Shown here: one piece after another, positions 1 through 32,000 of the stretch | How the letters are laid out: each line of letters opens with the position of its first letter | Numbering within the stretch: the stretch's first letter is position 1 | Assembly: GCF_010119205.1 (NCBI RefSeq) | Contig: NZ_WRXM01000002.1 | Location: forward strand, 22,982-54,981 | Length of the DNA: 32,000 nucleotides | Direction of reading: 5' to 3' | From: Haloarcula limicola | GTDB lineage: Archaea; Halobacteriota; Halobacteria; Halobacteriales; Haloarculaceae | The notes under the pieces: model-generated | What the model was told of the DNA's origin: nothing | The model's input: the letters and a program-made list of their open reading frames with translations, nothing else | Database searches by the model: none | Program-made: the position numbers and the translations under genes

Positions 1-122
1 ACCTCCACGTACGTATCGTGGATTGGCATCGTATCAATAATCCATCCCGCGAGATGGTCCTTAGAGCCAGGGTACGGGATTGTCCCAGACTGGTTGCTCT
101 TCCGAGGAGTATATCCTCCCAC
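1..122 (-). CDS. N-terminal fragment of D12-class (Dam-like) N6-adenine DNA methyltransferase, running off the left edge
   Basis: Manual reverse-strand translation from a GTG at 122: VGGYTPRKSNQSGTIPYPGSKDHLAGWIIDTMPIHDTYVEV. It resembles the YPGGK..L..WI...P.H.TYVEPFGG region of MT-D12 enzymes. Not in the ORF track because it is partial. Confidence 0.65.
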   Translation of the reverse strand, partial: MGGYTPRKSNQSGTIPYPGSKDHLAGWIIDTMPIHDTYVE

Positions 123-133
123 TTCCTGTGTTG

Positions 134-350
134 GGTTGATTTCTCGCGGATAATAGATACGGGGGCTCTTCCAGTGCCACCTTCGCTCCGAAGGAAATCT
201 AAAGACTCCATCGCATCAAGCGTGTCCTGAACGGTCCGTTCGGAAGGTGGATCTGTTTCAATTATATTTTGGATCTCAGTTGCCCGAAATGACCGTCGGA
301 TCCATAAGTTGCAGTGTCGCAGACCAAATCTTATCGCGTTGAGTCGGCAC
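134..350 (-). pseudogene. Winged-helix protein interrupted by two apparent single-base indels
   Basis: Three-frame reading gives MPTQRDKIWSATLQLMDPTVIS | ATEIQNIIETDPPSERTVQDTLDAMESLDFLRSEGGTGRAP | RIYYPRE. Frames switch near the GGG at about 283-286 and the G5 run at 161-165. Confidence 0.5.
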
Positions 351-417
351 TAGCGTGAAGATATATTCGTATAAATTGAATTCTTTCGATTCAGCCTCAG
401 TCTTGATAGTGGCTCAC

Positions 418-1146
418 TCAGGGCGGCCCTCGAATTGGGCCTTGCCGTACGACTTCACCCTCTCGGAGACGTTGTCGTAACTCCGCCATCGACAGGGACA
501 TTCGTTGTGGGAGTGTCTGTTGACCGTCATTCCGATAGTGGCTTACGAAGAGTTCGTGACTCCCTGGTTGACGGAATATTGAGACACGTCGCCCATCGAG
601 ATCGAAGTCACCGTGGCAGAACCAGTCTTCATACCGGTCATAGGTTGGTATTCTGAGTTCCGTGTCTCCCAACCAAGGCGGTTGGTACTCAAACTCGCTC
701 CACGTGATTGGGGAACCAAGAGAAAGTTCGCCGTCAACAAGCGAGGCAACACCCAAGGATGGCCGAGATGACAGATGCTTACCCAGCAGTTCTTCTGTTT
801 TGCGTCGGTCCTCGACAGCATCAACGGTGAAAACCCAGAAGACTGCGTAGCCATGGCGAAGATGGTCGAGGGTTGCCCGCCGCCGCTCCTTATCCGACGC
901 TGGTGTCTCAACTTCCACGACAAATCGCTGGGGTATATCAGGCGGAGATTCGGACAACTGACAGCGGATATCACCAATCAACTCCCCCGTCTTTCGCTCC
1001 GTCTCGATTGATCCGACTACTGCTGCGTCGGAACGCAAAAGCTCCACGACAGCTGCTTTAATGGCCCAATGAAGGCGCGACTCGTTTTTCTGCTCCACTG
1101 AATAATCCAGCCGAAGATTCGGGTGAATGTCGAGCAAACCAGACAT
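418..1146 (-). CDS. Hypothetical protein, possibly PD-(D/E)XK-fold nuclease-like
   Basis: 242-aa ORF. IGDIRC...FVVEVETPASDKERRRATLDHLRHGYAVFWVF resembles an alpha-beta core of nuclease-like families; weak. Confidence 0.7.
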   Translation of the reverse strand: MSGLLDIHPNLRLDYSVEQKNESRLHWAIKAAVVELLRSDAAVVGSIETERKTGELIGDIRCQLSESPPDIPQRFVVEVETPASDKERRRATLDHLRHGYAVFWVFTVDAVEDRRKTEELLGKHLSSRPSLGVASLVDGELSLGSPITWSEFEYQPPWLGDTELRIPTYDRYEDWFCHGDFDLDGRRVSIFRQPGSHELFVSHYRNDGQQTLPQRMSLSMAELRQRLREGEVVRQGPIRGPP

Positions 1147-1274
1147 CTTCGGGGTGTTCCTCGGGCCACCACAAAACTAGACCGTCACAAAATATCAGAG
1201 TGTCACTTTTTGGGGAACCCTATCCCCACTTAGGCCAATCACATACTAGTGGCTCTGCCGCTGCGAAACACACG

Positions 1275-1601
1275 ATGGCTCCTGAAAAATCCGCTGAACG
1301 CGTGATGTTGGAAGTAGTTGCGTTTCACGATCCAATCGACTACCACCGGCTTCGTCGACTCGTAGGGGAGCGGATGAGCAAGTACTCAAGCGAACGCCAT
1401 CGCGAGGCCCTACAAAACCTCCAAAAACTCGATTTGGTTGAAAGGCCCGGGATGGCCCATGAATACATCCATATCTCAGAAGAGGGCTGGGAACATCTTG
1501 GAGGAGACATACCACGACACAAGCCAAACACGGCGACACAGAGCTCGCCCACTTGCGAGATCTGTGCGACCGACGAATCCGTCGAAGCGAGCTGGTCGTA
1601 A
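1275..1601 (+). CDS. Winged-helix DNA-binding protein
   Basis: HDPIDYHRLRRLVGERMSKYSSERHREALQNLQKLDLVERPGMAHEYIHISEEGWEHL is a typical wHTH pattern. Internal ATG (MAPEKS) preferred over the 1200 start. Confidence 0.65.
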   Translation: MAPEKSAERVMLEVVAFHDPIDYHRLRRLVGERMSKYSSERHREALQNLQKLDLVERPGMAHEYIHISEEGWEHLGGDIPRHKPNTATQSSPTCEICATDESVEASWS

Positions 1602-1663
1602 CGAGTGGGGCTGGTCCTAGGCTTTATCCTAGTCGCTTGAGCAGACTCCGGTACAGGTCAACG

Positions 1664-2029
1664 ATGAGTCTGCTCCAACGCTTCAAAAACACCGTTAAGC
1701 ACTCGAAACGCAGGTATTCGGCTAGTACTCCCTCAGTCCCCCCGTCTGTAGCCTACGACCTTTTATCGAACAAACGACGTCGGCATATTATCGTTTATTT
1801 GGTAGAGATGGAGGGGCCCATCACCGATGCTGGCGAAATCGCCGACTATCTCGCATCCATTGGAGATGATCGGAAATCTGCGTACATCTCAAATATACAA
1901 CAACAGCTCCCTCGGCTTTCAGAGGCGGGCGTCATTGACTATGATTCACGTCAAAAGACCGTTCGTCCACTGGCTCCTCTTGATGCAGTCTACTCCGCAC
2001 ACAGGGCCGTAGAACGTGCTCTGGATTAA
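1664..2029 (+). CDS. DUF7344-like haloarchaeal winged-helix protein
   Basis: SVAYDLLSNKRRRHIIVYLVEM...EIADYLASI...LPRLSEAGVIDYD pattern. Internal ATG (MSLLQRF) within ORF 1553..2029. Confidence 0.65.
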   Translation: MSLLQRFKNTVKHSKRRYSASTPSVPPSVAYDLLSNKRRRHIIVYLVEMEGPITDAGEIADYLASIGDDRKSAYISNIQQQLPRLSEAGVIDYDSRQKTVRPLAPLDAVYSAHRAVERALD

Positions 2030-2314
2030 CGCCTGTTGCTGGATTTGAGGTCTCGCCACCGAAAGTGCTTGCTCTTGCCGTTGTCAAACTCCACAAGATA
2101 GATCAAACTGTCTCGTTCATCACCGGTTTCCTGCCCGGCAACATCCCGGTCAATATCGACCACTCGTCCTTCGCGACTATGGACCAGTTCATAGTCTGGA
2201 TCGGTGATGAACTGCCCTCTGATACTACTTGAGCCACGCCACGGCTGCTCTAGTTACGCTACCGATCACAGACCACTTACAAAGGGTGACTACGATGATA
2301 CTATGAAGACTAGG

Positions 2315-5300
2315 CTACCGGTCGTCGTAGTCTCGTGCGTCGCAGTCCCAGCGGAAATCGCACTCGTCGCACGTTGCCTTGTCGGGGAGGTCGTCTTCGT
2401 CCCAGTCGTCCAGGTCGTCCCAGTCGTTGTGTTCGCGGACGTGCTCGAGTTCGGTTACCGTGTTCTCGAACCGGGACATCGCCGCTCGGATCTCACTCTC
2501 GGTGAAGTCTAATTCGAGTCGGGTGGCTTCCGGATCTTCCTCGCCGAGGAAGTACAGCACTGCACTGTCTGGGTACTCGTCTTCCTTCTCGGCGTAGAGC
2601 CCTGCGTAGACGAGCAGTTGTTCGCGGTAGTCCTGGAGGTACCCCCCTCCAGAATTCGGTCGCTGGCTCGCCTTGTAGTCGCAGAGCTTCGTGTGGCCTG
2701 CTTCGTCTGCGATCACGTCGGCGACTCCGGTGAGGATGAAGCTGCCAGCGTTACGCCGGAGTTTGCACTCGGTGTTGATGACCTGGGGGTACAGGTCCGG
2801 TCCGATTTGGGCGTTGAACCGCTTGACGTGTTGGAACACAGCGTTGACCGCGTCCTGCCCCATCGGCATGATCCGCTGGTCCCGGAGCGACTCTACGACA
2901 CTATCGAACTCGTCACGCAGTTTGCCCTCGTCGGGGGTTGTACCTTCGGCTACGCCGTCAACATCACCGTTGTAGTAGCGGTGTGCCCAGTCAAGTGTCT
3001 GGTGGACGGCTAGCCCAGCGAACAGCTGGGTCCCGCTCCCGGCGGCGAACTCGTGCTCGGTGTGGTACCCGTACTGTCGCTTGCACCGTCGGAACGAGAG
3101 CACGTCAGCGACGATCGAGTAGGTCCGACGGGTGTCGTCGGTGGAAGGCGGGCCGACCGTAGTTCCGTCGGGGGCGAGTTCGGCTTCCTGGTCCAGCCGC
3201 TGGTCTGCGTCGAACCAGTCGACACCGACTGGACCGCTGGCGTCAGCGCCGAGCGAAGGGAGCACCGTACTCCCGTCGGCCCCCCGGAGGTAGTAGTCAG
3301 TTCCCAGAAGCACAAGGTTGTCCTCTGCGCGCGAGTGCGCGACGTAGAACTGCCGGACTTGGTCCCGCTCGGCACGTGTGGGAACGTCCGTCGGTGGGGT
3401 ACAGTCGGTGTAGTCGCTGAGCAGGTCCGCTACTCGGGGGACCACCTCTCCGTCGTCTGTAACGTCGTAGTTCTTCTCTGCGGTCCGTTCCAAGCTCGCG
3501 AGGAAGACCACCGGAAACTCTAGGCCCTTGGCTTGATGGACCGTCATCACCTGGACGTGCCCGCTCGGGAAGGTGTCGTACTGGTCCTCCGGGTCGTCGA
3601 GACCTTTGCTCTGGAGGTACTGACCGAACGTCCAGTAGAAGTCGCTCAGAAACCGCACCGAGACGGTGTCGTACTCGTCGTGAGATGTGCGGGTGAGCTT
3701 TCGGTTCTCGGTCACGCCCTCCGCGATGCCCTCGAATGCCTCGAGAAGCTGGCTGAGCTTCCCCAGCCGCTTGGCGCGGTTGACGTGGCCGTCGTCTTTC
3801 GTCCACGTCGAGAACGGCTCGAAGGACCTGATCCGGTTGTAGAGGTCGACGGCGGAGACGTCGGCTACGCTGCCAGAGGGAGCACTTCGAATCCGGGCGG
3901 CTGTGACTTCGAGGTAGTTCGCGAGGTCCTTCGCGTCGTGTCGTTCAATCACGTCGTCCAGAGTGGTGAGCCACTCTTGGAAGTCATCCCCGAGCCCACC
4001 GTAGGGAAGCACGTTGTCTTCCGCCCACTGAAGGTCCGGGTCGAAACACACTGCTAGCGCTGCTAACATCGCCTGAACCTCCTCGTGCTGGACGAATCCC
4101 TTGTTCCGCGGGTTGTGTACCGGGATGTCGCGCGCCTCCAATGCGTTGACGCACTCCCCGACGAACGTCGTGTTGTCCCACTGCGGCCAGTATTCACGAG
4201 TACTGTGGGCTAGCAGTGCCACCTGGTTGAGGTCCTGCACGTAGCCTTCAGCGTGAAGTCGTTGGACTTGGTCAGCGAAGGCTGCCGCGGCCTGCGCTTT
4301 GTTGTCCTCCTTCAGGAGGTGGACGCTTGGGTGGTCGACGGCGTCACGTGCCGCGTTTAGTGGCTCCTTGCCCGGTGCACGGGCCCCAGTGACCTGCATC
4401 GTCGGGTAATAGCCGATGTGGCGGTTGACCCACTCGACGATCTCCGGACGGGAACGGTAGTTCCAGCGCAGTTGTTGCGTCTCGATTTCGTCTTGGTCGA
4501 TACCAAGGTAATCGGACAGACGTTCGGGAAACTCAATCAGACAGTCGACGGTCCCACCGCGGAACCGGTAGAGCGCCTGGTCGTCGTCCCCTACCACTAC
4601 TAACGTCGGGACCTGGTCCGGCATCAGCTCGGCGAGTCGGAAGTAGATCGCCTGCTGGAGGGGGTTCACGTCTTGGTACTCGTCAACAGCGATCCGCTGC
4701 AACGGTGGCTCCTCGCGTTCTGAGTCCCCTTGTGCGAACCGCTGGCCAGCCTCTGTGTCGAGAAACGCCAGGAACCGCTCCTGAAGTCGCGCGAAGTCAC
4801 ACCGCGACTCGTCCCGCAGTGTTGCTAGGTAGTCCCGGTACCCCTCGGCTAGCCGCCTGTACTCGAGTCGGTCGGACTCGGCGAGTGCTTCGACGTCGAC
4901 TCGCAGTTGCGAAAGTCGGTTGAACAACCGTTTCGCGGTGGTGGCCGCAGCCCCCTTCGAGCAGGTGCCGTCGTCGTTCATCCGGGGAACGACGTCTCGG
5001 AACGTGGCGACGTCACCGTCGGCGAGCACGTCGACGTACTCGCTGTGGCGGGCGATGAACATCTCCTGGGCGTCCTCGTCCAAGAGGTCGACGTTGCGGT
5101 AGTCGTCGAACCGGTAGTCGCGCATGATCTCGCCCCAAAGCTGGTGGCCAGTGCCCACGTGTAACTCGTCGACGGAGAACACGTCGTCGTAGCCGAGGGC
5201 GGCGAGATCGCGTTCCAGACGCTGCTCGAGGTTCTCGGCGGCCTTCTCAGTGAAGGTGGTGAGGATGATCCCACCGGGCGGGATGCCGTCCACTAGCAAC

Positions 5301-5545
5301 CACTTCAGGACCGTCACCTCGGTCACGGTACTCTTACCTGCGCCCGGTCCTGCCGTCAGGTGCAGTGGCCCTGTTTCGTGCCGGATGGCGGTTTCTTGGT
5401 CGTCGTCGAACGACCAGTTTGGGTCGTCGTTCTGGACCTGTCGCACCGCCCGCATGACCTCAAGGAACTCGTCGAGTTCGAGGTCATCCGGCGACGTTTC
5501 GGGTCCAGGTGTCGGGTGTTCGTCTGTCACGGTTGTGTGCCCCAA
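2315..5545 (-). CDS. UvrD/Rep-family SF1 helicase fused to C-terminal PD-(D/E)XK nuclease with Fe-S-type cysteines
   Basis: Walker A AGPGAGKS; DEYQD motif II; VVVGDDDQALYRFRGG; VMTVHQAKGLEFPVVF; C-terminal SFRRCKRQYGYH, LCDYKAS, QLLVYAGLY, CDECDFRWDCDARD. Confidence 0.93.
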   Translation of the reverse strand: MGHTTVTDEHPTPGPETSPDDLELDEFLEVMRAVRQVQNDDPNWSFDDDQETAIRHETGPLHLTAGPGAGKSTVTEVTVLKWLLVDGIPPGGIILTTFTEKAAENLEQRLERDLAALGYDDVFSVDELHVGTGHQLWGEIMRDYRFDDYRNVDLLDEDAQEMFIARHSEYVDVLADGDVATFRDVVPRMNDDGTCSKGAAATTAKRLFNRLSQLRVDVEALAESDRLEYRRLAEGYRDYLATLRDESRCDFARLQERFLAFLDTEAGQRFAQGDSEREEPPLQRIAVDEYQDVNPLQQAIYFRLAELMPDQVPTLVVVGDDDQALYRFRGGTVDCLIEFPERLSDYLGIDQDEIETQQLRWNYRSRPEIVEWVNRHIGYYPTMQVTGARAPGKEPLNAARDAVDHPSVHLLKEDNKAQAAAAFADQVQRLHAEGYVQDLNQVALLAHSTREYWPQWDNTTFVGECVNALEARDIPVHNPRNKGFVQHEEVQAMLAALAVCFDPDLQWAEDNVLPYGGLGDDFQEWLTTLDDVIERHDAKDLANYLEVTAARIRSAPSGSVADVSAVDLYNRIRSFEPFSTWTKDDGHVNRAKRLGKLSQLLEAFEGIAEGVTENRKLTRTSHDEYDTVSVRFLSDFYWTFGQYLQSKGLDDPEDQYDTFPSGHVQVMTVHQAKGLEFPVVFLASLERTAEKNYDVTDDGEVVPRVADLLSDYTDCTPPTDVPTRAERDQVRQFYVAHSRAEDNLVLLGTDYYLRGADGSTVLPSLGADASGPVGVDWFDADQRLDQEAELAPDGTTVGPPSTDDTRRTYSIVADVLSFRRCKRQYGYHTEHEFAAGSGTQLFAGLAVHQTLDWAHRYYNGDVDGVAEGTTPDEGKLRDEFDSVVESLRDQRIMPMGQDAVNAVFQHVKRFNAQIGPDLYPQVINTECKLRRNAGSFILTGVADVIADEAGHTKLCDYKASQRPNSGGGYLQDYREQLLVYAGLYAEKEDEYPDSAVLYFLGEEDPEATRLELDFTESEIRAAMSRFENTVTELEHVREHNDWDDLDDWDEDDLPDKATCDECDFRWDCDARDYDDR

Positions 5546-5629
5546 AAGGGCGATGCCCGCCGCCCGAGTCGAACGGGACGTGCTCCGAACGGGCCGAAGT
5601 TGTCGCTCAGTGATGTGAATTTGCCGCCG

Positions 5630-6010
5630 CTACAGCGGCGGATCAATGAGCATCCAGTCGTTGGCCTTGCACTCCGTACAGGTCGCTGTCCCGTCCGCGC
5701 CGGGTTCCTTCATGCCGCACTTTCGACACTCAAGTGTCGGCGATGCGTCGGTGAACAGAACAGTTTCTCCGCGTGCGTACACGACCGTCGCGACGTGCGA
5801 GTGCTGGCGGAGGAGAACGAGCGGGATGCCGGATTCCTGCGTTAGGCGAGCCTCCGTGTAGTTCTTGCCCTCGATTTCCACGCGGAGGCCGGTAGCGAAC
5901 CGGTAGGAGAGGTCAGCAGCCGTGACCATCGGAGAATCCGACCGCTGGATGTAGCGCTGGAGGGCGTGGGACGAGACCTCCGGCGTTGAGCCGCTGGTGT
6001 TGATGCTCAT
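5630..6010 (-). CDS. Small hypothetical protein with C-terminal zinc ribbon
   Basis: 126-aa ORF; CRKCG...CTECK four-cysteine motif; N-terminal SSHALQRYIQR. Confidence 0.7.
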   Translation of the reverse strand: MSINTSGSTPEVSSHALQRYIQRSDSPMVTAADLSYRFATGLRVEIEGKNYTEARLTQESGIPLVLLRQHSHVATVVYARGETVLFTDASPTLECRKCGMKEPGADGTATCTECKANDWMLIDPPL

Positions 6011-6133
6011 CGGCCCATCACCTCGACTTGCTGTGCCAAGGTCCGTCCGAGAGCGAGCGTTACTACTAAGTCTCTGTAGGGGTAACCCTTCATTGCGATC
6101 ACTTGATTAGGCCGCTCCAACGGCCATTTTCAC

Positions 6134-6157
6134 CGCGTGGGTGTTGGCGCACCCGCG
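6134..6157. repeat. Imperfect inverted repeat / hairpin CGCGTGGGTG-TTGGCG-CACCCGCG
   Basis: Arms complementary apart from one bulged T, in a noncoding stretch. Confidence 0.5.
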
Positions 6158-6500
6158 TGACAACGCACATTCAGGCCGGGCCTCGGTCACTGCCGACCGG
6201 TCGCGATGGTCCGGAACGCCTTATTGCGTGCCACAAGCTACTGTTAGGGCGAGCCTTATTAAAGTTATTGGTTGTGGACTCTCTTTCCAGGTTACACAGG
6301 CGTCAATAGGTGATCAGACGCTTTGGTGCCGCCATTCTCGACCACGATGCTGGCCGGAGGGTATCACCGTGCAGAGGGAAGGAGATCCTGAACTGATCTG
6401 ATCCGCGCTACTGTAGGCTATTAGATATCGGGACCGACCACAGGCCCGGCTAGATGGCGCTAGTAGGGTCTTGACAGAGGCAACTAGTACTGTCGCACGC

Positions 6501-6510
6501 TATTTTTATA
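6501..6510 (+). promoter_or_regulatory. Candidate archaeal TATA element upstream of the GHKL ATPase gene
   Basis: tatttttata, AT-rich box about 90 nt upstream of the ATG at 6599. Confidence 0.4.
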
Positions 6511-6598
6511 TGTGGTGGCGCTATAGGTTCCAATAACGAATCGTCGAAGCACGTTATCGTCTCTAACAAGAGGCGATTGTGATCAAACTCCACCCAAC

Positions 6599-8950
6599 AT
6601 GAGTGAATCATCGGACCGAGCTGGACTCCCGAAATCAGTTGAGTATCAACCCCTCCCCAATATCTACCGTGCGTTCGCCGCAGGGGCCTCTCCATACGCG
6701 ATAGTATCCGAGACAATTGACAATTCGATCGACTTCGTCCGTCGACAGGCGTTAGATGGAGCTAAGTACCCAGATACGTTAAAAGTAGAAGTCCGATACG
6801 AACCCCCTTCTACTACCGAATCCGATGCGGAAAACTCGGCTGTTGATGATCAGAGTCCCGAGCGATTGATAATTGTTGATAATGCCGGCGGTGTTCCGCC
6901 GAACGAACTGGCCCGATTCTTTCAGTTAGGCCACACGGATGCTCCACCTGAGGGAATTGGGCGCTTCGGTGTCGGAGCGAAACGACTCATCGGTATTGGA
7001 GACCGTATCAAATACGAGTCACATGCGAATGGATACGAAGTTGCTGCGGGTTTCGAAGTGGATGCTCGAGATCTCAAAGCCACCGAAAATAACAAACTCG
7101 CCGACGACGATGTCTACCAATCGGATGTTTATCGAGTTGATGATTTAGAGGAAGGCCATACAAGAATCATCGTTGAAGATCTGAATGAAAACGTCTGGTC
7201 AAACCTGCTTGGACGAGACAGAGATGAGATTGACGAGAGGGCTAGCGATTCTCTCTGGCGACTTGGTGAGACATACGAGCACTTCCTTCGAAACGGAATT
7301 CACATCGCTGCTCCATCAAGTGAAACTGAAGGTTCTATCGAGTTCGAACTCAGTTGGTCTGGTCCTGAACACGGGGAACAAGTAGATGTCCCCAATCCAG
7401 TCCAACTTAGTTGGCTACCGCTCGATGGACTTCATCCGAGACGGTATGAGCGACTTCCCTTCGCGAATACTACCGAAATCGAATTAGAGGACGCTCTTCG
7501 GGCCGACATCACGGTGGCCTTAATGCCCTCGTCAAAGCCCAAAGATGCTGGGCTAACGGTAACGATGAATAACCGGAACGTACTGTTCCGAGACACCGAT
7601 AACGATTTGTTCTCTACTCGGTACCTTGGCAAATTCCGCGAATCACAAGGTCACGGTCGGCTGCATTGCGTCATCGAATTATATGGCCCGGCAGAGGATA
7701 TGCCTTGGTCTGATACGAAGGATGGCCTCGATGGAACTCAAGAGATAACCGATCATCTTCTTAATGTCACAGAAAATGCCCTTAGCGAATATCGACGTCA
7801 GACTTACGAAAATCTCCCAAAATGGATCTTAGCTGCCTACTCCGGCGAGGATATACAGACGTTTGACAACCACATTCGTGACGAGATCTCCGAAACCGTT
7901 GAAACAATCGACAAATCGAATTCAAAAGTCAATAGCCCTCGCTTCAATGAGAAACCCGGAAGTACCGCAACTGGCAAGTACTATCGGTTGTATCCCGAAC
8001 GAGATGGTCTCATCAAGCGCGTTCGGTTACACTCGGAACTCCGAATTCGAGCAGACGATTCAGTAGCGATTAAAGGACTACCTGCTTACCGGCGTTACTT
8101 CGAGACGGAATACGATCACGAGAGCATCACAGAGCTCTCTCCCAAAGAATGCCCTGACCCTGAGGACTTTGAGGTGCCAGTTTTCGCAGATAGTCCGAAC
8201 ACAATCCCGTTGATTGAGGACATCAAGAAACTCGCAGAGACTCACGCCGCCGAAGAGAGAGCAATTACAAATGAGACCGACGGAGTGCCTGCTTGGCTCT
8301 TGCCAAGGTACCAAGAGGAGTTCAAGCAGCACGGTACCACCCTTGAGTCAGCGACCACCATCGGCGAATTCGATTTCGACTCTTGGCGTGCCAAGCACTC
8401 TACATCAGAGGACGTGCGTCGAGGACCAGAGTTCTCTGAACCCGAATCAGAACCGAGCCCTGACCAGCCCGACTCTCCTGATAAACGCCCAACACGTAGT
8501 TCCCCAGCCGACCGGTTAATCGAATCATCAAGTGAAACGACAGGACGTTCATCATCCGGGAACCATGGGGGTAGTTCCAGTACAACTGAGACGTCGAAAG
8601 GTCAATCGTCTGAGGATAGTACGGACCTCTCCAACTTCCAGAGGAGTTCCGTTGTGTCTGACTCCGGGACTGAAGAAGCCAGTATCCCTGAGCGAGAAGT
8701 ACCATCTCCAGATTTTGATTCACAGCAACTTGAAGAACTTCGTAGTGTGTTGGAATTAGACGACGACGCATCCATGGCCACTGTTGTAGACACTGTACGG
8801 GAGCTACAGAGTGAACGTCAGAGGATACAGAATGAACGGAAGCAGCTCATTAACTACCTTGAGCAGCTCAGTGATGTTGTCAATTTTGAAATGATTTTTG
8901 ACGAACCCCCAGATCTTGAAGCGCTGAAAGAAGACAAAAACGAGCCTTGA
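6599..8950 (+). CDS. MORC/MutL/Hsp90-type GHKL ATPase with C-terminal coiled coil
   Basis: Bergerat-fold motifs: IVSETIDNSIDF, LIIVDNAGGVPP, GIGRFGVGAKRLIGIG. Ser/Pro/Glu-rich linker, then predicted coiled coil (LQSERQRIQNERKQLINYLEQLSD). Confidence 0.88.
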   Translation: MSESSDRAGLPKSVEYQPLPNIYRAFAAGASPYAIVSETIDNSIDFVRRQALDGAKYPDTLKVEVRYEPPSTTESDAENSAVDDQSPERLIIVDNAGGVPPNELARFFQLGHTDAPPEGIGRFGVGAKRLIGIGDRIKYESHANGYEVAAGFEVDARDLKATENNKLADDDVYQSDVYRVDDLEEGHTRIIVEDLNENVWSNLLGRDRDEIDERASDSLWRLGETYEHFLRNGIHIAAPSSETEGSIEFELSWSGPEHGEQVDVPNPVQLSWLPLDGLHPRRYERLPFANTTEIELEDALRADITVALMPSSKPKDAGLTVTMNNRNVLFRDTDNDLFSTRYLGKFRESQGHGRLHCVIELYGPAEDMPWSDTKDGLDGTQEITDHLLNVTENALSEYRRQTYENLPKWILAAYSGEDIQTFDNHIRDEISETVETIDKSNSKVNSPRFNEKPGSTATGKYYRLYPERDGLIKRVRLHSELRIRADDSVAIKGLPAYRRYFETEYDHESITELSPKECPDPEDFEVPVFADSPNTIPLIEDIKKLAETHAAEERAITNETDGVPAWLLPRYQEEFKQHGTTLESATTIGEFDFDSWRAKHSTSEDVRRGPEFSEPESEPSPDQPDSPDKRPTRSSPADRLIESSSETTGRSSSGNHGGSSSTTETSKGQSSEDSTDLSNFQRSSVVSDSGTEEASIPEREVPSPDFDSQQLEELRSVLELDDDASMATVVDTVRELQSERQRIQNERKQLINYLEQLSDVVNFEMIFDEPPDLEALKEDKNEP

Positions 8951-9043
8951 CAGTATATGTATCAGAGTAATCGACTCGGAGAAACAGTTCCGCGATTAAT
9001 ATCCGCGATACATCCCCTGCAACCCACAGTATCTTCACCTCAG

Positions 9044-9790
9044 TTACTCAAAATCAGTCAGATCCGATTGGTCGGTCCAACCTCCTAAGTGAGCATATGC
9101 CTCTGGATTGTAGGGGACCCCCTCAGTGTTCAGTAGCAAATCAGGATACAGTTCCCATGCTAATGCAATAAGCTGTTGTTCGAGTTCTTCAAGGTATGGC
9201 GAGGCCCCCGTGTCTGGTGTATAGGGGCCTATATCGTCAACCTCCCAAGCTTTCATCCACAGATAGACATTCCGTTTGAGTCGACGAGACTTCGGCTCGA
9301 AAAGCGTCCGAATCCATCGCCCTTTTGAGGACCCTGGTGTCTCACCAGTGGATTCCCAAGCTGAATCGAAGTATGCCTGACTCAGACCGCCTAGATGAAA
9401 CGCAGTCCCATACCCCCATCTTGCGAACCGTGACTTCCGCTCCCGGATGTACTTTAAGTTTGGATTGAGTTTATACCCACTAGACGCGAACTTCCCCGAT
9501 TTTCCGATGTAGAGTGGGATTACATCTTTATTGGAGCCGAGCCAGTACATCACATAAATCACACCCTCGTACCGTTGCCCTCGTTCGTGGAAGTCGGTCT
9601 CAACATTTTCTGCCTGCTCAATGACCAGTCGCTCCATGGCCGCACTCCGCTTGAGAACATCGCGTTCGTGCGGTCCGTTTCCGAATTGCTCTGTCTGGAT
9701 CACACCATCGGCGTCAGTTTCGAACAGAGGGACGCTGTCGTCAAGATTGTGGATGTCCACCCATTGGGCCCAGACATCGGCCTTGCTCAT
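9044..9790 (-). CDS. GIY-YIG-like nuclease domain protein
   Basis: RYEGVIYVMYWLGSNKDVIPLYIGKSGKF...RFARWGYGTAFHLGGL: GVIYV...LYIGKS core followed by R/W positions. Confidence 0.75.
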   Translation of the reverse strand: MSKADVWAQWVDIHNLDDSVPLFETDADGVIQTEQFGNGPHERDVLKRSAAMERLVIEQAENVETDFHERGQRYEGVIYVMYWLGSNKDVIPLYIGKSGKFASSGYKLNPNLKYIRERKSRFARWGYGTAFHLGGLSQAYFDSAWESTGETPGSSKGRWIRTLFEPKSRRLKRNVYLWMKAWEVDDIGPYTPDTGASPYLEELEQQLIALAWELYPDLLLNTEGVPYNPEAYAHLGGWTDQSDLTDFE

Positions 9791-9968
9791 ACAGATCCCA
9801 TTTAAAAGCTGGAAATAAAATCCATCGGATTTAGTAAGAACACCGCCCGTATCGAGTCATAGATTACTACCCGCCGGAGAGAACCCGTGGAAAGCACGAT
9901 TTGATCTCCCAGCCCTCTTGCGATGTGTTCAACAGACGACTGTTATGGTATGCATCCGTCGGCTAGTC

Positions 9969-10541
9969 TTACCAAAGGTTAGGTCCACGGCTTCCACGAC
10001 GACCAATAACAAGTGAAAAGGTGAGTACCAGCACGATGCCAGCACCACCTAACAGCCACAATTGCTCTGGCGGTTGAACCTCTTGATAGGCTAAGTATCC
10101 CTGAATCAGTGCCGTCGCTGCCAGCAACCCAGTAGCCAGGGTTAGAACAACGTCTATTTTTCGACTCTCCGAACGCCACTTATCCTCTTTTTGGGTCCGG
10201 TACCAATCATGAGCTACCCGGTATCCCTCCTCAGTCAATCGATATACCACGAAATCTGTGTCTTCGAAGGGTCTGAGGTAGTGAACCAGTCCTTCATCCA
10301 GAAGGTGATTAAGTTCGATTATCGCCTGGTCTTCGGTAAGCTCTGTCTCTGTAAGTAGTTTGGAATCGGTCGAGAGGCTCTCTACCACGTCATATCTGTC
10401 TTCAGACATGTGTTCGGGTACCGTCATATGGCTCAAACTGACGACAACATCTGTCTCATACAGAACCTGAAGGACGTTAACCCAACCACGTGTTACCCAT
10501 TTCTCACCGTCAACGGTCCTTTCCATCAGTAAGTTCGTCAA
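9969..10541 (-). CDS. Winged-helix protein with two C-terminal transmembrane helices
   Basis: wHTH-like N-terminal half; hydrophobic segments VVLTLATGLLAATALIQGYLAY and LWLLGGAGIVLVLTFSLVIG. Confidence 0.7.
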   Translation of the reverse strand: MTNLLMERTVDGEKWVTRGWVNVLQVLYETDVVVSLSHMTVPEHMSEDRYDVVESLSTDSKLLTETELTEDQAIIELNHLLDEGLVHYLRPFEDTDFVVYRLTEEGYRVAHDWYRTQKEDKWRSESRKIDVVLTLATGLLAATALIQGYLAYQEVQPPEQLWLLGGAGIVLVLTFSLVIGRRGSRGPNLW

Positions 10542-10645
10542 CTAAAGAGTCAATAAACATTATCAAACTATTAGAGAATCCTTCCACTCTACTTGCCATA
10601 TACTGCCACGACATTCCCCTTTAGTGGACGATTCACGCTTTGCAT

Positions 10646-11806
10646 CTAATCAGATATCATCGTTTCCCCCAGTTCTCGTCCTACTCGAGTCTGTTGACGG
10701 TCCGCCGCTACGTCAAGCAGACGACTGCACAGCGATAGTACCTGCCGAACGTTACCCTGAGAACGCTGATGAACCCATTGTAAGCATTCCTCCTCGAACG
10801 GGGCGATTCCTCCAGTCCCATCTACTCGAGCGGTATCTAAATACGAGGCCACCAAGTCGGTGAGGTGTTCGTCTGTCAACGGACGCAACGCTACCTCCTG
10901 ACCGATCCGTTCAGAGAAGGCATGGTACTCACTCATCACGTCTTGCCACACCTCTGGTGCACAGGCAAACAGCAGACAGAGGCCGTGACTATTCTGGTCC
11001 ATCAGATGACGGATGCTATTTAGCGTCGCCTGTTCGTCCTTCGGCGACAGCCGGGCAATACTTTCGAACTCGTCAACAAAGACGAACACACCGGTATACC
11101 CCAGCTCAAGGAGGATATTCTTTAGAGCAGTGAACGCCCGAACGCTCGTCGTGTCGTCGTCGAGGGCGCTATGAATCTCCATTTCCTTCCGTTGCTCGTA
11201 GCGGATTCCTTCGGCGGTCAGCCACTGCCAAGCGTAGAGGTTAGTATCTTCGTACACCATGTGAACGATCGCTCGTGAGAAGTCCGCAAACTGGGTAACT
11301 GTATTAAGCCGTTGGATAGCTGTTGGAATAATCTCCGAGAGCAGCAGTTCGCCCTCGTCGATTAACTCACACATCTCATCGGGCCTGGATGGATGCCAGT
11401 CAGTAATATCTGAGGTAATATGAGCGAGATACTCGTACGCGAGTTGCTGCACTCGATCAAACCCTAGATCGTAGAGGAACTCGTGGTAGATATCACGGAA
11501 TCCCTCCCCGGGTTGGGCGACGTAACCGACGAGTACGTCGTCGCGATCACGGACCAGTGACCGTGTGTACTTGAGCGTATGTGACTTCCCGTTACCGTAT
11601 TTGGCTGTGACGACAAGGTGTTTCGACTTCCCGGTACTGAGCATCGTAGAGACTGTGTCGCTAATTCGCTTCGCTGCGTGTTCCTGTCCGCAGTATATCT
11701 CCGGGTCGTTTTTCGGAACAGGACTGTAGGGGAAAGGATTCTCCTCCAAGTTGAACTGGGAGTAATCGCGCTGTTCGTCGGTAATGGTGAAACCGTTGTC
11801 AGTCAT
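10646..11806 (-). CDS. AAA/P-loop ATPase
   Basis: VVTAKYGNGKSHTLKY Walker A; GVFVFVDEFESI Walker B; LLFACAPEVW sensor-like. Start at 11806 (MTDNGF) supported by the ATGACTGA overlap with the upstream gene. Confidence 0.85.
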   Translation of the reverse strand: MTDNGFTITDEQRDYSQFNLEENPFPYSPVPKNDPEIYCGQEHAAKRISDTVSTMLSTGKSKHLVVTAKYGNGKSHTLKYTRSLVRDRDDVLVGYVAQPGEGFRDIYHEFLYDLGFDRVQQLAYEYLAHITSDITDWHPSRPDEMCELIDEGELLLSEIIPTAIQRLNTVTQFADFSRAIVHMVYEDTNLYAWQWLTAEGIRYEQRKEMEIHSALDDDTTSVRAFTALKNILLELGYTGVFVFVDEFESIARLSPKDEQATLNSIRHLMDQNSHGLCLLFACAPEVWQDVMSEYHAFSERIGQEVALRPLTDEHLTDLVASYLDTARVDGTGGIAPFEEECLQWVHQRSQGNVRQVLSLCSRLLDVAADRQQTRVGRELGETMISD

Positions 11807-12698
11807 CGTTGTTTGGATCGTATTCGAGGTCACGGTCGTGGACCGCGAGATAGTAGTATCGCTTGCCGAACTGTTCGACACCGCGCATCACTTTGTCGGT
11901 CGACTGATTAGTAGAAACGAGACTACCGCTATCGGCGATCGTCATGGATTTGATGCCGAGTTTCGCATCTTTGGCTACCGTATCCACGGGGGCGCCCGAC
12001 AGCTCTACTCGTCCGACATTCTGCTCTGCAAGACGAACCAGAGCTTTGTCGAAGGGATCGCGTGGACACGTAAACTGCTCACAGTAGTGCTCGCGCAGCT
12101 TCGGGATTGAAAGATAGCGTTGTCTTAGTGACACTCCCCCAGTCTCCTCCAAATCGTCGAATACTGACAACAGATGGTCGGTGAAGCTGGACGTGACGCT
12201 GTCGCGTTCAACTGGATAGTAAGTACCGGTGAACGCGTTGCGCTGGATACGTCCGAGACGTTCGCCCCAGTCACCGAGAACCTCAACGCTCGTCTGATTA
12301 TATGTCCGTCCGGTGCTTTGCTCTCGTGTCTGTAGATCTCTAAGGATTGTTTCTAGATCGGTTGGTGCAGTCTCCTTGAGTGACTGAAGGAGTGCCCTGT
12401 AGTGGGGGCTCTGTGCCTCCAAGATATTGTTGACTCGGTCCCAGTTCTCATCCCGAACTGCCTTGACGAGATCGACGCCTATCTGGGTCGCCAGAAACCA
12501 CGTCTCGGAATCCTCAGGATTATGTTCGTCAATCAGGCCGACACGCAGCGCTTCAAGAATTGTCTCGCGTGCTCGTCGGTGGCTGACGTTCAATGCAGCC
12601 TCGATTTCAGCAGTCGTTTGGCTTTCGCCTTTACAGGCATGGGTCACCTCAATAAGGCGAGCAAGAGTAACCGGTCGCACCGTGGGACGCTCGCTCAT
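11799..12698 (-). CDS. Winged-helix-containing partner protein of the AAA ATPase
   Basis: SQTTAEIEAALNVSHRRARETILEALRVGLIDE wHTH; overlaps both neighbours by a few nt. Confidence 0.8.
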   Translation of the reverse strand: MSERPTVRPVTLARLIEVTHACKGESQTTAEIEAALNVSHRRARETILEALRVGLIDEHNPEDSETWFLATQIGVDLVKAVRDENWDRVNNILEAQSPHYRALLQSLKETAPTDLETILRDLQTREQSTGRTYNQTSVEVLGDWGERLGRIQRNAFTGTYYPVERDSVTSSFTDHLLSVFDDLEETGGVSLRQRYLSIPKLREHYCEQFTCPRDPFDKALVRLAEQNVGRVELSGAPVDTVAKDAKLGIKSMTIADSGSLVSTNQSTDKVMRGVEQFGKRYYYLAVHDRDLEYDPNNDD

Positions 12699-13762
12699 GT
12701 GAACCTCCGAACTTGCTGTTTCGCCATTTGATATGCTCGCTGAGTCACCTCATTGTGCTCGAACCGAAGGTCGAGATACGCCTCGATATCGTAATCGCCT
12801 GCGACCATGTACCGGAACCGACGAAGTTCAGTCACCAGCGACCAGAGGTTGTGTTGCGTCAGCAGATTCCGGTCCTTGCGTATGGTCGACAGCGGTCGTG
12901 AGCAGCAGACTGGGCACGAACATGGTAGATGCTCTAATTCCTCGATGCTATGGAGTTCCGTACCGCCGAATCCTGGAACAAGGTAGTTTCGATTGCCTGC
13001 GCTCCGGATGAATGCCGATGAGTCGAAACTATCGACGCCTAGATACAGCAACAGCGGCTGATAGACAATGCCACCTAACCCGTAAACGTGGAGATGCTTG
13101 TCCGTAACTCGTCGAGCAGACAGTATTAGTTTGGTTACTTTCTTGTAATCTGTCCTAATCGGCACTAAGCTACCGAGAGCATATCCGTCGAAGTCCCCTT
13201 TACGTTCGAGATATCGGAGTGTGTTCCGGATTGTTTTGGGATCGTGCCCATGAACACTGGCGAAAAGAAGTGCCTCTCCTTCGTGAGCATCGCTTGCTTG
13301 GAGTGCATATGTTGTACTCTCCTCAATTCGCTGTTGGTTCTCTACTGCCCGATTTTCGGGTGAGAGAGGTCGGTCAAGCGTCCCATAAATGTCTGCATCA
13401 AGTTGCCGTTGTGTTTCCAGTACTTGCTTTGGTGTAGTGTCGACTTCTTTGGAACGATAATCGAACCCACCGCTGTCGGCGTACAGAATAGTCTTACTAG
13501 GAACGCCCATCTCCTCACGTATCGTAGCCCCCTCGAGAAGACGATCCCACTGTGGACCACGCTGGCGGATTGCTCTGGTGTTTACCATTGCAGTCCGGAG
13601 GTCAGGTATACTGTCGGCGTACTCTGGGGTATTATCGCTCGACCGTTTTCCGATATTGCGGACTGGAAAGAGCACTGGTGTCTCCAGCGGCCCGTGCGGT
13701 GTCTTGAGCGTGCGGTGTCGGTACAGCATGGCGGCGCGCTTCGATAAGCTGGCGAGGCTCAT
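12695..13762 (-). CDS. tRNA-guanine transglycosylase-fold protein lacking PUA/C-terminal domains (candidate nucleic-acid guanine transglycosylase)
   Basis: ILYADSGGFDYRSKEV; YALGSLVPI; HVYGLGG; LGVDSFDSSAFIRSAGNRNYLVPG; zinc-site-like CSCPVCCS...QHNLWSLVTELRRFR. Internal start MSLASL at 13762. Confidence 0.85.
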   Translation of the reverse strand: MSLASLSKRAAMLYRHRTLKTPHGPLETPVLFPVRNIGKRSSDNTPEYADSIPDLRTAMVNTRAIRQRGPQWDRLLEGATIREEMGVPSKTILYADSGGFDYRSKEVDTTPKQVLETQRQLDADIYGTLDRPLSPENRAVENQQRIEESTTYALQASDAHEGEALLFASVHGHDPKTIRNTLRYLERKGDFDGYALGSLVPIRTDYKKVTKLILSARRVTDKHLHVYGLGGIVYQPLLLYLGVDSFDSSAFIRSAGNRNYLVPGFGGTELHSIEELEHLPCSCPVCCSRPLSTIRKDRNLLTQHNLWSLVTELRRFRYMVAGDYDIEAYLDLRFEHNEVTQRAYQMAKQQVRRFT

Positions 13763-13766
13763 AAAA

Positions 13767-13784
13767 GGTTGGTTCAGACCAACC
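13767..13784. promoter_or_regulatory. Perfect inverted repeat GGTTGGT-TCAG-ACCAACC, candidate operator or 5' hairpin
   Basis: 7-bp perfect arms with 4-nt spacer, 5 bp upstream of the TGT-like start codon, between two divergent genes. Confidence 0.55.
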
Positions 13785-13838
13785 CAAACTGCAGATAATC
13801 CGGAGTATGTATAATGACCCACCAATCAGTACGGGGTG

Positions 13839-14117
13839 ATGTATAACGAGGTTCGGTCAGTGGTTGAATCAAAATGGTCGATAAAGATCCTATCGTCGCT
13901 GTCAGAGGAGAGTCCACAGAATTTCTCGACGGTTCAGGAGCAGTTCGATACCTCGAACGATGTCATCACTGATAGACTGAGACTCCTTGCCGAGTACGAT
14001 CTCATTGATCGGAGAGAGCATACTCGTAGAGATGTTCGGTATAGCATCACTAAGCGTGGTGAACGATTCCTTGATGAACTGAGGGATCTCAATTCATTAC
14101 TCAGGAAGGGACTCTGA
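13839..14117 (+). CDS. HxlR/PadR-like winged-helix regulator
   Basis: SKWSIKILSSLSEESPQNFSTVQEQF...VITDRLRLLAEYDLIDRREHTRRDVRYSITKRGERFLDEL. Confidence 0.75.
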   Translation: MYNEVRSVVESKWSIKILSSLSEESPQNFSTVQEQFDTSNDVITDRLRLLAEYDLIDRREHTRRDVRYSITKRGERFLDELRDLNSLLRKGL

Positions 14118-14134
14118 ACAGATCCACTGGCCTA

Positions 14135-14842
14135 CTACTGGTAGTCGCCCAACCCACTCTGTGTTGTGGGTTCAGTCGTTAGATACTGAGCCAACTTCTC
14201 CAGGCACTCTACGCGTTTCCCCTCACTACGATGTGCAGCGAAGTTCTGAAGATAGCGGCCCTTGAGGGCGACGACGATTGTGCCATGTTCCTTCGCTTCT
14301 GCTAGCCGAGCAGAAATCGATATGACGTTATCGCGATCCACGGCGAGACTCTCTTGATTGAATACGACACCCGTCGTCTCGGTCGGAAGTGCATTGAGAA
14401 CTTCTTCAAGGTCACACGCGCGGTAGTAGTCGCTACCGAGGGCCAGAACGACGAGGTCGTATGGTGGGTCCGTCTGTACGGCGTCACGGACGTTCTGCGG
14501 AATTCCTAACTTGATCGCACGTTCGTCAATCTCGGTCGCAGTCATATCAGAGAACGTAATGTCGTACGGCGGTAACTCGGTGTCTTCGTCAACGAGGCCA
14601 AACCCTGCACTAATGTAGACTCGATTAACCGTATCTCCGCTCTCTCGGAGATGATCAACGGCGAAGTCAATGTACTGCTGCTGGCGTCCGGTGTATAATT
14701 GTCTTGCCGGAATACCCTGAACCTTATCTCTCTCAAGTAAGGCCTCGCGATCGTATTGGTCGATTTCAGCGGCATCGAACTCGGATACGTTCTCTGGGTT
14801 ATCTTTAGAGCCAGAACACTGGCCGACGATGAGTACACGCAT
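14135..14842 (-). CDS. DUF6884-like protein coupled to DpdA
   Basis: VLIVGQCSGSKDNP...IPARQLYTGRQQQYID...RVYISAGFGLVDEDTELPPYDITFSD; starts 2 nt after the stop of the upstream gene. Confidence 0.78.
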   Translation of the reverse strand: MRVLIVGQCSGSKDNPENVSEFDAAEIDQYDREALLERDKVQGIPARQLYTGRQQQYIDFAVDHLRESGDTVNRVYISAGFGLVDEDTELPPYDITFSDMTATEIDERAIKLGIPQNVRDAVQTDPPYDLVVLALGSDYYRACDLEEVLNALPTETTGVVFNQESLAVDRDNVISISARLAEAKEHGTIVVALKGRYLQNFAAHRSEGKRVECLEKLAQYLTTEPTTQSGLGDYQ

Positions 14843-14844
14843 GG

Positions 14845-17064
14845 TTAGTAGTCGGTCAGTCCGGATTGCATGAGATGCTGTGGGAGGAATTCGTCTTCGT
14901 ACCCGAGGCGTTCGAGAACGCCGTCTCGAATGCTTGCGGGGTTGGTGTGTTCATGTACCGTGCAGTTGACGTCCTCAAGCCGACTGCGAGTTGCTTCGTC
15001 CAGCTCTAAGTGCCGAGCGTCGACGAAAATATCCTGATACCGCTCACCTTCGGTGACAAGGACGTCGGCTAGGCCGTTGGAGTCGAACGATGCTGTCTCT
15101 GGACGGTTAGCCCACCACTCGTGCAATCCGGTTGCCGACACAGCCCCGATTTCGGCGACAGGGAGGTCGTGAACACTACCCCAGAACGTCGGTCGATCGT
15201 TACGGAGATATCTCTCCATAGTTCCCTGTCCCATCACAGACGCAGATGGACGCGTCACGACGAGAATTTTCGGGAGATCACCCTCGAATTGGTCATAGAA
15301 TCGCCGAGTATTGTGGAATCCACGGCGCCGATTACGGTTATTCCCTCGAAAGATTGCGACTTCGATTCCGTTCCGTGTACAGATTGGACAGTCACACCGT
15401 TTCCAAGGCTTGGCGTTGAGAAGGTCACGGTAATCGTCCAGAAGGTTTGCATCGCTGATCGGGTCCCAGGTCGCGTACGCCTCGACGAGGGGCCACAACG
15501 CGTTGATAGTGCCTGGCGTCTCTGACTCTCGTTCCACAACGACATCGAGCAACGTTGGTGTCCAATCGGTGAATACTTTCTCTGCAACTGCAACCAGGTC
15601 ATCGTACTCGGTGAACGGGATCGGGTTCTCGGGATCATCGTCACGGAGAAGTTTGATCAACTTCGAACTCAGCGGGTCACCGAAACTCGCCCGGAACGCA
15701 CGCCCGTGGTCGTAGCCCGAACGGAATGCCTCTTCAGTTTCTTTGATGTACGCCACGTCATACCGCTCGTCGTGCCGGTGCTCGAGAAGGTACTCCGTGA
15801 TCTCACTGAGAGCTTGTGTCGCTCGGTTGTGCCATGTCTGAAGTGCATCTGCAATCGGCTCGTTATTGTCGAACGCCCGGAGGGCATACAACATCTCCTG
15901 CCCTCGAAGAGCCTTCTCGATACTCGTTTGGAGGTCGTCTCGATAGCTCGGGTACCGGACGCGAATCGCGTCATAGCGCTCGTCGCTGTCGAGATGGTAA
16001 TTCTGTCCCCCTGTCCACGCTGCACGGAGCATGCTTGCGCTGTCGAAACTCGTCATACCACTACGACCGATGGTCTCGAAAGCACCGCTCTTGGCGAATC
16101 CAAAGACGTGGGTGTCGATGCGAGTCTCGTGCGTTCGTTCGAAGCTCTTGATTTCGTTCCCAACGGCACTCACGATATCTTTGACTGCACTCTCCGGACT
16201 TCCAGCGACACCACCGATACCAAGATACTGATACCCAAGATCGAGAACTTCCTTGGTCGCGTTTACGTACGATTCACAGTCCCAACCCTGCACAGCGGAC
16301 ATCAGTCGGAACGAGTAATCCCCTTCCTCGTACCGTTTGCGCATATCGCGAGCATTGCGGAGCGTGAGATCGTACCGATACTGCATATCGTCGGCCCGAT
16401 AGACTGCCCGAGGGTCGCTACGGAGATGTGCAATGATCTCCTCGACATCCCCCTCGAAATCAGTTCGTGTGAATGGCTCGATAGTCGAGACGTGATATAT
16501 GGAGGGTTCTTCTTCCGCGACATACGAAGGCCATCTGCGGCTAGAACTGCCATCGCCGTTGGGCCACGTATCGATCATGACGTCGAGTTCCTCGGTCACC
16601 TCCTCGGGGATGTCACCTTTGCTAAAGTCCCCGCTGAAAGCACGCTCATTGAGATAGAGGCGAGCAGTATGGCCCGCCCCAAGGACGAGGTGGTCAATCG
16701 TCACACCTGTAGTCACGCCGAGCTGCTCGTAGAACTCAAGCATCTCGCCGTTGTCGTACGGTGGGAAGGGGAGAGATTTGTAGCCCCACGCACCACAATC
16801 GCTGATCGTCGGGAGCCATCTAGGCAGGTCCAGTTTGGATGCGTCGTAAATTCCGTTCTCGGTCAATCGCTGTGCCTTAGTCGAACTCTCCTCTGCCTGT
16901 TCTCTCGAGATGAGGACGCCGTCGATCGGAGTGTTCTTCCTGTCGAATAAGTCCCAAATATACGCTAGATCACGCTCATCGGTCCCGAGCGTCGAGTGTT
17001 CGTCGTGGAGAAAATCGTAGTTCGCGTCAACCCGATCATCCCACTCGGGAACGTAGAACCGCAC
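14845..17064 (-). CDS. dpdA: DpdA-like DNA guanine transglycosylase
   Basis: TGT-fold signatures in a 739-aa DpdA-sized protein: PTISDCGAWGYKSLPFPPY, LGYQYLGIGGVAGS, THVFGFAKSG, GMTSFDSASMLRAAWTGGQNY, and CDCPICTRNGIEVAIFRGNNRNRRRGFHNTRRFYDQF. Confidence 0.82.
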   Translation of the reverse strand: MRFYVPEWDDRVDANYDFLHDEHSTLGTDERDLAYIWDLFDRKNTPIDGVLISREQAEESSTKAQRLTENGIYDASKLDLPRWLPTISDCGAWGYKSLPFPPYDNGEMLEFYEQLGVTTGVTIDHLVLGAGHTARLYLNERAFSGDFSKGDIPEEVTEELDVMIDTWPNGDGSSSRRWPSYVAEEEPSIYHVSTIEPFTRTDFEGDVEEIIAHLRSDPRAVYRADDMQYRYDLTLRNARDMRKRYEEGDYSFRLMSAVQGWDCESYVNATKEVLDLGYQYLGIGGVAGSPESAVKDIVSAVGNEIKSFERTHETRIDTHVFGFAKSGAFETIGRSGMTSFDSASMLRAAWTGGQNYHLDSDERYDAIRVRYPSYRDDLQTSIEKALRGQEMLYALRAFDNNEPIADALQTWHNRATQALSEITEYLLEHRHDERYDVAYIKETEEAFRSGYDHGRAFRASFGDPLSSKLIKLLRDDDPENPIPFTEYDDLVAVAEKVFTDWTPTLLDVVVERESETPGTINALWPLVEAYATWDPISDANLLDDYRDLLNAKPWKRCDCPICTRNGIEVAIFRGNNRNRRRGFHNTRRFYDQFEGDLPKILVVTRPSASVMGQGTMERYLRNDRPTFWGSVHDLPVAEIGAVSATGLHEWWANRPETASFDSNGLADVLVTEGERYQDIFVDARHLELDEATRSRLEDVNCTVHEHTNPASIRDGVLERLGYEDEFLPQHLMQSGLTDY

Positions 17065-17229
17065 TATTCAATCACCTACTCTGTGTTTCTCTTTTCGGCA
17101 TATTAGCGTACTGCTTCCGTGGTGGAACTGAAGAGGTCGGGTCCAGTGTTTTATACTCCGAACCGCTGAAGACTTCACTACATGCCCCACATTGTTCAGT
17201 CGACGACGCTTGGTGCAGTTAATTATATT

Positions 17230-17520
17230 CTAATTAGTGGAACCTGCGTGCTTGATTTTGCCGTTTCTGGTGAAGATGATTACTACACCTAGTCTAGCAC
17301 TGAGGACGCCGACTGGCCGGTAGAGGATGTTTCGCGGGTCGAAAACGTAGATGAAGCCCGTGTGATCCTCTATCCAGATGCCAAGACCTTCATCTGTGAA
17401 ATATCCGCGGATGGGGAGGAACACAATCAGGGTCCAGTTCGTTGCTACTGTGAGTGAGAGGAAGTCTATAGGTGGTCCATCTTCACTGAGTACCGTATGT
17501 TTATATGCTATCTGAACCAT
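17230..17520 (-). CDS. Hypothetical protein
   Basis: 96-aa ORF divergent from queD; no recognisable motif and may be spurious. Confidence 0.35.
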   Translation of the reverse strand: MVQIAYKHTVLSEDGPPIDFLSLTVATNWTLIVFLPIRGYFTDEGLGIWIEDHTGFIYVFDPRNILYRPVGVLSARLGVVIIFTRNGKIKHAGSTN

Positions 17521-17528
17521 CGGTGAGT

Positions 17529-18003
17529 ATGCCCGAGATAGCTTCAGGAGAATACTCCAGTAATATCTCCCTTGACGAGGCGGGCGAGCGGACCCTCCAC
17601 GTCGGTCGTGAGTGTCCTAACCGAATCAGTTCGGGGCACCGCATCCGCTACCATGACGGGAAGTGCTCCCGCCCACACGGGCACAATTACGAAATTTCAG
17701 TGACGGTCACCGGCGAAATCAGCGAGGAGGGGTGGATCGTCGACAAGGGCGACGTTACGGCCATCATCAGCGAGTGGGACCACCGTTTTTTACTCGGAAA
17801 AAGGTGACCTGCTCATTGAGGCATTTGAACGGTCGGGAGATGGTGACGCTGTTGTGGTCCTCAATCAGCCACCAACAGCAGAGGTGATGGCTGCGGTCCT
17901 CGAGCAACGTATGATAGAGGCGTTCCCCGAGAACGTCTCTGAGGTCTCTGTGGAAGTAGCCGAGACAAGAAGCGGGAACTCGGAGCCAACCGTTAATACG
18001 TAG
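17529..18003 (+). pseudogene. queD: QueD-like 6-carboxy-tetrahydropterin synthase with a single-base frameshift
   Basis: Frame 1: HVGRECPNRISSGHRIRYHDGKCSRPHGHNYEISVTVTGEISEEGWIVDKGDVTAIISEWDHRFLLGK, stop at 17807. The other frame from 17803 continues GDLLIEAFERSGDGDAVVVLNQPPTAEVMAAVLEQRMIEAFPENVSEVSVEVAETRSGNSEPTVNT to the TAG at 18001. Removing one A from 17798-17802 joins the halves. Confidence 0.85.
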
Positions 18004-18019
18004 CTCTCCAGCAGTAAAA

Positions 18020-18610
18020 GTGATGGAGAATAATCCTTCTCTGGGACCAGGACTCCAGCCCGAGACCCATGTGAGCGAGGAATACCGCGCTCTAGAGGAC
18101 GCTATCAATGCCTACTTTGAGGCGACGGACCTCCCGGATCAAGATGACCTCTACCGGGTGCTAGGCGACATCCTTGCCCCGGAGCTCCGGGAACGGTTTA
18201 AGACTGCCTATGATCTTGAACGACCTGCTGATACTCCCTGCATTCGGCGCCTGATTACAGGAGAAGAGGAGTGTACTTGTTCGGAAACTCGTTCGTGGGT
18301 GGACCAGGAACTAGAGCAGATTGGTGAACGCGGCGAGCCCCCACACGCCCCACCTCACGCCGATCACCCGACGCTCTGGCTTGACTCGAAGGGAACTGCC
18401 GCGGTCTACTCTATGCACGTCTACTCAGGCAACGTCGCTCCGTACTATCCCTCGAAAACTGCTGACTCAGCAGGCAATCCCCGGAATGGCTGGTTCGATA
18501 TGACTGACTGGGCGAGTCACTGGGGCCTCGACATCAGATTTTCCCCAATCTCGTGGTTCAATCCGTTTACCACGGTACAGGTGTTGTTATTCCCGCCTGG
18601 ACGCTACTGA
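18020..18610 (+). CDS. Hypothetical protein
   Basis: 196-aa acidic ORF, 16 nt after the queD stop, same strand. Confidence 0.65.
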   Translation: MMENNPSLGPGLQPETHVSEEYRALEDAINAYFEATDLPDQDDLYRVLGDILAPELRERFKTAYDLERPADTPCIRRLITGEEECTCSETRSWVDQELEQIGERGEPPHAPPHADHPTLWLDSKGTAAVYSMHVYSGNVAPYYPSKTADSAGNPRNGWFDMTDWASHWGLDIRFSPISWFNPFTTVQVLLFPPGRY

Positions 18611-18700
18611 GTTTCTTCGGCCCCTGAACACAAACACCCTCTTCGAGGCCATCAAATGTGGTCCCTCTGAATACTACTATTTGCCACAATTCTGAACACA

Positions 18701-19477
18701 CTATCCCATATTTCGATAGTGACCTGCTGCTCTGGCCACCTCGGCATAGGAAGCCTGACCCATCCCAAAAAACGGCGTATGGATAAGGTGGACTGAGTCG
18801 TCATCAACTGTGAGTTTGTAGAGTTCGTAAGAGGTCGAGCGCTCGGTCGAGACCAGCGTCTCAACCTTCTCACTGGGATAATGGTTCAAAAGGACCTCTG
18901 GTGTCGGGTTGGTGTTCGTGTTCCCGTAGGAAACGATGCACCTTACACCGTTGCTCTCTTCGATAGCATCCGTCAGGAGATGTTCTCGTCCTGGAATCAC
19001 CTCTCTGTGGTATGCGGCCTCAGACTTCCAGATGTGGTCGTAGGGTTCAATCGTATCCAGGCTCTTCGGGAGTGGAAAGAACTCTCCGGTGAGGCTATCC
19101 CCGCCTCGCCGACCAAGCCGTTTGTTCTCAAATACGTATTCCTTAGCTCTTCTCCCGAGCGTCGCTGACGACTCCTCTAATAGTGATGGATCTTCTAGTG
19201 TCATCATGAACACCGCTTGGAATCTCCACGTTGACGGTCCAGAGAACTTCTCCAAGGCAAATCCATGCTTTTCCTCCCATACCTGTTTAAAGTCCTCTGT
19301 CAGTCCGAACTCCCGCCTTAACCTCAAGAAGTCCTCTACGTCGTCTACGTTGTTGAACCCCTCCCATCGATAGAGGCTTTCTTCGATTCCAATGAACCAA
19401 TACGGGCTGTCGAGACTACCATATCCGAGCCAGTTGTAGAGACAATCCCGAACTAAGGGTTCTGGGAGTTCAGACAT
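18701..19477 (-). CDS. Hypothetical protein with weak resemblance to uracil-DNA-glycosylase-fold proteins
   Basis: SPYWFIGIEES near the N-terminus and VHLIHTPFFGMGQ near the C-terminus. Start at 19477 (MSELPEP) supported by the ATGTCTGA overlap. Confidence 0.7.
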   Translation of the reverse strand: MSELPEPLVRDCLYNWLGYGSLDSPYWFIGIEESLYRWEGFNNVDDVEDFLRLRREFGLTEDFKQVWEEKHGFALEKFSGPSTWRFQAVFMMTLEDPSLLEESSATLGRRAKEYVFENKRLGRRGGDSLTGEFFPLPKSLDTIEPYDHIWKSEAAYHREVIPGREHLLTDAIEESNGVRCIVSYGNTNTNPTPEVLLNHYPSEKVETLVSTERSTSYELYKLTVDDDSVHLIHTPFFGMGQASYAEVARAAGHYRNMG

Positions 19478-20225
19478 GGGCATCTGGACAAACGTCGTTG
19501 TATTCGCACGCTCGGCACTTCGCCGCTTTCTCCGTTGGAATCGGCTCCCGCTCATTTCGCCAATATCCGAGAGCCCAGTTGAGGTCCTCCAGATACTCTA
19601 CCTTTGAGAACTCAGAAAGATGCAGGATGGCCGTCGGAGACTCAGTCAGTTCGTGGTCACCGGTCTCCCACCCCTCGTAACTTGCCATCACTAACTGCTG
19701 GAGTTCCTTTCCTGTCCCCGGTTCTAGTGATTGCTCGTGGCTAAGGACGGCAATCCTCAGATTGTCGGTGTGGAAGCCGAGACTGTCAAGAATGAAACCG
19801 TACAGCCATGCCTGGATTCGCTGGTTCTTGTAGAGGTAGTCAGGCCTCGACGTCGTCTTTCGTTCAAAGATAAGCTGCGGGCTCTGATTCTCAAAGAGAA
19901 CGGCGTCCGGAATACCACCGATGAGGAATTCCGCTGCCTCGCCAATGAAGGGACTCTCGACGATAACCTGGCGCTCACCTCTCTCTAAAGCCCGCCAAAA
20001 TTCCTCGTCAGAGACTTCTTCAGAGTCCTCGGCTGCTTTCTCGTGGGTTTCGCTCCCACGGGTCTTTGCAGGTGTTTCAATGTCCCCGTGCTCCCGAGTG
20101 AGCGCGACCTGCTTCTCGCAATAGAATTGCCCCGCAATTTTGCTCGGCGCCAGCGACGACTCCTCTGACTCAGATAGCTGCTTGACGAGCGAAGTATGCT
20201 TCTCTCGGACCCTCTCAATGCTCAT
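19470..20225 (-). CDS. Cas4/RecB-like PD-(D/E)XK nuclease with Fe-S cysteines
   Basis: SKIAGQFYCEKQVAL; GGIPDAV...LIFERKTTS; RIQAWLYGFIL; KAAKCRACEYNDVCPDAHV. Confidence 0.85.
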   Translation of the reverse strand: MSIERVREKHTSLVKQLSESEESSLAPSKIAGQFYCEKQVALTREHGDIETPAKTRGSETHEKAAEDSEEVSDEEFWRALERGERQVIVESPFIGEAAEFLIGGIPDAVLFENQSPQLIFERKTTSRPDYLYKNQRIQAWLYGFILDSLGFHTDNLRIAVLSHEQSLEPGTGKELQQLVMASYEGWETGDHELTESPTAILHLSEFSKVEYLEDLNWALGYWRNEREPIPTEKAAKCRACEYNDVCPDAHV

Positions 20226-20442
20226 GCTCTCAGTATACTCTTCAGCTGTTTAATATGTAGTGTCAGGTGACCACTTTTTAGATGCTCATCAAACTAATCT
20301 GATCGGCCCTATTGAAGCCCTCACCCACAGAAGCGAATCGAGACGAGAATGTCTAAAAATGGGAGCAGTGTCGTATACCCCTGCACCATAGTTCTCTGCC
20401 CCGTCCCCATGTTTAAGGTCGGACTCTGAGTACCACGTGTTA

Positions 20443-20652
20443 ATGACCGACACAATACCTGTGTTGTGCCGGGAGTGCGAAGAACCATGGAAAACGGTGG
20501 AAATGGAACCTCATGAATACGATGAAGACCGACTTGATGACGAAGGGAACATTACGATCGGGTATTGCAGCGACTGCATGGCTGTTCTAGCCGGTAGTCC
20601 CGTCCGCCAGTTAGAGCTCGCGGTGGAAGCGGAACAAAGCGACGAGCACTGA
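20443..20652 (+). CDS. Small zinc-finger-like protein
   Basis: CREC...CSDC four-cysteine motif; MTDTIPVLCRECEEPW start. Confidence 0.6.
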   Translation: MTDTIPVLCRECEEPWKTVEMEPHEYDEDRLDDEGNITIGYCSDCMAVLAGSPVRQLELAVEAEQSDEH

Positions 20653-20828
20653 TGTCTGCTGTTGGTAAGAGACAGGTCTCCCTTCTGCTGCTGTCGGTGG
20701 CAATGGTAGTCGTCGGGGTGCTAGGACTGATCAACGCCATTGCTCCGACACAGATCCTAGCCGGTCTTCTGCTCGTCACCGCACTCTTTCTCGCAGCCAG
20801 TCTGGGCCGTCGGTCGGTCAATCAATAA
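20652..20828 (+). CDS. 58-aa membrane protein, translationally coupled
   Basis: Manual translation MSAVGKRQVSLLLLSVAMVVVVGVLGLINAIAPTQILAGLLLVTALFLAASLGRRSVNQ gives two hydrophobic helices. TGATG overlap with the preceding gene; below the ORF-track cutoff. Confidence 0.6.
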   Translation: MSAVGKRQVSLLLLSVAMVVVGVLGLINAIAPTQILAGLLLVTALFLAASLGRRSVNQ

Positions 20829-21081
20829 TAGTAGACTCGACCCTGCGGAGCGTCAGAACGTCGGGTGGGACAAAAGCGACCGGTGGGGAGTTCTCATACT
20901 GCATGTTAATCTCGTTATTTGTCCAGGTCAAGAACTGTCACCAGATATAAATTTTGGCTTAGTCAGTCGAATTCGACCGTCTCAGAAGATCACCACCTAG
21001 CTCGCTGCATGTTTGTACACAAATACGAAACTATAGAAATAAGTAATAACCTGAACAACAACACGTTGGAAACTATAACCG

Positions 21082-21483
21082 GTGACCACGTTCAACTTCA
21101 ACCCAGGCTCTGACATCCACGTTGATACGGCCAGTGACAATGTCACCATCCGCTTCGGTACCGACATGTTCGGAATCAACCCGACTACAAGCGGGTTCTC
21201 AGTCACAAATGACTGGAACAGCCGTCACTTTACCCTCGCATTCGACGAAAAATCTATCCTCTACCACGTTACACGCGAAGATGACGATGACCGAACTAGT
21301 GGGAAGAAAGCCCTTCCACCTGAAGAATTCATAGCTGAAATCTATGGGTACATTCGATCCATTGCAACACCTGTACCAAAAGACCATCTGAACTTCGAGA
21401 TCGTCGGGCGAGCAGATATGACTGAAATGGAGAACTACCTAAAAGACAAAAACGTGGCCCGTGAGACTAATGTTGGTCTGTAA
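21082..21483 (+). CDS. Hypothetical protein
   Basis: 133-aa acidic ORF; upstream AT-rich agatataaattt element near 20943. Confidence 0.6.
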   Translation: MTTFNFNPGSDIHVDTASDNVTIRFGTDMFGINPTTSGFSVTNDWNSRHFTLAFDEKSILYHVTREDDDDRTSGKKALPPEEFIAEIYGYIRSIATPVPKDHLNFEIVGRADMTEMENYLKDKNVARETNVGL

Positions 21484-21774
21484 GTGGACGAGGAAGAACG
21501 GGCAGGCCTTGTAGGTGAACTAAATGAGAACCCAGCAGGCCTCGGGAAGGTCTATCAGAGGGTTCTCGATGCAGTACCATTTGATGAAGCGGCAGACCCT
21601 GAGGGTGGAGAGAATATCTTCTTTTATCCGACCGCAAATGCAATTATTATGCTGTTCATCTTCCCCGATGAGTATATTGGAGTCACCACCGCTAGTGAAG
21701 TAGTCACATTTATCGAACACGCCGGAGGTTCACAGATCATGGATCACATTATCCGTTCGATGAGTGGCGAATAA
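21484..21774 (+). CDS. Hypothetical protein
   Basis: 96-aa acidic ORF with GTG start directly abutting the preceding TAA. Confidence 0.6.
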   Translation: MDEEERAGLVGELNENPAGLGKVYQRVLDAVPFDEAADPEGGENIFFYPTANAIIMLFIFPDEYIGVTTASEVVTFIEHAGGSQIMDHIIRSMSGE

Positions 21775-21983
21775 GCCTCTATTCTCGGTAGAAGTGACAC
21801 TCAAAGACGTTTCTTCGCTCCTGTGACTACTATCACCCCTGTTTGAGTGGTGCAAATCGGGTTCTGTAACGGGTTTTCCTCCTTATGCGACACCACGCTC
21901 AGAACTCAAACGTGCAGTCGGACCGCACGAACCGATCGTTCTTCGCATCCTGAATCCCCTGCCAGAGATCTGTTTCTCCCCAG

Positions 21984-22127
21984 TTAATCATCGTCATCGT
22001 TCTCGCCGGGGTGCGGGCCGAGGGAGCCGTTGGCTTCCAGGGTGACTTGCGACCACTTTTTGTTTGTTTCCGCAGCATCGTCTGCATGCGCGCGATACGC
22101 CTGTGCGATTTCCTCGGGGTCAGTCAT
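21984..22127 (-). CDS. 47-aa acidic small protein
   Basis: MTDPEEIAQAYRAHADDAAETNKKWSQVTLEANGSLGPHPGENDDDD; ATGACTGA overlap with the upstream small ORF. Confidence 0.5.
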   Translation of the reverse strand: MTDPEEIAQAYRAHADDAAETNKKWSQVTLEANGSLGPHPGENDDDD

Positions 22128-22233
22128 TGGTATCTAGGTCGGTGTACTGCTCGGCGGCGGAATCCTCTGCTATCGCGGCCCATTGTTTGACATCAAATTC
22201 ACCATCATACTCCGGACCAGTATCGTCACTCAT
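22120..22233 (-). CDS. 37-aa acidic small protein
   Basis: MSDDTGPEYDGEFDVKQWAAIAEDSAAEQYTDLDTND; overlapping start/stop at both ends. Confidence 0.5.
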   Translation of the reverse strand: MSDDTGPEYDGEFDVKQWAAIAEDSAAEQYTDLDTND

Positions 22234-22348
22234 CCTCTTCCTTGCGCGGTTCCCGATCCGGTGGTAATTCCGCGTTCTCCAATGCATCTTCCTTCTCCTT
22301 CTTTGACCAGCCGCCGTAGCGCTCAGTCGAGACCCCGAAGTAAGCCAT
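22226..22348 (-). CDS. 40-aa small charged protein
   Basis: MAYFGVSTERYGGWSKKEKEDALENAELPPDREPRKEEDE; ATGAGTGA overlap with the next ORF. Confidence 0.5.
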   Translation of the reverse strand: MAYFGVSTERYGGWSKKEKEDALENAELPPDREPRKEEDE

Positions 22349-22414
22349 TAGCGGCTAGTACGGAGCTCTAAGGTAAAGAAACAGGGGGAAGTGCCGAATC
22401 AGAATCCTAGCCGG

Positions 22415-22657
22415 TCACTCCTCTAACTCTTCATCAATACCACCATCATAGTTGATATCTGAATGCGCCTCCATCAGTTCCGCCCACTCATCACGGGTAA
22501 TACTGTTACTAACATCCTCCTCCGGAATGATTAGTAACTGATCGGCGCGGATACCCTCCCGGTGATCTATACGCAGCCAGTCGGGGTCGCTTTCCTCAAT
22601 TTCGTCAGTATCAGCGAACACTTCGGTGTGGTTCGATTTTATTGCTACTACGAGCAC
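22415..22657 (-). CDS. Hypothetical acidic protein
   Basis: 80-aa ORF with haloarchaeal acidic composition, same direction as the small-ORF chain. Confidence 0.55.
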   Translation of the reverse strand: MLVVAIKSNHTEVFADTDEIEESDPDWLRIDHREGIRADQLLIIPEEDVSNSITRDEWAELMEAHSDINYDGGIDEELEE

Positions 22658-22730
22658 GATAACTCCGTCTCAGGGCTATTATACGAGTATTTCTCTATTT
22701 TATGGATTAGTATTATAGCATATTTTCACA

Positions 22731-22813
22731 GCACAAGCACCTCGCACATGCACATGTGCTCGGCACACAACACAATCACACCGCACATCTGCACGGCACA
22801 CTCTATCGGCACA
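22731..22813. repeat. Cluster of GCACA motifs next to an AT-rich tract
   Basis: GCACA at 22731, 22744, 22750, 22763, 22783, 22796 and 22809; perfect palindrome GCACATGTGC at 22750-22759. Confidence 0.6.
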
Positions 22814-22864
22814 TCCACTCCCGACTCCGGCACCTAACCCCCGCCAACGCCTTACATCGACACA

Positions 22865-22975
22865 ATGACCAGCAACGACACCACCTATACCGTAACCATC
22901 TACACCGGCCCAAAATGGATCGCCGACGCCAAGGTAAAAATTGGAGAATGGATCGAGGAACGACGAAAACAATAG
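22865..22975 (+). CDS. 36-aa small protein
   Basis: MTSNDTTYTVTIYTGPKWIADAKVKIGEWIEERRKQ; flanked by GCACA-rich stretches. Confidence 0.35.
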   Translation: MTSNDTTYTVTIYTGPKWIADAKVKIGEWIEERRKQ

Positions 22976-23137
22976 GTAGAGCCGGCTAGACCTGGTTCTC
23001 TCAACACGAAACCCGGGGGTTCGGCTTGAGGTGAGCCAATCTAAATCGATGTACTACCGACAGCACATGTACATTACACACTCACACGGCACATGCGCTC
23101 AGCACAAACATAGAACACATCTCACCTCGGATGTGGA

Positions 23138-23401
23138 TCAGAGGTAATTGGTCAGTGACTGGCGCTCGCCGTCAGGAGCTTCAATATCTACACTGTCCTC
23201 GTCTCGGTGAAACTGGTACCCTCGTTTTCGAAGCATCAACGTCACCATAGCCTCCGTACTGAGAGACTCCATATCTTCGATATCACCGCGCTTATAGGAT
23301 GCTGCAAGCCGCAACAATTGCTCGTCACTAGCATCATTGAGTGTCTCGTGGTCGAGCTCAGCCAATCTTAACAGATCGTTTGCTGGGTCGGTATCATCCA
23401 T
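23138..23401 (-). CDS. Hypothetical acidic protein
   Basis: Probable start MDDTDPANDLLRLAELDHETL inside ORF 23138..23479. Confidence 0.6.
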   Translation of the reverse strand: MDDTDPANDLLRLAELDHETLNDASDEQLLRLAASYKRGDIEDMESLSTEAMVTLMLRKRGYQFHRDEDSVDIEAPDGERQSLTNYL

Positions 23402-23504
23402 CGTGGGTGTGATTATTATTAGAAGTATCCAAAAGCTTGCTGATTGGTCATATCTCCTACTACAAAGAGGAGATCGCAATCTTTCAATATAGCAATTTCA
23501 AGTG

Positions 23505-24701
23505 TCAGGGCCGGTACTTCTTTTCTGCTTCTTTTATGTCCTCCTTCCTGAAGCGCAAGTATTCGCGGGTCTGAGTGATATCCGAATGTCCTAATAAATC
23601 CGACAAGAAAACAATCGGCATACCATTCCGAACGCGATGCACAGCAAACGAGTGCCGGAACGCATGCGCAGTGACGGTATTGCGTGTCGTACCCGCTGCA
23701 TTCGGCCCCTTATCCACTTTCGCTTGGATACCCGCTTCCTCAGCGTAGTCATGAATAATCTCTGTCGGGCGATTCGGATGCAGATCTTCGCTTGATTCAC
23801 CAAGAATCAAATAGTCGGACTCATTCGCACGCAAATACCCATTCCTCGTGCCTCCTTCCAACCACTTCTTCAGCGTTCGCTCCACCGACGGTGGATAGTA
23901 CACCATTCGATCTTCGTAACCATCCTGCTTGGCCGTCTCAATCTTAATCGACCGATCCTTCCCACCCCCGCCGTTGTCGTCATCCCCATTAAAGTCGGTA
24001 ATATCACTCACTCGAATGTTCACCAGCTCTTGTGCCCTAACACCGCAATTCCACAAGATTTGAACGATGAGCAAATCACGAGTATCATCGATCACATCCA
24101 GCAATTTCTCGTAATCCTCGATCTCAATATACCGAATCTCCTTGTACGTTTCCGATCGCGATACCCCCATATCGAATTCATCCCGCTGCACCGGATTCTC
24201 GTCAACAACACCCTTCTTCACCAGATATCCAAACAACGCAGAGAGATCATACACTCGGTTCTGGACCGACCCCTCTGAATACCCATGCAGTAGTTGATGA
24301 TCGACAAAATCCTCAACTGCAATCATCGTCGGTTCGAGAAAGTCTACGTTCTGCACGAGACTGTACACCATGTAGTGTCGATACGCGCTTTGCCGGTTCT
24401 GGAGTGTCTGCTTCGAGAAGTGCGCCTTCACCCGTAAGTCGAGATAGTTCTGCACCGGATCGGGGAAATCGAAATCAACCTCATTGAACTCTTCCCGCTC
24501 TTCCTTAGTCGGATTAGTAGATTCGAACCGTTCAAGTCGCTGCTCTAAGTGATTCCGGATGGGTGTCGGGAGCGTGATGTACTCCTTGAGCTCGTCCAGA
24601 TCTCGTACTCGTTTCGCGCGAGCACCGAGTATGGTGTACGGGCCGCGAGGATCGTCGTCTGAGACGGGAGGTTCGTCCGGTTTTTTAGCGGTCTTAGGCA
24701 C
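23505..24701 (-). CDS. Tyrosine recombinase/integrase (XerC/D-like)
   Basis: VQILWNCGVRAQELVNIRVSDI; HAFRHSFAVHRVRNGMPIVFLSDLLGHSDITQTREYLRF. GTG start at 24701 overlaps the upstream stop (GTGCCTAA). Confidence 0.92.
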   Translation of the reverse strand: MPKTAKKPDEPPVSDDDPRGPYTILGARAKRVRDLDELKEYITLPTPIRNHLEQRLERFESTNPTKEEREEFNEVDFDFPDPVQNYLDLRVKAHFSKQTLQNRQSAYRHYMVYSLVQNVDFLEPTMIAVEDFVDHQLLHGYSEGSVQNRVYDLSALFGYLVKKGVVDENPVQRDEFDMGVSRSETYKEIRYIEIEDYEKLLDVIDDTRDLLIVQILWNCGVRAQELVNIRVSDITDFNGDDDNGGGGKDRSIKIETAKQDGYEDRMVYYPPSVERTLKKWLEGGTRNGYLRANESDYLILGESSEDLHPNRPTEIIHDYAEEAGIQAKVDKGPNAAGTTRNTVTAHAFRHSFAVHRVRNGMPIVFLSDLLGHSDITQTREYLRFRKEDIKEAEKKYRP

Positions 24702-25071
24702 TGTCCTCACCCGATGAATCGTTGGATCGGTCGAACTTCTCCAACTCACCCTCGATCAGTTCACGGTGGAACCCGACTACCTCGTCAACGGTCTCCTCGT
24801 CGAGCTGCTGGTTTTCCAGCGTGTCGAGCGCTTCGTTCGCCATCGCCATCTTCGCTTGTAGACTACTGAATTCGTCGAGAATGTCGTAGAGCATACTCTC
24901 GACCTCGTCCGGAACACCACTTTGTCCTTTGTCGCGTGATATTTGCTCGGAAACAGACTTCCGCACGAGATCTGAGACGTTCTTGTATTTACGCCCCGCT
25001 TCCTCATGTTCGATGAAGTTCTCCCAGTCGGTTTTTTGCCCGTCGTCAACGTGGATATGCATACGAGCCAT
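24694..25071 (-). CDS. Small protein co-translated with the integrase, possible DNA-binding or recombination accessory factor
   Basis: MARMHIHVDDGQKTDWENFIEHEEAGRKYKNVSDLVRKSVSEQI..., C-terminal part of ORF 24694..25458; 8-nt overlap with the integrase. Confidence 0.65.
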   Translation of the reverse strand: MARMHIHVDDGQKTDWENFIEHEEAGRKYKNVSDLVRKSVSEQISRDKGQSGVPDEVESMLYDILDEFSSLQAKMAMANEALDTLENQQLDEETVDEVVGFHRELIEGELEKFDRSNDSSGEDSA

Positions 25072-25128
25072 GCAACGGAAATACCGTGAAGCCGTAATCA
25101 ATCTTGTGTATAGGGGGCACACGATCTG

Positions 25129-26643
25129 ATGGACTGGACGGAGAAGTACCGCCCGAGTACGCTCTCGGAGGTACGGGGAAACAACAAGGCCCGCGACGCC
25201 CTGAAGGAGTGGGCCGACACCTGGGAGAGCCACCGCGAGGCGATCATCCTCCACGGGACGCCCGGGGTGGGCAAGACCTCCGCCGCGCACGCGCTGGCGA
25301 ACGACATGGGCTGGCCGACCATCGAACTCAACGCCAGCGACTCCCGGACGAAGGACGTCATCGACCGGGTGGCCGGCGAAGCCGCCAAGTCCGGCACGCT
25401 GACCGCCGGGGGGCAGGGGCGTCGCCTCGTCATCATGGACGAAGCGGACAACATCCACGGTAACGCCGACCGCGGGGGCGCACGCGCCGTCTCCTCGCTC
25501 GTGAAGGAGGCCGGCCAGCCGATGATCCTCATCGCCAACGAGTTCTACGAGATGTCGAACTCGCTTCGCAACAACTGTCAGGACGTCGAGTTCTCGGCGG
25601 TGCAGAAGCGCTCGATCGTCCCCGTCCTGCGAGACATCTGTCGGAAAGAGGGCGTCGAGTATACCGACGCCGTTATCGAGGACATCGCCGAGCAGAACAG
25701 CGGCGACCTGCGGGGAGCCATCAAGGACCTGCAGGCCACCGCCGAGGGCCGCGACCGTATCGAGGCCGACGACTACGTCTCCGGCGAGCGTGACACCTCG
25801 GAGGGCATCTTCGAGTACCTCGACGTCGTGCTCAAGGAAGGCTCAGCCGAGGAGGCGCTGAAGGCCAGTTACGACGTCGACGAGACGCCGGACGACCTCA
25901 TCAACTGGATCGAGGACAACATGCCCAAGGACTACGAGGGCGCGGAACTCGCGCGGGCTTACGGCTTCCTCTCGAACGCCGATAAGTGGCTGGGCCGCGT
26001 ACGGGCGACGCAGAACTACTCGTTCTGGCGGTACGCCGGGGACAACATGACCGCCGGCGTCGCCGCCGCCCGTGACGGCAAGAAGGGCGGCTGGACCCGC
26101 TACGGGCCGCCGAGCTACTGGTCGAAACTCGGCCGCTCGAAGGGGGCGCGCAAGACGCGGGACCACATCGCCCAGCAGATCGCCGTCATCGACGGCGTCT
26201 CCATGCGGACCGCTCGTCGGGAGATCATGCCGTTCCTCGCGACGATGACCCACCACTGCACGAACCGCGACCTGACGGTGGCGATGGCCGCCACCTACGA
26301 GCTGGAGGCCGAGCACGTCTCCTTCGTCACCGGGTCGGGCGAGGACACGAACAAGGTCCAGTCCATCGTCGAGGACGCCGAACGCCGCCGCGAGGAGGCC
26401 GCCGTGGAACACTCCGGCGGCGCGTTCGAGGGGGCGACCGTGGACGGCGGCGCAGACGTCGGCGGCGATGGCAGCGAGACGACCGACACCGCCGACGAGA
26501 GTGGATCGGAGGGGGGCGACGGGCAGTCGACGCTCGGCGACGAGACGACGGCAGCCGACGCGACGGCGGACGCGGTGGAGTCGTCCGACGGCGAGGCGGC
26601 CGAGGACGACGACCAGCAGTCCGGCCTCTCCGATTTCATGTAG
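25129..26643 (+). CDS. rfcL: Replication factor C large subunit
   Basis: MDWTEKYRPSTLSEVRGNNKARDAL; GTPGVGKTS; VIMDEADNI; full-length with acidic C-terminal tail. Confidence 0.95.
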   Translation: MDWTEKYRPSTLSEVRGNNKARDALKEWADTWESHREAIILHGTPGVGKTSAAHALANDMGWPTIELNASDSRTKDVIDRVAGEAAKSGTLTAGGQGRRLVIMDEADNIHGNADRGGARAVSSLVKEAGQPMILIANEFYEMSNSLRNNCQDVEFSAVQKRSIVPVLRDICRKEGVEYTDAVIEDIAEQNSGDLRGAIKDLQATAEGRDRIEADDYVSGERDTSEGIFEYLDVVLKEGSAEEALKASYDVDETPDDLINWIEDNMPKDYEGAELARAYGFLSNADKWLGRVRATQNYSFWRYAGDNMTAGVAAARDGKKGGWTRYGPPSYWSKLGRSKGARKTRDHIAQQIAVIDGVSMRTARREIMPFLATMTHHCTNRDLTVAMAATYELEAEHVSFVTGSGEDTNKVQSIVEDAERRREEAAVEHSGGAFEGATVDGGADVGGDGSETTDTADESGSEGGDGQSTLGDETTAADATADAVESSDGEAAEDDDQQSGLSDFM

Positions 26644-26666
26644 GCCGGACGAGTCGAGCGCGCTCT

Positions 26667-27650
26667 TCAGGCCTGACGCTTCCCGCCCAGTCCGGGAATC
26701 GACGTCCGCTCCTCGACGACGTTCATCAGGAGCGACGCCGAGACGACCAGCGCGAGGTAGAAGAGCGCGGCGAGGACGAACAGTTCCGTGTAGCGGAACG
26801 TGTCGTTGGCGATGGACTCGGCCTGGAAGAACAGCTCGCGGACCGTGATGAACGCGGCCAGCGAGGAGTACTTGATGAGGTAGACGAGTTCGTTCGACCA
26901 CCCGGGGATGGCGTAGCGCAGGCCCTGCGGCAGGACGACGTAGCGGATGCCGTCGACCTTCGAGAGGCCGATGGAACGGGCGGCGGTCAGCTGGCCGGCG
27001 TCGACGGATTCGAGCGCCGAGCGGATGTACTCGGCCTGGTAGGCAGCGCTGTTGAGCGTGAAGCCGATGATGGCGACCCAGACGGCGGTCCCCGGTACCA
27101 TGCCGACGCCGATGCCGGGGAGCGTGCGGATGATCTGGGTCAGCGGCAGGCCGAAGTAGAGCACGAACAGCTGTGCGAGCAGCGGCGTGCCGCGGATGAG
27201 CTCGGTGTACGAGAGCGAGAGCCACCGCAGCCCCCGGCCGCCGTAGACGCGCGCGACCGACAGCGGCACGGCCAGCACGAACCCGAAGGCGATGCCGGCG
27301 ACGGTGAGGACGATCGTGAGCCACGCGCCGCGGGCCAGCGGCGGGAGCGAGGGAATCGCCCCGGCGACGAACGAGAGGACGCCCGCGAGCGCGTCGAGCG
27401 GCGCGCCGACCACGCCCAGCGAGGCCGCGACCGCCGCGACCGACTCCGCCGCCGAGGCGAACGGCGCGACCGGAACGAACGACCGGTCGCTCGGGAACGC
27501 CAGCGAGTTCGGCAACAGGAAGTCGTTGGTCCAGCGGATCAGCAGCCAGCCCCAGAACACCGCGAGTCCGGCGAGTGCCCACGGCCGGTCGACGTCGACG
27601 TCGGCCGTCGTCCGCACCTCGTCGGCGACGGACGGTTCGCCGGTGCTCAT
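26667..27650 (-). CDS. Polar amino-acid ABC transporter permease
   Basis: LRWLSLSYTELIRGTPLLAQLFVLYFGLP; NSAAYQAEYIRSALESVDAGQLTAARSIGLSKVDGIRYVVLPQGLRYAIPGWSNE. Confidence 0.93.
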   Translation of the reverse strand: MSTGEPSVADEVRTTADVDVDRPWALAGLAVFWGWLLIRWTNDFLLPNSLAFPSDRSFVPVAPFASAAESVAAVAASLGVVGAPLDALAGVLSFVAGAIPSLPPLARGAWLTIVLTVAGIAFGFVLAVPLSVARVYGGRGLRWLSLSYTELIRGTPLLAQLFVLYFGLPLTQIIRTLPGIGVGMVPGTAVWVAIIGFTLNSAAYQAEYIRSALESVDAGQLTAARSIGLSKVDGIRYVVLPQGLRYAIPGWSNELVYLIKYSSLAAFITVRELFFQAESIANDTFRYTELFVLAALFYLALVVSASLLMNVVEERTSIPGLGGKRQA

Positions 27651-28390
27651 TCCGGTGCCCTCGACTGGAGACCCGCGAGGAACTCCTCGGTCCGGTCGTG
27701 TTCCGGCCGCTGGAACAGCTGCTCGGGCGGTCCCGACTCGACGACGCGCCCGTCGTCCAGGAAGTGGACGTCGTCGGCCGCCGAGCGGACGAACCCCATC
27801 TCGTGGCTGACGACGAGCATCGTCGTCCCGCGCTCGGCGAGGTCGCGCATCACCTCGACGACTTCGCCGACGAGCTCGGGGTCGAGCGCGCTGGTCGGCT
27901 CGTCGAACAGCATCAGCTTCGGCTCCATCGCCAGCGCCCGGGCGATGCCGACGCGCTGTTGCTGACCGCCGGAGAGTTCGGCGGGATAGGAGTCGGCCTG
28001 ATTCGCCAGCCCGACCTGCCGAAGGTGGTCGGCGGCCCGCTCGTTCGCCTCGTCGGCGTCCATCCCGCGGACGCGTTTCAGCCCGAGCGTGACGTTCTCC
28101 AGGGCGGTGAGATGCGCGAAGAGGTTGAAGTCCTGGAACACCATCCCGACCTCCTGTCGGAGCGCGTTGACGTCCGTGTCGGGCGCGGTGACGTGGGTCT
28201 CGTTGAGCCAGATGTCGCCGTCGTCGACCTCGGTCAGTCGGTTAATGCAGCGCAGCATCGTCGACTTCCCGCTCCCGCTCGGGCCGACGAGGACGTCCAC
28301 GTCGCCGCGGTCCATCTCGAAGCTGACGCCGTTCAGTACCTCCTCGTCGCCGTAGGACTTGTCGACGTCCTCGACTCGTAGCAGTGTCAT
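27647..28390 (-). CDS. Polar amino-acid ABC transporter ATP-binding protein (GlnQ-like)
   Basis: GPSGSGKST, ELSGGQQQRVGIARAL, LMLFDEPTSALDPELV. Confidence 0.95.
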   Translation of the reverse strand: MTLLRVEDVDKSYGDEEVLNGVSFEMDRGDVDVLVGPSGSGKSTMLRCINRLTEVDDGDIWLNETHVTAPDTDVNALRQEVGMVFQDFNLFAHLTALENVTLGLKRVRGMDADEANERAADHLRQVGLANQADSYPAELSGGQQQRVGIARALAMEPKLMLFDEPTSALDPELVGEVVEVMRDLAERGTTMLVVSHEMGFVRSAADDVHFLDDGRVVESGPPEQLFQRPEHDRTEEFLAGLQSRAPE

Positions 28391-29061
28391 GTGTTCTCAC
28401 CCGACGGAATCGCGTAGTACTCGCTCAGCCGGTCCAGCCCGCGGTTGGTCGCGAACGTGAGCACGAAGTAGATGGCGCTGATGACCAGGAAGACCTCCAG
28501 AACCGCCGTCGAGCGCCCGCTCTGGGTGAAGAGGTCGTAGCCGCGCGTCAGCAGCTCCGCGAGGCCGATGGCGAAGGCGATGCTAGTGTCCTTCAGGACG
28601 ATGGTGAACTCGTTCTGGAACCCGGGCATGCTCCGGCGCAGGGCCTGCGGGACGACGACGTGGCGGATGCCGCCGAGCCGGCTCATCCCGATCGAGCGGG
28701 CGGCCTCCATCTGCCCGTCGTCGACGCTCTGGAGCGCGCCGCGGAAGATCTGGGACTGATAGGCCGCGCTGCGCAGCCCCAGTCCGACCGCCGCGGTGAC
28801 GAACGCCGACTTGGAGATGGAGACGACGAAGAAGAGCACGAGCATGATGACGACGATCGGCGTCCCGCGGAGGACGACGCCGGTCAGGCTCACCAACCGC
28901 TTGCCGATGCCGTCGCCGTACACCTCGATCGCGCCGGCGGGGAAGCCGACCAACAGGCCGAGCAACAGGCTGGCGATCGTCAGCCCGACCGTGACGGCCG
29001 CCCCCGAGAGCAGGTAGTCGAGGTTGTTCAGGACGAACGTCCAGTCGCCTGTCTGAAGCAT
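28387..29061 (-). CDS. Polar amino-acid ABC transporter permease
   Basis: VVLRGTPIVVIMLVLFF; RSAAYQSQIFRGALQSVDDGQMEAARSIGMSRLGGIRHVVVPQALRRSMPGFQNE. Confidence 0.93.
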   Translation of the reverse strand: MLQTGDWTFVLNNLDYLLSGAAVTVGLTIASLLLGLLVGFPAGAIEVYGDGIGKRLVSLTGVVLRGTPIVVIMLVLFFVVSISKSAFVTAAVGLGLRSAAYQSQIFRGALQSVDDGQMEAARSIGMSRLGGIRHVVVPQALRRSMPGFQNEFTIVLKDTSIAFAIGLAELLTRGYDLFTQSGRSTAVLEVFLVISAIYFVLTFATNRGLDRLSEYYAIPSGENT

Positions 29062-29065
29062 CGCT

Positions 29066-29893
29066 CTACTCGCCGAACCACTTCTGGGTCAGTTCCTCGT
29101 ACCGCCCGCTCTCCCGGACCGCCGAGAGCCCCGAGTTGAGCGCGCTCGTCAGTTCGTCGTCGTCCGTGCGGACGCCGAAGCCGAACTTCTCGCCGGTCTC
29201 GTAGACGAACGCTATCTCGACGGGGCGGTTCTTCGCGAACGTCTCGGCGACGGGGACGTCGATGACGACGGCGTCGACGTTGCCGTTCTGGAGGTCCTGA
29301 ATCGCCAGCACGTAGTTGTCGTAGGCGTTGTACTGGTTCTGGGTGATCTCGTCGCCGACGAGTTCGTCCTGGACGACGCCCTCCCCGGTGGTGCCCTTCT
29401 GCGCGCCGATGGGGCGGTCCGCCAGGTCCGAGAGGCTCCCCGGCGAGAAGTCGCCGTCCTCGCGGACGACGATGGCCTGGTCCGAGGAGTAGTAGGGGTC
29501 CGTGAAGTCGATGGTCTCGTCGCGCTTCTCGTTGATGGTCATCCCGGCCGCGATGGCGTCGATGTTGTTGTTGGTGAGCGCCGGGATGAGCGAGTCGAAC
29601 TCGAACTCCGACCAGCCGTCGAACTGATACTCCGTCTCGGAGACGACGGCCTCGAAGAGGTCGATGTCGAAGCCGACCAGTTCGCCGCCCTCCTTCATCT
29701 CGAAGGGCGGGAACCCGGGTGCGGTACCGGCCGTGATGCTCGGTGCCTGCTCGGTGCCGGTGGACCCGCTCCCACCGCCGCCGTCGCCGCTTCCGCTACC
29801 GCCGTCACCCATGCAACCGGCGACCGAGAGCGTCACCGCCGCGCCGCCGACGGACGTGAGGTACTGCCGACGCGAGAGACTTCGATCTGACAT
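29066..29893 (-). CDS. Polar amino-acid ABC transporter substrate-binding lipoprotein
   Basis: AATLSVAGCMGDGG lipobox; GFPPFEMKEGGELVGFDIDLFEAV; QIGAQKGTTGE-like PIGAQKGTTGEGVV. Confidence 0.93.
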   Translation of the reverse strand: MSDRSLSRRQYLTSVGGAAVTLSVAGCMGDGGSGSGDGGGGSGSTGTEQAPSITAGTAPGFPPFEMKEGGELVGFDIDLFEAVVSETEYQFDGWSEFEFDSLIPALTNNNIDAIAAGMTINEKRDETIDFTDPYYSSDQAIVVREDGDFSPGSLSDLADRPIGAQKGTTGEGVVQDELVGDEITQNQYNAYDNYVLAIQDLQNGNVDAVVIDVPVAETFAKNRPVEIAFVYETGEKFGFGVRTDDDELTSALNSGLSAVRESGRYEELTQKWFGE

Positions 29894-29977
29894 ACCCGGT
29901 AAAACAACGTAGCTGGGGATTAGTGTTACGAACGGGTACTACGGGCGTTGTACGTTTCGGGGGCGAGCGCCGCCCGC

Positions 29978-30487
29978 TCAGTCGGAGCTCGGACTCGGGT
30001 CCGTCTCGGCGGCCGACTCGCTCGTCCGGGCGTCAGAGCGGGTCTCGGCGTCCGCCGCGGTGCCGTCGTAGGCCCACGCGGTCGCCGCGACGAGCGCCAC
30101 CAGAATCGCCAGCGCGGCGGCGTGGTGCAGCACCTGCGCGGCCGCCCCGAAGTTGACGATGGTGTTCGCCCCCAGCAGTATCTGGATCGGGAGGACGACG
30201 GTGGCGACGGCCGTCGCGTACTTGATTCGAGACGAGTAACCGCCGCGCCAGGCGGCGTACGTCGACCCGAGGATGGCGAAGCCGGTGATCATGGCGACCA
30301 GCCGGTGGAACCACTCGACGAAGCTCGCCCAGTTGGCGGGAAACAGTCCCAGCCAGCCGTCACACAGCGGCCAGCGTCCGTTGCAGGTCAGACCCGCGCC
30401 GATGGCACCGGTGTAGACGCCCAGCAGGATGAGCGCGAAGGTCAGCGCCGTCGTCACCGCGAGTAGCCGACGGAAGCGGTCGGTCAT
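29978..30487 (-). CDS. COX15/CtaA-family heme A synthase-like membrane protein
   Basis: Multi-helix protein; GAGLTCNGRWPLCDG, EWFHRLVAMITG, QILLGANTIV, VLHHAAALAI. Confidence 0.85.
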   Translation of the reverse strand: MTDRFRRLLAVTTALTFALILLGVYTGAIGAGLTCNGRWPLCDGWLGLFPANWASFVEWFHRLVAMITGFAILGSTYAAWRGGYSSRIKYATAVATVVLPIQILLGANTIVNFGAAAQVLHHAAALAILVALVAATAWAYDGTAADAETRSDARTSESAAETDPSPSSD

Positions 30488-30616
30488 GTTCGAGTCTTCG
30501 TGCGCTCGTACTTATCCCCTTCTTTGAGCGGTCGGCAGAGCCGGTGGTCCGATTATTAATTGTGGTATTTTGGAGCGTACGCTTTTTACACTCCGTGAGA
30601 GGGTCTCGGCCATCAT

Positions 30617-32000
30617 GTTCCCCAGAGACCTGGCCTCGTTGTTCGGAGACGACGATGAATCGAACGACAGTAAACGGGTAGAGACCGACGGCGGTCAGAC
30701 GACGGCGGTTACCACAGGGGTACCGGGGGACGGCCACGATCGGAACCCGGACACCGAGGCGATCGTCGGCGATGCGTTCGACCAGTTACGGGACGAACTC
30801 GACGAGGAGACACACGAGACCATCGCGGCGGTCGAGCGCGAGCTGCGGGCCGAACTGGCGACGGCGGGTGCCGGCGATCGAGCGACCGAGGTCGCAGCAG
30901 AGACGGCTTCCGCGGCGGCGGCCGACGACCCGCCGATAGATTTCCACGACGTTCTCCATCACGTCGGCACGCCGCTGTTCATCCTCGACGCGGACGGCGA
31001 GATCGTGACGTGGAACCGCTCGCTGACCGCGCTCACCGGGGTCGGAGAGGACGACGCCAAGTCGATGGAGATGGCCAGCATGGCGTTCTATCCGGATAGC
31101 CGCCGCGGGAAGACGCTCGCCGACAAGGTGCTCGACGCGCCCGAGCGGACCCACCTCGAGTACGACGTGCCGAAAGTCGAGGACGCGGAGTTCACGCTGT
31201 ACCGGGACACGAGCGTCATGCAGGACCAGCACGGCGAGGAGCGGCACATCTCCTTCAGCGCGGCGCCGCTGTACGCCGACGGCGAGGTCGTCGCCGTCGT
31301 GGAGATGGTTCAGGACCGGACCGACGACGCCCGTCGGCACGAGGCGGTGTCCGACCTCGTCGGGGAGCTCGAAGCCACGATGACCGCGATGGGACGGGGG
31401 AACCTCGGCGCTCGCGCGTCGTTCGACGACGAGGAGGGGAGAGAGTACGTCGACGACGCGCTGTTGGACGTCGTCGACGCGCTCAACGAGATGGCCGACC
31501 AGTTCGACCGCCTGACCGGACAGGTCGACACGCAGACGGCGAACCTCGCGAGTGCCATCGACCAGACGGCGTCGGCCGCTCGAACCGTCGAGCGACAGGT
31601 CGCCGAACAGGCCGACGCGCTGGACACGGCCGCCGACAACGTGCAGAACGTCAGCGCCGGGATGCAGCAGGTCGCCGCCACGTCGAGCGAGGTCGCCAGC
31701 GCGGCGGAGCGCGCGCTCGCCGCGGCCGAGGACGGGGCCGACGCCAGCGAGGCGGTCCACGAGGTGACCGACGGTCTCACCGAGACGAGCGAGTCGCTCG
31801 TCGACAGCGTCACCGACCTCGAATCGCGGATGGACGGGGTCAGCGATGTGGCGGAGGTCATCGCCGACGTCGCGGAGCAGACGAACATGCTCGCGCTGAA
31901 CGCCAATATCGAAGCCGCCCGGGCGGGCGAGAGCGGGAGCGGGTTCGCCGTCGTCGCCGACGAGGTGAAGACGCTGGCGAACGAGACGAGCGACCACGCC
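30617..32000 (+). CDS. Soluble methyl-accepting transducer with PAS domain (partial, runs off right edge)
   Basis: Manual translation [20 protein letters not shown]...; PAS-like [28 protein letters not shown]; signalling hairpin [47 protein letters not shown]. No N-terminal transmembrane segment. Confidence 0.92.

Follow-up and report, generated by a model that had tools for sequence, protein, structure and literature searches.

Candidate Dpd-type 7-deazaguanine DNA modification by a conserved haloarchaeal module with two transglycosylase-fold proteins

7-Deazaguanines are introduced into bacterial DNA by the Dpd system, which is encoded by dpdA-K in Salmonella Montevideo (Thiaville 2016; Yuan 2018; Gedara 2023, PMC10164549). 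The bacterial transglycosylase DpdA requires the ATPase DpdB (PMC10164549). Related transglycosylases, DpdA1-4, are found in phages and archaeal viruses (Hutinet 2019, PMC6884629; Cui 2023, PMC10516641); the 7-deazaguanine systems of phages shield their DNA from restriction (PMC6884629), and HVTV-1 and like haloviruses carry 7-deazaguanine in their DNA (PMC6884629, PMC10516641). A haloarchaeal host DpdA, EMA11768 of H. vallismortis, has already been mentioned briefly by Hutinet et al. 2019 (PMC6884629), solely as a protein that might modify HVTV-1. TGT-fold enzymes are also part of BREX-related "BRC" systems, which were described as lacking DpdC-like genes (PMC12839542).

Here, we analysed a 32,000-nucleotide stretch of Haloarcula limicola DNA (the window) together with 128 related loci, namely 46 species-level haloarchaeal genome loci and 82 loci seeded with the second transglycosylase, TGT2. 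A first-pass annotation had proposed a 7-deazaguanine DNA-modification cluster centred on DpdA, and the NCBIfam, PADLOC and structure matches bear this out for a mobile low-GC island (Table 1). All genes that it named are present. Its boundaries, however, have to be moved from 12695-20225 to 10646-17064, which is the extent of the conserved module. With a probability of about 0.55, we consider these five genes to be a haloarchaeal Dpd-type 7-deazaguanine DNA-modification system, which consists of two transcription units carried by mobile islands and plasmids and uses the trio of TGT2, a winged-helix protein and an ATPase as a DNA-access or targeting machine.

Table 1. Features of the H. limicola window; gene starts are those of NCBI.
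Feature	Coordinates	Strand	Evidence	Remarks
UvrD helicase-PD-(D/E)XK nuclease fusion, 1076 aa	2315..5545	-	Pfam UvrD-helicase 2.7e-37, UvrD_C, PDDEXK_1 6.5e-14	
BrxD-like AAA ATPase, 386 aa	10646..11806	-	Pfam, PADLOC	start overlaps stop of 299-aa gene by 8 nt
Tandem winged-helix protein, 299 aa	11799..12698	-	AlphaFold2 and Foldseek	start overlaps TGT2 stop by 4 nt
TGT2, short stand-alone TGT-fold enzyme, 344 aa	12695..13729	-	Pfam TGT 1.2e-29	
HxlR-type winged-helix regulator	13836..14117	+	Pfam HxlR 9e-8	opposite strand, between the two sub-operons
DUF6884/DpdC-like protein, 235 aa	14135..14842	-	Pfam DUF6884, PADLOC DpdC	start 2 nt past dpdA stop codon
dpdA-like DNA-guanine transglycosylase, 739 aa	14845..17064	-	NCBIfam, PADLOC, phmmer, Foldseek	
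queD, frameshifted	17505..18003	+	PTPS/QueD matches	remnant of the preQ0 gene set flanking the module in relatives
258-aa partner gene	18701..19477	-		8-nt overlap with Cas4-like gene
Cas4-like PD-(D/E)XK Fe-S nuclease	19470..20225	-	PDDEXK_1, Exo5 and Cas4 matches, all under Cas4 cut-off	four-Cys pattern
Tyrosine integrase	23505..24749	-	Pfam Phage_integrase 2.4e-21	right edge of low-GC island, adjoins RFC large-subunit gene

The 739-aa protein, rightly recognized as DpdA-like in the first-pass annotation, reaches 278 bits with the NCBIfam model NF041059 (equivalog cut-off 200 bits) and 2.8e-73 with the PADLOC DpdA model; a Pfam search gave no match. Salmonella DpdA (PDB 7UI4) is matched by phmmer with 1.7e-38 and is the best Foldseek match (E 8e-11), better than any TGT. 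D89, D124, Q259 and D341 correspond to D95, D130, H181 and D256 of the Salmonella enzyme and C557, C559, C562 and H584 to its zinc site, and all of these residues are invariant among 25 homologues. The protein is additionally enlarged by a large internal expansion and, at its C-terminus, by an alpha/beta domain of about 140 aa, which is absent from Salmonella DpdA. Its partner had also been assigned correctly: it matches Pfam DUF6884 with 2.3e-6 and 28.3 bits, slightly less than the gathering score (30), and PADLOC DpdC with 8.6e-10 across residues 2-109, and the motifs C9-x3-K13 (CxxxK) and S78-A-G-F-G82 (SAGFG) are conserved in 46 homologues. The DUF6884 domain is related to the DNA-binding protein YaaA and is fused to DpdA in 32 of the 46 genome loci.

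TGT2, noted before as a second short TGT-fold protein, lacks the C1, C2 and PUA domains. Its best family score is obtained with the ArcTGT model TIGR00432 (TgtA) and amounts to 137 bits, which is below the cut-off of 350. An alignment to P. horikoshii ArcTGT (1IQ8) revealed that both catalytic aspartates and the base-binding aspartate (D95, D130, D249) as well as the zinc site (CxCxxC...H) are intact, while Gln169 is replaced by His. The nearest outgroup is a PUA-less short TGT with 34% identity, which a methanogen-like archaeon encodes among housekeeping genes. The 299-aa protein has no match in Pfam, NCBIfam or PADLOC; its AlphaFold2 model (pLDDT 82) matches multi-winged-helix proteins in Foldseek, including RPC62, the SelB C-terminus, the FokI recognition domain, SspB and MarR-type regulators. 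The ATPase is recognized by Pfam (BrxC_BrxD 1.3e-14, AAA_22) and PADLOC (BrxD 2e-12, SngB), reaches only 46 bits with NCBIfam BrxD (cut-off 350), and contains Walker A (GNGKS) and Walker B (VFVDEFE) motifs. An AAA ATPase with a winged-helix partner had thus been seen correctly, but both genes fall outside the interval first assigned to the island. The trio forms a tightly, translationally coupled unit, and we propose that its products assemble into a complex.

The order DpdA, DUF6884, TGT2, 299-aa protein and ATPase is found in 39-40 of the 46 genome loci (the winged-helix gene in 39) and also occurs in metagenome loci; the two-transglycosylase composition, suspected to be a distinct haloarchaeal version, is therefore no accident of one genome. 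TGT2 and the ATPase are the better conserved components, with median identities across loci of 70% and 74%, whereas the median is 55% for the faster-diverging DpdA and winged-helix protein. The genes of the trio travel together: they are inverted jointly in three loci (L020, L039, L060) and are retained where TGT2 identity has dropped to 36-40%. All three are present in L148, which has a GC content of 58%, and in the low-GC contig L147; the 1.7-kb contig L146 has room for the first two only. DpdA is present in all 18 fully flanked TGT2-seeded loci, so that TGT2 is never found there without DpdA. Conversely, DpdA-DUF6884 occurs without the trio in three fully flanked loci (L015, L026, L027), in which it adjoins HNH nucleases or an SMC-like ATPase; in L026, two HNH_2 nucleases occupy the place of the trio downstream of DpdA-DUF6884. 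Disrupted copies of the module are present in L032, L040, L042 and L043.

The module lies in DNA of low GC content, as proposed at the outset (about 48-56% across roughly 6000-25000, compared with 62-71% in the right-hand flank), with a GC step near 24500-25000 next to the integrase. Related modules are located on plasmids in L002, L028, L032/L042 and L033, some genomes have two copies, and the distribution is patchy and mobile. The haloarchaeal DpdA family is cellular or plasmid-borne and not viral, with no member found in IMG/VR viral contigs. The HxlR-type regulator occupies the same position in seven of the 46 related loci. The initial grouping holds in part: the five module genes co-occur far beyond chance, but the Cas4-like gene, its partner, a 196-aa ORF and the integrase have no homologue in any of the 128 loci.

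In relatives, folE, queC, queE and queD flank the module (21-31 of 46 loci), and in L060 preQ0 genes and a YhhQ-type transporter gene lie directly upstream of TGT2. The first three genes are absent beside the H. limicola module. A queD homologue is present from 17505 onwards, but a frameshift within a T/A homopolymer stretch (near 17787-17803) interrupts it: its N-terminal portion stops at 17807, and the C-terminal 68 aa are encoded in another frame (17797-18003). PTPS/QueD matches are limited to the first 100 aa, relatives encode 153 aa, and the gene was not called by NCBI. The H. limicola copy may therefore be decaying. With its own preQ0 genes lost and queD frameshifted, preQ0 must come from the archaeosine pathway of the host, which makes the earlier proposal of host-supplied PreQ0 plausible.

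DNA modification has good support from homology, and the module is likely to replace guanines in DNA with 7-deazaguanine. DpdA of the first unit would exchange guanine for preQ0 in double-stranded DNA by the double-displacement mechanism of TGTs, with D341 as the putative nucleophile and D89 as general acid/base. The DUF6884 protein (DpdC/YaaA-like) would then convert the base so introduced, with the 7-amido form (dADG) as the most likely product. The proposed, translationally coupled complex of the second unit is most likely an ATP-driven machine for DNA access and targeting, by which another catalytically competent transglycosylase would be brought to DNA; it could do for DpdA what the ParB-like ATPase DpdB does for the bacterial enzyme, and/or write a second mark or sequence context. 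No DpdB homologue is present among the proteins of the window. However, the loci without the trio show that DpdA does not strictly depend on it, which weakens the idea of the trio as a DpdB substitute. We infer the chemistry on DNA and the role of the second unit from homology, active-site conservation, gene order, gene fusion and co-occurrence. A function in defence is likewise putative; about two thirds of the loci have no recognisable nuclease within 10 kb.

Alternatively, the trio could be a discrimination or restriction arm, in which the ATPase and the winged-helix protein scan DNA and TGT2 attacks those target guanines of incoming DNA that are unmodified. Through base excision or covalent trapping, TGT2 would generate abasic sites or DNA-protein crosslinks, and marking by DpdA-DUF6884 would shield the host's own DNA. 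We regard this as unlikely, yet worth serious consideration: an asymmetric co-occurrence such as that of TGT2 and DpdA would be expected if one component were toxic in the absence of its modification partner, the trio forms a transcription unit of its own that can be inverted, BrxD- and SngB-type ATPases are members of defence systems, and no other nuclease is found near most loci. TGT2 and the ATPase evolve slowest and DpdA and the winged-helix protein faster, as specificity components would. The replacement of the trio by HNH nucleases points in the same direction, but is limited to one locus. Against this reading, the trio has no nuclease domain, no TGT-fold enzyme is known to act as a restriction effector, the preQ0 and YhhQ genes upstream of TGT2 in L060 suggest that TGT2 uses preQ0, and roughly one third of the loci have, besides the trio, separate helicase-PLD or UvrD-nuclease modules that already resemble restriction arms. 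Helicase-PLD pairs are found near the module in 12 of the 46 genome loci and 17 of the 82 TGT2-seeded loci. Homologues of the UvrD-PD-(D/E)XK fusion adjoin it in L024, L029, L034 (partially in L037) and four metagenome loci, and the distant locus L148 has split UvrD and PD-(D/E)XK genes beside the ATPase. These two types are the recurrent nuclease candidates, and the fusion is the most plausible candidate for a restriction component in H. limicola. The first-pass annotation had counted the Cas4-like nuclease and its partner among the genes of the island and inferred that unmodified DNA is attacked by one or more nucleases. The pair lies 2.4 kb from dpdA, its genes overlap as described, and the nuclease has PD-(D/E)XK motifs and the four-Cys pattern, but its score is under the Cas4 cut-off, neither gene has a PHROG match, and the pair never co-occurs with the module elsewhere, so that it is, like the integrase, best regarded as unrelated island cargo and a role as restriction component is highly improbable.

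It is also rather unlikely, and slightly more so than a restriction arm, that the module is a modification-only stealth device, which hides plasmids and integrative elements from host restriction enzymes and has no restriction arm of its own. Its presence on plasmids and on an integrase-bearing island, the protection of phage DNA by 7-deazaguanine systems (PMC6884629) and the missing adjacent nuclease at most loci would fit, and the disrupted copies suggest a tolerated loss, which would be unexpected with an active restriction arm. The recurrence of the module beside helicase-PLD and UvrD-nuclease genes, its neighbourhoods rich in GmrSD, HNH nucleases, SMC-like ATPases and large helicases, and the absence of its DpdA family from viral contigs argue against it. 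Finally, both transglycosylases could be mobile paralogues of the archaeosine pathway acting on tRNA. The best family score of TGT2 and the NCBI annotation of both proteins as tRNA-guanine transglycosylases are consistent with this, and the housekeeping context of its PUA-less outgroup keeps a tRNA substrate of TGT2 conceivable on sequence. Nevertheless, we consider it scarcely credible for the module: the 739-aa protein passes the DpdA cut-off and fits the DpdA structure better than any TGT, TGT2 lacks PUA, stays far under the TgtA cut-off and is encoded in a coupled unit with tandem winged-helix and AAA ATPase genes, DpdA is fused to the YaaA-related DUF6884, and the distribution is patchy and mobile.

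As a Dpd-type system, the haloarchaeal module shares with its bacterial counterpart the two catalytic aspartates, the base-binding aspartate and the zinc site of DpdA, a YaaA-superfamily partner (DpdC in bacteria, DUF6884 in haloarchaea), preQ0 biosynthesis genes in the cluster (in haloarchaea, in most relatives), the location on mobile genomic islands and, at some loci, a variable set of neighbouring genes for helicases and PLD-type proteins. In contrast to the bacterial system, it is found in archaeal hosts, its DpdA is enlarged by the expansion and the C-terminal domain, has Gln in place of His181 and is usually fused to DUF6884, and apart from one 24-bit DpdH match, no DpdD-I homologues were detected. 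With the viral systems it has in common a DNA transglycosylase encoded beside folE/queD/queE/queC and members that obtain preQ0 from the host; EMA11768 itself belongs to one of our loci (L046). Unlike viral DpdA, the haloarchaeal protein is of the bacterial DpdA type rather than DpdA4/DUF6610, and it is accompanied by the TGT2 trio. TGT2 resembles ArcTGT/TgtA and the PUA-less short forms in its catalytic TIM-barrel, both Asp and zinc motif, but differs from ArcTGT/TgtA in domain content, in the His at position 169 and in its mobile-DNA operon with winged-helix and ATPase genes instead of a housekeeping context. The module is reminiscent of BREX BrxD/DUF2791 ATPases and BRC systems in that its defence-like neighbourhood brings together a BrxC_BrxD-family ATPase, a TGT-fold enzyme and a DNA-binding protein with several winged helices; however, it is devoid of PglZ, HerA/FtsK, GNAT, BrxB and BrxC-like genes, its ATPase is far below the BrxD cut-off, and it has DpdA and DUF6884. 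The two-TGT layout, in which a second active-site-intact TGT-fold enzyme, a tandem winged-helix DNA-binding protein and a BrxD-like AAA ATPase stand in place of DpdB, appears to be previously undescribed.

The 739-aa protein of the five-gene module (10646-17064, on the minus strand) is a homologue of DpdA. Against the NCBIfam DpdA equivalog NF041059 it reached 278 bits (cut-off 200) and against the PADLOC DpdA model 2.8e-73, and a Pfam search returned no match. Salmonella DpdA (7UI4) aligns to it as three collinear blocks, and residue roles were taken from this alignment and from Gedara et al. (PMC10164549): D89 corresponds to Asp95 (acid/base), D124 to Asp130 (base binding) and D341 to Asp256 (nucleophile), Q259 stands where Salmonella DpdA has His181, and C557, C559, C562 and H584 form the zinc site. 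D89, D124, Q259, D341 and the zinc ligands are invariant in 25 homologues, and 7UI4 is the top PDB match (E 8e-11) of the AlphaFold2 model (pLDDT 74). Compared with Salmonella DpdA, the protein is expanded at around 132-227 and 392-540 and carries an additional C-terminal alpha/beta domain (approximately 600-730). The gene for its DUF6884 partner begins two nucleotides downstream. The partner matches the PADLOC DpdC model at 8.6e-10 over only the N-terminal 108 residues of the 312-position model, and the CxxxK and SAxxG motifs of the family are kept in 46 homologues of the window protein; a PDB sequence search gave no match. A distant relationship of DUF6884 to YaaA has been reported (PMC11701544). 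The first-pass annotation had proposed a DpdA-like transglycosylase with a DUF6884-like partner, and both assignments are borne out by these scores, motifs and, for DpdA, the fold.

Features of the module and its surroundings (window positions)
Feature	Position	Strand	Evidence or remark
UvrD helicase-PD-(D/E)XK nuclease fusion, 1076 aa	2315-5545	-	
AAA ATPase	10646-11806	-	8-nt overlap with 299-aa gene; BrxC_BrxD/DUF2791 domain family
299-aa protein	11799-12698	-	4-nt overlap with TGT2
TGT2, 344 aa by NCBI start	12695-13729	-	Pfam TGT 1.2e-29
HxlR-type regulator	13836-14117	+	
DUF6884 protein	14135-14842	-	Pfam DUF6884 28.3 bits, slightly below Pfam's 30; PADLOC DpdC models
DpdA homologue, 739 aa	14845-17064	-	NCBIfam DpdA, PADLOC, 7UI4 match
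196-aa ORF	18020-18610	+	
Cas4-like Fe-S nuclease and coupled 258-aa protein	18701-20225	-	
Tyrosine integrase	23505-24749	-	Right island edge, adjoins RFC large-subunit gene

Scanning a single genome of each species gave 46 haloarchaeal loci, spread over many genera, and 11 actinobacterial dpd loci. When every window protein was searched by tblastn, DpdA and DUF6884 were present in all 46, TGT2 and the ATPase in 40 each and the 299-aa protein in 39; the gene order of the module is fixed across the haloarchaeal loci. The notion that the two-TGT layout represents a distinct haloarchaeal version is strengthened by this order and by the trio of TGT2, 299-aa protein and ATPase in 39-40 of the 46. 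DpdA and DUF6884 are fused as a single ORF in 32 loci. Clustering of all ORFs placed QueD, QueE, QueC and FolE upstream of the module in 31, 26, 24 and 21 loci, respectively, and tblastn detected a queD homologue in 30 of the 46. Because of the homology, the fusion and this pathway context, DpdA-DUF6884 is predicted to write a 7-deazaguanine mark into DNA, with a probability of roughly 0.75.

The queD homologue noticed earlier in the window is recognizable by its PTPS/QueD match, not as an intact gene: the match stops at residue 100, and the C-terminal 68 residues lie in another frame (17797-18003), the switch falling in a T-run/A-run homopolymer stretch (17787-17803). Its relatives have 153 aa, and NCBI does not call the window copy; a pseudogene and an assembly (homopolymer sequencing) error are the two explanations. 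With its own preQ0 genes gone, the window module relies on the host pathway, provided that it functions at all. In the Halalkaliarchaeum locus L060, a Vut_1/YhhQ-type queuosine-precursor transporter (9087-9746) is encoded immediately upstream of TGT2, and a NucS endonuclease gene (14415-15122) separates the trio from the inverted DpdA-DUF6884 pair. Some copies of the module are duplicated or decayed. One Halospeciosus flavus plasmid carries two, with a frameshifted TGT2 gene in L032 and split DpdA and 299-aa genes in L042, and Salinibaculum rarum likewise holds two, both on the chromosome (L029, L037). L040 retains only fragments of TGT2 and the ATPase, and in L043 some 560 bp of inserted DNA break up the DpdA gene.

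TGT2 is nearest to the archaeal tRNA transglycosylase ArcTGT, at 137 bits against the curated cut-off of 350 (TIGR00432 TgtA). It aligns solely to residues 90-324 of the 582-aa P. horikoshii ArcTGT (1IQ8) and ends after the catalytic domain, so that the C-terminal C1, C2 and PUA tRNA-binding domains are absent; score and missing domains rule it out as a TgtA member. An ArcS-like amidinotransferase was likewise set aside, since the ArcS model reached 44 bits versus 137 for TgtA. In the alignment to P. horikoshii ArcTGT, Asp95, Asp130, Asp249 and the CxCxxC...H zinc site are retained, and Gln169 is replaced by His, the residue that Salmonella DpdA has at the equivalent position (His181). An exhaustive HMMER search placed TGT2 in a family of short TGTs of around 340-360 aa, distinct from full-length ArcTGTs, in which the catalytic Asp pair and the zinc ligands are invariant; relatives of full ArcTGT size are at most 31% identical to TGT2. 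The second, short TGT-fold protein suspected in the first pass is thus real, with its active-site residues in place. At 34% identity, a 352-aa PUA-less TGT from a methanogen-like archaeon (P0378; L151/L152) stands at the edge of the family. It is surrounded by housekeeping genes (Trm56, POR, F420-dependent oxidoreductase) and is possibly a short tRNA ArcTGT; a tRNA role for TGT2 is formally possible.

The 299-aa protein has no family match; its model (pLDDT 82) is a series of winged-helix domains resembling RPC62, the SelB C-terminus and the FokI recognition domain. PDB sequence searches with its profile and with the ATPase gave no match. The ATPase has Walker A and B motifs and, in Pfam, falls only within the wider BrxC_BrxD domain family (54 bits, cut-off 22). 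A BREX BrxD is ruled out by its score against the BrxD equivalog NF033438 (46 bits, cut-off 350) and by the missing context, as Pfam and PADLOC found no BREX genes (PglZ, PglX, BrxA/B/C) in the window. An ATPase with a winged-helix partner had been placed within 12695-20225; both genes exist, and they lie to the left of that interval.

The trio moves as a block, all three genes being flipped together in L020, L039 and L060. Relative to the window proteins, median identity is 74% for the ATPase, 70% for TGT2, 55% for DpdA and for the 299-aa protein, and 46% for DUF6884. A metagenome scan seeded with TGT2 yielded 80 loci. Contig L147 (39% GC) keeps the order TGT2, winged-helix protein, ATPase at 36-40% identity, and the 1.7-kb contig L146 (38% GC) is long enough only for TGT2 and the first part of the winged-helix gene. 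The 16.5-kb metagenome contig L148 (58% GC) encodes a complete trio together with a compact 578-aa DpdA-DUF6884 fusion (DpdA model 360 bits) that is free of the haloarchaeal insertions; the contig could show the system in an ancestral or minimal state. It also carries split UvrD and PD-(D/E)XK genes adjoining the ATPase gene, a DndB-family gene, an integrase and a MazE-like gene.

The window corresponds to about 295.7-318 kb of contig JAHQXF010000002.1 (GCA_019061235.1), and its DpdA homologue is 100% identical to a Halomicroarcula limicola protein. The module lies in DNA of 48-56% GC (about 6000-25000), bounded on the right by the integrase and DNA of 62-71% GC, which agrees with the earlier description of a lower-GC region near an integrase. 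The window contains no tRNA gene and no convincing pair of att-type direct repeats for the island ends. GC is low again (52-54%) at 418-2029, where the DNA encodes a DUF7344 winged-helix protein and a 242-aa ORF weakly matching a Uma2-type endonuclease. This island or a second one probably continues to the left of the window. The 783-aa protein at 6599-8950 (plus strand) has a weak N-terminal GHKL/HATPase_c_3 match and a long acidic low-complexity C-terminus, and in L003, L139 and L140 the module is followed by a homologue. A viral origin of the module was rejected, as a DpdA alignment scan of IMG/VR viral contigs revealed no relatives of the haloarchaeal type and a TGT2-family alignment scan only TGT-like genes of 24-29% identity. 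Two IMG/VR contigs (L141, L142; 25-29% GC) encode a TGT-like protein 26-28% identical to TGT2, with queD, queE, folE and queC homologues (tblastn) and an RFC-like ATPase upstream; the arrangement resembles a deazaguanine gene cluster of viruses.

Neighbour co-occurrence, expected across related genomes, holds for DpdA, DUF6884 and the trio; tblastn found the Cas4-like nuclease, its 284/258-aa partner, the 196-aa ORF and the integrase in 0 of the 46 loci. The 251-aa nuclease combines four Cys residues with PD-(D/E)XK motifs, but its 38.5 bits against Cas4 (TIGR00372, cut-off 65) and the lack of cas genes and of a repeat array within the window rule out a Cas4 assignment. The pair is also absent from the metagenome TGT2-seeded loci, so that its proposed membership in the island system had to be abandoned. 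Apart from the nuclease domain, the pair and the 196-aa ORF have no Pfam, PHROGs or PADLOC match, and they may be separate small defence or mobile-element genes; PHROGs and PADLOC also gave no match for the 248-, 190-, 133-, 96-, 113- and 126-aa window ORFs. Homologues of the UvrD-PD-(D/E)XK fusion, which has a C-terminal Cys cluster and lies in a higher-GC stretch (63%) within the island, adjoin the module in about nine other loci, including L024, L029, L034, L037 (partial) and four metagenome loci, and in split form in L148. Because of this recurrence, we infer that the fusion is the best restriction-partner candidate in the window. A helicase of around 1300-1850 aa (DEAD/Helicase_C; weak DruE, DrmA and DpdJ matches) is paired with a DrmC-like PLD nuclease in 11-12 of the 46 loci, and one neighbour family of the module has a 24-bit DpdH match.

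For the trio we tentatively favour an ATP-dependent machine that would provide access to DNA and act as a second writer, replacing DpdB by a second TGT with an intact active site, a DNA-binding protein and an ATPase; such a replacement bears on the need of bacterial DpdA for an ATPase. The main rival, in which the trio serves in restriction or sensing, is rather unlikely, and it draws on an asymmetric co-occurrence. DpdA was present in all 18 fully flanked TGT2-seeded loci (16 from metagenomes and the genome loci L059 and L060), whereas three fully flanked DpdA-DUF6884 loci (L015, L026, L027) have no trio. In L026, the trio position is held by two HNH_2 nucleases (12946-13932 and 15355-16350), a replacement that also speaks for this rival; L015 has an SMC/SbcC-like ATPase upstream of DpdA-DUF6884 (6648-9644), and L027 the helicase-PLD pair.

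Less likely still, DpdA-DUF6884 might mark self DNA with a 7-deazaguanine while the trio acts as a novel type of immune effector, an ATP-driven complex in which a transglycosylase instead of a nuclease turns against unmodified guanines of invaders, by damage or covalent trapping, or two different deazaguanine marks might be written by enzymes on haloarchaeal chromosomes. If true, either reading would mean that 7-deazaguanine modification of DNA by a cellular archaeal system had been found for the first time. A defence role of the module is plausible, and a modification-only stealth device of mobile elements is possible. The module may embody a novel way of distinguishing foreign from self DNA by enzymes. 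It also touches the interplay of viruses and hosts, as haloviruses themselves carry preQ1-modified DNA. Its presence in at least 46 haloarchaeal species, often on plasmids, makes it directly testable in the culturable and partly tractable Haloferax, Halobacterium and Haloarcula.

7-Deazaguanine DNA modification is known from bacteria and viruses, and the cellular archaeal case in the searchable literature is a one-line remark by Hutinet et al. in 2019 that the host of HVTV-1 encodes a DpdA (EMA11768 in AOLQ01000002; PMC6884629), which is our locus L046. The haloarchaeal cluster, its second TGT and its winged-helix/ATPase pair were not described in any publication that our search retrieved. Viral DpdA1-4 have been described, with DpdA4/DUF6610 in haloviruses (PMC10516641). 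In the bacterial Dpd system (dpdA-K), DpdA and the ATPase DpdB insert preQ0, and DpdC, an enzyme of the DUF328/YaaA family, makes dADG from dPreQ0 (PMC10164549; PMC5699537). The window module shares with it a DpdA with the Asp nucleophile, the acid/base and base-binding Asp residues and the zinc site. Unlike bacterial Dpd, it has no DpdB (ParB/DndB-like ATPase; no PADLOC match in about 20 window proteins), a DndB-family gene occurring only in the distant variant L148, and none of the restriction genes dpdD-K, which include helicases and a PLD-type nuclease, is present in the window. The BREX-related 'BRC' systems, which also contain a TGT, differ from the module in composition.

Follow-up and report, generated by a model that had tools for sequence, protein, structure and literature searches.

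Which reaction is catalysed by a short TGT-fold protein (sTGT) that is encoded in the same island as a long DpdA in Haloarcula limicola? The gene lies in a stretch of 32,000 nucleotides of contig NZ_WRXM01000002.1 (positions 22,982 to 54,981), referred to below as the window, and all coordinates are window positions. An earlier note on this DNA had described a short TGT-fold reading frame at 12695-13762 that carried the motifs ADSGGF and GVDSFDSSAF and a zinc-site-like CxCxxC...H, and that lacked the C-terminal domains of the archaeal tRNA enzyme. Both observations were borne out, as was the stop of the gene, whereas its start had been placed 33 nt too far upstream. The maximal open reading frame spans 12695..13825 (-). 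The ATG at 13762 would give a protein of 355 aa, whereas the MLYR start common to about 120 homologues fixes the start at the ATG at 13729. The gene is thus located at 12695..13729 (-) and encodes a protein of 344 aa, in a family with lengths of 340-356 aa. Residue numbers refer to the 344-aa form; those of the 355-aa form run 11 higher.

sTGT consists of a catalytic barrel and a zinc subdomain only. It was recognised by the Pfam TGT model PF01702 (E=1.2e-29, 103.9 bits, cutoff 26.3) and passed the superfamily model TIGR00449 (84.3 bits, cutoff 47.6). Structural modelling, which had been suggested as a check, yielded an AF2 model (pLDDT 80.5, pTM 0.84) whose best Foldseek matches were the archaeal enzyme ArcTGT (1iq8/1j2b, TMq 0.82-0.83), with a probability of 1.00 against both ArcTGT and bacterial TGT. 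D85 (in ADSGGF), D119 and D236 (in GVDSFDSSAF, together with D233) align to D95, D130 and D249 of P. horikoshii ArcTGT (1iq8), and C270, C272, C275 and H293 (CSCPVC...H) align to its zinc ligands. D233 and all residues thus aligned are invariant in the family, down to identities of 29-39%; the loss of catalytic Asp residues that the note had named as a possible refutation was not seen. Haloarchaeal copies are 70-85% identical across genera, a higher conservation than that of the neighbouring DpdA (54-58%) or DpdC-like protein (44-48%). These alignments show a complete active site under strong constraint. The C-terminus coincides with the last helix of the ArcTGT catalytic domain: positions 11-332 of the 441 positions of the TgtA profile are covered, and the TGT domain was the sole domain matched in Pfam, TgtA profile and Foldseek comparisons, the C1, C2 and PUA domains being absent. 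sTGT has a pI of 8.2, compared with values of 4.4-5.9 for the proteins encoded around it in the island and of 4.05-4.55 for housekeeping proteins of the host that the window encodes; a basic pI is not uniform in the family (4.96 in the Halobacterium copy).

The gene is part of a three-gene operon (the triad) that the earlier note had missed. Its second gene (11799..12698 (-)), whose start overlaps the sTGT stop codon as ATGA, encodes a tandem winged-helix protein of 299 aa. This putative subunit for DNA recognition is always found in one operon with sTGT. The protein had no Pfam, NCBIfam, PADLOC or PHROG match. With an AF2 model of it (pLDDT 81), Foldseek retrieved RPC62, C-terminal fragments of SelB and MarR-type winged helices. 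In all loci examined, even at 33% sTGT identity, the gene that immediately follows sTGT encodes a homologue of it. The third gene (10646..11806 (-); likely start ATG 11806, reading frame extending to 11881) encodes a BrxD-like AAA+ ATPase with the P-loop GNGKS and the Walker B motif FVFVDE (Pfam BrxC_BrxD 1.3e-14, PADLOC BrxD 2e-12). Its NCBIfam BrxD score of 46 bits lies under the cutoff of 350, so the protein is BrxD-related and not an equivalog. Haloarchaeal copies share 71-80% identity with one another and 40% with those of methanogens, and the gene always follows the winged-helix gene. The order sTGT, tandem winged-helix protein (~300 aa) and BrxD-like ATPase, with translational coupling, was found in every locus examined.

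Hundreds of database entries name sTGT-family proteins tRNA-guanine transglycosylase, a widespread annotation that is corrected here. sTGT scored 137.7 bits with the TgtA model TIGR00432, under its equivalog cutoff of 350, and family members reached 131-206 bits, compared with 493-592 bits for four canonical ArcTGT representatives. In neighbour-joining (NJ) trees, canonical ArcTGT was split from all short TGT and TGT+DUF5591 proteins in 100/100 bootstraps, with sTGT on the non-canonical side, and hence outside the canonical clade in which its placement would have contradicted the earlier note. A canonical or split ArcTGT was rejected on the HMM cutoff, the bootstraps, the island and plasmid distribution, and the nature of the downstream protein, which consists of tandem winged helices and not of C1, C2 and PUA domains. 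Because the monophyly of the triad-associated sTGT family is only weakly supported (31-41% NJ bootstraps), the case for a single family rests on synteny. A divergent DpdA was also ruled out, since the NCBIfam DpdA model gave 26.9 bits (cutoff 200) and sTGT lies nearer TgtA; the PADLOC DpdA profile matched over 118 residues (1.7e-6). An ArcS-like base modifier was rejected because sTGT lacks DUF5591 and retains the full barrel with both catalytic Asp residues. The ArcS model scored 44 bits (cutoff 440), with a match that starts from ArcS position 83 at sTGT residue 166, roughly half-way along the barrel, and covers only its second half. A viral origin was also rejected, and sTGT was not assigned to the phage DpdA families (DpdA1-4): it had no PHROG match at E<=0.001, tblastn against 50,697 phage records gave no halovirus match and only partial matches of 25-26% identity in Sulfolobus STSV1/2 and Xanthomonas jumbo phages, and five IMG/VR loci contained TGT relatives of only 24-29% identity. 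The three of these loci that were examined (L090-L092) lack homologues of the winged-helix partner. sTGT is a member of an uncharacterised family in Halobacteriota that is neither canonical ArcTGT nor DpdA.

The second TGT-fold enzyme of the island is a long DpdA of 739 aa (14845..17064 (-)); this DNA-guanine transglycosylase carries two insertions and is extended at its C-terminus. It reached 278 bits with the NCBIfam DpdA model (cutoff 200), in three stretches, and 2.8e-73 with PADLOC DpdA; outside the haloarchaea, its best relatives come from cyanobacteria, where the genes bear the annotation dpdA. The full DpdA proposed to lie beside sTGT is thus real, but it is not adjacent, since two genes are located in between. 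One of them encodes an HxlR-type winged-helix regulator (13836..14117 (+), divergent from sTGT; Pfam HxlR 9e-8), which occupies the same position in loci L003-L006 and follows the DpdA-DUF6884 gene in L012. The other encodes the DpdC-like protein (DUF6884; 14135..14842 (-)), a putative preQ0-to-ADG nitrile hydratase for DNA (PADLOC DpdC 8.6e-10; Pfam DUF6884 2.3e-6, under its cutoff). The corresponding domain and DpdA form a single fusion protein in Haloferax, Halobacterium, L009, L011, L012 and L100, and that of L012 also matches the YaaA/DUF328 family. On the far side of DpdA lies a frameshifted gene for QueD (6-carboxytetrahydropterin synthase; 17505..17970 (+)), with an NCBIfam QueD match of 6.9e-17 over the first 100 aa. 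The alignment with Haloferax QueD runs through two frames, with the switch near 17790, where a T6/A5 run is located. The 32-kb window contains no QueC, QueE or FolE, and the broken QueD is its only remnant of the preQ0 pathway. A UvrD-family helicase fused to a PD-(D/E)xK nuclease (2315..5545 (-); Pfam UvrD-helicase 2.7e-37, PDDEXK_1 6.5e-14) is a candidate restriction effector of the island, and we infer its membership in the system. The same architecture adjoins the triad in L009 and L099; the GC content of the gene is 62-64%, compared with 50% for the island. A ParB/DndB-like DpdB was absent from the window and from the profile-scanned loci L001, L002, L011 and L100.

Among the haloarchaeal loci examined, 17 of 17 carry the triad beside DpdA and the DpdC-like protein (nine on plasmids), usually near the preQ0 synthesis genes QueC, FolE, QueE and QueD. 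Triad and DpdA also occur together in three more distant loci (L009, L011 and L100), the first of which has a DndB-like gene in addition. The pairing of two TGT-fold enzymes in one island, to which the earlier note had drawn attention, is therefore conserved. The retention of DpdA beside the triad in all 17 haloarchaeal loci counts against the triad as a complete writer. In L012, DpdA-DUF6884 is present without the winged-helix protein or the ATPase, and a related short TGT adjoins a stand-alone DUF5591 protein. Three methanogen loci, from Methanoregula, Methanosarcina and Methanofollis, contain the triad without DpdA within 10 kb, next to YprA-like, UvrD-PD-(D/E)xK and DNA2-like genes. The Methanoregula triad has QueC and QueD as its immediate flanking genes, which suggests that it consumes a product of the preQ0 pathway; within 10 kb of the other two methanogen triads, preQ0 genes are absent. 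Overall, the distribution of sTGT is sporadic, on plasmids and islands. The note had offered several explanations for the presence of two such enzymes. The methanogen triads argue against obligatory sequential chemistry, as well as against a DpdA/sTGT heterodimer, and favour separate specificity, with sTGT as a second, self-sufficient writer. A pair of modifying and erasing enzymes is made less likely by the preQ0 genes that flank the Methanoregula triad.

The nearest characterised relative of sTGT is ArcTGT/TgtA (1iq8; E 2e-21, ~23% identity, TMq 0.82). Common to both are the (beta/alpha)8 barrel, three active-site Asp residues, an aromatic sandwich around the base and the Cys3-His zinc subdomain. 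The two differ in their signatures, which read DSGG, H160, G-S and GxGG in sTGT and DSG[STA], Q, G-G and GxGH in ArcTGT, so that H160 replaces Q169. ArcTGT is, moreover, a housekeeping gene product with C1, C2 and PUA domains, whereas sTGT lacks these domains and belongs to a defence-island operon. The DSGG/H/GS signature is shared with TGT+DUF5591 proteins of 600-660 aa; unlike these and ArcS, sTGT contains neither DUF5591 nor PUA. A His at the base-reading position is also found in Salmonella DpdA (H181). Like the triad, the DpdA/DpdB/DpdC system of Salmonella Montevideo combines a PUA-less TGT fold with a DNA-binding ATPase, and both are linked to preQ0 synthesis and to helicase/nuclease restriction genes. 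ATP hydrolysis by DpdB is required for preQ0 insertion, and bacterial DpdA is inactive without the ATPase (PMC10164549). The triad appears, by analogy, to follow the same logic. The partners are different, however: bacterial DpdA is paired with the ParB-fold protein DpdB, and sTGT with a tandem winged-helix protein and a BrxD-like AAA+ ATPase. In addition to sTGT, the island holds a genuine DpdA, and its DpdC-like gene is attached to that DpdA.

The triad was also compared with two further systems, BRC and the recently named BRIGADE. In BREX-related capture (BRC) systems, a TGT homologue has been proposed as a DNA self-marker together with a BREX-family NTPase that replaces DpdB (PMC12839542), an arrangement like that of the triad. 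The BRC core consists of HerA/FtsK, PglZ, DUF6079, DUF4007 and GNAT, none of which is in the conserved triad core, and the winged-helix partner and the operon structure differ; a BRC system was therefore ruled out as the identity of the triad. BRIGADE, a system of halophilic archaea, comprises a 7-deazaguanine cluster, large helicases of the DEAD/YprA-like type, a Csa3-type regulator and nucleases (PLD or PD-(D/E)xK) (bioRxiv 10.1101/2025.09.15.676423). Haloarchaeal triad loci, both plasmid and chromosomal, fit this published description, and the triad/DpdA region corresponds to the BRIGADE 7-deazaguanine module. The terms DpdA, TGT and second transglycosylase do not occur in the main text of that preprint. 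In the 32 kb of the window, a DEAD/MZB (YprA-type) helicase is absent and QueD is frameshifted, but DpdA, the DpdC-like protein, the triad and the UvrD-PD-(D/E)xK fusion are present. The triad, in contrast to the description of BRIGADE, also extends beyond haloarchaea to methanogens.

sTGT probably introduces 7-deazaguanine into DNA in a way that has yet to be described. We consider the chances to be evenly balanced that the triad is a three-protein DNA-guanine transglycosylase module analogous to DpdA/DpdB, composed of a catalytic TGT, a DNA finder and an ATPase. The role of the tandem winged-helix protein would be to locate the DNA target or keep it in place, and the ATPase would supply an ATP-dependent step, as DpdB does for bacterial DpdA. 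sTGT would then exchange genomic guanine for preQ0 or a close derivative by the conserved double displacement. In this reaction, D236 would be the nucleophile and become covalently linked to the deoxyribose, D85 would serve as general acid/base, and the Watson-Crick edge would be read by D119 and H160. The triad would thereby provide self-marking, one half of a restriction-like defence system. Methanogens would have no other writer; in haloarchaea, including the window, its position beside DpdA and the DpdC-like protein would make for two 7-deazaguanine writers that are independent of each other and probably differ in target or product.

Other roles for the triad were weighed against this module. 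It may serve DpdA as an accessory or specificity factor, with the ATPase and the winged-helix protein in place of DpdB and sTGT as a second subunit that positions the DNA (cf. QTRT2/QTRT1). Such a role would suit the dimeric action of TGT enzymes, in eukaryotes as a heterodimer of two paralogues (PMC10164549), and also the dependence of bacterial DpdA on its ATPase. Since DpdA accompanies the triad in all 17 haloarchaeal loci as well as in L009, L011 and L100, and no DpdB was detected in the window or the four scanned loci, the triad ATPase and winged-helix protein could serve this DpdA instead. We nevertheless regard an accessory role as unlikely: the catalytic residues of sTGT are all invariant, whereas non-catalytic paralogues usually lose them, three methanogen genomes have the triad without nearby DpdA, L009 holds the triad together with a DndB-like gene, and the DpdA-DUF6884 protein of L012 occurs without either partner.

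Alternatively, sTGT could act on the restriction side and probe DNA for guanine or foreign 7-deazaguanine; by removing a viral mark, becoming covalently trapped or leaving abasic sites, it would flag the DNA for helicase-nucleases. The TGT mechanism does involve a covalent enzyme-nucleic acid intermediate (PMC10164549), glycosylases are known to be deployed in defence against phages with 7-deazaguanine DNA (bioRxiv 10.1101/2025.10.29.685425), and dPreQ1 is present in the DNA of halovirus HVTV-1 (PMC6884629). The triads of Methanosarcina and Methanofollis, near helicase-nuclease genes and without preQ0 genes, would also agree with it. Such a role is nonetheless improbable, given that QueC and QueD flank the DpdA-less Methanoregula triad, that the guanine/deazaguanine-binding residues of sTGT are those of an exchange enzyme, and that an eraser would undo the marks of the DpdA always present in haloarchaea. 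Slightly more doubtful still is a tRNA or other RNA transglycosylase on a mobile island, that is, a PUA-less ArcTGT paralogue that inserts preQ0 into host or viral tRNA at G15 or elsewhere. ArcTGT is the closest characterised relative by both sequence and fold, and the databases assign the tRNA name. The PUA domain is reportedly dispensable for ArcTGT activity, so the loss of the C-terminal domains alone does not exclude a tRNA substrate. However, sTGT lies far under the TgtA equivalog cutoff and outside the canonical clade, its distribution is sporadic, it has fixed winged-helix and BREX-type ATPase partners in defence-gene neighbourhoods, and the host archaea already own an enzyme of the canonical ArcTGT type (P0312-like, 493 bits).

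A DNA-modifying triad is thus the preferred reading. In its wider form, to which we give a little less than an even chance, the triad is a previously unrecognised inserter of 7-deazaguanine into DNA that came from the ArcTGT side and is independent of DpdA/DpdB. It would be the sole self-marking module in methanogen defence systems of the YprA/UvrD type and a second writer in haloarchaea, giving two marks or motifs. Because plasmids carry the system in haloarchaeal hosts that are open to genetic manipulation, such as Haloferax, the question is directly testable. If the reading is true, it would identify the unexamined modification half of BRIGADE-type archaeal defence and be the first modification system of its kind to be described in the DNA of cellular archaea, and deazaguanine-modified genomes would be predicted in haloarchaea and methanogens. 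So far, DNA 7-deazaguanine has been linked to a single enzyme lineage, represented in bacteria by DpdA together with DpdB and in phages by variants of DpdA. A further lineage nearer the archaeal tRNA enzyme, with DNA-binding and ATPase partners of its own, would mean that DNA transglycosylation arose more than once.

The short TGT-fold gene (12695-13729, minus strand), located between the divergently oriented HxlR regulator gene (13836-14117, plus strand) and a gene for a 299-aa protein (11799-12698, minus strand), is a real open reading frame, as claimed in the earlier note. The start assumed there (13762) is an in-frame ATG but lies 33 nt upstream of the MLYR start at 13729 that is used by essentially every homologue, giving a protein of 344 aa (hereafter sTGT). 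An NCBI entry from Halomicroarcula limicola, the source of the window, matches it at 100% identity. The previously recognized ADSGGF, GVDSFDSS and zinc-site motifs are present. Together with TLDRP, they align to the archaeosine tRNA-guanine transglycosylase (ArcTGT) of P. horikoshii, with ADSGGF, TLDRP and GVDSFDSS corresponding to D95, D130 and D249, respectively, and the zinc ligands to C279/C281/C284/H307; the catalytic Asp residues are thus kept. The Pfam TGT model matches the protein at 1.2e-29, and its AlphaFold2 model (pLDDT 80.5, pTM 0.84) fits the ArcTGT catalytic domain at a TMq of 0.82-0.83; the fit to bacterial TGT is somewhat poorer. Since sTGT ends where the catalytic domain ends, the tRNA-binding C1, C2 and PUA domains are absent, in line with the original reading. 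The window copy has a pI of 8.2, whereas its neighbours in the island have values of 4.4-5.9 and the housekeeping proteins of the host encoded in the window 4.05-4.55; this gives a further hint of nucleic-acid binding, although other haloarchaeal copies are less basic.

sTGT is neither an ArcTGT nor a DpdA. Assignment to ArcTGT was rejected at 137.7 bits against the NCBIfam TgtA equivalog model (cutoff 350), which gave 493-592 bits for four canonical ArcTGT representatives, and assignment to DpdA at 26.9 bits (cutoff 200); only the superfamily model was passed among the NCBIfam models scored. Another three proteins of this short family reached 131-206 bits with TgtA and, in 3/3 cases, less than 35 bits with DpdA. 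When 1.8 billion cluster representatives were searched exhaustively with phmmer, 22 matches were better than 1e-30; fragments aside, these were short proteins of ~290-380 aa, followed by ArcTGT-sized proteins at 28-32% identity. A neighbour-joining tree built from 137 representatives separated a clade of canonical ArcTGTs (446-714 aa) from a second clade of short TGTs and TGT+DUF5591 proteins, in which sTGT was placed. This split was recovered in 100/100 bootstraps and puts sTGT outside the canonical archaeosine enzymes. Its side of the tree carries DSGG, a base-reading His (H160), G-S and GxGG, where ArcTGT has DSG[S/T/A], Gln, G-G and GxGH. A His at the base-reading position is also found in Salmonella DpdA (H181; PMC10164549). 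Among the compared TGT proteins, P0260-P0386 make up a large, varied group of short TGTs (330-420 aa) and TGT+DUF5591 fusions (600-660 aa) with the common signature DSGG/His/G-S/GxGG, cleanly apart from canonical ArcTGT; all of them retain the zinc site and the catalytic aspartates.

At the junction of sTGT and the 299-aa gene, the stop codon of the former and the start codon of the latter overlap in an ATGA; the stop of the 299-aa gene in turn overlaps the likely start of a gene for a BrxD-like AAA+ ATPase (10646-11806, minus strand) with intact P-loop and Walker B motifs. The 299-aa protein has no match in Pfam, NCBIfam, PADLOC or PHROG; its model (pLDDT 81) is a chain of winged-helix domains, with RPC62, a SelB C-terminal fragment and MarR-type regulators as the best structural matches. 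The order sTGT, winged-helix protein, ATPase (the triad) was observed in every related locus examined, comprising eight haloarchaeal loci (sTGT identity 70-77%), nine haloarchaeal plasmids and the divergent loci L007, L009, L011, L098, L099 and L100 (37-44%). On four short contigs with sTGT proteins of 33-40% identity, the next gene encodes a winged-helix homologue (E 3e-80 to 4e-6). Within haloarchaea, sTGT (70-77% identity) and the ATPase (71-80%) are far better conserved than the winged-helix protein (53-62%), DpdA (54-58%) and the DpdC-like protein (44-48%), a pattern that would fit the winged-helix protein as a variable specificity subunit.

The full DpdA reported beside sTGT proved to be a 739-aa protein (14845-17064, minus strand; NCBIfam DpdA 278 bits, cutoff 200; PADLOC 2.8e-73), accompanied by a DpdC-like DUF6884 protein (14135-14842, minus strand). 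The triad, long DpdA and DpdC-like protein occur together in 8/8 chromosomal or metagenomic haloarchaeal loci, and exactly the same nine PLSDB plasmids were matched by sTGT, the winged-helix protein and long DpdA. Haloferax and Halobacterium encode DpdA and the DpdC-like domain as one fusion protein (964-968 aa), whereas the window has them as two genes. Because the pairing is constant in these haloarchaeal loci and recurs at far greater divergence in L009, L011 and L100, each of which combines the triad with a DpdA-DUF6884 fusion of 557-578 aa, the two-TGT arrangement is conserved, not accidental. The haloarchaeal DpdA exceeds its bacterial counterpart by ~330 aa, has a C-terminal extension and aligns to the model in three stretches that lie apart from one another; the DpdA-DUF6884 fusions of L009, L011, L012 and L100 are compact (557-578 aa). 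Locus L012 (4014-8719) encodes, in this order, a related short TGT (32% identity), a 111-aa protein, a stand-alone DUF5591 (ArcS-type domain) protein, a Vut_1/YhhQ-type transporter, DpdA-DUF6884, HxlR and JAB, with the winged-helix protein and ATPase absent from this interval. It may represent another kind of two-TGT cassette for DNA modification, whose product is perhaps an archaeosine-like base in DNA.

Three methanogen loci, from Methanoregula (L007), Methanosarcina sp. Mfa9 (L098) and Methanofollis formosanus (L099), carry the triad with no DpdA or DUF6884 gene in the 10 kb to either side. QueC and QueD flank the Methanoregula triad, with a type IV restriction enzyme and HerA nearby, and next to the other two lie genes for DEAD plus MZB (YprA-type) helicases, a UvrD-PD-(D/E)xK fusion, a DNA2-like protein and a large AAA ATPase. 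Divergent from sTGT, a small gene for a product of 87-89 aa (L007 9656-9910, L098 9637-9906, L099 9666-9929, all minus strand), shows 36-45% identity among the three loci (45% for L098 versus L099); it occupies the slot of the window HxlR regulator, with no detectable similarity to HxlR.

The target lies in an acquired island, since GC content is ~50% from about 6 kb to 25 kb, versus 64-72% in the right flank, and a tyrosine integrase gene (23505-24749, minus strand) marks the right boundary next to the host gene for the replication factor C large subunit (25129-26643, plus strand). The window contains no tRNA gene. The full arrangement is found on a Salinigranum marinum plasmid (QueC-FolE-QueE-QueD, DpdA, DpdC-like protein, sTGT, winged-helix protein, 'BREX system ATP-binding', HNH, Csa3 and a very large DEAD helicase). 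The window copy of the module is reduced, with QueC, QueE, FolE and a YprA-type helicase absent from the window. A frameshift near 17790, in a homopolymer run (T6/A5), interrupts its QueD gene (17505-17970, plus strand), the Haloferax QueD aligning across two frames; given this frameshift and the lack of QueC, QueE and FolE in the window, either the island's own preQ0 pathway has decayed or a sequencing error accounts for the frameshift. Judging by what is established about archaeosine synthesis in archaea, the host archaeosine pathway could supply preQ0.

A UvrD helicase-PD-(D/E)xK nuclease fusion (2315-5545, minus strand) and a GHKL ATPase (HATPase_c_3; 6599-8950, plus strand) recur beside the triad in other loci. 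UvrD helicase and PD-(D/E)xK nuclease, as fused or adjacent genes, lie near it in three unrelated loci (the window, L009 9570-13048 and L099 1-2078) and may be the restriction effector; the GC content of the window gene (62-64%) is unlike that of the island. A GHKL-type ATPase is also found in the metagenomic locus L100 (7633-9159; 44% identity locus), upstream of the sTGT gene, whereas in the window it lies beyond the ATPase end of the triad and ends in a long C-terminal region that is acidic, rich in Ser and Glu and of low complexity. A Cas4/Exo5-like PD-(D/E)xK nuclease gene (19470-20225, minus strand), with no CRISPR context seen around it, overlaps that of a 284-aa protein of unassigned family (18701-19555, minus strand) in the same island.

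Bacterial DpdA requires the DNA-binding ATPase DpdB and ATP for preQ0 insertion into DNA (PMC10164549). The triad follows the same logic, combining a complete TGT active site with a P-loop ATPase and a nucleic-acid binder made of several winged helices, although its partners are unrelated to DpdB. Because of this logic, the link to preQ0 genes even without DpdA and a position in helicase-nuclease defence loci where one would expect a self-marking module, the favoured reading, with roughly an even chance of being correct, is that the triad is an independent, ATP-assisted DNA-guanine transglycosylase writing preQ0 or a derivative. The analysis shows the fold, the conserved active site, the exclusion of sTGT from known families, the operon structure and the co-occurrence; that DNA is the substrate, which base is written, what the partners do and that the module serves defence are what we infer from this context. 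The window would then hold two writers, namely DpdA with the DpdC-like protein (probably producing dADG) and the triad. Alternatively, the triad could substitute for DpdB in haloarchaea, whose DpdA lacks it, with sTGT as a QTRT2-like partner, as strict triad-DpdA co-occurrence in this group would suggest; however, the catalytic residues of sTGT are invariant, and the methanogen loci have no DpdA within 10 kb of the triad.

Another possible role of sTGT is in restriction, where it would erase or covalently trap foreign DNA. Some haloviruses carry dPreQ1, and glycosylase defences against deazaguanine phages exist, but such an activity would conflict with the marks of the co-resident DpdA and fits poorly with QueC and QueD flanking a triad. 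A mobile tRNA transglycosylase could likewise be envisaged, the whole support for which consists of the resemblance to ArcTGT and database names.

The TGT superfamily class and deazaguanine self-marking in defence islands are already known, whereas the sTGT family and its partners, as well as its independence from DpdA/DpdB, seem not to have been described in the searchable literature. Figures aside, the main text and supplements of the preprint on the haloarchaeal BRIGADE defence systems (bioRxiv 10.1101/2025.09.15.676423) do not mention DpdA, TGT or transglycosylase, and neither the pairing of two transglycosylases nor the triad appears to be analysed there. The question posed by sTGT is of specialist interest and directly testable in Haloferax.
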